Virus record (IMG/VR): IMGVR_UViG_3300037508_001008
Location: 3,139-67,138 of that record
Length of the DNA: 64,000 nt
Origin: a virus
Direction: 5' to 3' (one strand)
Part shown: positions 1-64,000 of the stretch, in pieces
Position numbering within the stretch: the stretch's first letter is position 1
Layout of the letters: every line of letters starts with the position of its first letter
Position numbers and translations under genes: made by a program
The notes under the pieces: generated by a model
Seen by the model: only the letters and a program-made list of their open reading frames with translations
Databases searched by the model: none
What the model was told of the DNA's origin: nothing

Positions 1-1266
1 TCTTTGATCTGCCGGAAGACCCATATTGTCGATTGTTGCCTTAAGGTCTTGCATTCTAGACTTTAGTTCTTTTTTGTGAGAAGTTAGAAATCTTGAATTA
101 AGTAATGAGCTTCCGTCAACTGCGCTTTTTGCGCTTGATGCTCCGTCATTAAATTGTTTTAATATATTTTCTTTAGCAGTAGTACTTACGCTTGAACCTT
201 CAATGTATCTTTTTACATGATCTGCTAAATTTTTAATATTTTTTCCACCAACACCTTTTCCAGGACTATAGCTATTAATTGCTTCAGCTAAAAGAGTGCT
301 TTGATCATTACTTAATCTGCCAATATATGTACCTATATAGTCTTCAACTTTTAAGCCCTTATAAGCGGCCATAGTCCTCAGTGTCTCCTCTGAGACTCTA
401 GAACTTCTTCTGAGTACACTAAATCCAAATTTATATTCTCCACCATTTACTTTTTCGTGCGCAAATTTTTTCATTATCTCATACTGAAATTCGCTAATGA
501 AAGAACTTTGTTTTAAAGTTTTTCCGCTTAGAATGGATGAAAGATCTGCTCCAGCTATTGCTACTTCTCTTTCTGATGTTAATGTTCTTATTCTTTTAGA
601 TAGTTTTAATAATTTATCACCAAGAACATTTGAATCTTCATCTTTAAATATTTTATTAAATACATCTGGATCTGCTAAGTTATGCCCAGAGACAGAGAGT
701 AGTAAGTGGGACTGTAAAGCTGTTAGAGATTTTCCTCCCATTCTAAAATTAAGAACTCTTGCCCCCTGGTCGTCCATTACAGATATTCCATGTATTTCGC
801 CCCTTTCCCTAAGGGTCTTAAGTCTCTTAACTATGCTTTTAGCATCACCTTTGCCACCTGACATTATTTGAATGTCCATTTTTAAATCACGTAGGTTTGG
901 TATATCAATTCCTGCAGCCTCTAATGCCTTTATCTGATTGGCTGTATAATTTTTATTAGTTATATCTTTTAGAACCGCTCCTAAACCAGAAACTTTATTA
1001 CCTATCATAGGGTCTGTTACAGATAAATTTTGAGTAACAAATAAAGTTGATGCCCTACCTATAGCTGGAGCCATAGAGTCAAACTCTTCTCCGGTTCCTG
1101 ATATGACATATTTAATATTATCACCATCTGGAACGACTTCAATAACTTTACCTAATCCATATACAGTTTTTCTTAACGCAGCTCTTGCTGCCATAACTTT
1201 TTCTGCTGTTGTCTTATATACACCAAAATCAAAATTTGATTTATGATAACTAATTGGATTGGGCAT
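1..1266 (-). CDS. Large hypothetical virion-associated protein, truncated by the window edge
   Basis: ATG at 1266 overlaps the upstream stop (TAATG); reads MPNPISYHKSNFDFGVYK... and appears to stay open to the edge; absent from the ORF track. Confidence 0.75.
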   Translation of the reverse strand, partial: MPNPISYHKSNFDFGVYKTTAEKVMAARAALRKTVYGLGKVIEVVPDGDNIKYVISGTGEEFDSMAPAIGRASTLFVTQNLSVTDPMIGNKVSGLGAVLKDITNKNYTANQIKALEAAGIDIPNLRDLKMDIQIMSGGKGDAKSIVKRLKTLRERGEIHGISVMDDQGARVLNFRMGGKSLTALQSHLLLSVSGHNLADPDVFNKIFKDEDSNVLGDKLLKLSKRIRTLTSEREVAIAGADLSSILSGKTLKQSSFISEFQYEIMKKFAHEKVNGGEYKFGFSVLRRSSRVSEETLRTMAAYKGLKVEDYIGTYIGRLSNDQSTLLAEAINSYSPGKGVGGKNIKNLADHVKRYIEGSSVSTTAKENILKQFNDGASSAKSAVDGSSLLNSRFLTSHKKELKSRMQDLKATIDNMGLPADQR

Positions 1267-4200
1267 TATCTCACTCCGGCAGATACATTAAAATTATTAG
1301 AACCAAATGGATTAGATGAAACATTTACAGAACCAGATAAACCCATTCCAGACATCAGTGACCTTAGCTTATACACTACGTCTTGTCTATCATTATTGTA
1401 ATTAAAATTTGGGTAGCTTGGATTTACCAAATTTGCTTCTTTTATCTGTTGTGGATAGTAACCCATTTGGGACATTTCCAGACCCATTGATTGGCCCATT
1501 TTAATTTTAACTGCGTCTATATTTGTATTTGGATGCCAACCTTCCCAGCTAGCGTCTGGTAGCTCATGTCTTGCAAAATAATCTTCTAGTTCTGGACGTT
1601 TCTCAACTTTCATCCCCCAAGCTGCTTCATATAATCTTCTTTCAAGTCTTCCAGAAGTGGAAAGAATTTTTTCTCTTTCAGATACTGGGGCACTGATCAT
1701 TGCTTTAAAATGTTCTCTTTTTCTCTTGGGTACAGCTAATGATAATGTTTCAACATCTGAACCATATAGATCTGCACCATACATAGTTCTTTTAGCTGCC
1801 ATTCTAAATTGATTTGCAGACGCCATATCTCCAGATTGCTTAGACATATTTGCTAGTCTTGTATTTTTTACGTAACTAAGAATATCAGTATATTCCTCAA
1901 GAGCTAATTCTTTTTTACGCTCTTGAGGAATAAACCTATCGCCAGTAATTAATTCATAGGCGTTGCCGAAAATAGAGCTTCCACCACCAGCCACTATTCC
2001 TGCTGTTGTACCAAAAAGTTTTGCCCCAGGTGTAGCTCCAAACATACTGCCTACAAACCCTAAAGTGGCTGCGGCACTTATTGGATTTTCTTGTGTAGAT
2101 TTGTTTAACATTGGTTTTATATAACTTTCGTATGGCCTAGACCATTCTGGGAAAGTTGTTCCGTAAACATTTCTTCTTTCCCAATCTTCTACTGCACTTC
2201 TTTTACCTATAGTTTTAGCTATTAAAAAGTTATCAGAATGGACAATAGATTCCCCTAATCTTGTCATAGAAAATTTAAATGGCTGTGTCGTTGCCATTTT
2301 TATATTTTCCGGTGTAGATATATCTGAATATTTATAATCTGAGAACTCATATTTTTTAGTTGTTTGTTCAACTTGATTTCTAATCTCTGCTACTCTAATT
2401 CTTTCTTCTGCTGTTAACGGCTGTTTATCTATCATTGTATTAACATTTTTAAATTGCTTAGAATATGGGGCTACATCACCTAATATATCAAGTTGATTAA
2501 TTAAACCATATTCACCTGTTTGATCTGGATATAGCTTATTAAATCTTTCGTAACCAACTCCAGGAAGTCTTATTTCACCTTCTTGTATTTTAGAAAATGG
2601 ATCTCCTCTTGTAAAATCTGTATAATATTCTGGCCCTGGCAAAAATGGATACTGTTGTCCCATTAGATTTTGAATTGGATTAATATAATCTACGCCAGTT
2701 CTTTCTTTTGGAATGAATCTTCTTACAATTTCAGAAAATTCAATATTACCAATTGCCTCTCGACTAGGTATTGGAACGTCACCAAGTCCACCTAAATTTA
2801 GATCCCAGAAAGCTCTAGTTGTTCCATAAGCTTTTTGTGCTGACTGTAGAACTGATCTTTGTGGCTCAAAATCACTTTGACCAAAACCAAATTTTTCCCT
2901 AAAAGTACCGAACGCAAATCCATAAATACCAGCCATTTCTTGCATTTTATAACCAAACTCTGTTAATTGATAATTCAAATGAGATGGCTTTAGTGGACTT
3001 CCTGCTCCAACTACTCGTGGCTGCATTACTCCAGAAACTTTCGGAGGACCATAGGCTGCATTAAGGTAACTCTGGTTAATATTTCCAATAGTATTTGCAG
3101 TTGCCATTCCTGCAGTATTCATTGCTCCTGCCATTGAAGCCATTTGCGTATTATAATTAGCAATTGGAGCCGCATAGCCACTTTGCCCTCTTGGGGATTG
3201 AACTGCCCCTCCAAAACCCATTGAACCAGAGACTCCAGATGTTACTCTAGATAGTGTCTGAGGCGCATATGCCAAAGTATCATAGGCTCCTGATTGACCA
3301 GCTGGTGCATATGATGCAAGGCCGGCAGCAACCTCTTGTTCGTGCATCATTTTTTGAGGCTTAAGTATTTTCCCAACAGTCATATTTAGGAATGGAGTTA
3401 ATGGCCCAAATGGGCCACTAAAGTATTCTCCAGTAACAGGGTACGGTCTATCCTCGTAGTGCTTTCTTTCAAATCTATAAGGATCAAGTGGTCGTAATGG
3501 TGATATATCATTATAGAATAAAAACTTTTCCATTGGGCTGCCGTATAAGTCGGAAGTAAATCCTGCTCCTCCTTGGAGTTTTTGATACCAAGATGGACGG
3601 TGGTACATAATCTTTCCACCTTTAAATGGAGTATTTCCAAGTGGCCAAAATCTACCTTGACGAATTGGCACTTCTCCTTCAACTAGCTGCTCACGCTTGT
3701 CTTGGTAGTTCATTCCGCCTGGCATTATTCCGCTCATTAAGGCTTGACCTTCTACGGCTGCTTTTGCAACTTGGCCAAGAACCAATGGTCTATATACTTT
3801 TTCGCCTCTTGCATCCTCTTCTGAGGTCATTCCACCTAAAGTTCTGTCTACGGTAAGAGCGGTTGTTCCTGCTGCATATATTGGCAACACTCTTTTGCCT
3901 ATCATTCCTTTGGTATATAAAGAAAGTGGTCCACCAAAATCTGAAGTATCTAATTGCATTCCTAGTGTTCCGAAATATCTATTTAATCTTTCAACTGAGT
4001 GCGACATGGGCATACTTCCAGTTGAGAAGGATTGAGGATCGGAATATGTAGTTAGACCTATCGCGCTTTTAATTGCTCCCATTGGATCATTTCCAAAGAC
4101 TGTGCCAAAAGTCGGAACTAATGTAACAGATTGCCCAGTACCTAATGGATCAACAGTTAAATCATCAGTCTGATGTTGTGCTATTCCAAACTTTCTTTTT

Positions 4201-7200
4201 AGTGGTGTTGTTATTGGAGAAAATTTTGTTTGGATTCCACTAGAATTTACTTCAGATATTCTTCCACTAGAAAAAGGTTCTAATAGCCTTTTTGTCTCTG
4301 TACTTGATCTCACTGTAGTTAGCATTTGTTTTGCTGCCGCGAGCATATTTTGTTGCCCTGTTAGGCCATGCTTAAATGTTGTGAAGGCGCTTATGTTAAA
4401 CATCGTTCCAAGTGCTGCTGCCTGTGCTTCAGTTCTTTGTGATGGAGATATTTTTCCTATTTTTACCAAATCATCAATTGCTTTTTGTATTTGAATGAAT
4501 ACTTCGCCTTGATTTGAAGCTCCTAATTTGACTTGATTAACTTGAGAAATGTATCTAAATATTTCATTTCTTAATTGATCTAATCTAGTTGTAATAGTTG
4601 GAGACTTTTGAGACATTTGAGAAATGGCATTTAAGTTTCCATTATTAAGTAAATACTGTAATCTAGATCCAGAGGTTGTTAAAAATTGTGGATCTACACC
4701 TAATCCTTTAAGTTCAAGGCCCAACAATTTTTGCCCACGAAGAAGTCCTTGGGCAAACTCTGCCATTTCTTGGCCGCTAGACATACTGCTAACCCTTTTG
4801 CCTCCCATTGTAAATAACTCTGGGTGGAGCTCCTCTAACTGCCTCATTACTACTGGATTTGTACCATATTGAAAAGACTGTTTTCTTAATGATTCGTAAG
4901 CTTTTAATATATCAGATTGACTAAATTCATCAATAGCTTTTCCAGAGCTATCTACGACTCTCATTGTACTTGAGTTTAATTTAATCCTTGTAGATGCCCC
5001 ACCAATAGTGTAATCTATTTCTTCTCCAGCAACTAGTTTTGCGATCACTGATTTATTTTGAATATCAGTTTTTCTTCCGCTAAATCTTTTAGCTAATCCA
5101 AATAGAGAGTTTGGCTGATCTGGAGCCATACTCATGGCTCTCTTAAATTTTAGAGCGCGCTGTTCCCCACCTAATATTTTATTTAGAAATCTTGAACCAG
5201 ATGTTCTATTGATTTCATCAGTAGTCTCCCCTGACATACCTGATGCTAGGCGTGTTTGCCTAGTTAGTAAATCACTACTTGCAGTAGGAATAGGTCTATA
5301 TGTGCCAGGTAAAGATTCTCCATAAACTTTGTCTGCTAATGAGTCAGTTTCAAAACCCATAACCTTTCCTCTAGAGCCCTTTGTTTTATACCATAAATAA
5401 AAATCTTTCTCGGAAGTACCTTTATTTAAAAATGGCTGCGCGCTTCTAGAAGAAACATATTGTATTGGAGATCTTTTTGCCATTTCTGCAAAAGATCTAT
5501 ATCCAAATAAATCAAATGGATTAAAACCTAATACGGGTATTTTGAATTGCCCCATAAAAAAGTCTGCTGTATCTTTAAATGTAGTTTTAATAGCACTAAA
5601 GTCAAGAATTTCTCCTGCTTTAGTTTTATATACTCCATCAAGTTTACTAAAGCCTATTGATTTTGATACAGGGTCATTAACTGCCATTCTTACAGCAAGG
5701 TCGTTTATAGTTTTTCTTTCTGACTCGCCTAAATAATTAAATCTTCCTGCATTTCTTGCTTCGTCAATTGTTAATGGCTGTAGTCCAAATAAATTAAAAC
5801 CACCATTAAAAATACCTGACGTCATTTGTTTATTTTTAATTAAAAAAGCTCTTAAATCTGTAAATTTAGTTGGATCAAACCCCTGCTTTCTTAGGGCGTT
5901 GTTAACTATATTATTTGAGACTTCTCTTCCAGAATCGTCTAATAATTTAATACCCAAAACTTCTGCTGTTTTTCTTTGTAAAAATTCTTGCTTCGATAAA
6001 GTTAATGGGCCAACAAAATCTTGATATTGAGCTTTTTTAGGTTTTAATAAAGATCCACCTATTGTTGATAGGTGATCAGAGTAAAATGTGTTCCAATTTT
6101 TTTTGATATTTAAATTAAGATTTTTTTGGAATTCTCTTGAGGCAAATATATCTCGTGCATCTTTGACTGCATTATTTAATACTTGACTTGAAGATTGTGG
6201 TGTATTGTTTAGCGAGCCAGATTTTTCCAAAGCTTCTGATAGAGTTTTACCACCTTTAATTCCTCTATATCTTTTTAGAATTTTAGAAAAAAAATCATCC
6301 TCAATATCTATTGCGGTATCGCCGTCTTGAATTATTTTATTTTTACCAATTGTAATAATATTACTTGCGTTCATATTACTTCTTGGTGCACGTACGTTTA
6401 GATAATCAACAAATTGACCAGCCTGCTTTTTATCAATTCCTCTTGCAATTAACTGCTGCGTTAAGACACCTTTAAATGCGTCCTGTTGCCTACCTCTATA
6501 GAAGTCACTTGAAGTAAAGGCTTTATCGCCAGGTCCACCTCCACCAAGAACCGTTAAGCCAGTAGCTAATGATGACAGCCTACTAGAGTGCTGTGACTGT
6601 ATCTTTCTTATGGCTCCCTCTAAGGTGTTTGCCTGAAAGCTTCTATCAACAGAAGTCATTTGAGAAAGAACTTTATTAAATGCTATAGAATTTTCCATAG
6701 CATCATATGCTTTCCCTAGTAGCTTAAACTCTTTAGCACCAGCTTCGTAAGCTGCTCTAACTCCACGAAATGATGGAACTATATCTAATATTGAATTATA
6801 GTTTTCTGTTGTCTTTAATCCATTTGGGCCAGTAGAGGTTCCTTTAAATCCTTTAATAAGGGTTTCAAATTTAACCTTTTTTATTTCATCTCTACTTGCC
6901 TGGCGAGCAACTGCTTGCTGCTCTGCGGCGGTAATGCCTTGACGAAGATTATGCAGATTCTGCACAAAACCTCTTTGCCCCTCTGTCTTATATACGTCAA
7001 CTGCAGAACTAAATCCGCCAGAAGTTTGAGCAGACACTTTTAGAAATTTATTAGTTAGTGTTGCAAAGTCATGGCCAACTTCAGATAATACTTCACTTAA
7101 GTCTACGAATGCATTATGAAACTTAGCCTGTCTTGGTGTTAGGTTGGCCATATCATTAAGTGAATACCTTAATGTTTGTAGCGATGATCTGCCAGCAGAC

Positions 7201-7937
7201 GTTGCAGCTCCAGCAAATTCAAATGGAAGAATCATTGTTGCAATATTACTTAAAGATTGCTTAGTAAAATCAGCCATTACATCTGCTGGATTATACCACT
7301 TGACTTTTCTTTCGCCTTCTTCTCTTCTGCCAAAAATAGGATCTGTTAGCCCTCTTTGGGCGCCATACAGAGCTGGCAATTCATACGGCATTCTCCTTCC
7401 AGCTCTAACTAGTCTGACCTGAAGTTCTTCTCTCCAAGACCAGACTCCAGCTGGCTCTCTAGTTAAACCAAATCCAGCTTGTCTTTTTTCTTGATCATTT
7501 AAAAATCTATATCCAAATCTTTCACTTTTCATTCCCTGATAGCCGGTAGTATATTTGCCATCCTGTTGAAAAATTAATTTAGAATAAGGATCGTCCCCAT
7601 CTATCTGACGAGCTACTCCTTGAAGTTCATCTAATTCTCTTCTGATTTCTGTAACAGACTTAATTAATCTAGTCGCAATTGGAGAAGTTTCAGATCTTTT
7701 TTGAAGATGCTTAGCGAGTTTTATTCCACCAGATTTAGTTAATTTTGAAGCGACAAATGTCCCACCAATTGTTGCAGCAGTCGTTGCAAAAAATCTAATT
7801 ATTGGATGACTATTTAAAGCTTTACTAATAACTCCTGAATTATGAGAAATACCTTCTTTGTCTCCCTCATTAATTGGGAGATCACGAGAAGTTACGCTGT
7901 AACCTAAATTATGTATTGGTCCTGGATCGCGTATCAA
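1266..7937 (-). CDS. Tape measure-like large virion protein (2223 aa)
   Basis: Very long Gly/Ala/Ser-rich helical protein directly after tube genes and two chaperone-like genes; RBS AGGAG before a TTG start. Confidence 0.6.
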   Translation of the reverse strand: MIRDPGPIHNLGYSVTSRDLPINEGDKEGISHNSGVISKALNSHPIIRFFATTAATIGGTFVASKLTKSGGIKLAKHLQKRSETSPIATRLIKSVTEIRRELDELQGVARQIDGDDPYSKLIFQQDGKYTTGYQGMKSERFGYRFLNDQEKRQAGFGLTREPAGVWSWREELQVRLVRAGRRMPYELPALYGAQRGLTDPIFGRREEGERKVKWYNPADVMADFTKQSLSNIATMILPFEFAGAATSAGRSSLQTLRYSLNDMANLTPRQAKFHNAFVDLSEVLSEVGHDFATLTNKFLKVSAQTSGGFSSAVDVYKTEGQRGFVQNLHNLRQGITAAEQQAVARQASRDEIKKVKFETLIKGFKGTSTGPNGLKTTENYNSILDIVPSFRGVRAAYEAGAKEFKLLGKAYDAMENSIAFNKVLSQMTSVDRSFQANTLEGAIRKIQSQHSSRLSSLATGLTVLGGGGPGDKAFTSSDFYRGRQQDAFKGVLTQQLIARGIDKKQAGQFVDYLNVRAPRSNMNASNIITIGKNKIIQDGDTAIDIEDDFFSKILKRYRGIKGGKTLSEALEKSGSLNNTPQSSSQVLNNAVKDARDIFASREFQKNLNLNIKKNWNTFYSDHLSTIGGSLLKPKKAQYQDFVGPLTLSKQEFLQRKTAEVLGIKLLDDSGREVSNNIVNNALRKQGFDPTKFTDLRAFLIKNKQMTSGIFNGGFNLFGLQPLTIDEARNAGRFNYLGESERKTINDLAVRMAVNDPVSKSIGFSKLDGVYKTKAGEILDFSAIKTTFKDTADFFMGQFKIPVLGFNPFDLFGYRSFAEMAKRSPIQYVSSRSAQPFLNKGTSEKDFYLWYKTKGSRGKVMGFETDSLADKVYGESLPGTYRPIPTASSDLLTRQTRLASGMSGETTDEINRTSGSRFLNKILGGEQRALKFKRAMSMAPDQPNSLFGLAKRFSGRKTDIQNKSVIAKLVAGEEIDYTIGGASTRIKLNSSTMRVVDSSGKAIDEFSQSDILKAYESLRKQSFQYGTNPVVMRQLEELHPELFTMGGKRVSSMSSGQEMAEFAQGLLRGQKLLGLELKGLGVDPQFLTTSGSRLQYLLNNGNLNAISQMSQKSPTITTRLDQLRNEIFRYISQVNQVKLGASNQGEVFIQIQKAIDDLVKIGKISPSQRTEAQAAALGTMFNISAFTTFKHGLTGQQNMLAAAKQMLTTVRSSTETKRLLEPFSSGRISEVNSSGIQTKFSPITTPLKRKFGIAQHQTDDLTVDPLGTGQSVTLVPTFGTVFGNDPMGAIKSAIGLTTYSDPQSFSTGSMPMSHSVERLNRYFGTLGMQLDTSDFGGPLSLYTKGMIGKRVLPIYAAGTTALTVDRTLGGMTSEEDARGEKVYRPLVLGQVAKAAVEGQALMSGIMPGGMNYQDKREQLVEGEVPIRQGRFWPLGNTPFKGGKIMYHRPSWYQKLQGGAGFTSDLYGSPMEKFLFYNDISPLRPLDPYRFERKHYEDRPYPVTGEYFSGPFGPLTPFLNMTVGKILKPQKMMHEQEVAAGLASYAPAGQSGAYDTLAYAPQTLSRVTSGVSGSMGFGGAVQSPRGQSGYAAPIANYNTQMASMAGAMNTAGMATANTIGNINQSYLNAAYGPPKVSGVMQPRVVGAGSPLKPSHLNYQLTEFGYKMQEMAGIYGFAFGTFREKFGFGQSDFEPQRSVLQSAQKAYGTTRAFWDLNLGGLGDVPIPSREAIGNIEFSEIVRRFIPKERTGVDYINPIQNLMGQQYPFLPGPEYYTDFTRGDPFSKIQEGEIRLPGVGYERFNKLYPDQTGEYGLINQLDILGDVAPYSKQFKNVNTMIDKQPLTAEERIRVAEIRNQVEQTTKKYEFSDYKYSDISTPENIKMATTQPFKFSMTRLGESIVHSDNFLIAKTIGKRSAVEDWERRNVYGTTFPEWSRPYESYIKPMLNKSTQENPISAAATLGFVGSMFGATPGAKLFGTTAGIVAGGGSSIFGNAYELITGDRFIPQERKKELALEEYTDILSYVKNTRLANMSKQSGDMASANQFRMAAKRTMYGADLYGSDVETLSLAVPKRKREHFKAMISAPVSEREKILSTSGRLERRLYEAAWGMKVEKRPELEDYFARHELPDASWEGWHPNTNIDAVKIKMGQSMGLEMSQMGYYPQQIKEANLVNPSYPNFNYNNDRQDVVYKLRSLMSGMGLSGSVNVSSNPFGSNNFNVSAGVR

Positions 7938-7955
7938 TTAAGCTCCTAACTTAAG

Positions 7956-8582
7956 TTATGAACCCCATAGTTTTCTTGCAATTGGGTCATCATACGTTGC
8001 TGCACCTGTTGGTTTAGATAGATTATGTTTTGCAGCTCTAGCTTTTTCTTTTTCTTCTTCTTCTTCCGGATCAATTAGTTGCAGTCTTAGATTAGTTGGT
8101 TCTATACCATTAATGCCCTGTTTGATTTCTATAATCTTCTCTGCGAGTGCAACTTTTTCTGCTAATTGAGAAAATGTACATTCATCTAATTGTTCTGGAG
8201 AATATGTATTTATAGTAGCTAGAACAAAGGCTTTCATTAAATTTTTTACTTCATTTGCATTAAGTCTTTTATTGTCAAGCGTTTGTTTAGCAATTTTGGC
8301 AGAGGAAAAACCAGATATATCTAATATTTCATTTGCCAATGACGTGACATTGCCGGGAGGAATTTTTAATGTATCATAATTCTCTGGAAAAACAATTGTA
8401 TATTCAAGAATTATATCTTCAAGATCAGCAGAAGAAAAGTCATTTAAATCTCTATATGAGAGAATTTTACTATGTTCCTTGAATGTTAATTCTCTAAAGA
8501 TAAGAATAATATCTTTAATTTTTACACTATAAATATTTCCATATTTATTTTTTAATTCAAAAATTAATTGAGAATCCAACAT
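7956..8582 (-). CDS. Tail assembly chaperone-like protein
   Basis: Position before tape measure; LKNKYGNIY..FRELT..EY..LANEILDISGF pattern shared with its neighbour. Confidence 0.55.
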   Translation of the reverse strand: MLDSQLIFELKNKYGNIYSVKIKDIILIFRELTFKEHSKILSYRDLNDFSSADLEDIILEYTIVFPENYDTLKIPPGNVTSLANEILDISGFSSAKIAKQTLDNKRLNANEVKNLMKAFVLATINTYSPEQLDECTFSQLAEKVALAEKIIEIKQGINGIEPTNLRLQLIDPEEEEEKEKARAAKHNLSKPTGAATYDDPIARKLWGS

Positions 8583-8585
8583 TTA

Positions 8586-9110
8586 TTAGAGCTGTCTAAC
8601 CTCTAGGGCAACAAATCCAGACGCTTCAAGTACTTCTTGAGCGATGAGGGATGGGACTCCGGCCATCATACCTGTTGCCTGTTTTCTGTCATAGACTGGG
8701 AATAGAATACACATTTCAGAAATTGTCTCTTCATTCCACATATTAGCCTCAGCGGAAGATAACTGCCCTGACTGCATAAGCTGCTCCATTTTCTTAACAA
8801 TATGCTTATACTCAACTCTATTTAATACGCGCCACACAATATGCTTATCGTAGGTAATTGATGTTACGTAAACTTCACCATATTGTTCTTTCCACTCTTT
8901 AATTTGGCCAGCTGTAGGTCCACCTTCCCAAATGTGTTCTGAATCCTCAAGATCTTCTACTGATTTATATTCTTCATCTGATAATGAATTATTAAATTCT
9001 AAAATATCTACATCATCTGGATCATCTGACATTTCTATAGTGACAATATCTTCTAAAGAATCAATATCTTGTGATTCACTTTTAATTACTACTTTTCTTT
9101 CATTTGACAT
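8586..9110 (-). CDS. Tail assembly chaperone-like protein
   Basis: WKEQYGEVY..WRVLNRVEY..IAQEVLEASGF; paralog of 7956-8582. Confidence 0.55.
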   Translation of the reverse strand: MSNERKVVIKSESQDIDSLEDIVTIEMSDDPDDVDILEFNNSLSDEEYKSVEDLEDSEHIWEGGPTAGQIKEWKEQYGEVYVTSITYDKHIVWRVLNRVEYKHIVKKMEQLMQSGQLSSAEANMWNEETISEMCILFPVYDRKQATGMMAGVPSLIAQEVLEASGFVALEVRQL

Positions 9111-9174
9111 TATTTAATCTCCTTATTTTTAATATCTCATTATACCATAATACTGAAAACATTTCTACAAATAA

Positions 9175-10656
9175 CTAAATAGAAAAAATTAGTTGCCACG
9201 TTTGAGCATCTACAATGCCATTGGCTGGTGATATTCCATTTGCAGCCTGAAAATTAATAACAGCCTCTAAGGTTACTGAACCAAACGTTCCAAATTCTGC
9301 AATTCCAATTGCTGGATCGCTGTCAGGAGGTCCACTAGGCTTAAAGCCTAGTTTTCTTTGAATCCACTTTACGTATTCACTTTCATACCCATATTGAATT
9401 GGGCCAGGCCAAACTAAGGTCAGTGTATCTGGAACTCCAGGTTCAAATATATTAAGTATAGATTCATATGTTTGCCTATTGACTATTCCATTAGCTGGAG
9501 TTATTCCTACTGAAAGTTGGAATTCAGCAACAGCTTCAGCTAGTTCACCGCTAAATCTTCCATTAATTGGATAAATACCTAATTTTTCTTGAATTATTCC
9601 AATGTATGCATTTTGCGGTGTTCCAAAAGTTAATTCATAACCAGGATACCCATATGATCCACCGATATCTGGGCCAGGTGTATTTGATCCATTTCCTCCT
9701 GTTATCGTTTCTTCTGGAATTGGATTTGGGTTAGTTGGTTCTGCTACAGTTTCGTCTGATGTTACAGATGTAGATAGTCTCTTAATAAAGCTAAGATCAG
9801 CTTGTGTGAAGTAATAATCTCTAGCTATAAATTGATAACTCTCTGCGACTGGCTGACCACCAGGAGTATATACGGTAGACATATTCATTAATTGAACTTC
9901 TTGTAGTATGATTTTCATCGGAGATGATGCGGCGTCGGCTTTCATTGTCCTTTGATTAATGTCTGTATACATCATTCTGTCTAAGTTATTTTCTATTTTT
10001 AGATTTACATTATCAGTTGCACCGGTGTCTGGAGAAGGTGTAGGAAATGGACTAGAAGAAACTTCTTCTATACCATAAAGAATAACAAAATTAAATGGTG
10101 GATGTGCGCTAAAGATACTTTTATTGCTAGCTTCAGACATTGCTGGATCTGAAGTTATTCTATCTAATTGACTATAGGCCCAATATTTTTGTATATTTCT
10201 TTCATCTTGAGTTGAACCCAAAATTTGTCCATTATTTGAATACAAGTTTGACACTATCATATTTTGAGGAGCTCTTTCAGCTGGAAGTGTTGCTCTAGCT
10301 GTAGCTGCCTGTTCTAATAGATCAGTCATTCTTCTTGGGTATCTAGTGAATAATGTAATTTCACCGCTGATTATTCTTGTGCCCAACATCACATTATCGT
10401 AGTTATATGACCAAAATCCATATAACGGTTGCTTTTCTTGCCTTATGGAGTATGCAAATGTGGCTATATCTAGTTCATTTTCTGCGCCAAAAAGACCATC
10501 TATATAAACTTTTATATCTTCACCGCTAAAATAATAGTCATAATAATTACTAAAATTTTTACTAGAATCAGAAGATTGACCGGCCCATATTCTATCTATA
10601 TTAGAATCTCTGTCGGAAAGTGGATCAAATAATAATGGTCTTCTTTGTGAAGTCAT
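9175..10656 (-). CDS. Tube-like baseplate hub protein with two C-terminal peptidoglycan-binding domains
   Basis: N-terminal FSGEDI..REKQPLY..G.RIISG matches the tube paralogs; two IQ.KLG..AV..FQ...GI.PANGIV...T repeats typical of PG_binding_1. Confidence 0.65.
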   Translation of the reverse strand: MTSQRRPLLFDPLSDRDSNIDRIWAGQSSDSSKNFSNYYDYYFSGEDIKVYIDGLFGAENELDIATFAYSIRQEKQPLYGFWSYNYDNVMLGTRIISGEITLFTRYPRRMTDLLEQAATARATLPAERAPQNMIVSNLYSNNGQILGSTQDERNIQKYWAYSQLDRITSDPAMSEASNKSIFSAHPPFNFVILYGIEEVSSSPFPTPSPDTGATDNVNLKIENNLDRMMYTDINQRTMKADAASSPMKIILQEVQLMNMSTVYTPGGQPVAESYQFIARDYYFTQADLSFIKRLSTSVTSDETVAEPTNPNPIPEETITGGNGSNTPGPDIGGSYGYPGYELTFGTPQNAYIGIIQEKLGIYPINGRFSGELAEAVAEFQLSVGITPANGIVNRQTYESILNIFEPGVPDTLTLVWPGPIQYGYESEYVKWIQRKLGFKPSGPPDSDPAIGIAEFGTFGSVTLEAVINFQAANGISPANGIVDAQTWQLIFSI

Positions 10657-10658
10657 AT

Positions 10659-11429
10659 TTAAGGCCTCGCTATAGTTTCTGTTGGATTGATGCTTGCATC
10701 TAGTGCTTCATCGTAATATTCATCTAGTAGCTGGGCGTACTGACTAGTAACCACGTCACCAAATACATTCTGTGATATCTGGATATTTCTTGCCGACACT
10801 TCTGCGCTTGTGGTTGAATTTGGATCTTGCTCTTTACTCATCTTAATTAATGGCTGTATGCCTCTAGCCATAAATGTATATGTTTGCTCTATAAATAGGT
10901 CATCTATAGATAATGTTTGACCTTCGTCTATAATTGTTACTCCAAATATTTTCATCTTAGCGTACTGGCCATATTCGTTAACTAATGTAATAATTATATC
11001 AAATGGTGGCAACATATCTGCTAAAGGTGCGAAGAAACCATTGCCACGGTATAACATTTGTCTATATTGACTAAGTCTATAAAATGCGTATTCATTAAAT
11101 ACTGCAAAAATAAGGCTTCCAGCTATTGTTCTAGCACCTTTAACAAAGCCTCTTGTATTAACATGACCCAGTGTTCTAACTGGAGAATTTTCTCTATGTA
11201 TAGAATATGATATTGTTTGTAGTTCACCAAGTTCAATAATGTCTGAACCAACTGGCTTATTATCTGGACCAATAATGGGAACAATCAATGTAGCTACTGC
11301 ATCTGCTCCGCTAAATGAAATATTTTGAAGAGTATAGTTTTGATCATAATTAACTTTATTTGGAGCGTCAGTTGTTGCATTTGTTGTCTGCGCATTCGCC
11401 TCATTAAATGTATTATATACTGTTGACAT
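10659..11429 (-). CDS. Tail tube paralog (tube initiator-like)
   Basis: SFSGAD, G.RTIAGSLIF and PPFDI..T.VNEYGQ motifs shared with 11500-12201. Confidence 0.65.
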   Translation of the reverse strand: MSTVYNTFNEANAQTTNATTDAPNKVNYDQNYTLQNISFSGADAVATLIVPIIGPDNKPVGSDIIELGELQTISYSIHRENSPVRTLGHVNTRGFVKGARTIAGSLIFAVFNEYAFYRLSQYRQMLYRGNGFFAPLADMLPPFDIIITLVNEYGQYAKMKIFGVTIIDEGQTLSIDDLFIEQTYTFMARGIQPLIKMSKEQDPNSTTSAEVSARNIQISQNVFGDVVTSQYAQLLDEYYDEALDASINPTETIARP

Positions 11430-11444
11430 ATTGCTCCTTAAATA

Positions 11445-11482
11445 AATATAGGCACGAGCTAATTAATGCCCGTGCCTATATT
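11445..11482 (-). terminator. Intrinsic terminator after the tail tube gene
   Basis: AATATAGGCACG/CGTGCCTATATT inverted repeat followed by T-rich sequence on the minus strand. Confidence 0.6.
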
Positions 11483-11499
11483 GCAGATAATTTTATAAA

Positions 11500-12201
11500 T
11501 TATGGTCTGATAATGTCTGTATTAAGATTCTTAATATTTCTTACGAAATCAGACATTGTAGGATCATCGTTATCGATCAATGGATCTGTCTTTATTGAAT
11601 ACATGGGACCAAGTTCACGAGCAACATAGGTCATTGTTTCTTCTATGACAATATCGTCCATTGATGCGCCAGATCCTTCATTTAAGAGTTCAACGCCATA
11701 AATTGATCTTACAGCTGCTTGACCATATTCGTTTACAAATGTAATTGTAATATCAAATGGGGGGATTTGGTCAGCGTAGTATGGGACCTTCTTTACAACA
11801 CTTGAACCCTGATCATTTACATCTGCAATTCCGCGGTTTTTATAGGCTGTATCACCGGGTAGTGCGTTGTGGGCTCTTGTGAAGAATTGTTGCTGAACAA
11901 CGTTTGAATTATTTCTATTTTTGTCCAACATTGTATATAGAGCTGGACGATCAAAAACTGTAAATATTAATGATCCAGCAATACCTCTTTTTCCTCTAGA
12001 AAAAGAACGAGGATTAGGGGATCCCATTGTATAAATGGGAGCTTTTTCTCTAGTTACAGAGAATGTAATTCCTGATAGTGCGCCAATTTCTATACCGCCA
12101 AACGTAGCAACAATATCTGCTCCAGAAAATGTGGTATATGTTTGTAAATATTTAGACGAACTAGTGGGTGAATAATCGTTATAGTTATCTTCTAATGCCA
12201 T
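11500..12201 (-). CDS. Tail tube protein
   Basis: Directly follows the sheath gene; beta-rich, 233 aa; followed by a terminator as expected for a high-copy protein. Confidence 0.7.
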   Translation of the reverse strand: MALEDNYNDYSPTSSSKYLQTYTTFSGADIVATFGGIEIGALSGITFSVTREKAPIYTMGSPNPRSFSRGKRGIAGSLIFTVFDRPALYTMLDKNRNNSNVVQQQFFTRAHNALPGDTAYKNRGIADVNDQGSSVVKKVPYYADQIPPFDITITFVNEYGQAAVRSIYGVELLNEGSGASMDDIVIEETMTYVARELGPMYSIKTDPLIDNDDPTMSDFVRNIKNLNTDIIRP

Positions 12202-12226
12202 CTAGGTTACCCTCCATTCGGTAATT

Positions 12227-13492
12227 TTATAGGTTGATAGCTACCTGTACTTCGATATTTCTCAACTCGAAGGCAGGTGTTAATACGAGGTCAACAATCG
12301 CTTTATTTTGAGCAGGGACATATGATACTGAGAAGTCACTGCCTAATATAGCTCCTAATAGTTGCATTCCTCTTAGTGCTGAAGTAATTGCTGTTTCCAT
12401 CGAATTTCTTGTTTGAATACTTGATGGTTCTCCAACAAAACTCTGACACACTTGTCTGACGAGCATAACTGCTTCGTCTATAATTCTCTTAGTTGACAAA
12501 CGAGTATAATCTGATGTTGACTGAGCGAATGTTAAACTTTCTCCAAATACAGCGATCTTATTAAAGTTAAGAACCACTGTGTTTACGCCCTTTATAGCTA
12601 GTGCCGACTGCTGACTTCTAGTTGGAGCGTATCTTAGTGATTGAACATTAAAGACTGGCTTATTAACTAATGAGCTATATGAAGAAAGTCTGCTTAATGT
12701 TCCTGCTAAAAATGATGCGCCATTAGAATAACCAAAATCAGTGCCACCACTAGTATAATTTACCGGCTTAAGTTCCGTTGCAACTACAGTAACATATGGT
12801 CCTAGTTCCTTCTGGTAAATTTCATTTACGTTATCATATGTGCCACTACCATCTCTATCGGCAAGGCCTGATACAGCAAGATGCGCAGCTACTTGACCTG
12901 GTGTCATTTTTTCTGCGGCTGCAATGTATGGCTTGACTCCCATTACGGCAATGCATGGATTGCTATTTTCAGAAATTGACTTAACGGCATTTGCAACTTT
13001 ATATGTCCAGCTATAGGTTAGTGTAGTGCTATTGTCTGCGTGGAATCCAAACTCATCCGAATCTGATGGTGTAGCAGTTGGAATCTCCCAGTCACTATCA
13101 TTTCCACCTCTGCCCCAAGGAATAATGATATCAGGAAGTGCTGCCTCTGCTGCATCAAACGCTTCTTGAAATACACTAATCCCACCACTTGTTAAGGAGC
13201 CTGTAGTATGATTAAATGCTGTATTGCTTGGTAGTGGAACTAAATATATTCTTTCTGCTCCCGCAATAATTAATTCAATAAAGGCTTTATGTGCGTCTGA
13301 GCCTTCTCCAAAAATTGATATTACATCAGCTTCATTTGAGGCTCTAACGACATCAAGATCTGCTATGCCACCAGTCCCATCAGCTGTACTACGGCGAGCT
13401 ATAGCGACAACTCTTGGACCAGATGGTGTATCGTTTCTTGTTACGCTATAGAATCGATCTCTAATTTTAGTAGTTACTCCAGGTATACTCAT
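12227..13492 (-). CDS. Tail sheath protein
   Basis: N-terminal IPGV; C-terminal RLSTKRIID..FVGEP..LTPAFELRNIEV typical of contractile sheath C-domains. Confidence 0.8.
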   Translation of the reverse strand: MSIPGVTTKIRDRFYSVTRNDTPSGPRVVAIARRSTADGTGGIADLDVVRASNEADVISIFGEGSDAHKAFIELIIAGAERIYLVPLPSNTAFNHTTGSLTSGGISVFQEAFDAAEAALPDIIIPWGRGGNDSDWEIPTATPSDSDEFGFHADNSTTLTYSWTYKVANAVKSISENSNPCIAVMGVKPYIAAAEKMTPGQVAAHLAVSGLADRDGSGTYDNVNEIYQKELGPYVTVVATELKPVNYTSGGTDFGYSNGASFLAGTLSRLSSYSSLVNKPVFNVQSLRYAPTRSQQSALAIKGVNTVVLNFNKIAVFGESLTFAQSTSDYTRLSTKRIIDEAVMLVRQVCQSFVGEPSSIQTRNSMETAITSALRGMQLLGAILGSDFSVSYVPAQNKAIVDLVLTPAFELRNIEVQVAINL

Positions 13493-13545
13493 GTTGACTT
13501 TTAACCTCCGGCTAAATGGAAAATCTTAGAATTAAATCTTCATTT

Positions 13546-13553
13546 ATAGTAAC
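13546..13553 (-). promoter_or_regulatory. Putative late promoter element TACTAT (also 21070, 24734, 27536, 45772)
   Basis: Same hexamer 30-70 bp upstream of the sheath, 20265-21038, protease, portal and Clp ATPase genes. Confidence 0.4.
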
Positions 13554-13608
13554 AAAAAAGTTATAAAAACAACTAGATAGACTTGTTGATTAAAATAATA
13601 TATATAAG

Positions 13609-14418
13609 TTACTGTGAATTTGGAGTTGCTGTTTTGCTTAAATCTACAATGTTTACTGATACATTTTCATAATTTGGAGTAGCTAAAGAGTTAACGTACT
13701 CAGATTCATAAGCCATCCAATTTCGTATATCTACTAAAATGCTACTAATTCTCGCATTTTCAATTGCAAAGGTTTTTTCTGTAGTTAACATATAGGTAAC
13801 AGTTCTTTTATGAATATCTGATCCATCTCGATTTATTTCAGAATCAGCTAAACGCCTAGAGTAGACTAATTCGGAAGCTCCAGCTGCCTTAAATATTGGT
13901 GTGTACTCAAGCATAAAATCTTCAAAAGCTTCAGTAATTTGATCACACATGACTGCAGCATCCATGTCGTCGGATGTAATTCCTGGATTGCTACCCTGAA
14001 GAGTGGTAATTCTCATCATAGGAGAAAATGAGACTATATTTTGATATTTTTGCCCATATATAGTATACCTATTATTTTCTACGTTTTGACGCATTCTTGG
14101 TTTAGGTTCTACTGTATGAGTTTTTCTTAATTCTAATGCATATCCTATAATTGATGTAATATCTTTTCCATTAACCTGCTGTGAGAATGTATCTAAATTA
14201 ACCCCAACTGGAACAACCGGAATAGAAGGATGACTTTCTTCCCATACTTTTTTAACTAAAGATATAAATTGCAAATAGTTTAGAGAACCTGGATATAATT
14301 CTTCTACTCCACCAATATTTAATCTAATTCCTGGAGATTGCAAATGTGCTTGACCAGGAACGCCTTCCCATCTTGAGGAAATTGAACTAGTTGGAAAAAC
14401 TCTATTATAATATACCAT
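13609..14418 (-). CDS. Tail completion/terminator-like virion protein
   Basis: Position between neck genes and sheath; no diagnostic motif. Confidence 0.4.
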   Translation of the reverse strand: MVYYNRVFPTSSISSRWEGVPGQAHLQSPGIRLNIGGVEELYPGSLNYLQFISLVKKVWEESHPSIPVVPVGVNLDTFSQQVNGKDITSIIGYALELRKTHTVEPKPRMRQNVENNRYTIYGQKYQNIVSFSPMMRITTLQGSNPGITSDDMDAAVMCDQITEAFEDFMLEYTPIFKAAGASELVYSRRLADSEINRDGSDIHKRTVTYMLTTEKTFAIENARISSILVDIRNWMAYESEYVNSLATPNYENVSVNIVDLSKTATPNSQ

Positions 14419-16013
14419 TATGCACCGGGTCCTGCAGCTATTCTAAAATCGATTTTTTTAAGTCCAAGCGCAGATAGTAGTTCTATGTATACAAACATTT
14501 TTCCAGGATCATTAACTGCTACTTGTCTATTAAGTGAAAAATCCAAAATTATATTATCAGATTTCATTGAACGTAATAATTTATTAAGTTTATCCATAAA
14601 TACATCATGACCAAACTTACCTATACTTTCATACGCGTAGTCTTTAGCCATATTAACCACATAGCCTACTAATCTCATTTGTGCAGCTTTTTGGAGTGTG
14701 CTATTTGACTTTGCCATTGTATAATCATTTGTTAGATATACCTCAAACGGTATTGATCTTTTAGTTTTTTTGCCACGATATATTGTATTGATCCCAATAT
14801 TTTCTAATCTTCTAAAATCCTGTTGAGATAAATCTGAACCATATAAAGACATTAATCCTGGCACCCTAGCTCTTATTAGAGATCTGTTTAATGGATTACT
14901 AGCCAATAGTCCAGCGTAGGCTGCTGCCATATTTGATATATAGGAACTATTTATTTGTGAGTGTTGAAAGACACCTTCACCATATACTGGAATGACAAAC
15001 CGTCCATTGTCTGATAGGACAGTATTGTCTATATTGTACTCTGTAAGCTTATCTGTAATTATTTCATCTGCTTCTAAAAAGTCAATATCCACTGAATTGA
15101 CGCCACCGGATCTAGAACCAATTATACCCATCTGGACATATCCTGTTGTATTATGAAAGTCCGCGCAGTAATCTGCTAATTGTGTAATAAAATCAACACC
15201 ATTAGTTTTTAGTATTGAAGTTTCTAAGGGAACAATTATATCTACAAAATCAAGATCTTTAATTATTGAATATGTTTCCTCTAATCTTTCATAATATTTT
15301 TCATAAAAAGTATATGAAGAAGGTGTCGCATTTTGTAGATCAAATATTGTAGTTGGAATATTTTTTTCATAAAATTTTTCGACATACTCTAACATAGGGG
15401 CTGCCGCACAAATCATTATATCTCTAGCTCCTGCTGCGTATGCGTCAAAAACGCCTCTTAGTAGAGGAGACTTTAAGTCTGCGCCTAAAAGATCTACCGC
15501 TTGTTGAACTGTTTTTATTTCAACTGGTACATTTAATTCTATATTATTTGCATGCCCGATTAATAAAATAGTTGACGTATTTCCTGCTGACAGTTGTGCA
15601 TATCGTGGTTGATAATTTATAACAGTACTTTTTTCAGAGTTAACTATAACTGGAGATAAAGTAATTGGATCACCTTTTACTTCAAAATTAGATGTAACTA
15701 CAAGTTGTGAAGCTGAGTCTGAAGTTCTGGCTAATACAGTATATGTACCATTAAATAATGTACTGGGAATTCTATAATTAAATGTAAATTCGTATGTGTT
15801 TGATTTTTCAATGTATGCGTCAGTATTTGGTGTAGAGTTTTGACTCCAGTATGAATATGGGCCATCTATTACTGGTCCAGAACCATCTGCCCCTCTAAGG
15901 ATTGTTGTATACAAATCTGATGGACTTGCAACTGAGGTTGGATCGTACGGTAAACCTCTAGAGGTAAATATAAATTTAAATTTAACTAATTGACCTCTTT
16001 GTAATACTAGCAT
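14418..16013 (-). CDS. Second sheath-like protein with N-terminal Ig-like domain
   Basis: LIGHA..EIKTVQQAVDLLG..SPL.RGVFDAYAAGA and C-terminal GINTI..QMRLV..LGLKKIDF resemble sheath; start probably MLVLQ at 16013. Confidence 0.55.
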   Translation of the reverse strand: MLVLQRGQLVKFKFIFTSRGLPYDPTSVASPSDLYTTILRGADGSGPVIDGPYSYWSQNSTPNTDAYIEKSNTYEFTFNYRIPSTLFNGTYTVLARTSDSASQLVVTSNFEVKGDPITLSPVIVNSEKSTVINYQPRYAQLSAGNTSTILLIGHANNIELNVPVEIKTVQQAVDLLGADLKSPLLRGVFDAYAAGARDIMICAAAPMLEYVEKFYEKNIPTTIFDLQNATPSSYTFYEKYYERLEETYSIIKDLDFVDIIVPLETSILKTNGVDFITQLADYCADFHNTTGYVQMGIIGSRSGGVNSVDIDFLEADEIITDKLTEYNIDNTVLSDNGRFVIPVYGEGVFQHSQINSSYISNMAAAYAGLLASNPLNRSLIRARVPGLMSLYGSDLSQQDFRRLENIGINTIYRGKKTKRSIPFEVYLTNDYTMAKSNSTLQKAAQMRLVGYVVNMAKDYAYESIGKFGHDVFMDKLNKLLRSMKSDNIILDFSLNRQVAVNDPGKMFVYIELLSALGLKKIDFRIAAGPGA

Positions 16014-16014
16014 T

Positions 16015-16386
16015 TCACTTCTCTCTTGTAGCTCCAACTACCCAATAGTTAATTTCACCTAGTCTACCTCTAATAGCGGAAACTGTATCTATCCTGAAGA
16101 CAGTATAATTTTTATTTACTTTTAAAGAATAATTTTCATATATTCTATCACCTTCTTTAGGTGATATATGCTTTTCGAAGTAATAGACTGCATCATAGTT
16201 TGATACTATCCCTTCGGGCATTTCTTGTGTAGAGTTAGCGTTTGTCATACCTGACTGTCCAACTTGACGAGTTGTTACTCTTTCAAATTGATCAGAATGA
16301 TTTCCATTTGATAACATTCGCTGAAAATAAATATCATGTCCCCACTCGCGCATTACTTTTCTAAATGCTCGCTTAGCGTCAATCAT
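16015..16386 (-). CDS. Head closure/stopper-like protein
   Basis: 123 aa beta-rich protein with PKEGDRI motif, after the adaptor gene. Confidence 0.5.
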   Translation of the reverse strand: MIDAKRAFRKVMREWGHDIYFQRMLSNGNHSDQFERVTTRQVGQSGMTNANSTQEMPEGIVSNYDAVYYFEKHISPKEGDRIYENYSLKVNKNYTVFRIDTVSAIRGRLGEINYWVVGATREK

Positions 16387-17266
16387 AGCTCTTCAACCCC
16401 CTCTTTGGCATAGGGTCATCTTTAGATATTATGGTTGTTCCTGGGCCATATAATTCTTTATCTGATAGATATATTGTTTTTCCAGTTAATGGATCTATAT
16501 TTGTACCAGTTGAAACACTTGGTAAATTTTTTGGCGTAAATGATCTTGGTGAGACTTTATTTGCTAAAATTTCTTTTCTTAAAGCTGTTGCTATCTGACA
16601 CCATGTCGTTGCATTATCCCTAGTTACCACTCTTCTAGGAAGTGATCTATTTGTAATATTAAAATCACCCAATCTTAGCGAAACTTCATCATCTCCACCA
16701 AATCCATAAGTTCTACTTAACTCACATGCAGTTGCCGCTTTTATGTATTCTAAAACTGTAAAAGATAAATTAGTTCCATCTTCTTCATCCAAAAGACCAT
16801 ATAATGATTTAATTTCATTTGAGTAATTATGTATAATTTCTCCTATTTCCAATAAAGACGCGTCTGGAAAATATGGAATTAATGTTTCGGGATCAAGATA
16901 TAATGGATCTACATTTGGGGCAAAAATAATTGTTTCTTCATTTTTTAATATAATAGTTGGTTGATATTCTTCGCTGACAGAACTAACATATAGTTTTTGC
17001 TCAACAACTACATTATTTCCAGAAGATAAAGTTCCAGTAAATTTAACAGTATATGTATCAGCTAAACTTGGTGTATAGTCATAGTAAAATATTGATGAGG
17101 TTGATTGAGTTGCATTAGTTGCAACTATTGTTGTTCCACTTGAGTTTTTAATAGTTACGCTGACAGTGCTGGGCGACAACTCAACTTCTAGTCCATTGGA
17201 ATCTATATCTTTAAATTTTACAGTTACTCTAACCGTATCACTAACTACAACTCTATCTGTTGACAT
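16379..17266 (-). CDS. Head-tail adaptor-like protein with N-terminal Ig-like domain
   Basis: C-terminal helical part with SLRLGDFNIT hairpin typical of adaptors; position after head genes. Confidence 0.5.
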   Translation of the reverse strand: MSTDRVVVSDTVRVTVKFKDIDSNGLEVELSPSTVSVTIKNSSGTTIVATNATQSTSSIFYYDYTPSLADTYTVKFTGTLSSGNNVVVEQKLYVSSVSEEYQPTIILKNEETIIFAPNVDPLYLDPETLIPYFPDASLLEIGEIIHNYSNEIKSLYGLLDEEDGTNLSFTVLEYIKAATACELSRTYGFGGDDEVSLRLGDFNITNRSLPRRVVTRDNATTWCQIATALRKEILANKVSPRSFTPKNLPSVSTGTNIDPLTGKTIYLSDKELYGPGTTIISKDDPMPKRGLKSYD

Positions 17267-17280
17267 TTTTACCTCTTAGT

Positions 17281-17733
17281 TCATGCGTTAGATATAATAG
17301 TAACGTTTACTGTGCCTGCTGAGTTATTCTCTAAGATAATACTTTCTGCGTTGGAGATTGCATATACGTCATTTTTATTAACTGATATGGCAAAGACACC
17401 GGCGCTGTATGATTCCTGACTACCCACACTTGCTAATGCAAACGCATCTGCATTAATTTTATTTATCTCAGAAGACCCATAGCCATCAAACTGAGCAAAT
17501 GAGATCGTAGAGATCGTTTCACTATTCTCTACTATCCCAGTAGAGCCTATTATGTTATGAGTATCTACAAAAACTAATGTGCTATTTACAGACGGTGGTG
17601 ATATGACGATAACGCCTAATACTTTTAGGCCACCAAAATTAGTAGTTAATCCAAAAGACTGAGGAGAAACTACATATACACCACTGTAATTGAAATGATC
17701 TTGATTATAGGCTATATCTCCATTGTAGAGCAT
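17281..17733 (-). CDS. Hypothetical virion protein
   Basis: In-operon beta-rich ORF. Confidence 0.5.
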   Translation of the reverse strand: MLYNGDIAYNQDHFNYSGVYVVSPQSFGLTTNFGGLKVLGVIVISPPSVNSTLVFVDTHNIIGSTGIVENSETISTISFAQFDGYGSSEINKINADAFALASVGSQESYSAGVFAISVNKNDVYAISNAESIILENNSAGTVNVTIISNA

Positions 17734-17746
17734 CTACATCCTTTAA

Positions 17747-19504
17747 TTAGAATGTTCCACCATCAATGGAGAAACCACTTAATGTACTGCTATTTCCGTA
17801 CAATGCGCCTGAGACTCCGATTCCACCAGTTACAACTAAGGTGCCAGTTGTATAAGATGATGACGCAGTTGCTGCAGTAAATGTTGTAGCACCGTTTGAG
17901 GTTAAGGTAGTGAAAGCTCCTGTGCCTTTAGTTGTTGCGCCTATATTGGACGAATCAATTGTCTTATTTGTAAGACTTTCAGATCCAGCTAAAGTGGCAA
18001 GAGTTCCAGATGTTGGAAGAGTTACGCCTGTTGTTCCAGTCGAGGTAAAGGTTATTGCATTAGCTCCAGATGTAACAAGGTTGCCACCAAGAGTAATGGT
18101 ACTAGCTCCATTGTTTACTCCGGTTCCACCATAAGTTGAACCGATTACTGTGCCATTCCAAGTCCCAGTTGCAATTGTTCCAACTGAAGTAAGGCTTGAG
18201 GCAGTCACTCCTGAGCCAAGAGTAGAACCAGAGAGTACAGAAGTCCCTGCAATCAACAATGACTTGCCAGTCAGAAGATTAAGATTTTCTGAAGACGTCC
18301 ATGCGTCAGTTGCGTCAACCCAGTTAAAAGTCTTGTCTGTATCACCCTTAAGAGTGATGCCACCACCATCGGCACCTGCGTCTGTCGGAGAGGCGCTTGA
18401 GCCAAGTTCAAGATTCTTATCGTCAACAGTTACGGTAGTTGAATTGATTGTAGTTGTTGTACCGTTAACTGTTAGATCGCCGGAAAGGACAAGGGACGTG
18501 CCAGTGGCAGCGCCGATATTTGGTGTTACAAGCGTTGGCGTGTTAGCAAATACAAGTGCTCCAGTACCAGTTTCATCCGATATAATTCCAGCAAGTTCTG
18601 CTGAGGAAGTTGCTGCAAAATCCGAAAGCTTATTATTAGTAAGTGCAACCGTACCTGTTGCATCTGGCAGAGTGATAGTGCGGTCTGCAGTTGGATCTGT
18701 GACTGCAAGAGTTGTTTCAAAGTCATTTGCAGTTGCACCTTCAAAAACCATGCTTCCACTATTGAGTGTAAGCCCTGCAAATGTTACACTTGCAGAGGTT
18801 GCTACATCTTGACCAATAGACAATGAGTGAGTTGTCCCCTCACCTGTTGTTGCTGCAGAAGAAGTAACACCAGTTCCACCAGTTATTGTTGCTACATAGT
18901 TTCCTGAAGTATTAGTTCCAAGCGCAATTTCTATAGTTGTAGAACTTGCTGCGATTAAACGACCCTGGGCGTCAACCGTGAAGCTACCGACTGAGGCAGC
19001 ACCGCCGTATGAACCAGCAGTAACTGTTGTATTGTCAAGATTTAGTGTTATGGTATTTGTAGATGATGCTATTGATGAAAGCCCAGTTCCACCTGATATG
19101 GTTACAGTCTCCGCGTCGTCAATTGTCTGCGATGTTCCAGAATCACCTGCTAAAGTAAAGTTATATGTAGCAGCTACGACAGCTGCATCCACATATCCTG
19201 TTGTTGCAACTTTAGTGCTATTGTCCCCGGCTGTTTGTGTTGTTGCAGTTGCAGAAGATCCTAAGGCTACTGTTCCAGAAAATGTTTTATTTCCAGTAAT
19301 AGTTTGAGTCCCAGTGAGGTCGACATATGCGCCTTTACCACCGATTGCTTCAACGGTAGTCGCAATTCCACCAACTCCACCAGTTCCCTTACCATAATAA
19401 AGGGTATCATCTACTTCATTATATGCGAGTTCTGCATTTTCCAGACTGCTTGGTGCACCAGAAGCTCCTGATGCCCTTCTTTTAATTCTGATTGTATTAG
19501 CCAT
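17747..19504 (-). CDS. Fibre protein (possibly a head or neck fibre)
   Basis: Thr/Gly/Ser-rich fibre repeats (TVDAQGRL, ETLTNKT-like); N-terminal IRIKRR..GAP..L...ELAYN; C-terminal IDGGTF. Confidence 0.7.
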   Translation of the reverse strand: MANTIRIKRRASGASGAPSSLENAELAYNEVDDTLYYGKGTGGVGGIATTVEAIGGKGAYVDLTGTQTITGNKTFSGTVALGSSATATTQTAGDNSTKVATTGYVDAAVVAATYNFTLAGDSGTSQTIDDAETVTISGGTGLSSIASSTNTITLNLDNTTVTAGSYGGAASVGSFTVDAQGRLIAASSTTIEIALGTNTSGNYVATITGGTGVTSSAATTGEGTTHSLSIGQDVATSASVTFAGLTLNSGSMVFEGATANDFETTLAVTDPTADRTITLPDATGTVALTNNKLSDFAATSSAELAGIISDETGTGALVFANTPTLVTPNIGAATGTSLVLSGDLTVNGTTTTINSTTVTVDDKNLELGSSASPTDAGADGGGITLKGDTDKTFNWVDATDAWTSSENLNLLTGKSLLIAGTSVLSGSTLGSGVTASSLTSVGTIATGTWNGTVIGSTYGGTGVNNGASTITLGGNLVTSGANAITFTSTGTTGVTLPTSGTLATLAGSESLTNKTIDSSNIGATTKGTGAFTTLTSNGATTFTAATASSSYTTGTLVVTGGIGVSGALYGNSSTLSGFSIDGGTF

Positions 19505-19506
19505 TG

Positions 19507-19845
19507 TTAAAAGTTTCCTCCATCAACAAGATTTTCTTCATTATAATTAACCCAAACTGAGCCATTGTAACGTAAAACATCACCAGGATTAACTGTTGAT
19601 ATAGTAACATCGGTTAAACCATTTAAAACGGATTGTGTAGTAATTGCAGTTTCTGCAGATATTATTCTATCTTTAACTGTTAAATGACTGCCCGCTGGAT
19701 TTAATCCGATAACCGTCTGCATGGCCTCAATGGCGTCATTTGCATTAGCGTGCTGTTGATGGTGAGGTACCGTTACTGAATTAAGCGCATCAGATGATGT
19801 AGGATTGATCAATACGTCCAATGCTGCGGGATACTGGGTGGTCAT
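19507..19845 (-). CDS. Small fibre-associated virion protein
   Basis: YPAALD, NDAIEA.Q..IG, LNGLTDV..GDVLRYNGSVWVN motifs common in fibre proteins; C-terminal VDGGNF. Confidence 0.55.
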   Translation of the reverse strand: MTTQYPAALDVLINPTSSDALNSVTVPHHQQHANANDAIEAMQTVIGLNPAGSHLTVKDRIISAETAITTQSVLNGLTDVTISTVNPGDVLRYNGSVWVNYNEENLVDGGNF

Positions 19846-19854
19846 AAAAATCCT

Positions 19855-20265
19855 TTATAAACTAAATATTTTATATTGTTCGTTACTCCAATTAATTGTG
19901 ATGGAGATAGGACTAGCACTAGAAGATACTGGAAGTCCAGTAGCTGTATCTATGTAGGCTAAAAGTCTTGATGTAGATCTAACTCCAGTATCTTTATATA
20001 AAACTAGATAGGCAAAACCGCTAGTCCCGTAATCTTCTATTGTAATATTATCAGCATCAAAGACACCAGATGCTGTTGTTTTTCCGCTTAATAAACTAGT
20101 AGTTGCTGCGACTGAATCTTCACTAATGCTTGATAAGAATTCATGTGTACTTAAATTTACTGTATAAGTATTTTTTACTAATGCAATTTTTAAGTTATTG
20201 TCAGTCAGGTCAAATAAACCCTCTAGTAGGCCTTCTTTCCCTTTTGCATATAGTGCATTTGCCAT
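19855..20265 (-). CDS. Virion structural protein
   Basis: LKIALV..FDADNIT..LLAYID pattern of small phage structural proteins. Confidence 0.55.
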   Translation of the reverse strand: MANALYAKGKEGLLEGLFDLTDNNLKIALVKNTYTVNLSTHEFLSSISEDSVAATTSLLSGKTTASGVFDADNITIEDYGTSGFAYLVLYKDTGVRSTSRLLAYIDTATGLPVSSSASPISITINWSNEQYKIFSL

Positions 20266-21038
20266 TATATGCCAACTTCCGAAGAGACAATAACTCTATA
20301 TTTATAGCCTTTTTCGAAATAAGTTTTATCATCAATATAGAAAACGGGTGTAGCGTCTGTAGATGGGAAATCTACATATACATCTGGTTTCCATGAGTGC
20401 ATTGATATATTTGTATCTACATTTTCCCATCTTGATGGAGTCTTTTGTATCTTTTTGCGCTGCGCTTTAAAGTATTTAGAGATCAAAAAGTTTGAAGCTG
20501 GTCGAGAACTAAATGTAATTGTTACCCTACCATTATTCTCATCATTTGCTAGATAAAAATCTCCAGCCGTTGGATTAGTTGATATTATATAAAAATCTGG
20601 GTTTTTTGCTAATATTTGATATCCAGTTTCAATATCTGCTCTAACAGACTTATCTTCTATTAAAACTTCATTAAGAACTGTAGCTTTACTGTCAGTAAGA
20701 ATCGAAGGTGTCGCTGCGCTAGTCTGGCTTGTAAAGGTTATTTTTTCTTCTGGAATTATAAAACCTGAAGAGTCTAATAAATTTGTTATTTTAAGAACAT
20801 AATCTGTGTTTGGCTGTAATACTATATCCCAATATAAAGTTAAAGTTCTACTAATCTGATTATAGTCAGTTATTGTATTTATTACCTTAAATGGAGAAAC
20901 TAGTTGAACTGGTGTTGCGGTATCTGTATTTACAGTAAAATTGGCATCTACTATCGAAGATATCTTAATAGTTCTTCCAAACTTAATGTTAACTGTATTT
21001 ACTGTTACAGTTGCATTATCAATCAAATATAGTGCCAC
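20265..21038 (-). CDS. Ig-like domain virion protein
   Basis: Two beta-sandwich-like repeats (LQPNTDYVLKI, FEKGYKYRVIVS); GTG start at 21038 fits RBS spacing. Confidence 0.55.
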   Translation of the reverse strand: MALYLIDNATVTVNTVNIKFGRTIKISSIVDANFTVNTDTATPVQLVSPFKVINTITDYNQISRTLTLYWDIVLQPNTDYVLKITNLLDSSGFIIPEEKITFTSQTSAATPSILTDSKATVLNEVLIEDKSVRADIETGYQILAKNPDFYIISTNPTAGDFYLANDENNGRVTITFSSRPASNFLISKYFKAQRKKIQKTPSRWENVDTNISMHSWKPDVYVDFPSTDATPVFYIDDKTYFEKGYKYRVIVSSEVGI

Positions 21039-21098
21039 TTTACACACTCCATAATACGCATCTATTTTAATAGTAACAAATTAATGCAATTAATAGCA

Positions 21099-21131
21099 TA
21101 GGGGACGGTAGATTTATTCCACCGTCCCCTA
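21099..21131 (-). terminator. Hairpin terminator after the major capsid gene
   Basis: TAGGGGACGGT/ACCGTCCCCTA perfect 11-bp inverted repeat. Confidence 0.6.
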
Positions 21132-21172
21132 GCTTTAGGGCTAATTCGTAACTATAGCAACCCTAAGGTTTA

Positions 21173-22237
21173 TCAGCTCAAAGCTACGTCGTTTGTAACC
21201 TGAACTTCGTAGTTGCGGCTGAGTCTTACGTTCTTAGCAACAGTGATACCTTCACCATCACCTAACATTACGATATCATACCGCTCCTTCATTTTAAGTG
21301 AGCGAATGTCACGACTTGGATCATCAAACTGATCTGTACTCATATCATCCTTCACTAGAAGTGAGCCGACCTCATTGCGATCAATGAGGAAGAGGTCTGA
21401 CTTAGCAGCTGTTGCGCCACTCTTAGCAGTAAAGCTAACGAATGGTGAAACAAGCACATTGAGACCCATGGGTGCTGTTGCATTTAGAGCGCCTTCGGCT
21501 GACTGAGGACGATATCCCCAGCTACTTCCAACACCTGAAGCTGCACCACCGGCGTGGAAAATAGCGTCCTTAAGGAACACTGACCACATCAAGGGGTGTA
21601 GGATAAAGTCTGTTGGAATATGGTTTTCAGCCATAAGAACAGCAGCCATGTCAATGATGTCATCCCATGTCACGGTCTTGTTGGCTGTGCCATCAATGTC
21701 GCGACCTGTGGTGTCATCGTATGAACCGCTATCGTTATCAAATACGATAGTAGCTGCGTCTTTGAATCGGCTAAGTGCAATTTGCTCTTTCAAACGAGCC
21801 ATGGCACGCCCAGCTGCACGAACATGTAGGCCAACAATGTCCCAAAGTGAATCGGCAATTACCTCTTCTGTAAAGGCGAGCTTAACGCCCTTCTTTGAAA
21901 CTTTGCCCTCTACCTGCTTTGCAAATGCGAGTGCTTGCTCTGGATACTCTTGTCCTTCTGGGATCTCTGCTGCTTGGATTGCATTGACTGCTGGGAACTC
22001 CAAAGAGCGCCCCTTGCCGAGGCGAACTGTAGAGAGAAGCGGCGTAACCAGCAATTGTGGCTCCGCAGCCTCACGCAGAGTGCGAGAGAGAACCTTGGGG
22101 AAAAGGGCAGCTGCATCAGAAGATGCAAATGCTTCCTTAATGGTTACTCTATTATCTGCGTCTATATACCCGTCCTCAGTCAGTGCAGCCTCCCAAGCTG
22201 GGAGACCCGAGAGGAGCTCTTGGATTGTCTTACTCAT
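21173..22237 (-). CDS. Major capsid protein (HK97-like fold)
   Basis: EIPEGQEYPE, KKGVKLAFTEEVIADS and C-terminal KERY motifs; biased codon usage; position after protease and decoration genes. Confidence 0.85.
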   Translation of the reverse strand: MSKTIQELLSGLPAWEAALTEDGYIDADNRVTIKEAFASSDAAALFPKVLSRTLREAAEPQLLVTPLLSTVRLGKGRSLEFPAVNAIQAAEIPEGQEYPEQALAFAKQVEGKVSKKGVKLAFTEEVIADSLWDIVGLHVRAAGRAMARLKEQIALSRFKDAATIVFDNDSGSYDDTTGRDIDGTANKTVTWDDIIDMAAVLMAENHIPTDFILHPLMWSVFLKDAIFHAGGAASGVGSSWGYRPQSAEGALNATAPMGLNVLVSPFVSFTAKSGATAAKSDLFLIDRNEVGSLLVKDDMSTDQFDDPSRDIRSLKMKERYDIVMLGDGEGITVAKNVRLSRNYEVQVTNDVALS

Positions 22238-22275
22238 CTTAGGATTATTCCTCCTGTGCTATTGTTTTCTATTTA

Positions 22276-23049
22276 TCAGAGTGTCAAATTAACGCGGAAT
22301 GCGCCAATGACATTATTTACGTCCAGGTTCGCCCGAATGCCAAGCTTACCGCTAAAAGTACCGGCACGAGTAAGCTCGTAAACAGTCTTTAAAGCGCCTG
22401 GATCTGATGGAAGCTGCATGTAGCTAAGGAGGCCGTCATCAAAGTTTGTAGCAAACTTCTCTACTTCGACAACCTTACCAACTTGCAAGTATGCGTAGGC
22501 AGCTGAGCTATCATAGAAGTCAGTTGCTGCAGCCAATACTGGGCGTCCCATAACATCGGAGCGAACGACGGAACCAACTGTTACGTCATTGTTCAATCCG
22601 CTAACCATGGGATACTCTACATAACCATGCGTAATAAAGCCAGCACCCTGAGATGTGCCCTTATCGAATGGTCTGTAAAGATCATACTGTGCGCAACCAA
22701 TTGGAATTGAGCGAGCAGGGACTGAAATTGTGTCAGTAGCTCCTGAGCTATAGTTTGGTGTTGCACCGTCTAGCGGATCCCAAGTTGTGGGCATTGAATC
22801 GCCCCAGGACTTGCTTGAGCTAGTTCCGTTAGCGGGAACTACTCTTGCGTCGCCATTGGAATCAGCTACGACTGAAAGAATGGTACCCTTAGGAATGACA
22901 ATCTCAAAGCGATCATCTTCACTATCTGAATACCAAGTTGGAAGACCTGGATGTGGAAGCAAGTAGGCTGCGGGAGCAACTCCCTCAGAAACTACAAACC
23001 TTCCAGCACCAGTCTTACTATGTACCTTGCGGAATTTTGCTAAACTCAT
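22276..23049 (-). CDS. Capsid decoration/stabilising protein
   Basis: Lies between scaffold and major capsid genes; IPKGTILSV..RVVPANG pattern; codon usage similar to the capsid gene. Confidence 0.55.
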   Translation of the reverse strand: MSLAKFRKVHSKTGAGRFVVSEGVAPAAYLLPHPGLPTWYSDSEDDRFEIVIPKGTILSVVADSNGDARVVPANGTSSSKSWGDSMPTTWDPLDGATPNYSSGATDTISVPARSIPIGCAQYDLYRPFDKGTSQGAGFITHGYVEYPMVSGLNNDVTVGSVVRSDVMGRPVLAAATDFYDSSAAYAYLQVGKVVEVEKFATNFDDGLLSYMQLPSDPGALKTVYELTRAGTFSGKLGIRANLDVNNVIGAFRVNLTL

Positions 23050-23069
23050 TGTTTATTCTCCTTAACTTA

Positions 23070-24701
23070 TCAGAGTTTACGTCTACCCATTAGGGCATCA
23101 ACTAAAACTTGCTCGAAAGAATCGGCAACTGGTGCAGTTTGTTCAACTACATCCTCTTTGCCAACTGTTAATACATTTTCTTCAGCTTCTGTAACTTCAG
23201 CTTCTGAGGTAACCTGTGGCATACCTATAAAGTTTGAAATTCTTTTAGCTAATTTCACCGGTGTTTTAGCTAGATCTCTAAGAGTATCTGCCAATGATGA
23301 AGCTGTTCTAGCTACGTGGTCAGCAATTAGCTTTTCACGGTCCTCAACTTGCTCATAGCCAAGTGCAATCTTTGTATCAACAACTCTTTCAACAAGAGTC
23401 ATGTGCAATGCGCCCTTTAGGCGTGCATTTTCTTCTTCAAGAAGTTTTACCTTACCTTGTAGTTCTTCAGTAACATGCTCAATGCCAGCGTTTTCCGCAC
23501 TGAGATCATTGGACTGATTCACTTCTTCTTGAACTTCATCATCGCTTTCGGATGATGCCTCTTCTGGCTTTTCAGCATTTTCGGAATCTACGTTATGTAC
23601 TTCCGCCTCTTCTGAATCGTCAGATGAGTTCTCTTCAGCCTTATCTTCACTGACAGTTTCTTCTTCAGAAACGATAACCTCTTGACTATCTCCTTCGGAA
23701 GGAGTGTCAACAGTTTCTTGTGAAGTGGCTTCTTCAGAATCTTCTTTATTTGTAGCGGCTGCTATATTTGACAAATCCTCGCTCAAGCCAGCAGCTACAG
23801 CTAGGATATCTTCATCCTTAGTAACTTCATCCATGCTATGGGTCTCCTCAGAATCTATTATTTTTGAATCTTCATTACATAGTAATGATTTTGTATTATT
23901 ATTATCATTTTCACTTTCATGTAGAGCTAAAGCCGTCAAGAAAGCGCCCTTTAAGTGTAGGTAAATAGGTTTGGATTCTTTCTTTTTCATTTCTTTCAGA
24001 ATTGATTTATTTTCAGTAATTGAAAATATATCTTCATTATCCATACTTAAAACAAACGCAGAACTTTTAGCGACCCAATTATCAGAATTACTTACTTCAG
24101 CAGAACCAGAACCAACCTTAGTCGTACGAACTCCAGATTTTTGATCTGCTGGTTGGTTTACGAAAGAATATTCTTTAAAGGAGATGTCTTGCATATCGAT
24201 ATATGCTAATTTGCCTTTGTAAACTTGACCCCGTTTAAACTTTGCAGGCTGTGGTCTTCCGGATGCATCTTCGCGAGCTAGATCATTTCCTGTTATTGAA
24301 CAGACCGCTTTGCCAGCTCTACCACCAACAGATCCTGTTAGATATCTTTTATCTAAAACTTTTTGTGCAGCGACTGGATCTGTTATTGCGATTTGCAAAC
24401 GTACATACATCGATCCATCATTTTCCTTATCCATCTTTGCAGCGATAACACGACCCATTGGCTCAGTGTTCATATCATGATTTAATATAATTGGCTTTGG
24501 ATATGGCTCAACCCAAGACTGCAGCGCCTTCTCTAACTCTTCAGCTGAATAGTTGTTGTAATTAGAAGTTAATCCCTCATGTATTGCTGCCACTTCAATG
24601 ATCAGACCATGTTTGGAATTAAAGGATTCAGAAAAATTTAAGTCCATTTTACTGAAATCGGGCATTTGGATTGTAAAGTTTTCTACAAAATCAAAAGACA
24701 T
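23070..24701 (-). CDS. Prohead protease fused to an acidic scaffold domain
   Basis: PIILNHD, GSVG and EYSFVNQPAD motifs of capsid maturation proteases; acidic and coiled-coil C-half; start probably MSFDF at 24701. Confidence 0.8.
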   Translation of the reverse strand: MSFDFVENFTIQMPDFSKMDLNFSESFNSKHGLIIEVAAIHEGLTSNYNNYSAEELEKALQSWVEPYPKPIILNHDMNTEPMGRVIAAKMDKENDGSMYVRLQIAITDPVAAQKVLDKRYLTGSVGGRAGKAVCSITGNDLAREDASGRPQPAKFKRGQVYKGKLAYIDMQDISFKEYSFVNQPADQKSGVRTTKVGSGSAEVSNSDNWVAKSSAFVLSMDNEDIFSITENKSILKEMKKKESKPIYLHLKGAFLTALALHESENDNNNTKSLLCNEDSKIIDSEETHSMDEVTKDEDILAVAAGLSEDLSNIAAATNKEDSEEATSQETVDTPSEGDSQEVIVSEEETVSEDKAEENSSDDSEEAEVHNVDSENAEKPEEASSESDDEVQEEVNQSNDLSAENAGIEHVTEELQGKVKLLEEENARLKGALHMTLVERVVDTKIALGYEQVEDREKLIADHVARTASSLADTLRDLAKTPVKLAKRISNFIGMPQVTSEAEVTEAEENVLTVGKEDVVEQTAPVADSFEQVLVDALMGRRKL

Positions 24702-24796
24702 TTTGTTTTCCTTTATAAAGTAATTCTCTTTTAATAGTAAGTTTATTTTTATGACATTGAACAAATTTATATGAATTTATCAAACCTTAAATAGTT

Positions 24797-25564
24797 TTAT
24801 ACTAATTCATACTCCTTTAATCTATTGTCTCCATTTTTTAAAAAATCTGAATACATAATTGGCGACATTATATGAGGGGCATACAGGTATGAGGCGGAAA
24901 ATAAATTATAATTTTTCTGCTTACAATTTAATGACCAACCAACATCTTCGCCCTGTTCATGAATATTATATCTCACATTTTTATAAACATTTTTACTCAT
25001 CATTTTTGCTGCCATAATAATATCAGATTGAAAGTACGTACCGAGTGGGTAATGTTCTTTTCTATAAGCTTTTCCTGGCACATCGTCTCTCCAAGTCATA
25101 ACGCTTGGAAACTGTTTGCCCATTGGTGTCATAAACATTAATGGACTAACAGCATCGGCGCCTTGTTTTATGTGCGCTATTAATAATTCTAATGTGTTGG
25201 GATTTTCTATTAAAATATCAGAATCTAAACTGAAATAATATTCTGGTTCTATTTCTGTAACTCTATCCAAAATATGATTTCTAAGTTTTGACATATTTTC
25301 ATATTTTGAAATTGTCCACTGTCGTCCATTATTTTGATGTTCAAAATGAGGAGTATCATCTCTAATAACTATCTCAAAATGAGCTATACTTTTATCATAT
25401 TTTCTCCAAGTATCTAAAATACTTAGTGTTTTATCATCACTTGATGAAGTTTCAAAGATAAAGCCAATCTCTTCAGTCGAAACTGATTGACTCTTAACAC
25501 ATTTAATCCAGTGATTCAATATCCAATCTCTTTTATAGATTGGACAACCAATAATTAATTTCAT
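24797..25564 (-). CDS. GT-A fold glycosyltransferase
   Basis: LIIGCP start, LRNHIL, FSLDSDIL (DxD) and GEDVGW motifs. Confidence 0.8.
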   Translation of the reverse strand: MKLIIGCPIYKRDWILNHWIKCVKSQSVSTEEIGFIFETSSSDDKTLSILDTWRKYDKSIAHFEIVIRDDTPHFEHQNNGRQWTISKYENMSKLRNHILDRVTEIEPEYYFSLDSDILIENPNTLELLIAHIKQGADAVSPLMFMTPMGKQFPSVMTWRDDVPGKAYRKEHYPLGTYFQSDIIMAAKMMSKNVYKNVRYNIHEQGEDVGWSLNCKQKNYNLFSASYLYAPHIMSPIMYSDFLKNGDNRLKEYELV

Positions 25565-25866
25565 ACCTTTACTTTATCTTCAGTCTTTTCTTTGGTTACT
25601 TTTATTTCCTGCTTAGTCTCCAAATCTATATCAACTTGTTCTTTAGAAACTGTCAAAGTGGGTTCAACTTTAACTGGAGAAAGTTCTTCTATTCTACATT
25701 CTAACTCTTCTATTTTTTCAACTAAAGTATTGACAATGTCAACTAAAACTTGTAAAGATAGTCTTGTCTGACCATTTGCTACGGTCATATTAAATGCTTC
25801 TACTGCATCATCTGTTCTAGCATAAGACTTTAGGGCCTCAGTGGTAATTTCAATATCAAAAGACAT
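25561..25866 (-). CDS. Hypothetical protein
   Basis: Translationally coupled in-operon ORF. Confidence 0.6.
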   Translation of the reverse strand: MSFDIEITTEALKSYARTDDAVEAFNMTVANGQTRLSLQVLVDIVNTLVEKIEELECRIEELSPVKVEPTLTVSKEQVDIDLETKQEIKVTKEKTEDKVKV

Positions 25867-27506
25867 TATTTATCGCTTTCCTTCTTTTCATCAATGTAGA
25901 CTATATTATAGTCCTTTTCTAAAAGATTTTCAATTACAGATAGAGATTCTAGATCTGATCTTCTAATATTTGGAGAATTATTTCTCCCCTGCTGATTTGC
26001 TGGACGTGTTGCATTACCAACCCCACGTCTATTACTTTTTAGATTTCTTTGTCCTTGTGGGGCAGGTGCTTGCTTGTCACCATCTTTTACAACATCTTTC
26101 ATTTGAGATTTAGCTACTATATCTGCTTGATTTTTTGCTATATCCATTTGGACATCAGCCTGTATGCTAGCAAAGAAGTCGTCAATTTCATATTCTGGAT
26201 CTATACCCAATTCAATTCTAGCCTCAGTAAGTCCAATTATATTATTTACATATTTTTGAATTATATGAGTTTCTTTTTTAACTTGAGTATCGACGTCTAT
26301 CTCGTTAAATTTAAAATAACATCTATCAGATATTCCATCTTCCATTGGATTAGTTATTGGGTCAAAACCACCCTCAAGTAATAATTCATTGAATATATTA
26401 ACTCTTACCATCTCAGCAAATAGTTTTTGATATTGCTTTATCTTATCGTATAAAGCTGTATCTAAACGATCTGTAACAGATCTATTACCGCCGTTCATCA
26501 TCATTCCTAAATGATGTGGAGCTACACCCAAACCAACTGCAACTCTTTCTTTAAAGTGCTCTAAGTACTTTGATGCATCTAGTCCCGCATTACCAGAATT
26601 AACAACGTCAATATCATGTCTATGCGGAATTATTAGACCACCTTCTGCTCGCATATTCTCTATCTCGCTAGCAGCTTTATCAATTTCATCTGGTTCAGCT
26701 GGTTGTTCGGGTGTGCCAATTTTATATTTGTACAATGGAAACAATTCTCTATGAACAAGATTTTGAATATCTTCTTCCATTTGTCGTAAAGCTATAATAT
26801 CATCAAGTACTGAGCTTAAAAATGGTGTACCAAAAGCTCGACCAGTTTTTCTATCAATGTGCATGTGCACTACTCTGTCAGCTGTCCAAACTGGATCTCT
26901 TTCAGTTGGTGAATAGGTTAGCGGATCTGTTGCTTGCTGATAAGACTTTGGCCTATTAAACTTGTCTCTTAAAATTCTAACTTGTTCAGTTGGAATTAAA
27001 TAATATCCAACAACAGGCTGACCACCATTCATTGAGTTTAATGTTCGTGGAAAATAGTCAGAAATATCACCCCTAGCCTTAACTATGAAGGCATTTGCGT
27101 ATTTAAATAGCTGGTCTGATATTTCAGTTAAGAAATCTAAAAATGGCCTTTTCATTGCCATTTCCATAAAATCTATTCTTTCATAGAGATATGCTACAGC
27201 CTCTGGATTCTCTCCAGCAATTTTCCAGCCCTCTTTCCAAAAGAGTTCCTTGTATTTAAATAAAGCTTGTTTAACATAGGAGTCGGTATCGGATGCCTGC
27301 ATAATACGATCAAAGTCATAAGGTGCAGGTTCAAAAGTTGCTCTTGTATTGTAATAATATGTAGTACCCTGAAAACCAAGTGCTAACGCAGCAACTTTCA
27401 TTACCTTGCTTATGGATTTAATCTCCTCAGAATCAAGAGCCTTAGCTACAACATTGTTAGAGGATTGATTTATTTGCCTGAACGGCAAAAAGTCTAATAC
27501 GGCCAT
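25866..27506 (-). CDS. Portal protein
   Basis: NAFIVK, VVHMH..AFGTPFL and AVGLGVAPHHLG motifs of portals; upstream of the protease. Confidence 0.8.
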   Translation of the reverse strand: MAVLDFLPFRQINQSSNNVVAKALDSEEIKSISKVMKVAALALGFQGTTYYYNTRATFEPAPYDFDRIMQASDTDSYVKQALFKYKELFWKEGWKIAGENPEAVAYLYERIDFMEMAMKRPFLDFLTEISDQLFKYANAFIVKARGDISDYFPRTLNSMNGGQPVVGYYLIPTEQVRILRDKFNRPKSYQQATDPLTYSPTERDPVWTADRVVHMHIDRKTGRAFGTPFLSSVLDDIIALRQMEEDIQNLVHRELFPLYKYKIGTPEQPAEPDEIDKAASEIENMRAEGGLIIPHRHDIDVVNSGNAGLDASKYLEHFKERVAVGLGVAPHHLGMMMNGGNRSVTDRLDTALYDKIKQYQKLFAEMVRVNIFNELLLEGGFDPITNPMEDGISDRCYFKFNEIDVDTQVKKETHIIQKYVNNIIGLTEARIELGIDPEYEIDDFFASIQADVQMDIAKNQADIVAKSQMKDVVKDGDKQAPAPQGQRNLKSNRRGVGNATRPANQQGRNNSPNIRRSDLESLSVIENLLEKDYNIVYIDEKKESDK

Positions 27507-27564
27507 TTTTTCTCCAAATTAAAAAGTCTAACAAAATAGTACTTAATTTAGCCAGTTTTTATAA

Positions 27565-27786
27565 CTAGTTGTTTTGCTGTAAGTTGCCCTTTTCAAAGGC
27601 GTTCTTAATAACTAAGTCTTTTACTGACTCCAGCCAAAATACTGTTTCTGCTTCATTAAAATCACTTCTATATTGAAGATTAGCGTCTGAAATTTTAATT
27701 TCAATTACAAATTCTTTAGCTTCTACTGGAACAGTTGCTTTAGTTTCTTCTATTGTTTCTTCTGACATTTTATTTACCTCATTCAA
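27565..27786 (-). CDS. Hypothetical protein
   Basis: In-operon ORF. Confidence 0.55.
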   Translation of the reverse strand: MNEVNKMSEETIEETKATVPVEAKEFVIEIKISDANLQYRSDFNEAETVFWLESVKDLVIKNAFEKGNLQQNN

Positions 27787-27973
27787 AATTATCTAATTGT
27801 TTTTTATCTTCTTGCTTTTTATTTTGTTTTGTAGCTCTAACGACTTCCATCATTTTTTCCATTTCACCTTTTAATTGTTTAATTGTAGCTTCTTTTATAA
27901 CAACTTCTGTTATAAGTGAAGCTAATCTTTCATTAAAGGTTTGAACTAAAATATTTACATCTAAATCATTCAT
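27779..27973 (-). CDS. Small coiled-coil hypothetical protein
   Basis: In-operon ORF with heptad pattern. Confidence 0.55.
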   Translation of the reverse strand: MNDLDVNILVQTFNERLASLITEVVIKEATIKQLKGEMEKMMEVVRATKQNKKQEDKKQLDNFE

Positions 27974-27998
27974 ATTTTTACTCTTTTCTATTTATACA

Positions 27999-28547
27999 TT
28001 ATAGCATCTGATTTACTTTATCATCAACAAATTGCCATATTTTTTTTTGCTCATTCCAGGAATATAAATAATATTTTTTATTTTTTATCCATTTTTTAGA
28101 TATTTTATCCCAAACAAATTTAGTTTCTGGTTGAATTGGATGAGGTATTGGTGCTTGCCACTTATTTTCGATAGAATTCCATATCCATGAATCATATGGT
28201 TTATTCCTTGGATCGGTGTATATATTATTCTTTACATTTTTCTTTTGGTAAATATTTATCTTTCCATTTACATTCTTCCTACAGCGATATATCCAAGACG
28301 TACTTTCGATAGCTTCTTTAACTTCTTTGTAAGATAGTTCTTGTATTTGTGTTGCTTTTTTATAATTTTCACTTAAAAGATTTAATGGAGTATTTTGATT
28401 AATATACGCAAAAAAATATATATAGTTTGTCTGTTTATCTGTTTCGGAAAAAAATGGAGATATATCCATAACTTCTAATAACAGTTGTTCCCAATTTTCA
28501 AGAACATAATCATATAATGGTTTTGATAATATTTTTATATATCTCAT
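27999..28547 (-). CDS. Tail fibre assembly-like protein
   Basis: PYDSWIWN..WQAPIPHP..Y.WNE...W motif; follows a fibre gene. Confidence 0.5.
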   Translation of the reverse strand: MRYIKILSKPLYDYVLENWEQLLLEVMDISPFFSETDKQTNYIYFFAYINQNTPLNLLSENYKKATQIQELSYKEVKEAIESTSWIYRCRKNVNGKINIYQKKNVKNNIYTDPRNKPYDSWIWNSIENKWQAPIPHPIQPETKFVWDKISKKWIKNKKYYLYSWNEQKKIWQFVDDKVNQML

Positions 28548-28550
28548 ATT

Positions 28551-30437
28551 TTACTCTAAAACATTGTGACTATAAGAAATTTGAACTTCATATATCGTTG
28601 CATAATAACCATAAGCTGTTGCAATTCTTGGAACTGATAAGGCCACATTAAAATAACTTTGCCCTAGGTAAGCGTCGTATAAGGGGGTAATTTGACTTGG
28701 TATTGAAAAATCTTTTGTCTCGTCAGCGGTGAATGCTAGTGAACCCAAACTTGTTCCATTTATTGATGCAGTAATTGTTCTAGCCTGACCTCCATTTTTA
28801 ATTCTTAAATGATTTGATCCACTAATCATTCTTGAATTTGTGTAGGTACTTTTTGGCTGAAATAAAACATTTAAAGTTTCTGATCCAGCGCCTTTTGGGG
28901 TATAAGTTTTATAATATCTAGTTAATGTACCATTAACTAGTCTTGCATTTGGAAATGCAGTTCCAGAATCTGAGAACGCAATATTTGTAATATTTCCATT
29001 AGAGTTTGTTGTAACAGAAAAAGGTGCTTGTTTTGTTTTATTTGTACTAAATGAACCAATCTGCGCGTATGCATTAAGGAAAATAGTTGGATTAGCTTCG
29101 TTTCCTGTTAGAACTGCGGTACTTAAAAAAAATGTTTTTCTATAAAAAATAACACCTGGTTCTGGAGAATATGTATCAACTCCACCTATAGTCCTAGATC
29201 CATCTATATTTAAACCGCTAAAACCGCTTAATGTAACTGTAGTACCAGCTCCAAATGGAACATCTGATAGAAAGTACAAAGTTACAGCTCTTCCAAAACT
29301 TGTATTTCTAGTCCAAACTCTTACTGAAGTATATCTTACATTCGTAACTCCACTTAGCTGTGCTTCATCTGCTACTCCACCAGTAAAGGCTGTAGTTGGA
29401 GTTACCACCAATACACCAAGCCCTCGTGCTGCGTTTACTACTGTTCTTGCTTCTGAGTCATTAGTTATTGATGCCCAAGGATAGGATAACCATTGATCAT
29501 CAAAGTTGTTATTTGATGCGTTTGATTTTGGCCAATCTGGTGTGAATTCAGAACTAGCTATTATTACACCAGATGAAAGATGATCAGTATTATTAGAGGA
29601 AACAAAACCAGTACTTTTTACCACTGTTTTTAAAGTTGTTATATTTGTGGAGTACGCACTCCAACCTGAATTTTTACTAATTGTAGAATATACTGTTCTT
29701 GCCCTACATCGATATGTTGTGCCCGATGTAAGATTTGCAAATGTTACCTGCTTAGCTTGATCGCTATCATTTGCTGTTAAATTAGTACTATTTTCACTTG
29801 CGACATAATACCAAGTACTAAATATGTCTAATGCCTCTAATTCAAATTCAATATAAGTAGTGCTTGCATTAGTGCTATAGTTTGCATTTGATGTTGCTTC
29901 AAAGTTAAGTGCATTTTGGCCTCTACTAGTATTTGTGGGAGTAGTTGGAGTTGTAATTGTATAAGCTGATGTTGTTACAGTTACACTAACAGTTTCACTG
30001 CTTTCTATAAATGTTCCATCTTCTGCGTAAAAATTTGTATAACAATAGAAAGTGTAAGATGTATTATCTGTTAGTCCTGAAAAAGTAAATGTTTGATCGA
30101 TGCTACTACTAGTCGGTGAATTTTCTGCGAGGGGAAAAGCTTGCACTGTTCCTAAATCAGTACCCCTGTAAACAATTACTCTTTTTCTTTCTGGATTTGA
30201 AGTTTGAACTCTTACTGTTACTGAGGTAAATGTTTTAGAGGATGAAGTTATAGTTGGATTAGTTGCTCCACTAAATCTTTGATAAAATGTAGTCCAATCA
30301 TTTGCTCCTGCACCTGTTTTAATTTCGCCTTTATTAACATTAACCCAATCATTTGCTCCTGCACCTGTTTTAATTTGTGGATTAGTTACAGTTGACCAAT
30401 CATTAGCTCCAGCGCCTGTTTTAATTTGTATAGTCAT
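28551..30437 (-). CDS. Fibre/receptor-binding protein with FN3-like domains
   Basis: Three N-terminal IKTGAGANDW repeats; FSGLTDNTSYTF and NLTSGTTYRCRAR FN3 signatures. Confidence 0.65.
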   Translation of the reverse strand: MTIQIKTGAGANDWSTVTNPQIKTGAGANDWVNVNKGEIKTGAGANDWTTFYQRFSGATNPTITSSSKTFTSVTVRVQTSNPERKRVIVYRGTDLGTVQAFPLAENSPTSSSIDQTFTFSGLTDNTSYTFYCYTNFYAEDGTFIESSETVSVTVTTSAYTITTPTTPTNTSRGQNALNFEATSNANYSTNASTTYIEFELEALDIFSTWYYVASENSTNLTANDSDQAKQVTFANLTSGTTYRCRARTVYSTISKNSGWSAYSTNITTLKTVVKSTGFVSSNNTDHLSSGVIIASSEFTPDWPKSNASNNNFDDQWLSYPWASITNDSEARTVVNAARGLGVLVVTPTTAFTGGVADEAQLSGVTNVRYTSVRVWTRNTSFGRAVTLYFLSDVPFGAGTTVTLSGFSGLNIDGSRTIGGVDTYSPEPGVIFYRKTFFLSTAVLTGNEANPTIFLNAYAQIGSFSTNKTKQAPFSVTTNSNGNITNIAFSDSGTAFPNARLVNGTLTRYYKTYTPKGAGSETLNVLFQPKSTYTNSRMISGSNHLRIKNGGQARTITASINGTSLGSLAFTADETKDFSIPSQITPLYDAYLGQSYFNVALSVPRIATAYGYYATIYEVQISYSHNVLE

Positions 30438-30445
30438 AATAAATC

Positions 30446-32074
30446 CTACGATAGATATATGTCACCAATGGCACCACCGTTTGGTCTACCGCCACCATAC
30501 TGGATATTTCTTATAAACATAGATTGCAATCCTCCACCTGAACTTGAAGTTCCTGAACCATAACCACCTATAAGTGGGGTTATAATCCTTGAAGAAAACC
30601 ATGCCCAACCACCAGGTGCAATTGCGCTCAAAGAAGATCCAGAACCATTGTATAAAGCTCCACTTAATGCACCACTCCCATTCTGATCTACAATTCCTAT
30701 ATTCCATCCACCTAGTGTGCCCGATGCTGCAGTTATTGTTCCGGTAAAAGATGCTATGCCATCTGATCCTATTGAAACAGTATTGGTACCTGAAGAATTA
30801 TATGCTTTTATTCCTGTTGAATTTATTTGTAATCTTGCTCCACTCGATCCAGTCTGAACATTTACAACACCTAGATTAATTGTTCCAGTAGTAATGACTC
30901 CACCACTAATTGCAGTTACGTTAGAGTTTACTTGTCCGCCAGTAATTAAACTTGTTGCTGCATTGCCGCCAATAGTTAAAGTATTTCCATTCCAACTCAA
31001 TTGATCTTTTAATGAAAATTGACCAGCGTTGTCAACATAAAATGCTGTGTTCGCATTATTAAAAGTTCCTGTTCCAATATACATTTTTGTAGGACTTATA
31101 GTTAGTCCTGCAATTGATCCACCAGTAATTGCATCACCATTATCAAATGTCCCAGGAGTTGTTCCATCTGCAAACTGCAAAGTCCCTCTTATAGATAGAG
31201 CTGTACCATTCCATGAAACAAAATTAGTTGCATTTCCAGTTCTGAACTGTCCGTTGGTGTACCAATAGTTGAATCCTCCAGAGCCCAGTGTCATTCCACC
31301 TGCACCAGAATTGATGGCGCCATTAATATTTAACAGGTTTCCGCCTGAACCCACACTAATACTATCTGCAGCTAAGTTTGCTTGGACCTGAACATCAGAT
31401 CCAATTGTTATACTTTCATTATCGTAAGTAATTCCATTTGGCCCACCTAAACTAAAATGACCATCTCCTCTAATCTGCCAACCTTGTGTACCTGAAGTGT
31501 CTAGATAAGTGGTTGATTGAATAATAGAGTTTGCTCCATTAAGATTGATAGTATGAGCCCCAATTGTACCAGCAGTTAATTTTGAAACGGTTAAAGATCC
31601 AATATACTGATTATCGATTAAAGGTGTATGCGGGTCAGTCTCAGTCAATGGAGTCCATGGACCAACATTTCCTGAAGTATCAATAGCCCTAACTCTACCC
31701 CAATATGGCCATAAACCTTCACCATCTTCTTCTAACCTTAAGTTAGTAACACGTACGGTAAAGACATTGGCGTCTGCAAAACCTGTTAGTGGACCATCCT
31801 CATCAGACATGTCTTCATTTTCATATAATTGATATTCATATCCATCTATATCTAGATTTTCACTGTAATCAAAGACAAACATTACATTCTCTAATCCAGA
31901 ATATATTTTAAGACTTGTTAATGCGTCTGGTATAGTTGAATCTGCTGGAACTTCAAATCTAATCGTATCCGTATAGCCAGATAGCACATTGAGATCTGCG
32001 TTCTTAGATCTTACACTTAATAGATATTGTCTACCCGGTTTTAAGTTTTCTAATTTATTTTTTAATATAACCAT
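30446..32074 (-). CDS. Tail tip/fibre protein with FN3 domains and Gly-rich beta repeats
   Basis: NLKPGRQYLLSVRS, RVRAIDTSGNVGPW, SKLTAGTI, AISGGVITTGTI. Confidence 0.65.
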   Translation of the reverse strand: MVILKNKLENLKPGRQYLLSVRSKNADLNVLSGYTDTIRFEVPADSTIPDALTSLKIYSGLENVMFVFDYSENLDIDGYEYQLYENEDMSDEDGPLTGFADANVFTVRVTNLRLEEDGEGLWPYWGRVRAIDTSGNVGPWTPLTETDPHTPLIDNQYIGSLTVSKLTAGTIGAHTINLNGANSIIQSTTYLDTSGTQGWQIRGDGHFSLGGPNGITYDNESITIGSDVQVQANLAADSISVGSGGNLLNINGAINSGAGGMTLGSGGFNYWYTNGQFRTGNATNFVSWNGTALSIRGTLQFADGTTPGTFDNGDAITGGSIAGLTISPTKMYIGTGTFNNANTAFYVDNAGQFSLKDQLSWNGNTLTIGGNAATSLITGGQVNSNVTAISGGVITTGTINLGVVNVQTGSSGARLQINSTGIKAYNSSGTNTVSIGSDGIASFTGTITAASGTLGGWNIGIVDQNGSGALSGALYNGSGSSLSAIAPGGWAWFSSRIITPLIGGYGSGTSSSGGGLQSMFIRNIQYGGGRPNGGAIGDIYLS

Positions 32075-33021
32075 TATCTAACTCCGCCAAAAACGACAAA
32101 TGAAGTATTTTCTGTTATTTGTTCCGTATCTGTTTCTAAGTATAAATTATATGTAAATGAATATGAATTTATTTTAACTATATTGTTAGATGACAAAATA
32201 TTCTTATCATCTAATACTTGCAATTCTAAATTATAGTCTCTTAATTCTAAATTATTTTTTTGAAATAAAATTTGATTTGATAGGTTATTGCTTGAGTAGC
32301 AATCTATAACTTGCCAGTCTTGAACTAAAGTTGGACCCTCTGAGTTTTGTCCTTGTAGGGAAAAGATTCTTAATTTAAATTTTCCAAAATTAGAACCTTT
32401 ATCACCATAAATATATATATTTGGACCAGTAAATGTTAATGTTAAAAAAGATGAAGAGTTTTTAGAAACTCCATTTTCCCATTCTGAATTAAAAGAAAAG
32501 TTATAGAAAGAATTTGAACTAAGATTTACATCAAAAGATGATAAATCTACTTGCGAATAACTACAATGATATTCACCTAGAGATTCTGTAGTTAATTGGT
32601 ACGATGTTTTACTTCCATTATTTATAGATTTAATATATCTTAAACCTGGAGTTTTATAGTACATTGCGTACTGTTTTACTACATTTACTCCAGATTCGTG
32701 TTGTTCCGCTATTTGAAAATATAATATATTATTATAAATAATACTTTTAACTGGTTTAAAATCATTTTCATTTGTTGTACTTTCATAAACAACTAAGTAA
32801 GAAGATTCATCTACTACATTTTCTAAAGAAGAATTTAAATATTTATTTATTTCCAAATCCTGAACACTAATAAAAGCCCATGTCCCAGATAGTATTGTAT
32901 CTAGGGGTTTAAAATTTTTTATAGCTCTTTTTAGATATGGATATTTATAGTTAATATTTTCAATAGAAGAGTTAGTTATTTCAGAAGATTTTAAATATTT
33001 AAACCAAGTCATATTAATCAA
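32074..33021 (-). CDS. Virion protein with a carbohydrate-binding-like beta sandwich
   Basis: LTFTGPNIYIYGDKGSNFGKF pattern. Confidence 0.45.
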   Translation of the reverse strand: MINMTWFKYLKSSEITNSSIENINYKYPYLKRAIKNFKPLDTILSGTWAFISVQDLEINKYLNSSLENVVDESSYLVVYESTTNENDFKPVKSIIYNNILYFQIAEQHESGVNVVKQYAMYYKTPGLRYIKSINNGSKTSYQLTTESLGEYHCSYSQVDLSSFDVNLSSNSFYNFSFNSEWENGVSKNSSSFLTLTFTGPNIYIYGDKGSNFGKFKLRIFSLQGQNSEGPTLVQDWQVIDCYSSNNLSNQILFQKNNLELRDYNLELQVLDDKNILSSNNIVKINSYSFTYNLYLETDTEQITENTSFVVFGGVR

Positions 33022-34771
33022 TTTCCGTATATATTATTTCATATTCATAGTTTCCAACAGCCAAATCATCAATTTCTATTGAAACAATCACGTCACAAAC
33101 AGGAACTCTCCCATTAATTATATCAGATTGAAATCCATCAATAGTTACAGAAATTGGTTTAATAACAGTCCTAGATGAGCTAGAGTAGGAATTTCTTACT
33201 GTATCATAATCAATATCTGTTGACTTTATACGTTGTGATCCATCTGCTCCATTATGTGCATGGGTGCTGATATCTACGCCATCAATCCTTACCCCATCTA
33301 TAACATCAATATTTCCAATTATTATTCCACCATCTCTTAATAGATATTGTGGATGATCATCATTCAAAAGTCCATGTAATTCAGAATGATTGGATGTAAA
33401 GTTGTTATTTCTATTATCATTAATTATGATTGATTTAAATAATTCACTATATCTATCTTTTGTCACATCTTTTAAAACTTTTTTCTTTTTAACTGCAATA
33501 TTTGCTAGTTGCGCTATATAGTTTGCATACTTTCTTTTTTCGTGGATTAATGTAAAAGCTGCATCTATTCTTCTATTTAAGAGACTGAATCTTTCTATGA
33601 CATCTGCGTGTACTGATGTAAAGTTTCCTTTAATAGAATTTGTTGCAACAATTAATTCTGACACAAGCACAGATTCTCTTGGTAGAAATTTTTCATATAA
33701 ATAATCAAACTCTAATGGGTTAGATATCTGATTAAATACTGTCAACGATGCGTGAATAAATCTTTTATAGAAACTTTCTGCTTGATCAAAAGATTCTCTA
33801 TATGATGTATCAATAAGGTCATTTACTTCTTTATTAATAGCATTTAATCTAATCGCAAAAAAAGCTTGGAATTCAGCGGCTTGTTTTTGAGAGATTTTAT
33901 CCAATTCGGCTGTTGGAATTTCTCCTGAGCTTGATAAGAAGGTTTTCTGAATCCTGCCCGAATAGTGTAGGGCCGTTTTTGCCCACGCTTCATAGTGTAA
34001 TGCGATTTGTTTTTGTGCATCGTTTTCGTAATCCTCTCCAAAATCACTTGCCAATGACTCCCTAATGTATGATAATTCATTTAATAATGTGTTTAATATT
34101 TTTCTAAATTGATATATATATGAGAATGTTTGCTGAGCTATTGCTTCCTCAAATTCATATATAAACTTTCTACATACAGTAGATTTATATCTTTCTGCAA
34201 AAATATATTGATCAAAACATATATAATTTGGAATAGAAGACTTGTATACTAAGTCGTCAACAATTGTTGGAAAATCTTCTAAATTTGTATCATCAATAAT
34301 AGTTGGAAAATCTTCTAGATTATCTTCGTCAGTTGCTCTTTTGCTTTTTTCTGGATCTGAATCAAATATTGGAAGTATTTTATATATTTGATCTTCTTCA
34401 ATAACTGGTATCGAAATATTGTTTGGTTTTTCTGGTAGATTTAAATACTTGCATGCCTCTTGCCATACTTTGAAATGAACTTGCTCTAGATCGCTATCAA
34501 AGTAGGGGTCTACAAAAATTTTTCTTAAAATATTTCTTTCTATATTTAATTTTAATTCAAAAATAGCTAATTCTGTAGAGCTGACACTTTCTCGAACGTA
34601 TGAAAGTGGAATCGAATATACTTCTTGTATAGCTCCAGATGATCCAGTTGGTACTCTTCCAAAAGAGCTGCTGTTATTAGATGCCTCATTTGTTGGTTGA
34701 GTATAAATTGGGTCAGCGAATTTATAATCGCCATACAATTCTTTTGTGTTTATATTTGACATATCAGTCAT
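33014..34771 (-). CDS. Hypothetical virion protein
   Basis: C-terminal HSELHGLLNDDHPQYL and DGVDISTHAH motifs seen in trimeric spike/fibre proteins; short internal DNLEDFPTI.DD duplication. Confidence 0.5.
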   Translation of the reverse strand: MTDMSNINTKELYGDYKFADPIYTQPTNEASNNSSSFGRVPTGSSGAIQEVYSIPLSYVRESVSSTELAIFELKLNIERNILRKIFVDPYFDSDLEQVHFKVWQEACKYLNLPEKPNNISIPVIEEDQIYKILPIFDSDPEKSKRATDEDNLEDFPTIIDDTNLEDFPTIVDDLVYKSSIPNYICFDQYIFAERYKSTVCRKFIYEFEEAIAQQTFSYIYQFRKILNTLLNELSYIRESLASDFGEDYENDAQKQIALHYEAWAKTALHYSGRIQKTFLSSSGEIPTAELDKISQKQAAEFQAFFAIRLNAINKEVNDLIDTSYRESFDQAESFYKRFIHASLTVFNQISNPLEFDYLYEKFLPRESVLVSELIVATNSIKGNFTSVHADVIERFSLLNRRIDAAFTLIHEKRKYANYIAQLANIAVKKKKVLKDVTKDRYSELFKSIIINDNRNNNFTSNHSELHGLLNDDHPQYLLRDGGIIIGNIDVIDGVRIDGVDISTHAHNGADGSQRIKSTDIDYDTVRNSYSSSSRTVIKPISVTIDGFQSDIINGRVPVCDVIVSIEIDDLAVGNYEYEIIYTEID

Positions 34772-34779
34772 AGTAATCC

Positions 34780-36633
34780 TTAAAACATCCTGCGATTAAT
34801 ACTATTAGTACTAGATTTTTTGGCAGATCTTCTACTACTCATAGCAGCTACTCTACCAGATAGATATGATTTTGAAGATTCTTCATCTTCTTTACTATTT
34901 TTTGGTATAAAGAAATCATTAGAAAATGTTTCTACTTTTGTAACAGAGCTTATCTTGGCAAACTCTCCATAATTTTGAGTTATTGCTAATAAAGCTAGCA
35001 TTAGTGCGTCGTGTGCGTGATCGACAGCTGAACCACCAGCCTCAAATACTGGTCTTCCAGTAGAGGTCATTCTTATAACTACATATGATATTAATTGTAG
35101 ATACATTTCTTCATCATGTTCAGAAAAAAGTACTTGTTCTCTTTCAAGAAATTGTCTAAGATTGTCAACCATATATGGTTTTATTTCTTTTTTAATCATT
35201 AACTTTGTATAAGGATCTCTTACCTCTATGCTTTCACCAAAGCCAATTCCTTTTACTCTTTCTTTAAGTTTTGAAGAAGGATTTTCTACTCCATGCTTAC
35301 GTAAAAGTTCTACTTGAACTTCTCCATAACCTCTGTCAACATAAATATGCTTAGGATTAAATATTTGATTTAATTCAATAATTCTATCTACTGCTTTAGT
35401 CAAAGTGTATTCAGATTTATCTATTTCCTCACGATAACAAAGTCTTACTTTATCTCTAAATCTTTCATCTTCATAATTATCTGAACAAACTTCAAGAACA
35501 ACTATATTTGTTCCCGCTCCATATTTATCCCAGTCAACACCTATTGTATGAAAAGATCTTGCTGAAGTTAATTCTGGAGAGTATGTCCAAGATGGAGATA
35601 TAAAAGCTTTATCAATAAATTTTCTTGGATATACGCCTTCAGAATCTTCTCCCCAATCTGCCTCAATTTCATGTCTATAGCCAGAACTTGAATACTGCTC
35701 CCTAAATTCTTCTTCTTGCTCTTTACTAAAGAATGGATTACAGTATGATGGAAACCAAAACTCTTTAAATCTTTTACTATTGCACCATTCCCAAAATCTT
35801 TCTCTTCTGCCTGTTGGCGTAGACGCTCCAATCAAAACCTTATCCGGTTGATCTTCAGCGGTTTTTTGCAACATTGCATAAAGGGCATCTAGGTCATCTG
35901 CGTGCATGTAGTCCATTTCGTCAAGAATAATTAAATGAGCTTCTTGACCACGAGCTACGTCTGACTTGCCACCACTTCGCATTCCTGAAGTGAAGAATCT
36001 AATAGTTGATCCATTAGTAAATTGAATCATAAACTGTGGACTGGTAATTTTTCTAGTTATAGAATTCATAACGACTTCATTTTTAGAAGCTATTCTTAGT
36101 ATCTCTTGATAAATTAATTCTACTTGGGTTTTCATTGGCGCAATAACTAATGATCTACCATCTTTTCTAGTGTAACTATAATGCAGCAGCTGAACTGCTA
36201 GACTAAATGTTTTACCTAGACGACGACCAGCTCTTAGAACTTTTCTTAATGATGGATCACGTAAAATTAATATTTGATATACTCTTAAATCAGCTTGTAA
36301 AAATTGTTTAGCCCAAACAACTACATCTTTGGCAATATGAAGCTGTCTTTGTTGTTCTGCGCCAATTCCAGCAGCAAGAAGGTCTTGATCTATTTCAAAT
36401 GGTTCATCAACTAAAAGTGCTAATTCTTTATTAGACATTTTCCTTTCTATAACTGGTGTTCCATCGTTCCAGTTAAGATGAGAAAGTTTATTTTCAAAAA
36501 CCCATTCAATTCTATTTATTTGTTTAATTAGATCTGGATCTTGGGCGCGAATTATCTCTAAAAGATCTTCTCTCGGAAGGACTTCCAGTGCTTTTCTAAA
36601 TTCTTGAGTTCTACTATAAATTCCCATAATCAC
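34780..36633 (-). CDS. Terminase large subunit
   Basis: Walker A AGRRLGKT, Walker B LIILDE, motif III ASTP, nuclease GVDWD..VDRG..DHAHDA. Confidence 0.92.
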   Translation of the reverse strand: MIMGIYSRTQEFRKALEVLPREDLLEIIRAQDPDLIKQINRIEWVFENKLSHLNWNDGTPVIERKMSNKELALLVDEPFEIDQDLLAAGIGAEQQRQLHIAKDVVVWAKQFLQADLRVYQILILRDPSLRKVLRAGRRLGKTFSLAVQLLHYSYTRKDGRSLVIAPMKTQVELIYQEILRIASKNEVVMNSITRKITSPQFMIQFTNGSTIRFFTSGMRSGGKSDVARGQEAHLIILDEMDYMHADDLDALYAMLQKTAEDQPDKVLIGASTPTGRRERFWEWCNSKRFKEFWFPSYCNPFFSKEQEEEFREQYSSSGYRHEIEADWGEDSEGVYPRKFIDKAFISPSWTYSPELTSARSFHTIGVDWDKYGAGTNIVVLEVCSDNYEDERFRDKVRLCYREEIDKSEYTLTKAVDRIIELNQIFNPKHIYVDRGYGEVQVELLRKHGVENPSSKLKERVKGIGFGESIEVRDPYTKLMIKKEIKPYMVDNLRQFLEREQVLFSEHDEEMYLQLISYVVIRMTSTGRPVFEAGGSAVDHAHDALMLALLAITQNYGEFAKISSVTKVETFSNDFFIPKNSKEDEESSKSYLSGRVAAMSSRRSAKKSSTNSINRRMF

Positions 36634-38315
36634 CCATAGTGTGCTGCCATCATTGCAGCTTCTGATCCTAGCATACTTCTTGCATTCAGTCTAGAGTTTT
36701 GGATTGCCATGACACCTCTTGCCCTAGAGGTTGCTGCAGCTTCAGTATCTCTGTATCCCATTCCAAATAATGGTTTATTTATGCTACCCTGCAGAGATTT
36801 ATTAGCGTCTTTTGCTAAATTAATTCCACTCTTTATTACTTCACCAGCCACCTGACCTAAGTCGTAAACTAGAGAAGCCATCATAACAAGGTTTATGCCA
36901 GGTAGTGCCATACCTAAAGCCCTCGCGCCCAATACCTTTGCGCCTGCTTTAGTTTTAGCTGCTTGCATAACGCCTTTTTTACCTAATGTTTTAAAAACAC
37001 CTTTTTCTAGAGCTACTTCCGCTGCTTCAGCTCCAGCTTTTGAACCAACTTTAATACCAGCCTGTTCTAGTCCGGCACCGAATGTGTGAATAGCAGCTTG
37101 AGATCCAGCTAAGGCTTCACCAAACAAACCTTTTACTAATGCTCCCTCAGCAACTGCTGCCTGATAGCCTACCCTATTAAGTACTGCTCCACTAGCATCT
37201 CTCATAAGCATAGATTTACCTAGAGCTCCGCGGAAATATCCTGCAGCATACCTTGTTCCAGCACCAGCCATTGATGATGCCATCATATTGCCTCTTATGC
37301 CAACTTGGTCTGCTGCCCCTCCACCAATCATCATTCTACTAGCGGCAGCTTCGTTATACGCACTTCCCATTGGAGTTACTCTAAATTTATTTTGATCAAA
37401 ATATGCCTGTGCGCCGAGGCCGCCTCTTTCCAAGTTCGTCATATTTAATGCTTGGTTATATGTCAGACCGGAGGTTCCCCCATATGAAATTCTACTTGCG
37501 TGAAACGCTGGATTATTTATCTGAGATAAAGATTCAATAGTCTTATCCATTGTTGCTAATTTTCTCATTGCTCTCTTACTACCTTTAAGAGCCTTTGTTT
37601 CCAATACATCTGCCTTTCTTCCAGCAGAAATAAATGACATTAAGCCTGGACCAAATATTGACTGATTTGAAGCTAATATAGATTCTGGAGTAGTGCCCTT
37701 AACTAATTGATCAAGACCAAATCTTTTAGTAAAAAATGTTTTTGCTCTTTCTGTCCTACCTACCATGGTAGCTAATGCAAATGGACTATATGCTCCAGCA
37801 CTTTGATCTGCAAAGGCAGAAGCTGAATGATATCTACCTAATGCTTTAGGGTTAGCTGTTAAATAGTTTACTCGTGTACCACGAAATTGAAAATTGCTTG
37901 AACCGGTTAAACTTCCTCCAAAGCCACCAACTGCAGCTGCAGCAGATTTAGCTTCAGCTCTTCTCATTAACCTTGTATTCTGAGTTGATCTTCTAAGTAG
38001 ACCTCTCTTTTGATTATATCCACCTACGTAGTTTCCTGCTGATGGTGCAACTAGTTGTGAAGAACTATCAAAAACTCTGAATTTACTTTGCAGTCTTGCA
38101 GCACGTCTACCAGCCCTTCCTCCAACGTTAGGGTCAAGAAAATCATATCTTCCACCCTTAATCAGAGTATTTGCACCGCGATAATTCATATATCCAGCAG
38201 CGCCTATTATGCCTGGACTTTGATCCACCATTCTAGAAGCTAGTGCAACATCTCTGTCTTCTATTCCAGCTACTCCTGTTGTAGCTTGAAATATATCTGA
38301 TCTCAATTCAGCCAT
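36630..38315 (-). CDS. Basic Gly/Ala-rich putative internal or ejection protein
   Basis: Composition, hydrophobic segment near the C-terminus, and position in the virion operon. Confidence 0.45.
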   Translation of the reverse strand: MAELRSDIFQATTGVAGIEDRDVALASRMVDQSPGIIGAAGYMNYRGANTLIKGGRYDFLDPNVGGRAGRRAARLQSKFRVFDSSSQLVAPSAGNYVGGYNQKRGLLRRSTQNTRLMRRAEAKSAAAAVGGFGGSLTGSSNFQFRGTRVNYLTANPKALGRYHSASAFADQSAGAYSPFALATMVGRTERAKTFFTKRFGLDQLVKGTTPESILASNQSIFGPGLMSFISAGRKADVLETKALKGSKRAMRKLATMDKTIESLSQINNPAFHASRISYGGTSGLTYNQALNMTNLERGGLGAQAYFDQNKFRVTPMGSAYNEAAASRMMIGGGAADQVGIRGNMMASSMAGAGTRYAAGYFRGALGKSMLMRDASGAVLNRVGYQAAVAEGALVKGLFGEALAGSQAAIHTFGAGLEQAGIKVGSKAGAEAAEVALEKGVFKTLGKKGVMQAAKTKAGAKVLGARALGMALPGINLVMMASLVYDLGQVAGEVIKSGINLAKDANKSLQGSINKPLFGMGYRDTEAAATSRARGVMAIQNSRLNARSMLGSEAAMMAAHYG

Positions 38316-38935
38316 TAGTATCCTCTTCTTGAATTATGCATTCCTAGCACTATGTCGCCAGTTGCATTTAATGCTGATGCCTGTGTATTACCTAGGGGAG
38401 AATATGGTGACTGACTAAAAAACTCTCTGTTTTGTCTCATGTAACCTAATGGTGCTGCTGCAGCAGAAGATCCACCAGCTATGCCTCCAGCTAACATGCC
38501 TAATGTTGCACCTAAAGCTCCACCTTTAAATCCCTTTTTAGCACCACCTATTGCTCCACCCAAAAGCGCTCCAGTTAGAGAACCGCCAATACCAGATGCC
38601 ATTGGACTTGGAGCTACTGGATTAATCATATAATTTTGTAAAGGATCAGTACTTTGAATTGCACTACCAAGAATTCCTCCAGTAGCTTGTCCAACTAAAG
38701 TCCTTGCAGATAAATCCATTCCTGTAAAATATCTATCTGCATTTTCGTCGCCAAATGCGCCTTCCATTGCAAAATCCACGGCTTCAGGCCCTGCTGCATT
38801 TGCCATGCCTAGTACTCCAGCGCCTATCATTACTGCAGCTGCTCCTGTAGTGCTGTTTCCAAAATTAGCTGCTCTCCTACCCATAAACTGTCCGGTAGAT
38901 TTAATTGCTTTTTTTCCATACTTTAACAGTGGCAT
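38315..38935 (-). CDS. Gly-zipper membrane-like putative ejection protein
   Basis: GxxxG runs (GSLTGALLGGAIGG, GALGATLGMLAGG). Confidence 0.5.
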   Translation of the reverse strand: MPLLKYGKKAIKSTGQFMGRRAANFGNSTTGAAAVMIGAGVLGMANAAGPEAVDFAMEGAFGDENADRYFTGMDLSARTLVGQATGGILGSAIQSTDPLQNYMINPVAPSPMASGIGGSLTGALLGGAIGGAKKGFKGGALGATLGMLAGGIAGGSSAAAAPLGYMRQNREFFSQSPYSPLGNTQASALNATGDIVLGMHNSRRGY

Positions 38936-41900
38936 TACATGGCTCCTCTAAATAGGTGATTGTCTTTTCTTGATCCCATTCTTGTGTGTCCTATTTTTGC
39001 TCTATCTAAATTTCCAACAACTCCAGCTGTTGATAATGGATCTCTTCGAAGTGAGTTTAAACTCATTTTTGGTGGCGCCATTTTTGATTCCATATTTGAA
39101 TCATATTGACGAGCAGCCTCTGTTGGTTGAGATTGAAGAGTTTCGTCGTATAATTGTCTTTCTCTATGCTTCTTAGATATATAGTAACCAATTCCAGTTA
39201 ATGCTAATCCAGCTAAAGCTATACCAACTTTTGGTTTGTGAAAATTATAAAAGTCAAGCATTTTATTTGCTTCTTTTCCGGCTTTTGCTCGGTTTAATCT
39301 TCCAATTAAAAGTCTTTTATTGCCCGGAGACTCATTTATTTTTTCCGTTAAAATATTAGCTACTTGTATGGCGTTAGATGTTTGTTTGCCATTTGGATCT
39401 GTCACTACTCGAGTAGCCTGTGCTGCTGCCGTCTTTGCAGAATCAACTGCACTAGTAGTTTTCTTACTTACTTGAGGTCCTACTGCAAAAAAGTCTTCTT
39501 GAAGTCCAGATTTTAGTACTGTGCCTTTTCTTTCTTGTAAGAATACGTCGGTTCCGGTTTCCATTCCAGTTCTTTGTAATCCTGCCTCTAGAGCTTGTGC
39601 TGCTTCTCCCCTGGCGCCGCCAATAATTAACCCCCCACCTTCATCAAGAAGTGATCTTTCTATTGCCTCAAGAGCTTCTTGTTTTTTTATTCCACCTTCA
39701 CTAGCTATTCTTGATAGACCAGTTACCTGAGTTCTTACTGACTGATCAAGATCTTGCAAATCTTTATCCATTATGGACGCAACTTCGTCTCCATCTGACA
39801 TAATATTAAATATTTCTTCTGCCAATCTTTTAGAACCATCTTTACCTAATTGACTATTAGCATCCCATACTACGTTCGCGACTAGGCCATTTTTTTGTGT
39901 ATCGGCAAAAGATAAACTGACTTCCATTCCATCTGTAGTTATACCCATAGCAGAACTTACCCTTTCTAGAGCTTGTTCTGCTATTAATTTTGGTAGTTGC
40001 ATCTTTGATATATTAGTTTCTTCTACACCAAAGTCTAATATTCTTGCAGTTTGAGAAGCTTCATAAACCTGAATACCAAGAGCAGAAGTTAATTTTGGCG
40101 TAGCCGTAAAAGCGATGTCTGACAATTCGTATCCCGCTCTAGCTCCAGCAATGTTCGCAGCTTTTGCTATACCAGTAGTTGCTTCTGCAGCAACGCTTGA
40201 AAATACTCTATCAGTCATTGACATATATGCGAATGGATCGCCTATTGCAGCAAAGTTTTTAGCTATTCCTTTAGCTACGTCTAATCCATAATTAGCCATT
40301 CCGGCTTCAAATGGAGAGCCTAAGACATCTTGACCAGCTGCATAGCGCATTTGATCTACAGGATCTAGACCAGAACCTAACTCTTTAAATACACTAGAAA
40401 ATGCATCTATTATCTGCATGTCCGTTGCCTTAGTTGCCTTACCAATTTTTAATGCACCGATGTGTTCAAGTTCATTTACCGCTGAAGCTTGAGAATAATT
40501 CCATCCTGTACCAATTATGGATGACGCTTCTAAATTAATTTTCTGTACTACGCCACCAATATTTATTGGTGTTACTGCGCCTTGATCTCCAGATCTAGCC
40601 ATTCTTAATACATCTTCAATCATAGAAGAAGCTTCTGAATCTCCAACTTTTGTAAATGTGAATTGATTAGCTGCTTGTTGTCCAGTTTGATTGATATTAT
40701 TTAAGAGATAATATCCCTCACCTTGGAATTTTTGAGAAGGCATCATTGTAGTTTCAAGATCTGTAGGTTGTGATATGTATGAAAGTATGCCTGGACCAAC
40801 TTTGCCAGAATATTTATTTGCTAGCTGATCGCTAATGCTAAGTGTAACTTTTTTTGGATCAACATTTTTAAAGACAGTATCAGACATATGCTGTACATCA
40901 GCGATTGTTGTTGTTGGGGTAATTGCTTGAGACTGAAATATTTTAGCTCTAGCAAATCTACCAAAATCATTAATAGGCTCTTGGGCTAATTGAGATATTT
41001 TTAATTTATCTTCATGTATATATTTAGCTATATATGACTGCAGTAATGTGTCAACTTTTGCTACGTGAGAACCTTTTTGAATATCCTTGAATAATTCAGC
41101 TGCTTTTCCTTCATTTTCTATTAATTCAAATAAATTTGTATTTAATGCGATATTTTCTACGCTAGCGTATGCAGCTGATCCACCCTTATGTACTGTGGAT
41201 AAAATCTCTTGCGAGTATAAAGATGTAACATATTGATTTGATTTCTGTATTACATTTGTAGCTGTAGAACTTTGTATTATCTGTTCTACTTGATTCTGCA
41301 GATAGCTTCTTGCTTCACCTAATGTATCGACTAAATAGTTTCCTTTATCTATTTTTCTATACAATTGATTAAGTGCAGATTGAACACCTTTGTGTGATCC
41401 AAAGGCACTTTGTGCCTCTATTGTCTCTGTCATTTTTGTTATGTCGAATGATGCGTTATGTGCGACTAGCCTGTCTGCAGACAATAGCTCTTGTATGAAT
41501 TTTTCTGCTTCATCTAAAAATTTTTTTCCACCATCAGCCATATCAATAGATGTTTTTCCATCATTTTCTATTTGTGCTAAAAATTTATTCATACTTACTA
41601 GACCGTTATTAGTGTCAGATACAGTCATACCTGATAACTGTTTTGATGCCATAAATAAGTTTCTAGTTTGACTAGAGTCTGGCGCAACTAATTTACCACT
41701 TGCGTCTACTGTCATCATAGAGGCTGACATTGATCTAACTTGAGATCCTTCAAAAACTCCAGTTGTTTCAACGTCAAAAGTAATTATTTTTTGACCAGCT
41801 GAAAGGGATCCAAAAATATTTCCTGATGGTTTTTGTGCAGATTCTTCAAACATTCTTTTTAGGGTTTTATGAGTTAGAATATTTGATCTAGAAATATTAA

Positions 41901-42432
41901 TTGATTTCATTCCAACTCTACTTGGATTAAAGTTTATTATCATTGAATTTAGAATTTCTCTAGCTGGATGATATGGACCAGTTTGTTCTACCATGAATTT
42001 AAAGGCGCTTCTATACAAGTTACCTGATGGTAATTCTACAGCTGGAGCTCCAACTTTTTTCAAGAGTTGAGGTATTCTCAATACGTCATTTACATAGCTT
42101 TCATATAGTTCATCCGCAGTTTTTTTATTAAACATATTTAAATTCATAGAGCTTCTTCTTGCAAGAAGCCTTGCATTTACATTTTGATTTCCTCTAACTC
42201 TTAATTGGGTAGCCATTGCTTGTTCTGCTTTTTTTTGCCAATCTGACATTCTATTTAGAAAATCTTCAGGTGCTCCAAAAATATCAACTAAATCTTTATG
42301 AGCTATTGACCCTTGTTGGAAAAACAAATTGATTTTAGGACCAGGTTTTTCAAAAGCTTTAAGTCCACCTTTTGCAGTAATTAGACCCTGCGTCTGCAGT
42401 GCATTTATTAGCCTTTGCCTATTACTAGCCAT
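38935..42432 (-). CDS. 1165-aa protein with a DEDDh 3'-5' exonuclease domain and a C-terminal TM segment
   Basis: ExoI FDVETTG, ExoII VAHNASFDI, VDTL, ExoIII-like SHVAKVD; VGIALAGLALTGIGYYI. Confidence 0.7.
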   Translation of the reverse strand: MASNRQRLINALQTQGLITAKGGLKAFEKPGPKINLFFQQGSIAHKDLVDIFGAPEDFLNRMSDWQKKAEQAMATQLRVRGNQNVNARLLARRSSMNLNMFNKKTADELYESYVNDVLRIPQLLKKVGAPAVELPSGNLYRSAFKFMVEQTGPYHPAREILNSMIINFNPSRVGMKSINISRSNILTHKTLKRMFEESAQKPSGNIFGSLSAGQKIITFDVETTGVFEGSQVRSMSASMMTVDASGKLVAPDSSQTRNLFMASKQLSGMTVSDTNNGLVSMNKFLAQIENDGKTSIDMADGGKKFLDEAEKFIQELLSADRLVAHNASFDITKMTETIEAQSAFGSHKGVQSALNQLYRKIDKGNYLVDTLGEARSYLQNQVEQIIQSSTATNVIQKSNQYVTSLYSQEILSTVHKGGSAAYASVENIALNTNLFELIENEGKAAELFKDIQKGSHVAKVDTLLQSYIAKYIHEDKLKISQLAQEPINDFGRFARAKIFQSQAITPTTTIADVQHMSDTVFKNVDPKKVTLSISDQLANKYSGKVGPGILSYISQPTDLETTMMPSQKFQGEGYYLLNNINQTGQQAANQFTFTKVGDSEASSMIEDVLRMARSGDQGAVTPINIGGVVQKINLEASSIIGTGWNYSQASAVNELEHIGALKIGKATKATDMQIIDAFSSVFKELGSGLDPVDQMRYAAGQDVLGSPFEAGMANYGLDVAKGIAKNFAAIGDPFAYMSMTDRVFSSVAAEATTGIAKAANIAGARAGYELSDIAFTATPKLTSALGIQVYEASQTARILDFGVEETNISKMQLPKLIAEQALERVSSAMGITTDGMEVSLSFADTQKNGLVANVVWDANSQLGKDGSKRLAEEIFNIMSDGDEVASIMDKDLQDLDQSVRTQVTGLSRIASEGGIKKQEALEAIERSLLDEGGGLIIGGARGEAAQALEAGLQRTGMETGTDVFLQERKGTVLKSGLQEDFFAVGPQVSKKTTSAVDSAKTAAAQATRVVTDPNGKQTSNAIQVANILTEKINESPGNKRLLIGRLNRAKAGKEANKMLDFYNFHKPKVGIALAGLALTGIGYYISKKHRERQLYDETLQSQPTEAARQYDSNMESKMAPPKMSLNSLRRDPLSTAGVVGNLDRAKIGHTRMGSRKDNHLFRGAM

Positions 42433-43144
42433 TATCCACTATCTCTTCCTCTGTGTCGATAATTTCTATATAATCATCTTTATCGTAGGTTCCAAGCTTC
42501 TTTTTAATAAGCTTTTCTCTTTCAATTTCTATAGACTGAACTTTATGAATAATATCTGATATTGCTTGCGCGGTATCAAGTTGAGTTTGTCCAACTTTTG
42601 CTTTTGCTTCTCGAGTTGCTAGTAGTTGATTTCTTAAATCTTTTCTTCTTTTATGAAGCTTATCCTCTAATTCAACAGCTAAGTGCAGTTCTTTTTTAAG
42701 AATAGGATTTCCATCTTTGTCAATTCCAATAATATTTTCTTGAACAAAATGTTCCTTAGCCAGCAGTTTAGTTTTACGTATGTATTGAACTTCTTGATCA
42801 ACAAGATCTCTAACCATAGAAACTTCAACTAGATTATCTGGGTGAACATCCAACTGCTCCATATATTCTGTTGTAAATTGTGCAACAATTGACATTTCAA
42901 TTGGACATGGATTTCCTCTTGGCGCTAAATTTTCCTGATACAAAGGACATGTCGAAGCAAATATACATTTAGAGCCTTCGCAATTCATGGGAATTGATGA
43001 AAACATAGACGTTCTAGTTTTTTGTGGCCTTATTAAATTAACTGCTTGTTCCCTTTGTTCTGTGGACCAGCTTTCTGGAAAAAATAAATCTGGTCTTAGT
43101 GACTCAAATTCTTTTAAAAATTTTGTTTTTTCAATATTAGTCAT
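42425..43144 (-). CDS. Hypothetical protein, possibly the terminase small subunit
   Basis: Four-Cys cluster then helices ending LLATREAKAK, like small terminases; upstream of terL in the same operon. Confidence 0.4.
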   Translation of the reverse strand: MTNIEKTKFLKEFESLRPDLFFPESWSTEQREQAVNLIRPQKTRTSMFSSIPMNCEGSKCIFASTCPLYQENLAPRGNPCPIEMSIVAQFTTEYMEQLDVHPDNLVEVSMVRDLVDQEVQYIRKTKLLAKEHFVQENIIGIDKDGNPILKKELHLAVELEDKLHKRRKDLRNQLLATREAKAKVGQTQLDTAQAISDIIHKVQSIEIEREKLIKKKLGTYDKDDYIEIIDTEEEIVDNG

Positions 43145-43307
43145 TTAAATCTATCCATTCGGTACTGTAGGAGCTGTCGGAATAAAACTTTTGTATTGTA
43201 ACACTTTTGCAATAGGAGCAGTAGTTGTCTCTGCATAAACAATCCAGTTTAAAGTCAAAATATTCACTGACTATTTCTGTTTGCTTATCACATCTAGGAC
43301 AGTTCAT
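43137..43307 (-). CDS. Small zinc-ribbon protein (56 aa)
   Basis: MNCPRCD...YCSYCK; overlaps both neighbours; below the ORF track cutoff. Confidence 0.6.
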   Translation of the reverse strand: MNCPRCDKQTEIVSEYFDFKLDCLCRDNYCSYCKSVTIQKFYSDSSYSTEWIDLND

Positions 43308-43707
43308 CCAAAACTTTCATTAAACCTTTTTGAAGTTTGTCTGCCAATTCCGTGTTGCGTTGTGCGCCGTAAAAAATTCCAACTTCTTTAACCTCATCTG
43401 CTGTTAGATATGAGCAGACTCTATAACGAGCACCTTTGCATATGTCGCAGTACTGTTCTTGTTGCTCTGAGTGACACACGCATTTTTCTATGATGTCAAA
43501 AAATTCTAAGCTCTGTGCAATATCGAACCATTTTGATTTAAATAGCTTTTTTGTCTGCTCTTTATAGGCTCGCAATTTCTGTGGATCACTTGATAATAAA
43601 GTTCCCATATCCAAAGAGTGTTTCATCAATTCATTTACACTTTTGTATAAAAAATTAGCTAATTGAAAATCTCCATTTGAATCTATATATTTTTTCCAAT
43701 CTTCCAT
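43294..43707 (-). CDS. Hypothetical zinc-binding protein
   Basis: CVC...CDICKG. Confidence 0.6.
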   Translation of the reverse strand: MEDWKKYIDSNGDFQLANFLYKSVNELMKHSLDMGTLLSSDPQKLRAYKEQTKKLFKSKWFDIAQSLEFFDIIEKCVCHSEQQEQYCDICKGARYRVCSYLTADEVKEVGIFYGAQRNTELADKLQKGLMKVLDELS

Positions 43708-43730
43708 TACATATCACATCTTTCATAAGT

Positions 43731-44045
43731 TTATGAGAATCTTCCTATACCTCTACCTGTTTGCGTTGGACCTCTATATGAAGTTCTAGATTCATTAGCG
43801 TTTGGTCTCATAGCAAATGGCGCTGCAACAAGTGGCGCTGCAACTGCAGCACGTCTACCAACTTGTCTAGCTCTTGTTTGATAGGCGGATTGAAAAGCTT
43901 TTGCTGCATCTTTTTTAGATGCCCCTTTTCCCGCTATTCCATACGCACTTCTATTTGAAAGGACATGTGATTTTATTTTAGATGGACTAGAAACCATTTG
44001 CCCTAGTGAGGCCATCATGCCTTTTGCTCCATATTTGCCAAACAT
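43731..44045 (-). CDS. Small basic hypothetical protein
   Basis: RBS AGGTAGG; basic, with one hydrophobic stretch. Confidence 0.55.
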   Translation of the reverse strand: MFGKYGAKGMMASLGQMVSSPSKIKSHVLSNRSAYGIAGKGASKKDAAKAFQSAYQTRARQVGRRAAVAAPLVAAPFAMRPNANESRTSYRGPTQTGRGIGRFS

Positions 44046-44062
44046 TAAATCAACCTACCTTA

Positions 44063-44281
44063 TTAGTACTTGTAAATTCCAGTTGGTCTGCCACCGGGCA
44101 TCTTGTCTACACCTCTGCCAGACCTACCTCTACCCATGTAGCCAATGCCACCTAATGCCGCTGATCCGGCGACTATTGATCTACCTTTATGGGCCATCGC
44201 ATAGCTTCCAACCCTTTTGCCTCCGGCAACCATTTTTGAGGTTAACTTTGCGTCTCTTGCTGCTTTCATTGGATTTATCAT
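44063..44281 (-). CDS. Small basic Gly-rich hypothetical protein
   Basis: In-operon ORF with one hydrophobic stretch. Confidence 0.55.
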   Translation of the reverse strand: MINPMKAARDAKLTSKMVAGGKRVGSYAMAHKGRSIVAGSAALGGIGYMGRGRSGRGVDKMPGGRPTGIYKY

Positions 44282-44283
44282 TT

Positions 44284-45705
44284 TTATTGTTCCTTTGATT
44301 TACTTCTTCTAATTGGTTTCTGAAAATCAAAAACAAAATTATCATTTAAATAATCTATATGAAATATAGTACCTTTTGGAAGGTTACTATACACAATTGT
44401 TTTAGCAATTGGTGTTTCGATTACATCTCTTCTAATCTGTGATATCCCTCTTGCGCCTTTGACAGTATCAATTCCCAGGTCAATTAAACCACTTATAACC
44501 CTATCGGTATAGGAAACGGATATTCCTTTTCTAGAAAGCTTATCTGCGATAACCGACATTTCTATTTCGGCAATCTTTTCACAGTCTTCTCTACTTAAAT
44601 GATTAAATACAACTATTTTATCCACTCTATTTAAAAACTCAGGTCTAAAGTATTTATTAATTGCCTCATTAGTATTTTTCTCAACTATTGATCTGGTTGG
44701 AATTTCTTTAGTTCTTCTTTCAAAAATAACATTCCTATTAAAGCCAGGACCGGTTGAAATTAAATTATCTACTGTTTTATCATTACCAAGATTAGTTGTC
44801 ATAATAATAATTGTATTTTTAAAATCTACTAATTCACCCTTGGAATCTGTAACAATTCCTTCATCAAAAATTCTTAAGAATGTATTCCAAATATCATTAT
44901 GTGCCTTTTCTACTTCATCTATTAGAACAACTGAATATGGATTCTTTTTAATTTGATTAGTTAACTGGCCACCTTCATCATGACCAACATAACCTGGGGG
45001 TGATCCAATTAATTTTTGATTCTCATGCTTATGTTGAAATTCACCACAATCAATTCTAACCATGGGGGCATCACTGTCGAATAAATACTTATGCAATGTG
45101 TTTGCTAAGTGTGTTTTCCCTACTCCAGAAGATCCGGCAAATAAAAATGTACCTAAAGGTTTATTGAGATCATTTAGGTCAGCTTGAGATCTAGATAGCG
45201 CTGCGACAATTTCTTCTATTGCTTGATCTTGACCAATGACATTAGATTTTAAATAATCTTCTAATCCTAAAAACTTTTGTCGTGACATTTTTCTAGGCCT
45301 AACAATCTTAGTTTGCTTAGTTTTATTTGATTTGCTAGTTTCTCTTAAAAACTTTTTTACTTGATCTAGGTATTCGCTTTCGGGATATTGATCACTTGGA
45401 GTCACTGGAGCTGTTGAGTATGCAATGTTAATCCAGTAATCTAAATCTAGACCTGGGTTAAGCATGATGCATCCTGCGTAGATGGCCTCTAAAGCTCGCT
45501 CTGCTGCGATGCGAGACAATATCGCTAGTGATGAAGCCACATCGGTGTTTAAATTGAATACAACCAATTGTAGAACTTCTTTGCGCAAATCTTTATTTTT
45601 CTTATTTTTAATACTATCTAAAAATGCAGAGGTATCTTCAGTAGACAATATTTTAAATTTTACGTTTGCGTTTAATTCTGGTACAAAAATTTGATATATC
45701 TGCAT
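44284..45705 (-). CDS. ClpA/B/C-type AAA+ ATPase containing only the D2 module
   Basis: VIGQDQA, GSSGVGKT, LIGSPPGYVGHDEGGQLT, LIDEVEKAH, FRPEFLNRVD, GARGI. Confidence 0.9.
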   Translation of the reverse strand: MQIYQIFVPELNANVKFKILSTEDTSAFLDSIKNKKNKDLRKEVLQLVVFNLNTDVASSLAILSRIAAERALEAIYAGCIMLNPGLDLDYWINIAYSTAPVTPSDQYPESEYLDQVKKFLRETSKSNKTKQTKIVRPRKMSRQKFLGLEDYLKSNVIGQDQAIEEIVAALSRSQADLNDLNKPLGTFLFAGSSGVGKTHLANTLHKYLFDSDAPMVRIDCGEFQHKHENQKLIGSPPGYVGHDEGGQLTNQIKKNPYSVVLIDEVEKAHNDIWNTFLRIFDEGIVTDSKGELVDFKNTIIIMTTNLGNDKTVDNLISTGPGFNRNVIFERRTKEIPTRSIVEKNTNEAINKYFRPEFLNRVDKIVVFNHLSREDCEKIAEIEMSVIADKLSRKGISVSYTDRVISGLIDLGIDTVKGARGISQIRRDVIETPIAKTIVYSNLPKGTIFHIDYLNDNFVFDFQKPIRRSKSKEQ

Positions 45706-45720
45706 AACGACCTTTCGGGC

Positions 45721-45801
45721 CTATATAAGTATATATTTATATATTAGTATTATATCTTAATATATAAGTATATAGTAAAGGGGGGAAGGGGGGAAGGGGG
45801 G
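45721..45801. repeat. AT-rich low-complexity tract followed by G6-AA-G6-AA-G6
   Basis: Seen directly in the intergenic sequence. Confidence 0.9.
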
Positions 45802-45845
45802 ATCATGGCTAGCTTATCACACGTGTCAAGTTGCACGCAAGCACA

Positions 45846-46007
45846 TTACTCACAATCTTTGGTATAATCTTCTAATGAAGGATGATCTTCTACACATGGT
45901 CCAGCAACAGCCCAATACTTTAAAAGATCTATCGGCGCATGCATTCGCTTGCGTAATAAGTAAATTGCTAAATTAAGTTGTTCATTTGTTATTTGAGGTT
46001 TGCTCAT
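45846..46007 (-). CDS. Small hypothetical protein (53 aa)
   Basis: AGGAG RBS; MSKPQITNEQLNLAIYLLRK...; below the ORF track cutoff. Confidence 0.55.
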   Translation of the reverse strand: MSKPQITNEQLNLAIYLLRKRMHAPIDLLKYWAVAGPCVEDHPSLEDYTKDCE

Positions 46008-46101
46008 AGCTACTCCTAAATGATATAATATTTGTTAACAATTATAGCATTTATGCTGGTCCTTCACCGGGACGTAACAATCGCAAAGGATTATAACTAA
46101 A

Positions 46102-47112
46102 ATGGAAAACGAAATGGCACAAGATTCTGAACAAGAAGTCATCTTGCCAAAGATGAAACAGGAATCTAAGGCACTCGAAGTGGCAATAGCTCAACTCCAA
46201 AGAAAATACGGTGCTGGATCAGTCGTTAAGCTTGGGTCAACAAGCGTTAAGCCCTGGGACTCAATTTCAACTGGAGCTGCAAATCTCGATGTTGCCCTTG
46301 GAATTGGAGGACTACCAAGAGGTAGAGTGGTGGAGATATTCGGACCAGAGTCATCTGGTAAATCTACTATCGCTCTAACAACAGTCGCCAAGGCTCAGCA
46401 AATGGGCCTCACGTGCGCGTACATCGACGCTGAGCATGCTTTGGACCCAGTGTACATGCAGGCCATTGGAATTGACCTAGACAACCTTTTATTGGCTCAG
46501 CCAGATCACGGAGAACAAGGTCTTGACATCGCAGACTCTTTAATTAGAACTGGTGACATTGGAATCATTGTTATCGACTCTGTTGCCGCACTTGTTCCAA
46601 AAGCTGAGTTAGATGGAGAAATGGATCAGGCACATATGGGACTTCAGGCACGCATGATGGCTAAGGCCCTAAGAAAGCTTACTGGACTTGCTGCTCAGCA
46701 CGGCACCTTAATCATTTTTATCAATCAACTGCGCAATAAGATTGGAGTTATGTTTGGTAATCCAGAAACTACTCCAGGAGGAATGTCACTTAAGTTCTAC
46801 GCCTCTGTACGTATTGATGTTCGTAAGCGTGAAGATATTAAAGATAAATCTGGTGATTCTGTGGGAGTTACAGTCAAAGCCAAGATTATCAAAAATAAGA
46901 TGGCGCCACCAATGAAAATAGTAGAGTTTGATATCTTATATGCTCGCGGGATAGATGAGTATGGTTGCCTATTTAATCTTGGAATGGACAGAGGAATCTT
47001 TACCCAAAAGGGCGCATGGGTTTACTATAACGGAGAGAACTTTGCTCAAGGGCGAGACAACGCTATTGAGAAGCTAAAGTCTTTACCGGAAATTATTCAA
47101 CAAATCAAGTGA
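46102..47112 (+). CDS. recA: RecA recombinase
   Basis: LGIGGLPRGRVVEIFGPESSGKST, IDSVAALVP, FINQLR, GNPETTPGG.SLKFYASVR. Confidence 0.97.
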   Translation: MENEMAQDSEQEVILPKMKQESKALEVAIAQLQRKYGAGSVVKLGSTSVKPWDSISTGAANLDVALGIGGLPRGRVVEIFGPESSGKSTIALTTVAKAQQMGLTCAYIDAEHALDPVYMQAIGIDLDNLLLAQPDHGEQGLDIADSLIRTGDIGIIVIDSVAALVPKAELDGEMDQAHMGLQARMMAKALRKLTGLAAQHGTLIIFINQLRNKIGVMFGNPETTPGGMSLKFYASVRIDVRKREDIKDKSGDSVGVTVKAKIIKNKMAPPMKIVEFDILYARGIDEYGCLFNLGMDRGIFTQKGAWVYYNGENFAQGRDNAIEKLKSLPEIIQQIK

Positions 47113-47118
47113 TCAATT

Positions 47119-47316
47119 ATGGCTTTCGAACCAACAACATGTTCTGATTGTAGTTATCCCCCAAACTTTACTGTTCTAGAAATGAAAAATAAAAAAAATG
47201 GTACTTATTTTTCTGTAAAATGCCGAGATTGTGGTGACTCATGGAACGAAACCGCCGACTCAAATTTTTCGGAAATTTTTTTTGAAATACCACAGGAGAA
47301 TCAAGATGAAGAATAA
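47119..47316 (+). CDS. Zinc-ribbon protein
   Basis: CSDC...CRDCGDSW with an acidic tail. Confidence 0.6.
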   Translation: MAFEPTTCSDCSYPPNFTVLEMKNKKNGTYFSVKCRDCGDSWNETADSNFSEIFFEIPQENQDEE

Positions 47317-47403
47317 CTTATACCAAATGTCTGTTTATGTTTCCTTATTAGAAATAGCCCAACAGCTTAGTGTAATTAAGTAAAAAAAAAGTACTATCAA
47401 CTC

Positions 47404-47685
47404 ATGGACTTCTTGAAGAAAATATTAAAGATCATCAGTGAGTCAGTATCTAAAGATGGTGTGTCTCATTACATTCATGAATCAAATGATGTAATAGAAG
47501 AACGCGTTATTACAGTCCACGCTAATGATGAAGGAATGATGATATTTTCTATATTTACTCCTGAACAATGGAGTATGGTCAGCGACATTGCTGAGCTATC
47601 TGAAAGAGACATAGAAGATGTCCTACGTGAAATAGCAGAAGAAGACGACATTGCGTCAATTGTCATAGATCCTAAAGAATTCTAG
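47404..47685 (+). CDS. Acidic hypothetical protein
   Basis: ORF ends just before the bidirectional terminator. Confidence 0.6.
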   Translation: MDFLKKILKIISESVSKDGVSHYIHESNDVIEERVITVHANDEGMMIFSIFTPEQWSMVSDIAELSERDIEDVLREIAEEDDIASIVIDPKEF

Positions 47686-47703
47686 TTTCGCCGGATATAA
47701 AAA

Positions 47704-47751
47704 CAAAAGAGGAGCGAATCCTACCTTGTGTAGGGAAACGCTCCTCTTTTG
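47704..47751. terminator. Bidirectional intrinsic terminator
   Basis: CAAAAGAGGAGCG/CGCTCCTCTTTTG between convergent genes. Confidence 0.8.
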
Positions 47752-47774
47752 CTATTTCTAAAGATTAACGATAA

Positions 47775-47993
47775 TCAGTAATCGTAGCCTGCTTCATAAC
47801 CCATTTCTTCCCAAATCTCAACCTGGTGAGAAGAAGAATATCCTACGTCTAAATCTTCATGGTTAGACTGTACAGGTCCTCCGAAAGGATTCATCCACTG
47901 AAAGCAGTGTGGACATCTTACGTTGGAACCTAGTAGTTCTTCTGCTACGACAAACTCGTGTCCGCATGTGGGACATTCCATATGTGAGCTCAT
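47775..47993 (-). CDS. Zinc-ribbon protein
   Basis: CPTCG...CPHC; RBS AAGGA. Confidence 0.65.
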   Translation of the reverse strand: MSSHMECPTCGHEFVVAEELLGSNVRCPHCFQWMNPFGGPVQSNHEDLDVGYSSSHQVEIWEEMGYEAGYDY

Positions 47994-48347
47994 TTGTTTT
48001 CCTTTGCAAGTGTAAGCATTGTGTGCTTGGTGTGTGTATCTATAGCTGGATTAGCCATGTACGTATGATAGGCATGTCTTGCATCTAGTTGCAACTTCTT
48101 ATAGGAACATTTGTGATTTTTTCCTGCGGCGTTTGTCACACTATATCGTAGCCTATATAAACATGTAAAGATTTATTAGAGGTAAAAATAGGGGAAAAAT
48201 TTATAGATGTGTTTATATATCTTTATATAAGTTTAATAAGGGATAAATAGAAGAAAAATTTATAGGGAGGGGATTATGAGTACATGTCGTGTACTTGGCC
48301 TTTAACGTGCCCACCGGGGTATGGGGTCTTAACAGAAAGGAAATGTA

Positions 48348-48650
48348 ATGATTACATGTATGAGTGATGTTATAGGAAAGTACGCAATGGACAGTGAGGG
48401 TAACGCGTTGCCCATGCGTAGATCATATACTGGGAAGTTTAGCGCCCATACGGGCACTGAAGTGTGGTTACGTGCAACCTTCTATGGTGCAGGTGAAACA
48501 GATGCAGTTCAGTTCGGGCACATCTGCTCAAATACAGAGTGGTTTAACCGCGAATTTCGTGGTCGTATGATCACGATTGAACAAGAAATGAAATATAGTT
48601 ATACAATGGGCGTATGGTACTGGACTAATACGGTCCACCACGCACGCTAG
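48348..48650 (+). CDS. Hypothetical protein (array unit 1)
   Basis: RBS GAAAGGA; ends at the first junction. Confidence 0.65.
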   Translation: MITCMSDVIGKYAMDSEGNALPMRRSYTGKFSAHTGTEVWLRATFYGAGETDAVQFGHICSNTEWFNREFRGRMITIEQEMKYSYTMGVWYWTNTVHHAR

Positions 48651-48838
48651 TTAAAAGAAGGTTTGTTCCCGGGGATTTCGGTCCTCGGGAACTTCCTTTT
48701 TTTGAGGATAGGCCATTGTCCTTGCTGGTAGCCAGAATGCAGGCATAAAACCAGTCCGGGTGACGCCGGTACATCAGTCAACGTAATAATCACGTTCAGT
48801 ACGTTAAGCTGAACAAAGGCATGTTTCTTGGAGGAATC

Positions 48839-49108
48839 ATGTTCTCATTCATTAATAAGAAGGTTGTATTGGTTATTGCGGCGATTGTCGCAATGTTGTT
48901 GGTATTGGAGCCTACCAGCAACTTGACAGTAGAAGTACTGTCCACCCCAAGTAATCTGGCCTGGACGCTCTTGGGCTTCCTGGTTGGCATCATCAATTGG
49001 GGAATGCTGGTGATGGTGGCCATTGGCTTCACCGTCGCCTACTTGGCCAGGACCCGGACCATTGACTGGTCACAGGTAAAAGCTTACTTCCGCTCAGAAG
49101 AAGCTTAA
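48839..49108 (+). CDS. Membrane protein (unit 2)
   Basis: GGAGG RBS; 2-3 hydrophobic helices. Confidence 0.7.
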   Translation: MFSFINKKVVLVIAAIVAMLLVLEPTSNLTVEVLSTPSNLAWTLLGFLVGIINWGMLVMVAIGFTVAYLARTRTIDWSQVKAYFRSEEA

Positions 49109-49349
49109 TACAATGAGGTGATGGTCCACCTCTTTAATAAAGAAGAAGGTTTGTTCCCGGGGATTTCGGTCCTCGGGAACTTCCTTTTTTTGAGGATAGG
49201 CCACTGTCCTTAAATCTGGTATCTGTTTAGTGTAAAACCAGACGATGTTTGTCACATTGTTAGCGTTGCAGACTATAGAACACCTGCAATTTAAAAGACT
49301 AGGAGACTACGCGAGCCTTAACAGCGTATTATGATTCCTAGGAGGAATT

Positions 49350-49796
49350 ATGAACGAAATGCAAATCAGAATCCTGATGCTCAGGATCTTGGGAAATATC
49401 ATCATGAGCAATGGCATCACCATGCTCGCATCAGAGGTGATCGTTGTTGACGGTCTCGTCTCAACCACGGTGCGCATGGGTGGTCGTGATTGCCACCACC
49501 AGCCCAACTCCACCAATCAGTGGTGGAATGCAATGTCAAATGTCTCGTACTGGGATTGGACAATTGTTAATGAAGCTGACCGAGTGGAAAATCACGGCAA
49601 CAAATTCCACGTGGGATGTCAGCTGGACTACGACATTGAGCAGATTGATTCTGCCCTTTATGTAGTTGAATGGCAAGTGAATCGTTTGCCGAAGATCACG
49701 ATTAGCAACAAGATCTCTGAAAATGAGATCAACTTGTTAGGTGACAGGTTGGAGGATCAATTTGGGCGAGTTGTACGCGCTCAAACTGTAAGTTAA
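49350..49796 (+). CDS. Hypothetical protein (unit 3)
   Basis: AGGAGG RBS; bounded by junctions. Confidence 0.7.
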   Translation: MNEMQIRILMLRILGNIIMSNGITMLASEVIVVDGLVSTTVRMGGRDCHHQPNSTNQWWNAMSNVSYWDWTIVNEADRVENHGNKFHVGCQLDYDIEQIDSALYVVEWQVNRLPKITISNKISENEINLLGDRLEDQFGRVVRAQTVS

Positions 49797-49923
49797 TAAA
49801 TAAGCCAGGGCCTAGCTAAAAGAATTGGAGTTCTCTCTTACGCATCCAGCGTAGGAGGGAACTCCTTTTTTTGGGATAGACCATTGGGGTCAATCTCACC
49901 TAGCTGATGGAGGTCAGCAAATT

Positions 49924-50187
49924 ATGAAAGTATCAGAAATAATCAACTCGTTGGTGTATCGTCAAACAGGCAGGGATGAATACATCCTTTTGCCTGAGGG
50001 TACTCATGTCATTGATACGAATGGCTTCTCAGAAGTCAAAATCGAGAAGCTCATCAAGGCCTTCATGGCTTTCGATGAGGCGTATGAGGGGAACTCAGTC
50101 TGGTCATTGCACCAGGAAGTAACAGTCAGCAAGAAGGGTACTTCAATTGTGGTGGATGTCTACCACGAAGAGAGCACTCTTCACTAA
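49924..50187 (+). CDS. Hypothetical protein (unit 4)
   Basis: GGAGGT RBS; bounded by junctions. Confidence 0.7.
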   Translation: MKVSEIINSLVYRQTGRDEYILLPEGTHVIDTNGFSEVKIEKLIKAFMAFDEAYEGNSVWSLHQEVTVSKKGTSIVVDVYHEESTLH

Positions 50188-50314
50188 GTAAGTAGATAAG
50201 TAAGTAAGTAAGTAGAAGGGTTGTTCCCGGGGATTTCGGTCCTCGGGAACTCCCTTTTTTGGGGATAGACCATTGGGGTCAGTCCACAACTCACCAACGA
50301 AAGGAGGTGAAATA

Positions 50315-50491
50315 ATGGCTCCCACCTGGGACTCGGTTGGTGTTTGTTCGCTTTGCGGACAGGACATAACTGTAGAAGAGGTGGTGGATTACCAGTACAA
50401 GCTCCCTACAGGGGAACTTGGAACAACGGTTCACCGCACCAGGGATGAATCCATGCCGCTCGTTCACGGGCAGTGCGTCGATTCTCTCTGA
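50315..50491 (+). CDS. Small Cys/His protein (unit 5)
   Basis: AAGGAGGTG RBS; CSLC...HGQC. Confidence 0.7.
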   Translation: MAPTWDSVGVCSLCGQDITVEEVVDYQYKLPTGELGTTVHRTRDESMPLVHGQCVDSL

Positions 50492-50676
50492 GACCCTCGT
50501 CCCACAAGCCGCTACTTGAAAGAGAGTAGCCGGGGTGAACACTCCTAACCTGGGAACAGAATGGAGGCAACTCGTCCCTACCCTGGGGATCTTCGGATCC
50601 CTGGGGTAGAGACCCTACCCTTTTTTTTGAGGATAGGGGAAAGGCCCCTAGCTCATTCTCTTGAAAGGGGAATATA

Positions 50677-50820
50677 ATGGGTCAACCATATGAATGCATG
50701 GATGGGGTGTGTCAGGACGTAGTGTCCTGGTCACCTATGGGAATTGCAGCTGCAGTAGCCATTACGGTTATAGCTGTTTGCATCATTGCTTACGTTGTTG
50801 GAGAAATCCGACGCAAATAA
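50677..50820 (+). CDS. Small single-TM protein (unit 6, 47 aa)
   Basis: MGQPYECMDGVCQDVVSWSPMGIAAAVAITVIAVCIIAYVVGEIRRK; below the ORF track cutoff. Confidence 0.65.
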   Translation: MGQPYECMDGVCQDVVSWSPMGIAAAVAITVIAVCIIAYVVGEIRRK

Positions 50821-50936
50821 GCAAGTAAGTAAGTAGTTGAGTTGTTCCCCGGGGATTGGCAGAGATGCTGGTCCTCGGGGAAACTTCTTTTTTGACCATA
50901 GACCCCCGAACAACCGAAGGGGTCAGAAAGGTTGTC

Positions 50937-51224
50937 GTGAAGAACGAATGCGTTTCCTGTGGGAAACAGTATAGCAATGCAAAGTACACACTGCCCGTCC
51001 TCCCTAATGGAGAAATGGGTTACTGCGCTAGTTGCAGAAAGGAGGTAATGCAATTGGAAGACATGTATGGTGAGCCTGCAGCTTACCACGACAACATGTG
51101 TCAAAATGCTGACTACAACGGCAGCATTAATATGTTGGAAAAGCGTTATAACCAATGGCGTCATGTAGAAAGAAAGTTGCGTCTTATCTGTGAAGTAATT
51201 ACACAGATAAACCGACGCAAGTAA
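50937..51224 (+). CDS. Zinc-finger protein (unit 7)
   Basis: GTG start after GAAAGG; CVSC...CASC. Confidence 0.65.
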   Translation: MKNECVSCGKQYSNAKYTLPVLPNGEMGYCASCRKEVMQLEDMYGEPAAYHDNMCQNADYNGSINMLEKRYNQWRHVERKLRLICEVITQINRRK

Positions 51225-51340
51225 ATTAGTTAAGTTAGTTAAGTTAGTTGAAGTTGTTTCCCCTGGGGCATTTGCCTTGGGGGAAACTTCTTTTTTTGGG
51301 ATAGATCAACCGGATCAGTCCATAACAGAAAGGGGCTATC

Positions 51341-51586
51341 ATGGCCTTGTTATTTCAAGAAGGAAAGGTGATTGGCTCCCAGCCTTCACCGAACATTGGG
51401 GATGTCTTGGACTTCCACAACTGCTTCGGAAAAGTCCTGGGATATGATGATCCTGTATCAACAAGCGAAATCTCGCAAGAGATTAGACTGTGGGTCCAGG
51501 ACCTGAATAACTTTTCCCTGTTTGAGGCTGTGTTGGTAAACACTTACCTCGGTATGGGGGAGTGGAGAATGCGCGTTCGTCGCTGA
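51341..51586 (+). CDS. Hypothetical protein (unit 8)
   Basis: GAAAGGGG RBS; bounded by junctions. Confidence 0.65.
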   Translation: MALLFQEGKVIGSQPSPNIGDVLDFHNCFGKVLGYDDPVSTSEISQEIRLWVQDLNNFSLFEAVLVNTYLGMGEWRMRVRR

Positions 51587-51591
51587 CTCCA

Positions 51592-51618
51592 TAAGTAAGT
51601 AAGTAAGTAAGTAAGTAA
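51592..51618 (+). repeat. (TAAG)6 tandem repeat; related tracts at 50185, 50818, 51222, 53585
   Basis: Seen directly between stop codon and hairpin. Confidence 0.9.
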
Positions 51619-51700
51619 AGGTTGTCCCTGGGGAGAAATCCCTGGGGACTTCCTTTTTGCCAATAGACCATCGGGGTCGAAGGCAAGGAGGAAACAGAAA

Positions 51701-52168
51701 ATGGCAAAACGCAAGAGAAAGGAGCGGAAGGAGAATTGGAGTAAAATCCAACCTCTTCAACCGAAGTATAAAGAGGATGGATACGATTTTCATCCTCCCT
51801 TTACGGAAGTTGACTTCTTCGTTGGTGAAGTAGACCAGATCTGCAAAGATCATGGCTACTACATCAATGTAGTCACCTTTCTTGTCCCGACCCAGTTCTT
51901 TCTGCAGAGCAGGGAGAACCCGAACGAGAACTACTACGTTCGCACTCGTGGATACCGCTGGTCGGTAACACAAGTCAACGAAGAGAGTTTTAGTTCAGGC
52001 GAACTGCTGATCTTTAAAGAGGTTGAAACCGTTTCTGACGGCATGAAGATCGGTAAGGGTGTCAGGGGCACTCAACCCACAGCTCTCATCGCAGAGGGCC
52101 TATGGGAGCAGGGGCTTCGTACATTAACAGATATTTTGTTAGTCATAGAAGCCAATCGTCTCAAATAG
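51701..52168 (+). CDS. Hypothetical protein (unit 9)
   Basis: AAGGAGG RBS. Confidence 0.75.
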   Translation: MAKRKRKERKENWSKIQPLQPKYKEDGYDFHPPFTEVDFFVGEVDQICKDHGYYINVVTFLVPTQFFLQSRENPNENYYVRTRGYRWSVTQVNEESFSSGELLIFKEVETVSDGMKIGKGVRGTQPTALIAEGLWEQGLRTLTDILLVIEANRLK

Positions 52169-52281
52169 ACGATCAGTCACGTTAATCCACTATCCCAGGG
52201 GGGGGCTTCGGTCTCCCTCTGGGAAGGAGGTCTCTTTTTTGCCAATAGACCATCGGGGTCGAAGGCAAAGGAGAAAACAAA

Positions 52282-52527
52282 ATGAAATGGCAAGATCAAG
52301 GCGCCTGTAAGGGTGTCACAGAACACGCAATATTCTTCCCAAACACAAACGAGAAAGGATGGCAGGCCAAACAAGCCAAGGCAATAACAATTTGCCGAGG
52401 CTGCCAAGTCAAGGAGGAGTGCCTCAACCATGCCCTCCAAAATGATGAACACTTCGGTGTTTGGGGCGGGACCACCGAAAGGGGACGCCGAAGGATCAGG
52501 AGTCTCAGGCTCCAGGTCCAAAGCTGA
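52282..52527 (+). CDS. whiB: WhiB family Fe-S transcription regulator (unit 10)
   Basis: W...AC, FFP, CRGCQVKEECL, GVWGGTTERGRR. Confidence 0.95.
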   Translation: MKWQDQGACKGVTEHAIFFPNTNEKGWQAKQAKAITICRGCQVKEECLNHALQNDEHFGVWGGTTERGRRRIRSLRLQVQS

Positions 52528-52625
52528 CAAAAAGGGTATGCCCTCTTCTACGCAACCAGCGTAGGAGGGGGTTCCCCTTTTTGCCAATAGACCATCGGGG
52601 TCGAAGGCAAAGGAGAAAACAGAAA

Positions 52626-52862
52626 ATGAAACAAAAGTTCAGAATTGATGAATGGTGCAAACTCATCATGAACCACGAGCCATATCAGCTCACTTTCGAA
52701 TACGACCGCGATATAGACGCGTACTACGCGTTAATCAAAGATTTTTGGGGTCGGAATGTGTCTGACATTGCATTCATGGACGAAATTGACGGAGAGATGT
52801 GGCCTGTCTACCAAACCTCCGACATTCTTTCGAATTCCGCGTTAGACCTCGACTGGGACTGA
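52626..52862 (+). CDS. Acidic hypothetical protein (unit 11)
   Basis: AAGGAG RBS in the shared leader. Confidence 0.7.
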   Translation: MKQKFRIDEWCKLIMNHEPYQLTFEYDRDIDAYYALIKDFWGRNVSDIAFMDEIDGEMWPVYQTSDILSNSALDLDWD

Positions 52863-53033
52863 GACGATACGGAAACATTTGAGTAGTACTCTCTGAAAAA
52901 TGATGACGACGACAATCCATGGGAGTAGTCACCCCATGAAGAAGGATGTCCCCTTGAACCTCTCGTATGGGTTCAGGGGACTCCCCTTTTGCCGATAGGC
53001 CATCGGGGCCGAAGGCAAAGGAGAAAACAGAAA

Positions 53034-53570
53034 ATGAAACATAAAAATCCATATAAAAGAGTCAAGCAGTTGCTTGAATCTTTTGAAATTGCAAATGGAC
53101 CAATTGAAATCCGTGAAATTACAAATGGACCAATTGAAATCGGTCAAGTAAGGTCAATCAGTGTTCAGTTGGATGATGGAAGTCTGCAACGATATGTTGC
53201 TGTGGCTTCAATGCCAGAACAAGCTTTTGTTCAAATCATTCTCATTGGAGATGATGAGCAGGGGGCTGGCTACAACGACATCATTCTTGAACAAAATGAA
53301 CGACCAATGCCGCTTTCGTCTGTCTTACAAACAGACTGGACATTTGGGGTTTTAATTGAAGATTTGGGGCCGGTTTATTCCACCTTAAGTCAGGAAACAC
53401 TTAATCTTGTTTCCAAAATGAATAATTGGTCGGGACGGGATTTGTCTCGCGTTGGGTTTCATCCCAATGACCAAGACCCAAACCGGATTGAAATAATTGA
53501 AGAGAACTTCCAAGTTTCCCATTGGGCGCTGGGTCGTGTTTTAAGTCATTTAGAAAATCTGGAAAACTAA
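53034..53570 (+). CDS. Hypothetical protein with a possible PemK/MazF-like fold (unit 12)
   Basis: GQV...RYVAVAS...VQIILI...SVLQTD...LG..YSTLS..TLNLV spacing; 30-bp tandem duplication (EI.NGPIEI x2). Confidence 0.45.
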   Translation: MKHKNPYKRVKQLLESFEIANGPIEIREITNGPIEIGQVRSISVQLDDGSLQRYVAVASMPEQAFVQIILIGDDEQGAGYNDIILEQNERPMPLSSVLQTDWTFGVLIEDLGPVYSTLSQETLNLVSKMNNWSGRDLSRVGFHPNDQDPNRIEIIEENFQVSHWALGRVLSHLENLEN

Positions 53571-53691
53571 TTTAATTTTTAACGTAAGTAAGTAAAAGGT
53601 TTGTTCCCGGGGATTTCGGTCCTCGGGAACTTCCTTTTTTTGAGGATAGGGGAAAGGCCCCTAGCTCATTCTCTTGAAAGGAGGTGAAAAC

Positions 53692-53886
53692 ATGGATGAA
53701 TACATTGAATACTTGAAGGAGGTAGCGGACCAAGCAATCCGCCACATCTCCGACTGCACGTGTGATCCTTGGCACGTGTGCCGACCCAGAGAGCGTCTCA
53801 TTGACGAACTCAATGGGATCACACATGGATATTCCCGCAACACAAGTGCGTTCCGGGAAGACTACAAGTTTTGGTGGAATTGCTGA
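53692..53886 (+). CDS. Small Cys-containing protein (unit 13)
   Basis: AAGGAGGTG RBS. Confidence 0.7.
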   Translation: MDEYIEYLKEVADQAIRHISDCTCDPWHVCRPRERLIDELNGITHGYSRNTSAFREDYKFWWNC

Positions 53887-53997
53887 GATATTCAGCCACT
53901 AAGTAGTCACATAAAGGTCGTCCCTAGGGAGAAATCCCTGGGGACTTCCTTTTTGCCGATAGGCCATCGGGGCCGAAGGCAAAGGAGAAATACAACA

Positions 53998-54453
53998 ATG
54001 GAAAACAATAACGAAACTCGAGCCGTGTTCATCAACGCGGGAGAGAACCGTGTTATGCTCAACCCGCTCAAGGGGCAATGGGAACACAAGGGCAAGAAAG
54101 TAAACTTGTGGTTCGATGTCCCTAACGGCGCGCGCGAGTTCGTCGTTGACGCCCTACAGAAGACCATGATGGTCAACGACAAGGGTCAGCAGGTCATGGT
54201 GAACTCAAACGTGATCATCTGGGAAATGCCCACGAACCTCATGGTGTTGAATAAGAACGCCAAGAATGAGTGGTATTTCACTGTCACGATCAACGACGAT
54301 GGCTTGGAAGAATGGTTAGATATGGTCACCGAAAACGTCCGTCCAAAGGGCGCAATCAGTGAGAAGAATGAACCAGTCATCAGCGACGCTCGAGCAAAGC
54401 TGCAAGAGAAGTTGGCTCAAATCAAGAAGATCGACGAAGACTTCGATTTCTGA
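53998..54453 (+). CDS. Possible ssDNA-binding protein, paralog of 58981-59481 (unit 14)
   Basis: Beta-rich, acidic tail DEDFDF; shared NAGE, PNG.RE, WEM and L.EWL motifs. Confidence 0.5.
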   Translation: MENNNETRAVFINAGENRVMLNPLKGQWEHKGKKVNLWFDVPNGAREFVVDALQKTMMVNDKGQQVMVNSNVIIWEMPTNLMVLNKNAKNEWYFTVTINDDGLEEWLDMVTENVRPKGAISEKNEPVISDARAKLQEKLAQIKKIDEDFDF

Positions 54454-54566
54454 TCCACGGTAAAGCTAGCGAAAGGGTATGCCCTCTTCTACGCAACCAG
54501 CGTAGGAGGGGGTTCCCCTTTTTGCCAATAGACCATCGGGGTCGAAGGCAAAGGAGAAATACAACA

Positions 54567-55121
54567 ATGGATAACAAGGAAAAATCCCGCAAGCAGGTGT
54601 ATCGAGAGATTCGCCAGCGTCAGAAAGCTCAGATCAAGAAGGCCAGAAAGAAGGCCAGAATTCAGGAAAAGGCCTACAAAAAGGTCAATCCATTTTGGAC
54701 ATTCTTTATCCTTCTCACCTCAGCATGGGTGCAGACTGCAGGGTTCAAGGTTGACAAGAAGGGACGTCCCTTCTTCTCGGTCAAGTTCAAGACCGAAGGC
54801 CAGCCAAAGGCTCACCTTGTCAAGACCGCATGCGTTTGGCGGGATGACAAGGGCAGTTACCGCGTTCTCATGAACGTCTCTCGCAGTTACTGGTTTCGTG
54901 TCTACCATGAAAACGGTAGCTACGAGATGAAGGAAGCCACCAAGCACTACAGCATTAGCTTTCTTCTGAAGAACCAGAAGACAGTGCCTGTGTTAATCAA
55001 TCAGAAGGTGATGATCGGTTTCTTGCCGATTGAACTGGATGACATGATGAACGCGATCATGGACCGTGCCTTGGGGTTGGACATTCCAGTTCCGCAGAAC
55101 ACGGACGACGAGCCGTTCTGA
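54567..55121 (+). CDS. Basic protein with an SSB-like acidic tail (unit 15)
   Basis: Basic N-terminal helix; ends NTDDEPF. Confidence 0.55.
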   Translation: MDNKEKSRKQVYREIRQRQKAQIKKARKKARIQEKAYKKVNPFWTFFILLTSAWVQTAGFKVDKKGRPFFSVKFKTEGQPKAHLVKTACVWRDDKGSYRVLMNVSRSYWFRVYHENGSYEMKEATKHYSISFLLKNQKTVPVLINQKVMIGFLPIELDDMMNAIMDRALGLDIPVPQNTDDEPF

Positions 55122-55270
55122 CAGGAGGTTTTAGTCCTCTCTACCTACGCAGCCAGCGTAGTTAGGGAGGACTTTCCTCTTATGTATAGTTATTTAGTAT
55201 TAATTAAAACTTCTTTTTTGCGCCTAGGCCATCGGCCTTACCTCAGATAGGGGGCGCAAAGGAGGGCATC

Positions 55271-57781
55271 ATGCCCAATAACAAGGAGCCTGAACAGGGC
55301 ACCGAGGCCGCCGGACCTACTCCGGCAACCCGCGAGAGGGATGTCCGACAGGGCTTCTTTCACGGGATCGTAAAGCGCACAGGTCGCTGGCTTCGGCTGG
55401 TGTCAGGTGCACCTCTCCTCTCAGGAGATGAGGTATTTGAAGAGTTTGAGGGAGGGCCTTATGCCCCCGCATTCCTCATGCACTTCTTTGCTGATCGATT
55501 CCGCGTTGAAGTCCGAAAGGTCAACGAGAAGGCGCTTAAGGGCGTCAAGCCGGTGATCAAGTCGGATGGACCCGTGGTACTTCCCACGCCAATCTCTAGC
55601 GAAGTGATTCGCTTCAGTACGGCGTCAGAGCAGTACGTTGTCCGAGTTAAGGGCAATGACGGCTGGCTTGCCTCTTTCAAGGAGATCGGTCTTTTGATCG
55701 GTAATTCGAAGAAGATGAGCAAGCGTCTCGTGGAGCTTGTGCGCTTGTCGTGCATGTGGCTCTATCGAGATGCCAAAAATGCTCTGAAAGTGGAAGTCAT
55801 CGACCATAAGGCGTTGGGCATGCCCGACAGCTACGTGGACGGTGCTACCGCAATCTCCAAGGGATTGGCTATCAAGTGCGTGAAGTCGAATACTTCGTCT
55901 TCGCGTGCTTGGCGAGCTCGTCACATCTGGGCGATCCGCAGTGGTAAAACCGCTGTTGTTCAGATCCGGATGATGTGCGAACTGGGCTTGATTAAGGGTA
56001 ATGCCGTAATCGTGTCCAAGTCAATGATGAACGGTTTCGACATTCGTACGTTTGAGCCAAACATTAAGACTGAGGTTCGCACCTCTGGGTGGCAGTGGTT
56101 GACGATTGAACCGACATATGGGGCTATCCCTGTAAAGTCGGACGATCAAACCCATGCCATCTATCGGCGTGTGGAAGGTCTTTATGACTCAACCACGTTA
56201 CTCGATACTCTTCAGAAGAGCCTGGAGCAATTCTTCCAGGACCTAAAAGAGGGTAAGAGGTCTGAGTGGATGGAAAAGTTGGCAGATAATGCCGACGAAC
56301 TCCTTCACGAAGATGAGGAGGACAAGTTCGGTCAAAACCGAGGAATGGTCCAGCTGATTCAGGAAACGGTTGCTAAGCTTAATAGGCTTGGTGTACCTCT
56401 ACTGAGCTGTCAGACCCTCTTGTTCATGTCCGTGAGAGGACTCACACTGTCATTGCTTGGCGATAGACGGGATGAGTTTAATCACGAAGTGAAGGGTGAA
56501 GTATGGCGTGATAAGAATCGGCACTGGTTTCCCGTGCCGTGGGCGTATGCCGCTCACGTTTATACAAAGGAGGTACTGGAAATCTTTGGGTACAAGATGC
56601 CCAAAGGTAACCATGCCTTCTACCACGAGCAGACTCACAGCTTCGTGGTACCTGGTAAATTCTTTGAGGTTAACTTAAAGAATCATGGTGGTCCAGACTT
56701 AGATGATACGGTGAAGGTTCATATTCGCCGTGTCCGTCATAAGAATGGGCGAATCCAGACAATGGCAATCATAATGCGCAACCCGAACGATTTCGGGGAG
56801 TGGTCAATGATTTCCGTTGGCAAGGACATGGGACCTGTATTCCATGCCTACGACCAGGAACCGCCAATGGTAGATTTGGAACAGCTAACCAAGTTCGTTC
56901 CACAATTTACGAAGCTGGAGAAGAGACTGAATATTGGTACTTTACCGGCCATGAAGAATCCACCCAAATTGGGACCGGAGTTTTCGTTGTCCGATGAAGC
57001 CAGAATCAGACTCGCTGCAATGGGTTTTCCGCCAGGCGTTGGAGGGACTGTAATCCCGAAGATGATCTGGAACGCACTCCTTGATCAGCCGATCATGAAT
57101 CTTGTAGACTTGAACGAGAACATCATTGACGTTCTCCAACAAGGTCAGGGCTCTACGGCTGACACAAATGCCATCAAGCAATGGGTGGCAGATGTGTTTC
57201 TCGATCTTGGTCAGCAATTGAGTTTCAAACTGGATCCATTCTGGTTCCATACTCGAATGCCAAAGCCAATTATTGAGGAACAGGGATGGCAAGCCGATGA
57301 GGCAGAAAATTCCTCGTGGATGACCCTTCACCTGGAGAGGGAGTCAATGGCTCGTAAATACATTAAGGAAATGACGGATTGGCTTAATTGTCAGATCGTT
57401 ATGCCTGAAGTATTGTCGAACATTGACTTTACGAACCAGGAATACACCAATGGTAACATTAAGTTGGCCAAGGTGCGTTCCGATTATCGACGTATCATTA
57501 AGATGCAATCTAGTGAAGCGTGGGTAAATTGGTTCTCCGGAAAGTTGGCTGAGTCTGATGAAGACGATGAGCGTGGTGAAGAGTATACGGATCGTATGAT
57601 CTTACTACTCGCTCAACGCGCAATTGTCCAGAAGAAGGCGAGCCATCGATCCAATTACGACCAGTGGCTGTATTCGTTCTCTACGAAGAGCGAACGGCAC
57701 CCGGTAGATTGGTATATCCGGGCTCTCCGACGGGTACAGGATGGAACCTACGATTGGTTTCGTTCCAACAGTCAGCCCTAA
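55271..57781 (+). CDS. Putative single-chain two-barrel RNA polymerase, YonO/RNAi-RdRP-like (unit 16)
   Basis: D190GATAISKGLA, Q231IR..LIK242G, GGPD476LDD, IMR503NP, GVGGTV, ENIIDVLQQG. Confidence 0.65.
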   Translation: MPNNKEPEQGTEAAGPTPATRERDVRQGFFHGIVKRTGRWLRLVSGAPLLSGDEVFEEFEGGPYAPAFLMHFFADRFRVEVRKVNEKALKGVKPVIKSDGPVVLPTPISSEVIRFSTASEQYVVRVKGNDGWLASFKEIGLLIGNSKKMSKRLVELVRLSCMWLYRDAKNALKVEVIDHKALGMPDSYVDGATAISKGLAIKCVKSNTSSSRAWRARHIWAIRSGKTAVVQIRMMCELGLIKGNAVIVSKSMMNGFDIRTFEPNIKTEVRTSGWQWLTIEPTYGAIPVKSDDQTHAIYRRVEGLYDSTTLLDTLQKSLEQFFQDLKEGKRSEWMEKLADNADELLHEDEEDKFGQNRGMVQLIQETVAKLNRLGVPLLSCQTLLFMSVRGLTLSLLGDRRDEFNHEVKGEVWRDKNRHWFPVPWAYAAHVYTKEVLEIFGYKMPKGNHAFYHEQTHSFVVPGKFFEVNLKNHGGPDLDDTVKVHIRRVRHKNGRIQTMAIIMRNPNDFGEWSMISVGKDMGPVFHAYDQEPPMVDLEQLTKFVPQFTKLEKRLNIGTLPAMKNPPKLGPEFSLSDEARIRLAAMGFPPGVGGTVIPKMIWNALLDQPIMNLVDLNENIIDVLQQGQGSTADTNAIKQWVADVFLDLGQQLSFKLDPFWFHTRMPKPIIEEQGWQADEAENSSWMTLHLERESMARKYIKEMTDWLNCQIVMPEVLSNIDFTNQEYTNGNIKLAKVRSDYRRIIKMQSSEAWVNWFSGKLAESDEDDERGEEYTDRMILLLAQRAIVQKKASHRSNYDQWLYSFSTKSERHPVDWYIRALRRVQDGTYDWFRSNSQP

Positions 57782-57909
57782 TTAGAGGGATCAAGTAGCC
57801 ACTTAATGTGGTGAATGTCACAAGAGGAGCCTCTGCTACACATCCAGTGTAGTTAGAGGCTCTTCTTTTTTGCCTAGGCCATCGGGGCCAACGGTAAGGA
57901 GAAACAGAA

Positions 57910-58329
57910 ATGAAAAAGACAACAAAGAAGGCGCAGGCCAAAAAGGTGTCCCGAGAGGAGCTAATCGATCAGATCGAAAAGCTGTTCGAAGGAGGCCAAA
58001 AAGCGTTGAACCTCACGCAAAAGCGAAACATCCTGAAGAAATTGCAGGAGTTCCGAAACAGCGAATTGGAATTCAACGCCGAACTGGCTCAGCAAATCAT
58101 TGAGGCTCTTGCCAAGTACCAGGGAATGAAGAAGGTTGCTACTACACCTCAGCCCCTCAACCCACAGGGGAAAGCCCAGGTCAAGTGCCTTGGCTACTGG
58201 AACTCAAACGGCAAGCATGTGTGCGAAGAAATCCTTGAGGGAACCCGACAGGAAATCGGACGCAAGGCCAATCGGTGCGAAAGCTGCCGAAAGGAATACA
58301 CGCCTCTCAAGGCAATCAGCAACAGCTGA
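57910..58329 (+). CDS. Helical protein with a C-terminal zinc finger (unit 17)
   Basis: AAGGAG RBS; C..C..CESC. Confidence 0.7.
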   Translation: MKKTTKKAQAKKVSREELIDQIEKLFEGGQKALNLTQKRNILKKLQEFRNSELEFNAELAQQIIEALAKYQGMKKVATTPQPLNPQGKAQVKCLGYWNSNGKHVCEEILEGTRQEIGRKANRCESCRKEYTPLKAISNS

Positions 58330-58436
58330 TCACAAAAGCAACACAAAAGGGTTTTGTCCCCTCCTACGTTCAGTACGTGGGTAGGGGACTTCCCTTTTTC
58401 GCCTAGGCCATCGGGGCCAACGGTAAGGAGGGCATT

Positions 58437-58664
58437 ATGCCTAAGAAAAACAAATTCAGAAAGTACAACTTGGACAACCGAGATTGCGACTACTGTGGAG
58501 AATTTCACTGGGCGGGTGAAATGACTTACCTGGGAAACATTCCGGGAAGAGGACAGACATTCATCTGCTCAAAGTGTGAGCTTCGGAGGAACGCAATCCA
58601 GAAAGCCAAGAAAGTGAAGAAAGAGCGAGAAGACCTCAAGGCATCGCAGCCAAAGTTGTTCTGA
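58437..58664 (+). CDS. Zinc-finger protein (unit 18)
   Basis: CDYC...CSKC; AAGGAGG RBS. Confidence 0.7.
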   Translation: MPKKNKFRKYNLDNRDCDYCGEFHWAGEMTYLGNIPGRGQTFICSKCELRRNAIQKAKKVKKEREDLKASQPKLF

Positions 58665-58671
58665 AGCTAAG

Positions 58672-58723
58672 AGAGTAAGGTCATCATTCATATTGACAAC
58701 ATGGATGATGACCTTCTCTTTTT
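58672..58723 (+). terminator. Intrinsic terminator
   Basis: AAGGTCATCAT/ATGATGACCTT-type stem followed by a T-run. Confidence 0.7.
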
Positions 58724-58832
58724 CTTATAGTATATTAGTCTTTTTTTATTTATAGCTGGCTAGGCGCATTCTAAACCCCTTCGGGGGGTGTGAATACACC
58801 TCTAGCGAAAAGAATGTAGTGAAAGTCACTCA

Positions 58833-58922
58833 TTCTAAAAAGAAGGGATTAACTTCCTTCTAAAAAGAAGGGATTCTCTTCATTCTAAAAAGAAGGGACT
58901 AACTTCCTTCTAAAAAGAAGGG
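58833..58922 (+). repeat. Four TTCTAAAAAGAAGGG direct repeats with a 25-bp period
   Basis: Copies start at 58833, 58858, 58883, 58908; single AAAAAGAAGGG copies near 59608, 59968, 60557, 61058, 63920. Confidence 0.92.
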
Positions 58923-58980
58923 AGAGTTTCCCAACGAGATACCTGCTCGTACACAGGTTTGCCATCAAGGAGGAAACGAA

Positions 58981-59481
58981 ATGGCACAAAATACCAAGTC
59001 CAACAAGACCATCAGCGTGTGGGTCAACGCGGGAGAAAGCAAGATCGTGTTGAACCGCAAGGATGGTGCAGAATGGAGTCGTCCACTCTTCTTCAATGCT
59101 CCTAACGGAGTCCGCGAGAAGATCGCCATCTGGCTCGGAAAGGTGTTGACCGACGAGAACGGCAAGCCCGTACTCAAGCTCAACAAGATCACGGGTCAGA
59201 TGGAGAAGCAGGTCGACTTCACGAAGAAGGCCACGAACAACTGCGAGTGGGAGATGGACCTGAAGATGGTTAAGACAGAAGCCATCAAGTCGGGCGCAAA
59301 CGCTGGCAAGTTGGCGGACTCGATCACCATCACGGATGAGAACTTGTCCGAATGGTTGAAGCAGTTGGTGTTCACCAAGCGCGGTAGCATCCGTGCAAAC
59401 GTGGCAACCACGCTCAGCGAGTTCGAGCCGACCATCATCGGTGACGACGACGAGGACGGTGACGACTTCGAGGATTTCTGA
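58981..59481 (+). CDS. Possible ssDNA-binding protein, paralog of 53998-54453
   Basis: AAGGAGG RBS; strongly biased codons; tail DDDEDGDDFEDF. Confidence 0.55.
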   Translation: MAQNTKSNKTISVWVNAGESKIVLNRKDGAEWSRPLFFNAPNGVREKIAIWLGKVLTDENGKPVLKLNKITGQMEKQVDFTKKATNNCEWEMDLKMVKTEAIKSGANAGKLADSITITDENLSEWLKQLVFTKRGSIRANVATTLSEFEPTIIGDDDEDGDDFEDF

Positions 59482-59672
59482 TCCTCAGAGTCAGCGGTCA
59501 AGGAACGAAGGTTGGGTACTACGAGAAATCGTGGTACCCAGCCTAAGTTTCTTATAAAAAGATTCTTTTTTATTTATAGAGCTCTCTTTAATCTTTGAGC
59601 ACATACAAAAAAGAAGGGGGATTATCATCTCTCTTTATTTTTTACTTATAGATACCAGAAAGGAAATAAGTC

Positions 59673-59969
59673 ATGGTGATGTTAATTAATGGTATGCTTT
59701 TGGGCATTTGTTTTACTTTTGCCGGCGCATATCTATATCAAACAGCTCGTTATCGCTTAACTCATGGTAAAAAGATCCTTGTTGCAAAGCAAGAGGTTGG
59801 ATATGTCATTAGTTGTAGATATAATGGTTCAAAGCATTGGTTTTTTATTGATGAGTATGGTCAAAAGTCACAAGATCATTTCGATAAAAAGCAACATGCA
59901 GTAAGAACATGCAAAAAAGACTTCTTATCACGGCGACACAAGCAAACCACTATTGCACGTATCGCCTAA
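59673..59969 (+). CDS. Hypothetical protein with an N-terminal TM segment
   Basis: GAAAGGA RBS. Confidence 0.65.
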   Translation: MVMLINGMLLGICFTFAGAYLYQTARYRLTHGKKILVAKQEVGYVISCRYNGSKHWFFIDEYGQKSQDHFDKKQHAVRTCKKDFLSRRHKQTTIARIA

Positions 59970-59985
59970 AAAGAAGGGTGTGTGA

Positions 59986-60054
59986 ACTCCACTAGGGGAG
60001 TATAAACCGTTTTAAGCCTAGTGCGTTCCCCAGATAACACTGGGGAGATAACTG
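59986..60054 (+). ncRNA. Pistol-class self-cleaving ribozyme
   Basis: P1 ACTCC/GGAGT; pseudoknot ACTAGG/CCTAGT; TAAA, TTAAG and GCG conserved segments; P3 TTCCCCAG/CTGGGGAG; R-U cleavage dinucleotide; P2 GTT/AAC. Confidence 0.8.
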
Positions 60055-60511
60055 AGTTTCCGCGTACATACCAGTGTACGTCCGGCCCGATTATAAATCG
60101 GAATAAGGATATAAGATCTGGATAATCTTATATGGAATATTATATTATGATTGCAGATCCCGTCATAATATAAGAACTCCGATGCAGGAGGAACCTGCTG
60201 CGGTAACCATATTGGTACCGTAATACAGGGAAACAGGTGTAGTCAGTTCTAGTTCAGGACTACATCGGCATAGATATAACTAGAGGGCTCTTGTATACGG
60301 ATGTCCAAAGAACATATTGTTCGGCCTGATCAGCCAGTATATACTGAAAATAATCTCAAGCAGTTATACTTGAGTACCGGGAGCACCCAGTCCCCGAAGG
60401 ATGTCGGAGATAGTAAACACTATCAACTGGGCTATTCTAAAGTTCTCCCCCCCGGGTTGAGCACCTTGCGTTTTTACCCTCCTTTTCGCAAGAGTGCTCC
60501 CCGGGAGAGAT
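60049..60511 (+). ncRNA. Large structured non-coding RNA of unknown class
   Basis: More than ten consecutive helices plus pseudoknot and loop-loop complementarities; no credible ORF. Confidence 0.65.
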
Positions 60512-60594
60512 CATAGTCTTCTAAAAAATTCTTTTTTCTTTATAATTGTCCCTTCTAAAAAGAAGGGGTGTAATACCAACAGAAAGGAACCCTT

Positions 60595-60789
60595 ATGCAG
60601 TTAATTAAAAATTTAATAAAGATCTACGCAGCGATTCTTGTATGCTGTGCTATCGCCGGCGCAATTACCGGTGGTGCAAAAGCAGTTAAAGAGTTGCGCG
60701 CAGAAAACAACAAACCATTGTTCAATCATTCTCCAGAATTTCTGAAAATATTGAACCACTATGAAAAGAAAGAAAAGGTAGCATCATGA
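60595..60789 (+). CDS. Small membrane protein
   Basis: GAAAGGA RBS; N-terminal TM segment. Confidence 0.65.
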   Translation: MQLIKNLIKIYAAILVCCAIAGAITGGAKAVKELRAENNKPLFNHSPEFLKILNHYEKKEKVAS

Positions 60790-60935
60790 GTATTTCAAGC
60801 AAAATGGGTAAAATTGCAGGTAAGGTCGTGACCGGATCCAAGGCAGCACCCAAAGCAACAAAACGGAAACTCAGTACGTTGAAGAACGAACTGGCTGAAG
60901 GTTATCGTTCTGCAGCTACAAACGACTCAGAGTAA
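60786..60935 (+). CDS. Small basic protein (49 aa)
   Basis: ATGA overlap with the upstream gene; MSISSKMGKIAGKVV...; followed by hairpin 60949-60986. Confidence 0.55.
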   Translation: MSISSKMGKIAGKVVTGSKAAPKATKRKLSTLKNELAEGYRSAATNDSE

Positions 60936-61128
60936 TCCAATCAAGTCATTAGTGAAGTGGTTATCGCAAGGTAGCCACTTCACTAACCCTGATAGCAAAT
61001 GTCTATTTTTATTCTAAAAAATTTTTTAAGAAAAGATCTAGACCTTTGTCTACTTCCAAAAAGAAGGGTGATATCAATCATCCTTATTACACAACAGTAA
61101 ACTACACACAGAAAGTACACTTATCATT

Positions 61129-62232
61129 ATGAATACAAATATTAACTTTGCTGAACTAGGAATTGGAGATTTCTCCGATCTTGGTGAAATCATTTCTAAT
61201 CCTGAAATCTTTGAAGGTGGATCTCTTTCCACTACTCCAATTAAGATTGGAAAGACCACCAAGTATCCCGTCAGCATTAACGGACGACCATTTCCAGGTC
61301 TCCTTACCGTAAGCAATGCAAAGTTGACTCGTTTGTCTCTTATTGAGCAAACACGTGCAGATGGTCACACCTACATGATTGTAACTGGCATTATGAAAGA
61401 CGTCAATTTCAATCTTGATCTTGTGGTCAATGGACAAAACATCAACATAGTAGACTTCATGTTTGAACTTGCTAAGCAGGCAGCTGGATACAAGGATGCT
61501 GATCGTACAAGTTTTATCAAAACTTTGACAGAAGACCTTAAGATGCCTTTGTTGGATGACATGCAAATCTTCTTCCAACAGATGGGCGCCTCAGCAGCTG
61601 CATACGAAGAATTTATTCTTAAGCTAAACGAACGTGGTCTTGTTATGGCAGATGACACTAAGCGTGTCAATCCTGAACAAAGAAACCGTATTCAGCGTGC
61701 ATATGTGCTCCGAGACATTCCTGTAACTGAATTTGAGATTGGTACTACCGATCCCAATCAGTCTGATATGTTCCGTAGTACAAATGGACAAGCTGAAGCA
61801 GGCTTCATTGATCTAGCAGATGCCATTTGGCGTAACTTTACTCGTATCATGAAGCTGCGTAAACTTCGTAGTATCAAGCTTTCTGAGATTGAAAATTTGT
61901 CTGCACAAAATCCGGCAAATCTACAGGAAATGGCCAAGCAGTTAAAGACCGAAGCAACTCATATTCAGAAGCAGGCAAATTCTTTTGCAGGCAATCTGGG
62001 TGGTGCACGTCTTCGTTGGACTCGTAGTGAATCCACTGGCGAATGGACTGTAGATCAAAAGGCTGTGTATGATCCCACCTATGTTCCTTGCGGTAAGTTG
62101 ACCGTTCTTGGAACTGATGGTGAAGAGATCAAGGCAAACTTCTGGACTAATCGCTCAGAATCATCAAACGAAAACAAGCCAGTATTCTCTAACTTGGCTC
62201 AATCGTTGACTGACGAAGATTTCAAGCTCTGA
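61129..62232 (+). CDS. Hypothetical protein (367 aa) with an acidic C-terminal tail
   Basis: Long ORF ending LTDEDFKL; no family recognised. Confidence 0.8.
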   Translation: MNTNINFAELGIGDFSDLGEIISNPEIFEGGSLSTTPIKIGKTTKYPVSINGRPFPGLLTVSNAKLTRLSLIEQTRADGHTYMIVTGIMKDVNFNLDLVVNGQNINIVDFMFELAKQAAGYKDADRTSFIKTLTEDLKMPLLDDMQIFFQQMGASAAAYEEFILKLNERGLVMADDTKRVNPEQRNRIQRAYVLRDIPVTEFEIGTTDPNQSDMFRSTNGQAEAGFIDLADAIWRNFTRIMKLRKLRSIKLSEIENLSAQNPANLQEMAKQLKTEATHIQKQANSFAGNLGGARLRWTRSESTGEWTVDQKAVYDPTYVPCGKLTVLGTDGEEIKANFWTNRSESSNENKPVFSNLAQSLTDEDFKL

Positions 62233-62281
62233 CCCCCAGTTAGATGAGTTTGTCCGTTCTCACCAAAAACGGACACCCCTT

Positions 62282-62412
62282 GGGGCTAATGGTTACAAGT
62301 ATCTGGTTTAACGCATAATGCAATGGTCTAATCTTTAGATTACATTGTATATTATGGACATCATGTCTTCGTGCAACGCCATTTCAGGAAGGTTCGATTC
62401 CTTCAAGCTCCG
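62282..62412 (+). ncRNA. tRNA(Ala)/tmRNA-like mini RNA
   Basis: Acceptor GGGGCT/AGCTCC with G3-U70; T arm GAAGG-TTCGATT-CCTTC; no D or anticodon arm. Confidence 0.6.
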
Positions 62413-62419
62413 CCGAGTA

Positions 62420-62523
62420 CTGCAGGTAACACAATAAATCAGGGACACCTATGAACGTGGAACCGTGGATTGATGTTACACACTGTCATGTGTAATGTCT
62501 ACTGTGACAGCAGTAGCCTGCGG
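62420..62523 (+). ncRNA. Structured RNA with complementary hairpin loops
   Basis: Closing stem CTGCAGG/CCTGCGG; loops CTGTCA and TGACAG. Confidence 0.5.
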
Positions 62524-62578
62524 GAAAGCTTATTGCTTTTATTTTTAGTACATACAAAACAGAAAGGAAACTACAACA

Positions 62579-62743
62579 ATGGAATTTCACCTTTGTGAAA
62601 ATGAAAACTGTCGTCATCAATGCGAACAAGAAAGCTGCGATAGCATGATCCTATATCATGATGAACCGTATTGCTTCACACACTCGCCAGATGAAGGCTC
62701 ATCTTTCAGGAACTACGACTCTCGTACAGGAGGTTGGAAGTAA
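62579..62743 (+). CDS. Small Cys/His-rich protein (54 aa)
   Basis: GAAAGGA RBS; MEFHLCENENCRHQC...YCFTH. Confidence 0.6.
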   Translation: MEFHLCENENCRHQCEQESCDSMILYHDEPYCFTHSPDEGSSFRNYDSRTGGWK

Positions 62744-63030
62744 TGACAACTGAAATCAGAATGGCCACTATCAATACTCCCAGGTGTTGGCAGTGTGGTA
62801 AAACAGGCGAACTACAGATCTCTTCGGACATCTACTTCGCCGGCATCAAAAAGTTAGATGAAGGTGCTCTTATTCAAAACGCCTTTCCTTCACTCAATAG
62901 TGAACAGCGCGAACAAATCATGACTGGCATTCATCCCGAATGCTGGAAGAAAATGTTCCCGCCAGAACAAATTGAACTGAATGAAAATGGCGTACCAGTT
63001 AACTGGGATAATCACCCTAATAACATCTAA
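62743..63030 (+). CDS. Zinc-binding phage protein
   Basis: CWQCG...IQNAFP.L..EQRE..MTGIHPECW; TAATG coupling with AGGAGG RBS. Confidence 0.75.
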   Translation: MTTEIRMATINTPRCWQCGKTGELQISSDIYFAGIKKLDEGALIQNAFPSLNSEQREQIMTGIHPECWKKMFPPEQIELNENGVPVNWDNHPNNI

Positions 63031-63033
63031 TAA

Positions 63034-63080
63034 AATACCTAGTAGTCATATAACCTATGGCTACTAGGTATTCTTTATTT
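63034..63080 (+). terminator. Intrinsic terminator
   Basis: AATACCTAGTAG/CTACTAGGTATT stem followed by a T-rich tail. Confidence 0.7.
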
Positions 63081-63237
63081 AAGATAGTCTTCTGGGGGGG
63101 ACCCGCGAAGCGGGGGGGTCCCAGAACTGATTAGGTCTGCGATTCTCGCAGCAGTATGATATACTAACGTATAGTTAGTATGATTCTATTAAGACTTTTT
63201 ATTTAAAATAGTCTTTTAGCTGCGAGGCGCAAATACA

Positions 63238-63408
63238 ATGTATGTGATCGTCCAGAGAGACTCAGACAATGTTCATGTCTATGGCCCATATCACTCACAA
63301 TATGGAGCCAATTATGACATTCGTCATCTCGAGGAAATCAGTCCAGACTACTGTTACAAAGTACACAGACTCAATCTCCCAAAAAACTCTCCAAAATTCC
63401 GCAACTAA
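63238..63408 (+). CDS. Small hypothetical protein (56 aa)
   Basis: GAGG RBS; MYVIVQRDSDNVHVYGPY... Confidence 0.5.
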   Translation: MYVIVQRDSDNVHVYGPYHSQYGANYDIRHLEEISPDYCYKVHRLNLPKNSPKFRN

Positions 63409-63473
63409 CAAATACTTATGATATAATATATCCATAGGAAGGAACACCTATCAACACTGACATACAAAGGAGT

Positions 63474-63698
63474 ATGAACAAGATGCCTAAGCAGCATCAA
63501 TCCAAAGCAGTAAAGAAAGTATTCTCTGAACTAGAGAGACTAGGATTTACCGTAATACATAAGAAGTCCGGGTCCTACAGTATCTACCCTCCCTCCACGA
63601 TACAAGGACCTATGTATACAACTCATGGAACGGAATCCGCACTCCATCCAATGAGAAGAGACTTCAAACGTTTATACGACATACAAATATCAGTGTAG
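63474..63698 (+). CDS. HicA-like protein
   Basis: ELERLGFTV..K.SG...IYPP...YTTH.T...RRDFKR alpha-beta-beta-beta-alpha pattern; AAGGAG RBS. Confidence 0.55.
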   Translation: MNKMPKQHQSKAVKKVFSELERLGFTVIHKKSGSYSIYPPSTIQGPMYTTHGTESALHPMRRDFKRLYDIQISV

Positions 63699-64000
63699 GA
63701 ATTCCTACCTCGCTCAGGATAAGTGGTGGACCTAGGTGGTGGGTCCACTACTTTCCTGGGTATCATAGTAGAAAAATTGTTGTTAAAAATAGTTATCCCT
63801 ACCTTTTTTAAGCGGGGGCCCATATCAAGGAAGTTTCCCATATCAAGGGAAACAGTTAATACTTTTATTAACTTATCCGATATAGGCCCCCTTTTTGGTT
63901 TATTTTTGGAGTACATCTCAAAAAGAAGGGGAGTCCTCATCCCTGAGGGGAATACCTTTCCTTCTATTACTCTCTCTATAATATATATAATAAATGTTCA

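Follow-up and report, generated by a model that had tools for sequence, protein, structure and literature searches.

The window, as we call the whole 64-kb stretch of DNA presented here, spans about a third of the approximately 200-kb genome of an uncultured lake phage, a myovirus by its PHROG matches (tail sheath, portal, terminase and capsid); searches of public phage records with the window gave no match at either the DNA or the protein level. On the plus strand at 48,348–58,664, the open reading frames and the layout between them define an array of 18 one-gene cassettes (c1–c18) with 17 intergenic junctions (J1–J17). To its left lies a RecA/UvsX-like recombinase gene (46,102–47,112, plus strand), which anchors the variable region on that side and is conserved in this position in all relatives. 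Cassette c16 (55,271–57,781, plus strand) encodes, by predicted fold, an 836-aa single-chain two-barrel RNA polymerase (RNAP-1).

Several other cassettes carry recognizable features. The product of c10 (52,282–52,527, plus strand) is a WhiB-like transcription factor by profile match, and this gene by itself gives a hint of an actinobacterial host. Cassette c14 (53,998–54,453, plus strand; 151 aa) encodes an acidic C-terminal tail closing with Phe and is a paralogue of d1 (58,981–59,481, plus strand; 166 aa), which ends in the same manner and lies outside the array as the first gene behind the AAAAAGAAGGG copies described below; c15 (54,567–55,121, plus strand; 184 aa) has the C terminus DDEPF, an SSB-like tail by sequence. 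As sequence features, then, the SSB-like tails remarked on in an earlier, sequence-only reading of this DNA are present; a single-sequence structure model of d1 (pLDDT 37.5) was unusable for judging an SSB fold. Scans of the array for tRNAs found none, and no Rfam family matched inside it.

Architecture and specificity of the junctions

Every intergenic junction (17/17) consists of a strong hairpin, a run of four to eight T residues, 3–5 nt, TAG, a nested stem-loop and an AGGAG-like ribosome site. Predicted hairpin stability ranges from −17 to −35 kcal/mol across all 17. The nucleotides between the T-run and TAG include GAGGA, GGGA, GCCAA, GACCA, GCGCC and GCC, among others, and their first base is G in 16 of the 17 junctions; TAG itself is invariant, and is followed by an inner hairpin nested inside an outer stem. 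From TAG to the start codon, the spacing is 33–49 nt in 15 junctions, with 112 nt in J1 and 153 nt in J2. We refer to the T-run, spacer and TAG as the box.

All junctions lie on the plus strand. Layout and a covariance model together identify J1 (48,651–48,820), in which a hairpin, a T7 run and a GAGGA-TAG box at 48,697 precede a long structured leader; J2 (49,109–49,349; box at 49,185), with its 153-nt leader; J3 (49,797–49,923; box at 49,866); J7 (51,225–51,340; box at 51,291); J8 (51,587–51,700; (GTAA)n and a box at 51,654); J9 (52,169–52,281; box at 52,235); J10 (52,528–52,625; box at 52,578); J11 (52,863–53,033; box at 52,987); J12 (53,571–53,691; box at 53,635); J13 (53,887–53,997; box at 53,950); J14 (54,454–54,566; box at 54,519); J16 (57,782–57,909; box at 57,866); and J17 (58,330–58,436; box at 58,395), the sole junction with C past the T-run. 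J4 (50,188–50,314) combines (GTAA)n stops, a hairpin and a box at 50,255, J5 (50,492–50,676) has its box at 50,621, and J6 (50,821–50,936; box at 50,888) has a long inner loop and a GTG start downstream. J15 (55,122–55,270), which precedes the polymerase gene, has its box at 55,214, set apart from the hairpin by AT-rich inserted sequence.

The arrangement is specific to the array. A regular expression combined with a hairpin filter returned 16 array sites in the 64-kb window, with one further site on the plus strand and two on the minus strand elsewhere; J15 was missed because its AT-rich insert parts hairpin from box. The covariance model (R1) matched every junction except J6 (16 of 17) and, at E ≤ 1, had no other match on either strand of the window; over all 21 sources 55 of its 57 matches were sense to genes. 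Between 46 and 61 kb, 39 terminator-like sites were observed versus 14.4 ± 4.3 in shuffled sequence; sigma-70-like sites in the same interval numbered 14 versus the 20.3 expected from shuffles, none of them inside any junction. A host sigma-70 or actinobacterial −10 identity for the box was set aside by reasoning, the T at position 6 being missing. The sequence-only reading is upheld in its 17-fold repeated architecture around 18 genes and in its lack of a sigma-70 pair, and is narrowed on two points: the AAGG...CCTT closure that it ascribed to every long stem is, by eye, clear in only about 10–12 of the 17 junctions, and the hairpins, which it described as varying in sequence while keeping their structure, belong to a small number of sequence families, with identical copies at some junctions, and are thus not freely variable.

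The stem-loop past TAG covaries. Its positions pair in 76.8% of cells versus 65.5% in shuffles, a value reached in 0 of 500 shuffles, and double-change cells number 18 versus 5.6, with all slid controls lower. Compensatory pairs are found in orthologous junctions (GACCA/GGTTGTC, GACAA/TTGTC and GATTA/TAATC), and in J6 the spacer pairs with bases adjoining the GTG start, a pairing that compensatory changes maintain in related loci L003 and L152. Inner hairpins have stems of 3–6 bp and loops of mostly 5 nt, within an outer stem that is variable. The hairpin promoters of phage N4, by comparison, have a 5–7-bp stem and a 3-nt loop 5′ of the start and serve a virion-carried T7-like polymerase. On such a model, raised in the sequence-only reading, the array stem-loop would be extruded as a DNA hairpin and act as promoter, an injected polymerase starting immediately 5′ of the ribosome site. 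Conservation of structure over varying sequence suits this idea, as does a hairpin that ends 0–10 nt ahead of the ribosome site and so allows a short leader; a crAss-like virion two-barrel polymerase is, moreover, described as transcribing denatured DNA, with no motif common to its early promoters (bioRxiv 10.1101/2020.03.07.982082). Against it, the short stems, 5-nt loops and variable outer stem are unlike those of N4, sequence conservation resides in the box and not in the hairpin, the array-phage polymerase is two-barrel by predicted fold and not T7-like, and no virion polymerase candidate was found among the structural genes of the window (about a third of the genome). We regard an N4-like mechanism as very improbable. 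What stands of the proposed terminator plus hairpin promoter is a terminator apparently joined to a restart signal; the N4-like hairpin promoter gained no positive support.

The box behaves as an element in its own right. It is separable from the hairpin in J15 and in an AT-rich form at 59,566, keeping its own T-run in both, and the terminator behind g93, which no plus-strand gene follows, is without a box. Related phages conserve the box, with spacers that differ by clade (GAGGA, ATGGG and ATGAC/ATGGC) and an interrupted-T-run form in L015; of 102 box matches across 25 related loci, 97 are on the gene strand. Its sequence and spacing are fixed in clades with differing downstream hairpins, which suggests recognition by a protein of the DNA or of a fixed motif. 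No conservation was seen in the junctions 5′ of the T-run.

These features may also be explained at the level of RNA. One promoter ahead of the array, or a few, located for instance in the AT-rich stretch 48,140–48,330, would then drive its transcription, the long hairpins serving as attenuators or 3′ stabilizers and the TAG box and stem-loop as processing, stability or translation signals that cut or tune a polycistronic RNA into one-gene mRNAs. RNase III sites divide the RNA of the T7 early genes in a comparable manner. The covariation takes in bases past the T-run and beside the start codon, thereby spanning the would-be extreme 5′ end, and this, together with the lack of conserved sequence 5′ of the T-run, is consistent with signals in a longer RNA. 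However, the hairpins are very stable, U-tracted and far above chance, and read-through across 17 of them would be costly; the box is fixed where the downstream hairpin differs between clades; the T-run stays with the box where the hairpin does not, and the box is absent behind the g93 terminator; and the unit exchanged between phages, described below, spans box to T-run. We consider the RNA-level account unlikely.

The predicted polymerase and its paralogues

The 836-aa protein has no match at the sequence level in Pfam, PHROGs or the PDB, and its searches of the ESM Atlas gave only scores below 0.8. Its predicted fold (pLDDT 88.6) is informative: the best structural matches of the model are QDE-1 (E = 6e-8, probability 1.0) and maize RDR2 (Z = 12.3 over 592 residues), with further matches to P74 gp62 (Z = 8.5), P23-45 gp96 (Z = 6.9) and P32 gp64 (E = 2.6e-3). 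On the strength of this model we confidently assign the protein a two-barrel (double-psi β-barrel) RNA polymerase fold, in line with the polymerase-like protein recognized from its sequence earlier. Like YonO of SPbeta, QDE-1 and RDR2, it would hold both barrels in one polypeptide of about 800–900 aa, the size range described for such enzymes (PMC5467207, PMC7824862); it differs from them in having no sequence match to any solved chain.

The canonical DxDxD signature of the metal-binding aspartate triad is absent from the protein. In its place, D476, D478 and D479 in the segment HGGPDLDD form a DxDD pattern that is invariant over 40 homologues. Complete relatives carry a further polymerase gene, a paralogue (RNAP-2), whose product keeps the pattern as HGGHDEDD, and it recurs as HGTHDGDD in a 1508-aa version of the enzyme discussed below. 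Basic residues, candidates for those that the second barrel contributes in such enzymes, are also invariant (K242 in LIKGN, K148, K151 and R152) and are kept in both the paralogue and the 1508-aa form. The gene for the 836-aa protein sits in an early-looking arm of the genome, not among the structural genes. A search of the window for DxDxD gave one unconvincing site only, and one DxDD site was seen in a 2223-aa protein; hhalign comparison of the polymerase profile with the 2223-aa protein and with a 1165-aa protein returned probabilities of 0.1.

Exchange of cassettes among related phages

Relatives keep the frame from RecA to polymerase and carry different cassettes within it. Among the non-polymerase cassette proteins, 12 of 17 have no homologue in any of 27 related loci. 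The c5 unit is a case of exchange: across window positions 50,255–50,628 it is identical to L003 at 363 of 374 positions (97%), and in the flanks at only 70 of 176 and 38 of 104, despite polymerases that are 59% identical between the two phages. The breakpoints of this exchange are T-run/TAG boxes, the left one in J4 and the right one in J5. They fall in common sequence adjoining a RecA-like gene, a situation compatible with homologous recombination at the box, and the exchanged unit, running from a box to the next T-run, is as expected of self-sufficient expression units. The comparison of cassette content, with the frame constant and the contents different, thus supports the suggestion that the array is a gene-shuffling platform, as judged from sequence. 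Logan contigs of four lake runs break at junction repeats, and joints between junctions are seen; these joints, whose sides are mostly shorter than 36 letters and inside repeats, were not counted as cassette variants or circles.

Integrons also assemble single genes, using an adjacent IntI integrase and attC sites with conserved core sites to collect promoterless cassettes. The sequence-only reading had offered the junctions as attC-like single-stranded DNA recombination sites, which would call for a dedicated recombinase, or as structured ends of RNA segments copied by an RNA-dependent polymerase. The layout is indeed integron-like, and the best fold matches, QDE-1 and RDR2, are RNA-dependent enzymes. 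Yet no integrase or tyrosine recombinase was matched among the scanned proteins of the window (about a third of the genome) and no attC-type core was seen, a separate box and ribosome site accompany each array cassette, and the breakpoints fit homologous recombination. On the side of RNA segments, the phage fold relatives gp64, gp96 and YonO are DNA-dependent (for YonO, PMC5467207), 20 lake metagenome runs contain the element as ordinary sequence of a dsDNA phage, and nothing points to such segments. We hold both ideas to be extremely improbable.

A closer parallel is found in the promoter-early stem-loops (PeSLs) of T4-type phages (Arbiol et al. 2010, PMC2839356; Comeau et al. 2014, PMC4122927). 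PeSLs are likewise intergenic composites of a terminator stem-loop and a restart signal in a hyperplastic region, flank mostly orphan single genes, and allow gain, loss and exchange by recombination within the common element. They have strong sigma-70-like −35/−10 promoters read by the host, whereas the array junctions are without such a pair and their conserved part is the T-run/N3–5/TAG box followed by a covarying stem-loop. The phage family also differs, and it encodes two predicted single-chain two-barrel polymerases. We describe the array as a PeSL-like scaffold for shuffling, with no sigma-70 promoter.

A second motif, its replacement and a proposed programme

Beyond the array lies a block, at 58,837–63,930, with nine exact copies of AAAAAGAAGGG, all on the plus strand. 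It opens 173 nt past the array end, four tandem copies at 58,837–58,922 preceding d1. These are the only exact copies in the window, and 0 of 100 shuffles reach the count of nine. The motif occurs in 23 of 25 related loci, where 107 of the 109 matches in sense orientation fall 3′ of the polymerase gene, and in the complete genomes G004 and G003 forward matches are confined to the segment between RNAP-1 and RNAP-2 (eight and five copies, respectively). In three of four genomes a copy is located some 36 nt ahead of the RNAP-2 start, and the fourth has a one-mismatch copy there. No recurring motif stood out by eye downstream of RNAP-2 in G004. The box recurs within the AAAAAGAAGGG block, and the two motif classes are consequently not cleanly separated.

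A natural replacement bears on which enzyme reads which motif. In G001 and G002, which are near-identical in the compared region and represent one lineage, RecA is 81% identical and the box GAGGA-TAG is unchanged, and the syntenic polymerase is the 1508-aa version, 23% identical. Sense copies of AAAAAGAAGGG number zero in these genomes; in their stead, eight sense copies of AACAAAGTGGGG start 92 nt past the polymerase gene. The window has no copy of AACAAAGTGGGG, and among the matches listed no further lineage beyond G001 and G002 has either the 1508-aa polymerase or AACAAAGTGGGG.

The sequence-only reading had made the array self-contained, its own 836-aa polymerase recognizing the junction box as promoter. 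In favour of this, every one of the 25 related loci examined has both the box and a polymerase of this family, the box lies directly 5′ of the polymerase gene in the window, L003 and L004, and the promoters mapped for the P23-45 enzymes are short and non-sigma-like (PMC10770324). In G001 and G002, however, an identical box persists with the 1508-aa, 23%-identical polymerase while the other motif is replaced, leaving box recognition by the array's own polymerase unsupported. The polymerase gene, moreover, is itself behind a box, so that the enzyme could not start the array unless carried in the virion, and it lies in the early-looking arm. A self-contained array is on these grounds quite improbable. 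From the same comparison, the 836-aa polymerase probably reads AAAAAGAAGGG, starting just past the array, rather than the junction box, although another co-varying factor, not the polymerase, could read it.

From the anatomy, covariation, predicted fold, cassette exchange and motif distributions, all of them shown by the analysis, we propose with moderate confidence that the array is made of early monocistronic units, each junction combining a terminator with a restart box that doubles as a recombination joint, and that RNAP-1 reads AAAAAGAAGGG. The locus would be a hyperplastic early region of the phage, in which a strong intrinsic-terminator hairpin with its U-tract ends the upstream unit and a phage-specific box (T-run, 3–5 nt and TAG plus a purine) restarts expression. 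The transcript would start at the purine directly past the T-run, placing the covarying two-tier stem-loop at the extreme mRNA 5′ end, where it would shield the message and expose the ribosome site. The function of the box as a promoter, the position of the start and the assignment of enzyme to motif are here deduced from sequence. If the structure acts in RNA, the outer stem, which takes in the bases right past the T-run, puts the start at or before them and leaves almost no conserved sequence 5′ of the start except the T-run; such a promoter layout would be unusual, and a read-through RNA fits this aspect equally well. Box and T-run are common to all units and to related phages and can therefore double as short homology patches at which whole units (box to next T-run) would be inserted, lost and exchanged, as T4-type phages do at PeSLs.

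In the favoured reading, AAAAAGAAGGG, which fills the segment from just past the array to the RNAP-2 gene in complete relatives, would be read by RNAP-1, giving a cascade from box to RNAP-1, to the second motif and to RNAP-2. Candidates for the enzyme that reads the box are a polymerase brought in with the virion and a host enzyme in modified form. A fuller three-step version, which we put forward only tentatively and with some doubt, would have two DxDD polymerases of a pair not described before, each with its own short promoter, a third, phage-supplied enzyme reading the box that is also the recombination joint, and one lineage in which enzyme and promoter were swapped together.

The nearest described programme is that of Thermus phage P23-45 (Chaban et al. 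2024, PMC10770324), which has two paralogous single-chain two-barrel RNA polymerases, the gene for one inside the earliest transcription units, two short promoter motifs with separate genomic territories and a conserved motif that accompanies some terminators; the array phage family has counterparts of these, their functions being assigned from sequence. The two systems differ in that there is no detectable sequence similarity, the array phage has DxDD versus DxDxD, and no tape-measure-fused virion polymerase was seen in its window. The one-gene cassette layout and the shuffling are features of the array phage and are not among the descriptions of P23-45 available to us.

Little is known of the promoters that single-chain two-barrel phage polymerases use. 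That of YonO is described as undefined (PMC5467207), no promoter motif was found for the crAss-like virion enzyme (bioRxiv 10.1101/2020.03.07.982082) and, in the sources consulted, mapped promoter motifs for such enzymes come from P23-45 only (PMC10770324); compared with YonO, the array phage has a candidate motif backed by a natural swap. Two candidate promoter classes with sharp boundaries are available in this phage family, along with a single natural replacement of an enzyme together with its motif. It would extend PeSL-type modular shuffling to unrelated, abundant lake phages by way of a non-sigma-70 element, and may represent a compact natural design for insulated one-gene units, in which a stop hairpin is followed by a restart box, a 5′ stem-loop and then a ribosome site.

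Genome setting and junction architecture

The window is the final 64 kb of a 67-kb IMG/VR virus record of 32% completeness (CheckV). Myovirus structural genes (tail sheath, capsid, portal and terminase) occupy its minus strand from 1 to 45 kb, and plus-strand genes follow from 46 kb on, the first RecA/UvsX-like, with G+C rising from 0.33–0.38 to 0.44–0.51 between 46 and 60 kb. Relatives show the same step, the increase across the early arm (46000–60000; also loci L003 and L004) being about 0.1–0.15 with its maximum in the polymerase gene (0.51–0.53). The region is present in 20 lake-water metagenome runs (RNA runs, 0 of 20), and a WhiB gene in the array, the sole clue to the host, hints at an actinobacterium. 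Between a divergent ClpB-like ATPase gene and a small minus-strand gene lie three tandem G6-rich, GGGGGGAA-like units (45775–45802) adjoining an AT-rich TATA-repeat stretch. A candidate late-class motif, TTTGTTACTAT[AT]AA, is found in two copies only, upstream of the tail-sheath gene and another structural gene (13493–13608 and 21048–21172, minus strand).

The array (48,348–58,664) comprises 18 plus-strand genes and 17 junctions. As the sequence-only reading had described, all 17 share one layout: first a hairpin (−17 to −35 kcal/mol), next 4–8 Ts (the T-run), 3–5 bases and TAG (T-run to TAG being the box), then an inner hairpin inside an outer stem, and a ribosome-binding site. The base after the T-run is G in 16 of 17, the stop codon lies 63–69 nt from the T-run in 10 of 17, and TAG lies 33–49 nt from the start codon in 15, with 112 nt at the first junction (J1) and 153 nt at the second (J2). 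A regular expression with a hairpin filter finds 16 sites in the array versus 3 elsewhere in the window (both strands). Covariance model R1 (22 seeds) recovers 16 of the 17 junctions, with no other match in the window at E ≤ 1; across 21 sources its matches number 57, of which 55 are sense to the genes. The absence of σ70 promoter pairs also holds, with no σ70-like site inside any junction and a total below chance expectation.

Ahead of several terminator hairpins, (GTAA)n or (TTAG/TTAAG)n runs follow the stop codon (50188–50215, 50821–50840, 51225–51250, 51587–51618 and 53584–53596) and give stops in three frames. All-frame stops precede the hairpin in about 8 of the 17 junctions and may hold ribosomes off it. 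One hairpin family, with a CA-N-CCAG loop in ACGC...GCGT-type stems, recurs at J3, J10, J14, J15 and J16 and in the related locus L015 (8378–8400, 8790–8812, 9135–9155 and 9875–9897). Its loop is kept between clades with polymerases only 43% identical, and the hairpin may be a protein-recognised mark.

The array polymerase and the junction box

One cassette encodes an 836-aa protein without a sequence match in Pfam, PHROG or PDB; its 131 metagenomic homologues lie on contigs as long as 216 kb. Its AlphaFold model (40-sequence alignment; pLDDT 88.6) matches QDE-1 (E = 6 × 10^−8), maize RDR2 (1.2 × 10^−5) and the phage P32 gp64 polymerase (2.6 × 10^−3) in Foldseek, and RDR2 (Z = 12.3 over 592 residues), P74 gp62 (8.5), QDE-1 (8.4) and P23-45 gp96 (6.9) in VIA-align. 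On these structural matches the protein is, by predicted fold, a single-chain two-barrel RNA polymerase, as had been proposed. Its invariant aspartates form DxDD, not DxDxD, a candidate active-site signature. Four complete relatives (~200 kb each) carry a second, distant paralogue (~850 aa) roughly 15 kb downstream, a position past the end of the window's record.

Stem-loop pairing at the junctions is retained in 76.8% of cells versus 65.5% after shuffling (none of 500 shuffles attains the observed value), with 18 double-change cells versus 5.6, and every slid control is lower. In three phages, an orthologous junction shows the five bases that follow the T-run changing in step with bases beside the start codon. 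The main rival reading is that box and stem act only as RNA on a read-through transcript. We favour the box as a putative restart promoter because it retains its own T-run where parted from the hairpin (J15 and 59,566), is missing after one terminator without a gene behind it, keeps its sequence where the hairpin varies and delimits the exchanged unit. From such a promoter, transcription would start at the purine after the T-run, placed there because the covarying outer stem begins within 0–2 nt of it, and the stem-loop would form the mRNA 5′ end. A search of the genome part covered by the window turned up no candidate virion polymerase as box reader.

Cassette exchange among relatives

A common frame of RecA, the genes g65 and g93, variable cassettes, polymerase, further genes and a 367-aa protein unites 25 related viral loci. 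The junction is found in all clades, each with its own spacer: the window's clade has GAGGA, and other clades have ATGGG or ATGAC/ATGGC; 97 of 102 box matches lie on the gene strand, and the L015 box has an interrupted T-run. Cassette content varies: among 27 related loci examined, homologues are missing for 12 of the 17 cassette proteins that the window encodes besides the polymerase, and the cassettes that are shared keep their relative order. The fifth cassette is identical to one in L003 at 363 of 374 positions, measured between the T-runs of two successive junctions, with flanks of ~40% aligned identity and in phages whose polymerases are 59% identical. It is a recent single-unit exchange with breakpoints within the shared box, which bears out the proposal of a gene-shuffling platform. 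Such exchange is the behaviour described for promoter-early stem-loops (PeSLs) of T4-type phages (PMC2839356 and PMC4122927).

In Logan contigs from four lake runs, 48600–54600 breaks exactly at the junction repeats into pieces of 376–1022 nt, and the polymerase gene onwards assembles as 5–12-kb pieces. Arrays of this kind will often come out of short-read assemblies fragmented or mis-joined.

A second motif that changes with the polymerase

Directly after the array, AAAAAGAAGGG occurs in nine exact copies, all plus-strand and confined to 58,837–63,930, four of them in tandem ahead of the first gene there (58981–59481, plus strand). A loosened form is present in 23 of 25 related loci, and of its 109 sense matches 107 fall on the downstream side of the polymerase gene. 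Forward matches in the complete genomes G004 (eight) and G003 (five) fall only between the two polymerase genes, and a copy lies ~36 nt before the second polymerase gene start in three of four genomes, the fourth having a one-mismatch copy. A Pistol self-cleaving ribozyme match (59986–60053, plus strand; 45.4 bits versus a gathering score of 34.5; E = 1.3 × 10^−5) begins 8 nt past a AAAAAGAAGGG copy, so a transcript from that motif would start with the ribozyme. An AT-rich T-run/N5/TAG box follows terminators within this block (58745, 59566 and 59638) and occurs in locus L151 of genome G001 (3540–3560, 4340–4350 and 4740–4770); ATAG lies 6–7 nt upstream of the second motif in G001 and before the second polymerase gene. 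Upstream of that gene in G004 (L157, 250–790), ~15 AATGAATCA-like words recur every ~45–50 nt, resembling iterons; the corresponding site in the three remaining complete relatives lacks them.

Genomes G001 and G002 match the window's RecA at 81% identity, as closely as L003 and L004 do, and share its GAGGA-TAG box. The polymerase gene at the syntenic position there encodes a 1508-aa form whose core is only 23% identical. Both genomes lack sense copies of AAAAAGAAGGG and have eight of AACAAAGTGGGG, a motif absent from the window, at syntenic positions, the first 92 nt after the 1508-aa gene. Because the box is kept while polymerase and motif are swapped, it is the second motif that, judged from this single swapped lineage, tracks polymerase type, and not the junction box. 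This argues against a junction read by the array's own polymerase, a part of the sequence-only reading that is not supported; shuffling cassettes and a two-barrel polymerase are. Since the motif tracks polymerase type, we infer from the same lineage that the array's polymerase probably recognises the second motif and drives expression of the second polymerase gene. This two-polymerase programme, drawn here from sequence alone, resembles that of P23-45, where it was shown by experiment (PMC10770324). The joint polymerase–motif swap is new here. The array is real and highly ordered, a set of PeSL-like cassettes in phages of a family that encodes two unusual polymerases.

Follow-up and report, generated by a model that had tools for sequence, protein, structure and literature searches.

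The locus described here raises the question of what a phage makes from some 460 nt that lie among small genes and that a preliminary description took for a densely structured non-coding RNA of no recognised class (60049-60511). All coordinates refer to the window, i.e., the whole stretch of 64,000 nt that was analysed, which derives from a 67-kb IMG/VR virus record with an estimated completeness of 32%. All 14 DNA runs containing the whole stretch are lake-water metagenomes, and the relatives found via a nearby 836-aa protein (13 loci at 45-59% identity) are phages of ca. 200 kb; the carrier of the RNA locus is a lake-water jumbo phage. Its phage group is very poorly annotated. Among 10 large minus-strand ORFs scanned at 23-43 kb, the terminase at 34780-36633 is the exception to a general lack of Pfam matches (9/10), and the 2223-aa ORF at 1266-7937, also on the minus strand, has no PHROG match.

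Between 58.8 and 64 kb, the plus strand carries small genes that each have a AAAAAGAAGGG motif upstream and a hairpin with a T-rich stretch downstream, and the RNA unit is bounded by promoter motif and hairpin like these neighbouring gene cassettes. Nine exact plus-strand copies of AAAAAGAAGGG are found from 58837 to 63930; when up to one mismatch is allowed, there are 12 matches compared to 2.9 expected, a number reached by none of 100 shuffles. The motif also precedes genes in the closest relative with the locus (L002) and in a metagenome contig with a second copy of the RNA (L016, see below), and we take it for a putative phage promoter. The copy that concerns us here overlaps the TAA stop codon (59967-59969) of the upstream 98-aa gene and ends 7 nt 5' of a ribozyme, and the next one after the RNA is found at 60557. 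Two further sequence elements were noted in these cassettes. Upstream of the gene at 58981-59481, whose 166-aa product ends in an acidic tail (...DDDEDGDDFEDF) that recalls those of SSB proteins, TTCTAAAAAGAAGGG is repeated four times in tandem at an exact spacing of 25 bp (58837-58922); L002 has three copies of TTCTAAAAAGAAGGG ahead of its counterpart of this gene, and a small CCTTCT/AGAAGG hairpin is possible in some copies. A T-rich element ending in ATAG or ATAA (TTCTTTTTTATTTATAG-like; 58741-58757, 59566-59582 and 60527-60542) sits between the cassette hairpin and the next promoter motif, also in L002 and L016, and may be part of a terminator or promoter.

The ribozyme directly upstream of the structured RNA belongs to the Pistol class, the sole family found in an Rfam scan of the whole window. 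The match extends over the full model (positions 1-68 of 68) and scores 45.4 bits, where the gathering score is 34.5; its E-value in the scan of all 64,000 nt is 4.5e-05. Its predicted cut, assigned by the rule in PMC4604425, lies between A60048 and U60049 and coincides with the start coordinate that the preliminary description had given for the RNA. The absence of a recognised class claimed there holds for 60049-60511 itself but not for the sequence directly upstream, where the full Pistol at 59986-60053 had been overlooked. As a class member, this element has P1 (4/4 pairs in the Rfam alignment), P3 (8/8) and P2 with three of four pairs, the fourth position being a C-U mismatch; its pseudoknot, CUAGG/CCUAG, differs from the consensus CUGGG/CCCAG by two changes that retain pairing. 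The part of PMC4604425 drawn on here places the cleavage site in a junction of strictly 2 nt, usually GU but variable in identity. The two nucleotides are kept in the window (A60048-U60049), and the L016 Pistol has GU. The residues named as catalytic in the section of PMC6154101 that we used (purine 32, G33-C41, G40 and G42) are all kept, with the env25 numbering mapped by hand onto the Rfam alignment. Besides the A instead of G before the cut and the P2 mismatch, the only deviation listed is a U instead of the consensus A at position 39 in the P3-side loop.

Going by the excerpts of Harris et al. 2015 (PMC4604425) and of a review (PMC6154101) consulted here, Pistol ribozymes are typically phage-associated, as in the present case, and have no established biological role. 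Unlike the typical member, the ribozyme in the window has an AU junction and one mismatch in P2. It follows a promoter-like motif at a distance of 7 nt and is joined to a large conserved RNA, a placement that suggests a role in making 5' ends. Since promoter, ribozyme and large RNA lie within a few bases of each other, the cut would define the 5' end of the RNA, and most likely the Pistol indeed cuts the RNA free in this way. A second, stronger Pistol (72.4 bits) is located at 13514-13578 of relative L005, 2 nt after an ORF stop codon and with no promoter motif; the 151 nt behind it are not unusually structured (z 0.36), and the contig ends 147 nt after it. This relative (L005/G003) is the one with a Pistol among the nine other relatives' records searched, a set that leaves out the L002 record.

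Downstream of the predicted cut, all 13 helices listed in the preliminary description were found by sequence look-up with full Watson-Crick or G-U pairing, and the complementarity it had noted between loop TCTAGTT (60248-54) and AACTAGA (60278-84) is likewise present. Table 1 gives the resulting arrangement of domains. The minimum free energy of 60040-60520 corresponds to a z of -5.51 (0/100 shuffles as good) and that of 60049-60345, which excludes the terminal hairpin, to a z of -3.37 (0/200 shuffles as good). Because the minus strand does just as well (z -5.65), folding energy cannot assign the strand; we infer the plus strand from the Pistol and the promoter motifs, which all lie on it, and from several G-U pairs in H1, H6 and H8 that the opposite strand would turn into A-C. 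The loop of H10 carries the palindrome UGAUCA, and the hairpin at 60451-60505 was missed by a simple terminator scan because its loop is too long. As long-range closing helices we considered GUUUCC/GGAAAC, GAGU/ACUC and a pairing of the 5' end with GGGCUAUUC, between which two sequences do not decide.

Table 1. Features of the RNA locus and its immediate surroundings (window coordinates).
Feature	Position	Strand	Basis or remark
Small gene upstream (98 aa), hydrophobic segment at the N terminus	59673..59969	+	ORF list; homologous to L002 ORF 15238-15564 (BLASTP E 1e-16)
Promoter-like motif CTAAAAAGAAGGG	59966..59978	+	One of 9 exact AAAAAGAAGGG copies
Pistol self-cleaving ribozyme, RF02679	59986..60053	+	Rfam covariance model
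Structured RNA, predicted 5'-OH end to just past terminal hairpin	60049..60516	+	Folding, comparison, RNA contigs
5' domain, four hairpins; possible closing helix GAGU/ACUC	60054..60179	+	
GAGTTT/GAACTC	60054-59/60174-79	+	Read from sequence
H1, loop UACCAG	60062-60081	+	CGTACA/TGTACG within 60062-60068/60075-60081
H2, CCGATT/AATCGG	60087-92/60096-101	+	
H3, ATATAAGAT/ATCTTATAT, loop CUGGAUA	60109-17/60125-33	+	
H4, TTATATTATGA/TCATAATATAA, loop UUGCAGAUCCCG	60140-50/60163-73	+	
Core four-way junction (Pa, H5, H6, H7), conserved joiner GUAAUAMAGGGAAACAGGU	60179..60268	+	Window-L016 alignment
Pa, CCGAT(G)/(C)ATCGG	60179-83/60264-68	+	
H5, GCAGG/CCTGC	60184-88/60194-98	+	
H6, CGGTA/TACCG	within 60199-205/60216-222	+	
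H7, GTAGTC/GACTAC	60239-44/60258-63	+	
Candidate pseudoknot UCUAGUU (60248-54)/AACUAGA (60278-84)	60248..60284	+	
63-nt block identical in window and L016; H8 60285-60306, H9 60310-22, H10 60323-35	60278..60340	+	Alignment columns 103-165 invariant
71-aa ORF, judged spurious	60301..60516	+	21 aa in L016; no Pfam/PHROG match
Variable hairpin CTCAAG/CTTGAG, 60355-60/60369-74	60355..60374	+	Inside 33-nt segment absent from L016
Three-way junction: P12, H13 60394-60407 (window only), H14	60386..60431	+	
P12, CCCAGT/ACTGGG	60386-91/60426-31	+	
H14, GATAGT/ACTATC	60409-14/60419-24	+	
Long terminal hairpin, terminator-like, then T-rich stretch	60451..60505	+	Includes GAGCAC/GTGCTC 60459-64/60494-99

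A further copy of the RNA was found by a metagenome scan on the single contig L016, which starts inside a Pistol (5'-cut match, 21.6 bits) and on which the RNA closes with a hairpin, after which comes the promoter motif of a gene other than the one that is next in the window. It folds with a z of -6.36 and shares 83% column identity with the window RNA, rising to 95% in the core (60176-60340) and to complete identity over the 63 nt of 60278-60340. Across 17 helices and 91 pairs, 70 pairs are the same, 5 have changed on one side, 16 have changed on both sides and still pair, and none is broken, a count that leans towards structure in that the pairing registers for the replaced hairpins (H2, H3, H14 and T3) were chosen by hand. 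Double-sided changes in L016 affect two pairs of H1, one of H2, four of H3 and five of the six pairs of H14, and H4 has one one-sided change; the terminal hairpin at 60451-60505 shows compensatory differences in both L016 and L002. Compensatory changes, which the preliminary description had named as the point to look for in homologues, are thus seen on the basis of two DNA sequences (window and L016) and the RNA contig fragments described below. L016 does without the hairpins at 60355-74 and 60394-407 and the CCGA/TCGG hairpin, forms only four pairs of GAGTTT/GAACTC and has lost the inner two pairs of H7 (GTAGTC/GACTAC), as has one RNA variant. The fixed elements include UACCAG in H1, GAUCC in H4, GGGAAAC and the 63-nt block with its UGAUCA loop. 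The loop of H3 reads CUGGUA in L016 and one RNA variant, of which UACCAG in the H1 loop is the exact complement, and CUGGAUA in the window. Stems that vary with compensation around fixed loops and joiners are the pattern of an RNA with a tertiary fold.

The preliminary description had also tied its reading to transcription of the locus. Six metatranscriptome runs from five studies contain 0.22-0.26 of the sampled words of 59650-60600, and four of these runs, from four studies, were mapped as assembled contigs onto this interval of 951 nt. RNA contigs were found in all four (4/4), amounting to 11 pieces that all fall within 59988-60407, with long ones at 60063-60399 (depth 56.7), 60090-60380 and 60196-60407; the RNA is present in lake and river RNA libraries. 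No piece covers 59650-59987 or 60408-60600, gaps that say nothing on ends or level, and the lack of pieces on the flanking gene or the next promoter makes stray DNA an unlikely source. The contigs carry no strand, end or cleavage information, none spans 60049, and spliced joints were found in none of the 11 pieces. In a riverine metatranscriptome contig (X16, record 3), a match to the 5' half of the Pistol (59988-60026) is preceded by 135 nt that do not resemble the window; transcripts of a related Pistol hence exist with another upstream context.

The RNA contigs also carry variants of the fold. G60187A and C60195T occur together in one contig and are compensatory in H5, and three further changes keep their pairs (G60174A and G60299A from G-U to A-U; A60168G from A-U to G-U). 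A60193G, C60226T and A60276G fall into loops or joiners, and G60181A, in one RNA variant, disrupts a single pair of Pa. One contig has lost the inner pairs of H7 through changes at 60243 and 60244, and two more of its changes, at 60256 and 60258, fit a hairpin formed by 60246-50 and 60256-60. This alternative hairpin competes with the candidate pseudoknot, both strands of which are invariant in the window and L016, so that their comparison neither supports nor refutes it. At loose contig ends, other versions of H3 and H4 are found whose arms are different yet complementary. Several contigs break at 60196 and 60225, and the 30-mer between these positions (60196-60225) is common to the variants.

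Other searches for copies of the RNA came back with little. Neither blastn in distant mode with 59600-60600 against 50,697 phage records nor exact and degenerate patterns from conserved stretches in viral_contigs and genome_contigs found a homologue, and a covariance model of the core run on 15 sources gave convincing matches only in the window and L016; a minus-strand match to the core in L010 (15 bits, E 0.043) was judged to be due to chance. The same model matched none of 10 relatives' whole records, an empty result that is weak evidence, and there is no second copy of the core in the window. Protein-anchored searches with neighbouring genes yielded no relative or only L002.

L002 carries a homologue of the 98-aa gene, no Pistol in its locus of 22 kb and neither the 5' part nor the core of the RNA. 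Its positions 15511-15768 are homologous to 60301-60558 of the window (nhmmer E 2.4e-07), and the last ~215 nt of the RNA (60301-60516) match the tail, 3' UTR and terminator hairpin of its gene: the L002 ORF runs on into the sequence homologous to 60301 onward and is followed by a structured 3' UTR and hairpin (z -5.75). Because L002 carries the 3' part alone, the 460-nt RNA may be a composite, with a module of the Pistol and ~250-330 nt that is present in the window and L016, absent from L002 and either inserted after the gene or deleted in L002. In BLASTP, the 98-aa ORF of the window aligns to the very end of the L002 ORF with a 7-aa gap, so that the window gene looks complete. Conservation of the ORF at 60301-60516 as a protein would have spoken against the preliminary description, and its length was found to be 71 aa in the window compared to 21 aa in L016. 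The non-coding nature of the RNA is supported.

The relation to L002 bears on two readings that involve a protein-coding gene. The stretch of ~59937-60300 might be an intron-like or mobile insertion near the end of the 98-aa gene, which it would interrupt; it would be either spliced out or have been inserted together with a duplicated gene tail. This possibility is suggested by the L002 ORF, which continues without a break beyond its homology to the window ORF and into sequence matching 60301 onward, and by the distribution of the module. Yet models of group I and group II introns gave no Rfam match at E ≤ 10, the RNA contigs are without joints and three of them run unbroken across 60297-60301, the window ORF already reaches the end of its L002 counterpart, and neither the window nor the records of the 10 relatives hold a second copy of the core; a plain deletion in L002 would account for the pattern just as well, and we consider an insertion of this kind very improbable. 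We give equally little credence to a reading as the structured leader of a small peptide (MSKEHIVRPDQPV...) starting at 60301, even though the window and L016 agree fully in its ATG and first 13 codons, and in L002 the homologous stretch is translated as a piece of the ORF. The two ORFs differ in length, the ATG lies inside helix H8 and lacks a Shine-Dalgarno sequence like those of neighbouring genes, the identity extends to all codon positions as fits a constraint at the RNA level, and there is no Pfam or PHROG match.

The main rival is a different one and concerns the message of the 98-aa gene, for which Pistol and fold could be mere punctuation, that is, a module that forms and stabilises the 3' end of the mRNA. 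The message would obtain a structured 3' end with a cyclic phosphate, and the RNA downstream would be a functionless by-product. This would agree with the absence of any terminator in the sequence between the ORF stop at 59969 and the Pistol, with the promoterless Pistol of L005 that directly follows an ORF stop codon, with the homologous 3' part of L002 being a plain gene tail and 3' UTR and with the RNA contig in which the 5' half of a Pistol stands behind 135 nt of another transcript. What makes us regard it as unlikely is that a by-product needs no conserved multi-junction structure of ~400 nt with compensatory changes and an invariant block of 63 nt, that a full promoter motif lies just ahead of the Pistol and that the RNA contigs are found on the downstream RNA and not on the ORF, although uncovered parts prove little.

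The preliminary description had suggested a link to a nearby polymerase, and nothing was found that ties the RNA to one. The 836-aa protein encoded at 55271-57781 is conserved in the 13 related jumbo-phage loci with an invariant GGxDxDD at residues 473-479 and has no Pfam, PHROG or PDB sequence match. Its AlphaFold model is poor (mean pLDDT 58), a Foldseek search with this model gave 0 matches at E ≤ 0.001, and an Atlas search with the protein gave scores under 0.8. Among the top non-significant Foldseek rows, chains of the Neurospora RNA polymerase QDE-1 recur (best probability 0.41), and the protein may be an RNA polymerase of the two-barrel type that recognises the AAAAAGAAGGG motif; given non-significant fold matches and no sequence match, we rejected it as an established polymerase. 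Also rejected was an antisense target for 60051-60062 at 60864-60875 (12 nt, inside a 49-aa ORF at 60786-60935), the best exact complement within the window, since chance alone would give about 1.7 matches of this kind and L016 has another 5' end of the RNA.

The packaging RNA of phage phi29 has two complementary hairpin loops that link its copies hand in hand. By analogy, the complementary loops UACCAG and CUGGUA could link copies of the RNA described here, which belongs to an unrelated phage group and matches the phi29 RNA in neither sequence nor structure. The likeness to GOLLD and ROOL drawn in the preliminary description does not extend to membership: no Rfam family other than Pistol was found at E ≤ 10 in 59400-61200, none at gathering score in the window, and neither GOLLD nor ROOL at E ≤ 1 in L016. 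The ~460-nt RNA is a new family outside all Rfam families. What it shares with GOLLD and ROOL, as portrayed in the portions of Weinberg et al. 2017 (PMC5737381) used here, is to be a large, multi-junction, phage-borne non-coding RNA of unknown function, and the same portions place the first sighting of GOLLD in lake metagenomes. Self-assembly through loops is reported for both in the cryo-EM work excerpted here (PMC12286853), and the RNA in the window has conserved loops that may pair with one another. It is unlike both in its smaller size of ~460 nt, in the ribozyme at its head and in the absence of tRNA genes from the 64-kb window. A precedent for a self-cleaving ribozyme fused to a phage non-coding RNA, with presumed end-trimming, are the HDV-like theta ribozymes by phage tRNAs, at least in the account of them that we took from PMC10879173; these are of another ribozyme class with another cargo and sit on the 3' side of tRNAs, compared to the 5' end here. 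No description of a large phage RNA headed by a Pistol was found in the literature searched, in which supplementary motif lists (e.g., of PMC5737381) could contain a related motif outside Rfam.

On balance, we think it rather probable that the locus is a separate phage gene for a Pistol-processed, stable and highly folded non-coding RNA that acts in trans. Transcription would start from the motif at 59966-59978 and probably also reach the RNA by read-through from the upstream small gene. The Pistol would then cut and thereby discard a short leader or detach the upstream message, leaving a product of ~460 nt whose 5'-hydroxyl end is the same no matter where transcription began. This product would fold into a 5' domain of four hairpins, the core with its four-way junction, the invariant 63-nt block, a three-way junction and the terminal hairpin, and it may act in trans during early infection as a folded scaffold, either bound by protein or self-assembled via its conserved complementary loops. 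What the data show are the match to Pistol, the folding statistics, a fold conserved in a second phage, the loss of the ORF there and the occurrence in RNA libraries; that the motif works as a promoter, that cleavage takes place, where the RNA ends on its 3' side and the scaffold step are inferred. A scaffold that binds protein or itself is favoured by the complementary loops of H1 and H3 and the palindromic loop of H10, and we would put this role well below an even chance.

With no match in Rfam, a complex fold kept in a second phage and contigs in RNA libraries from several freshwater studies, the RNA joins the short list of large phage RNAs alongside GOLLD and ROOL, and its length is suited to transcription in vitro, chemical probing and cryo-EM. 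We think it quite doubtful, and only a bold guess, that it is the first example of a new class of ornate phage RNAs, either as a Pistol-trimmed homo-oligomer held together by the loops of H1/H3, H10 (UGAUCA) and H4 or as a new ribozyme. Should the homo-oligomer reading be true, Pistol ribozymes in general would be makers of 5' ends for such RNAs. The Pistol class has been known since 2015 without an assigned biological job, and this locus offers a concrete and testable one.
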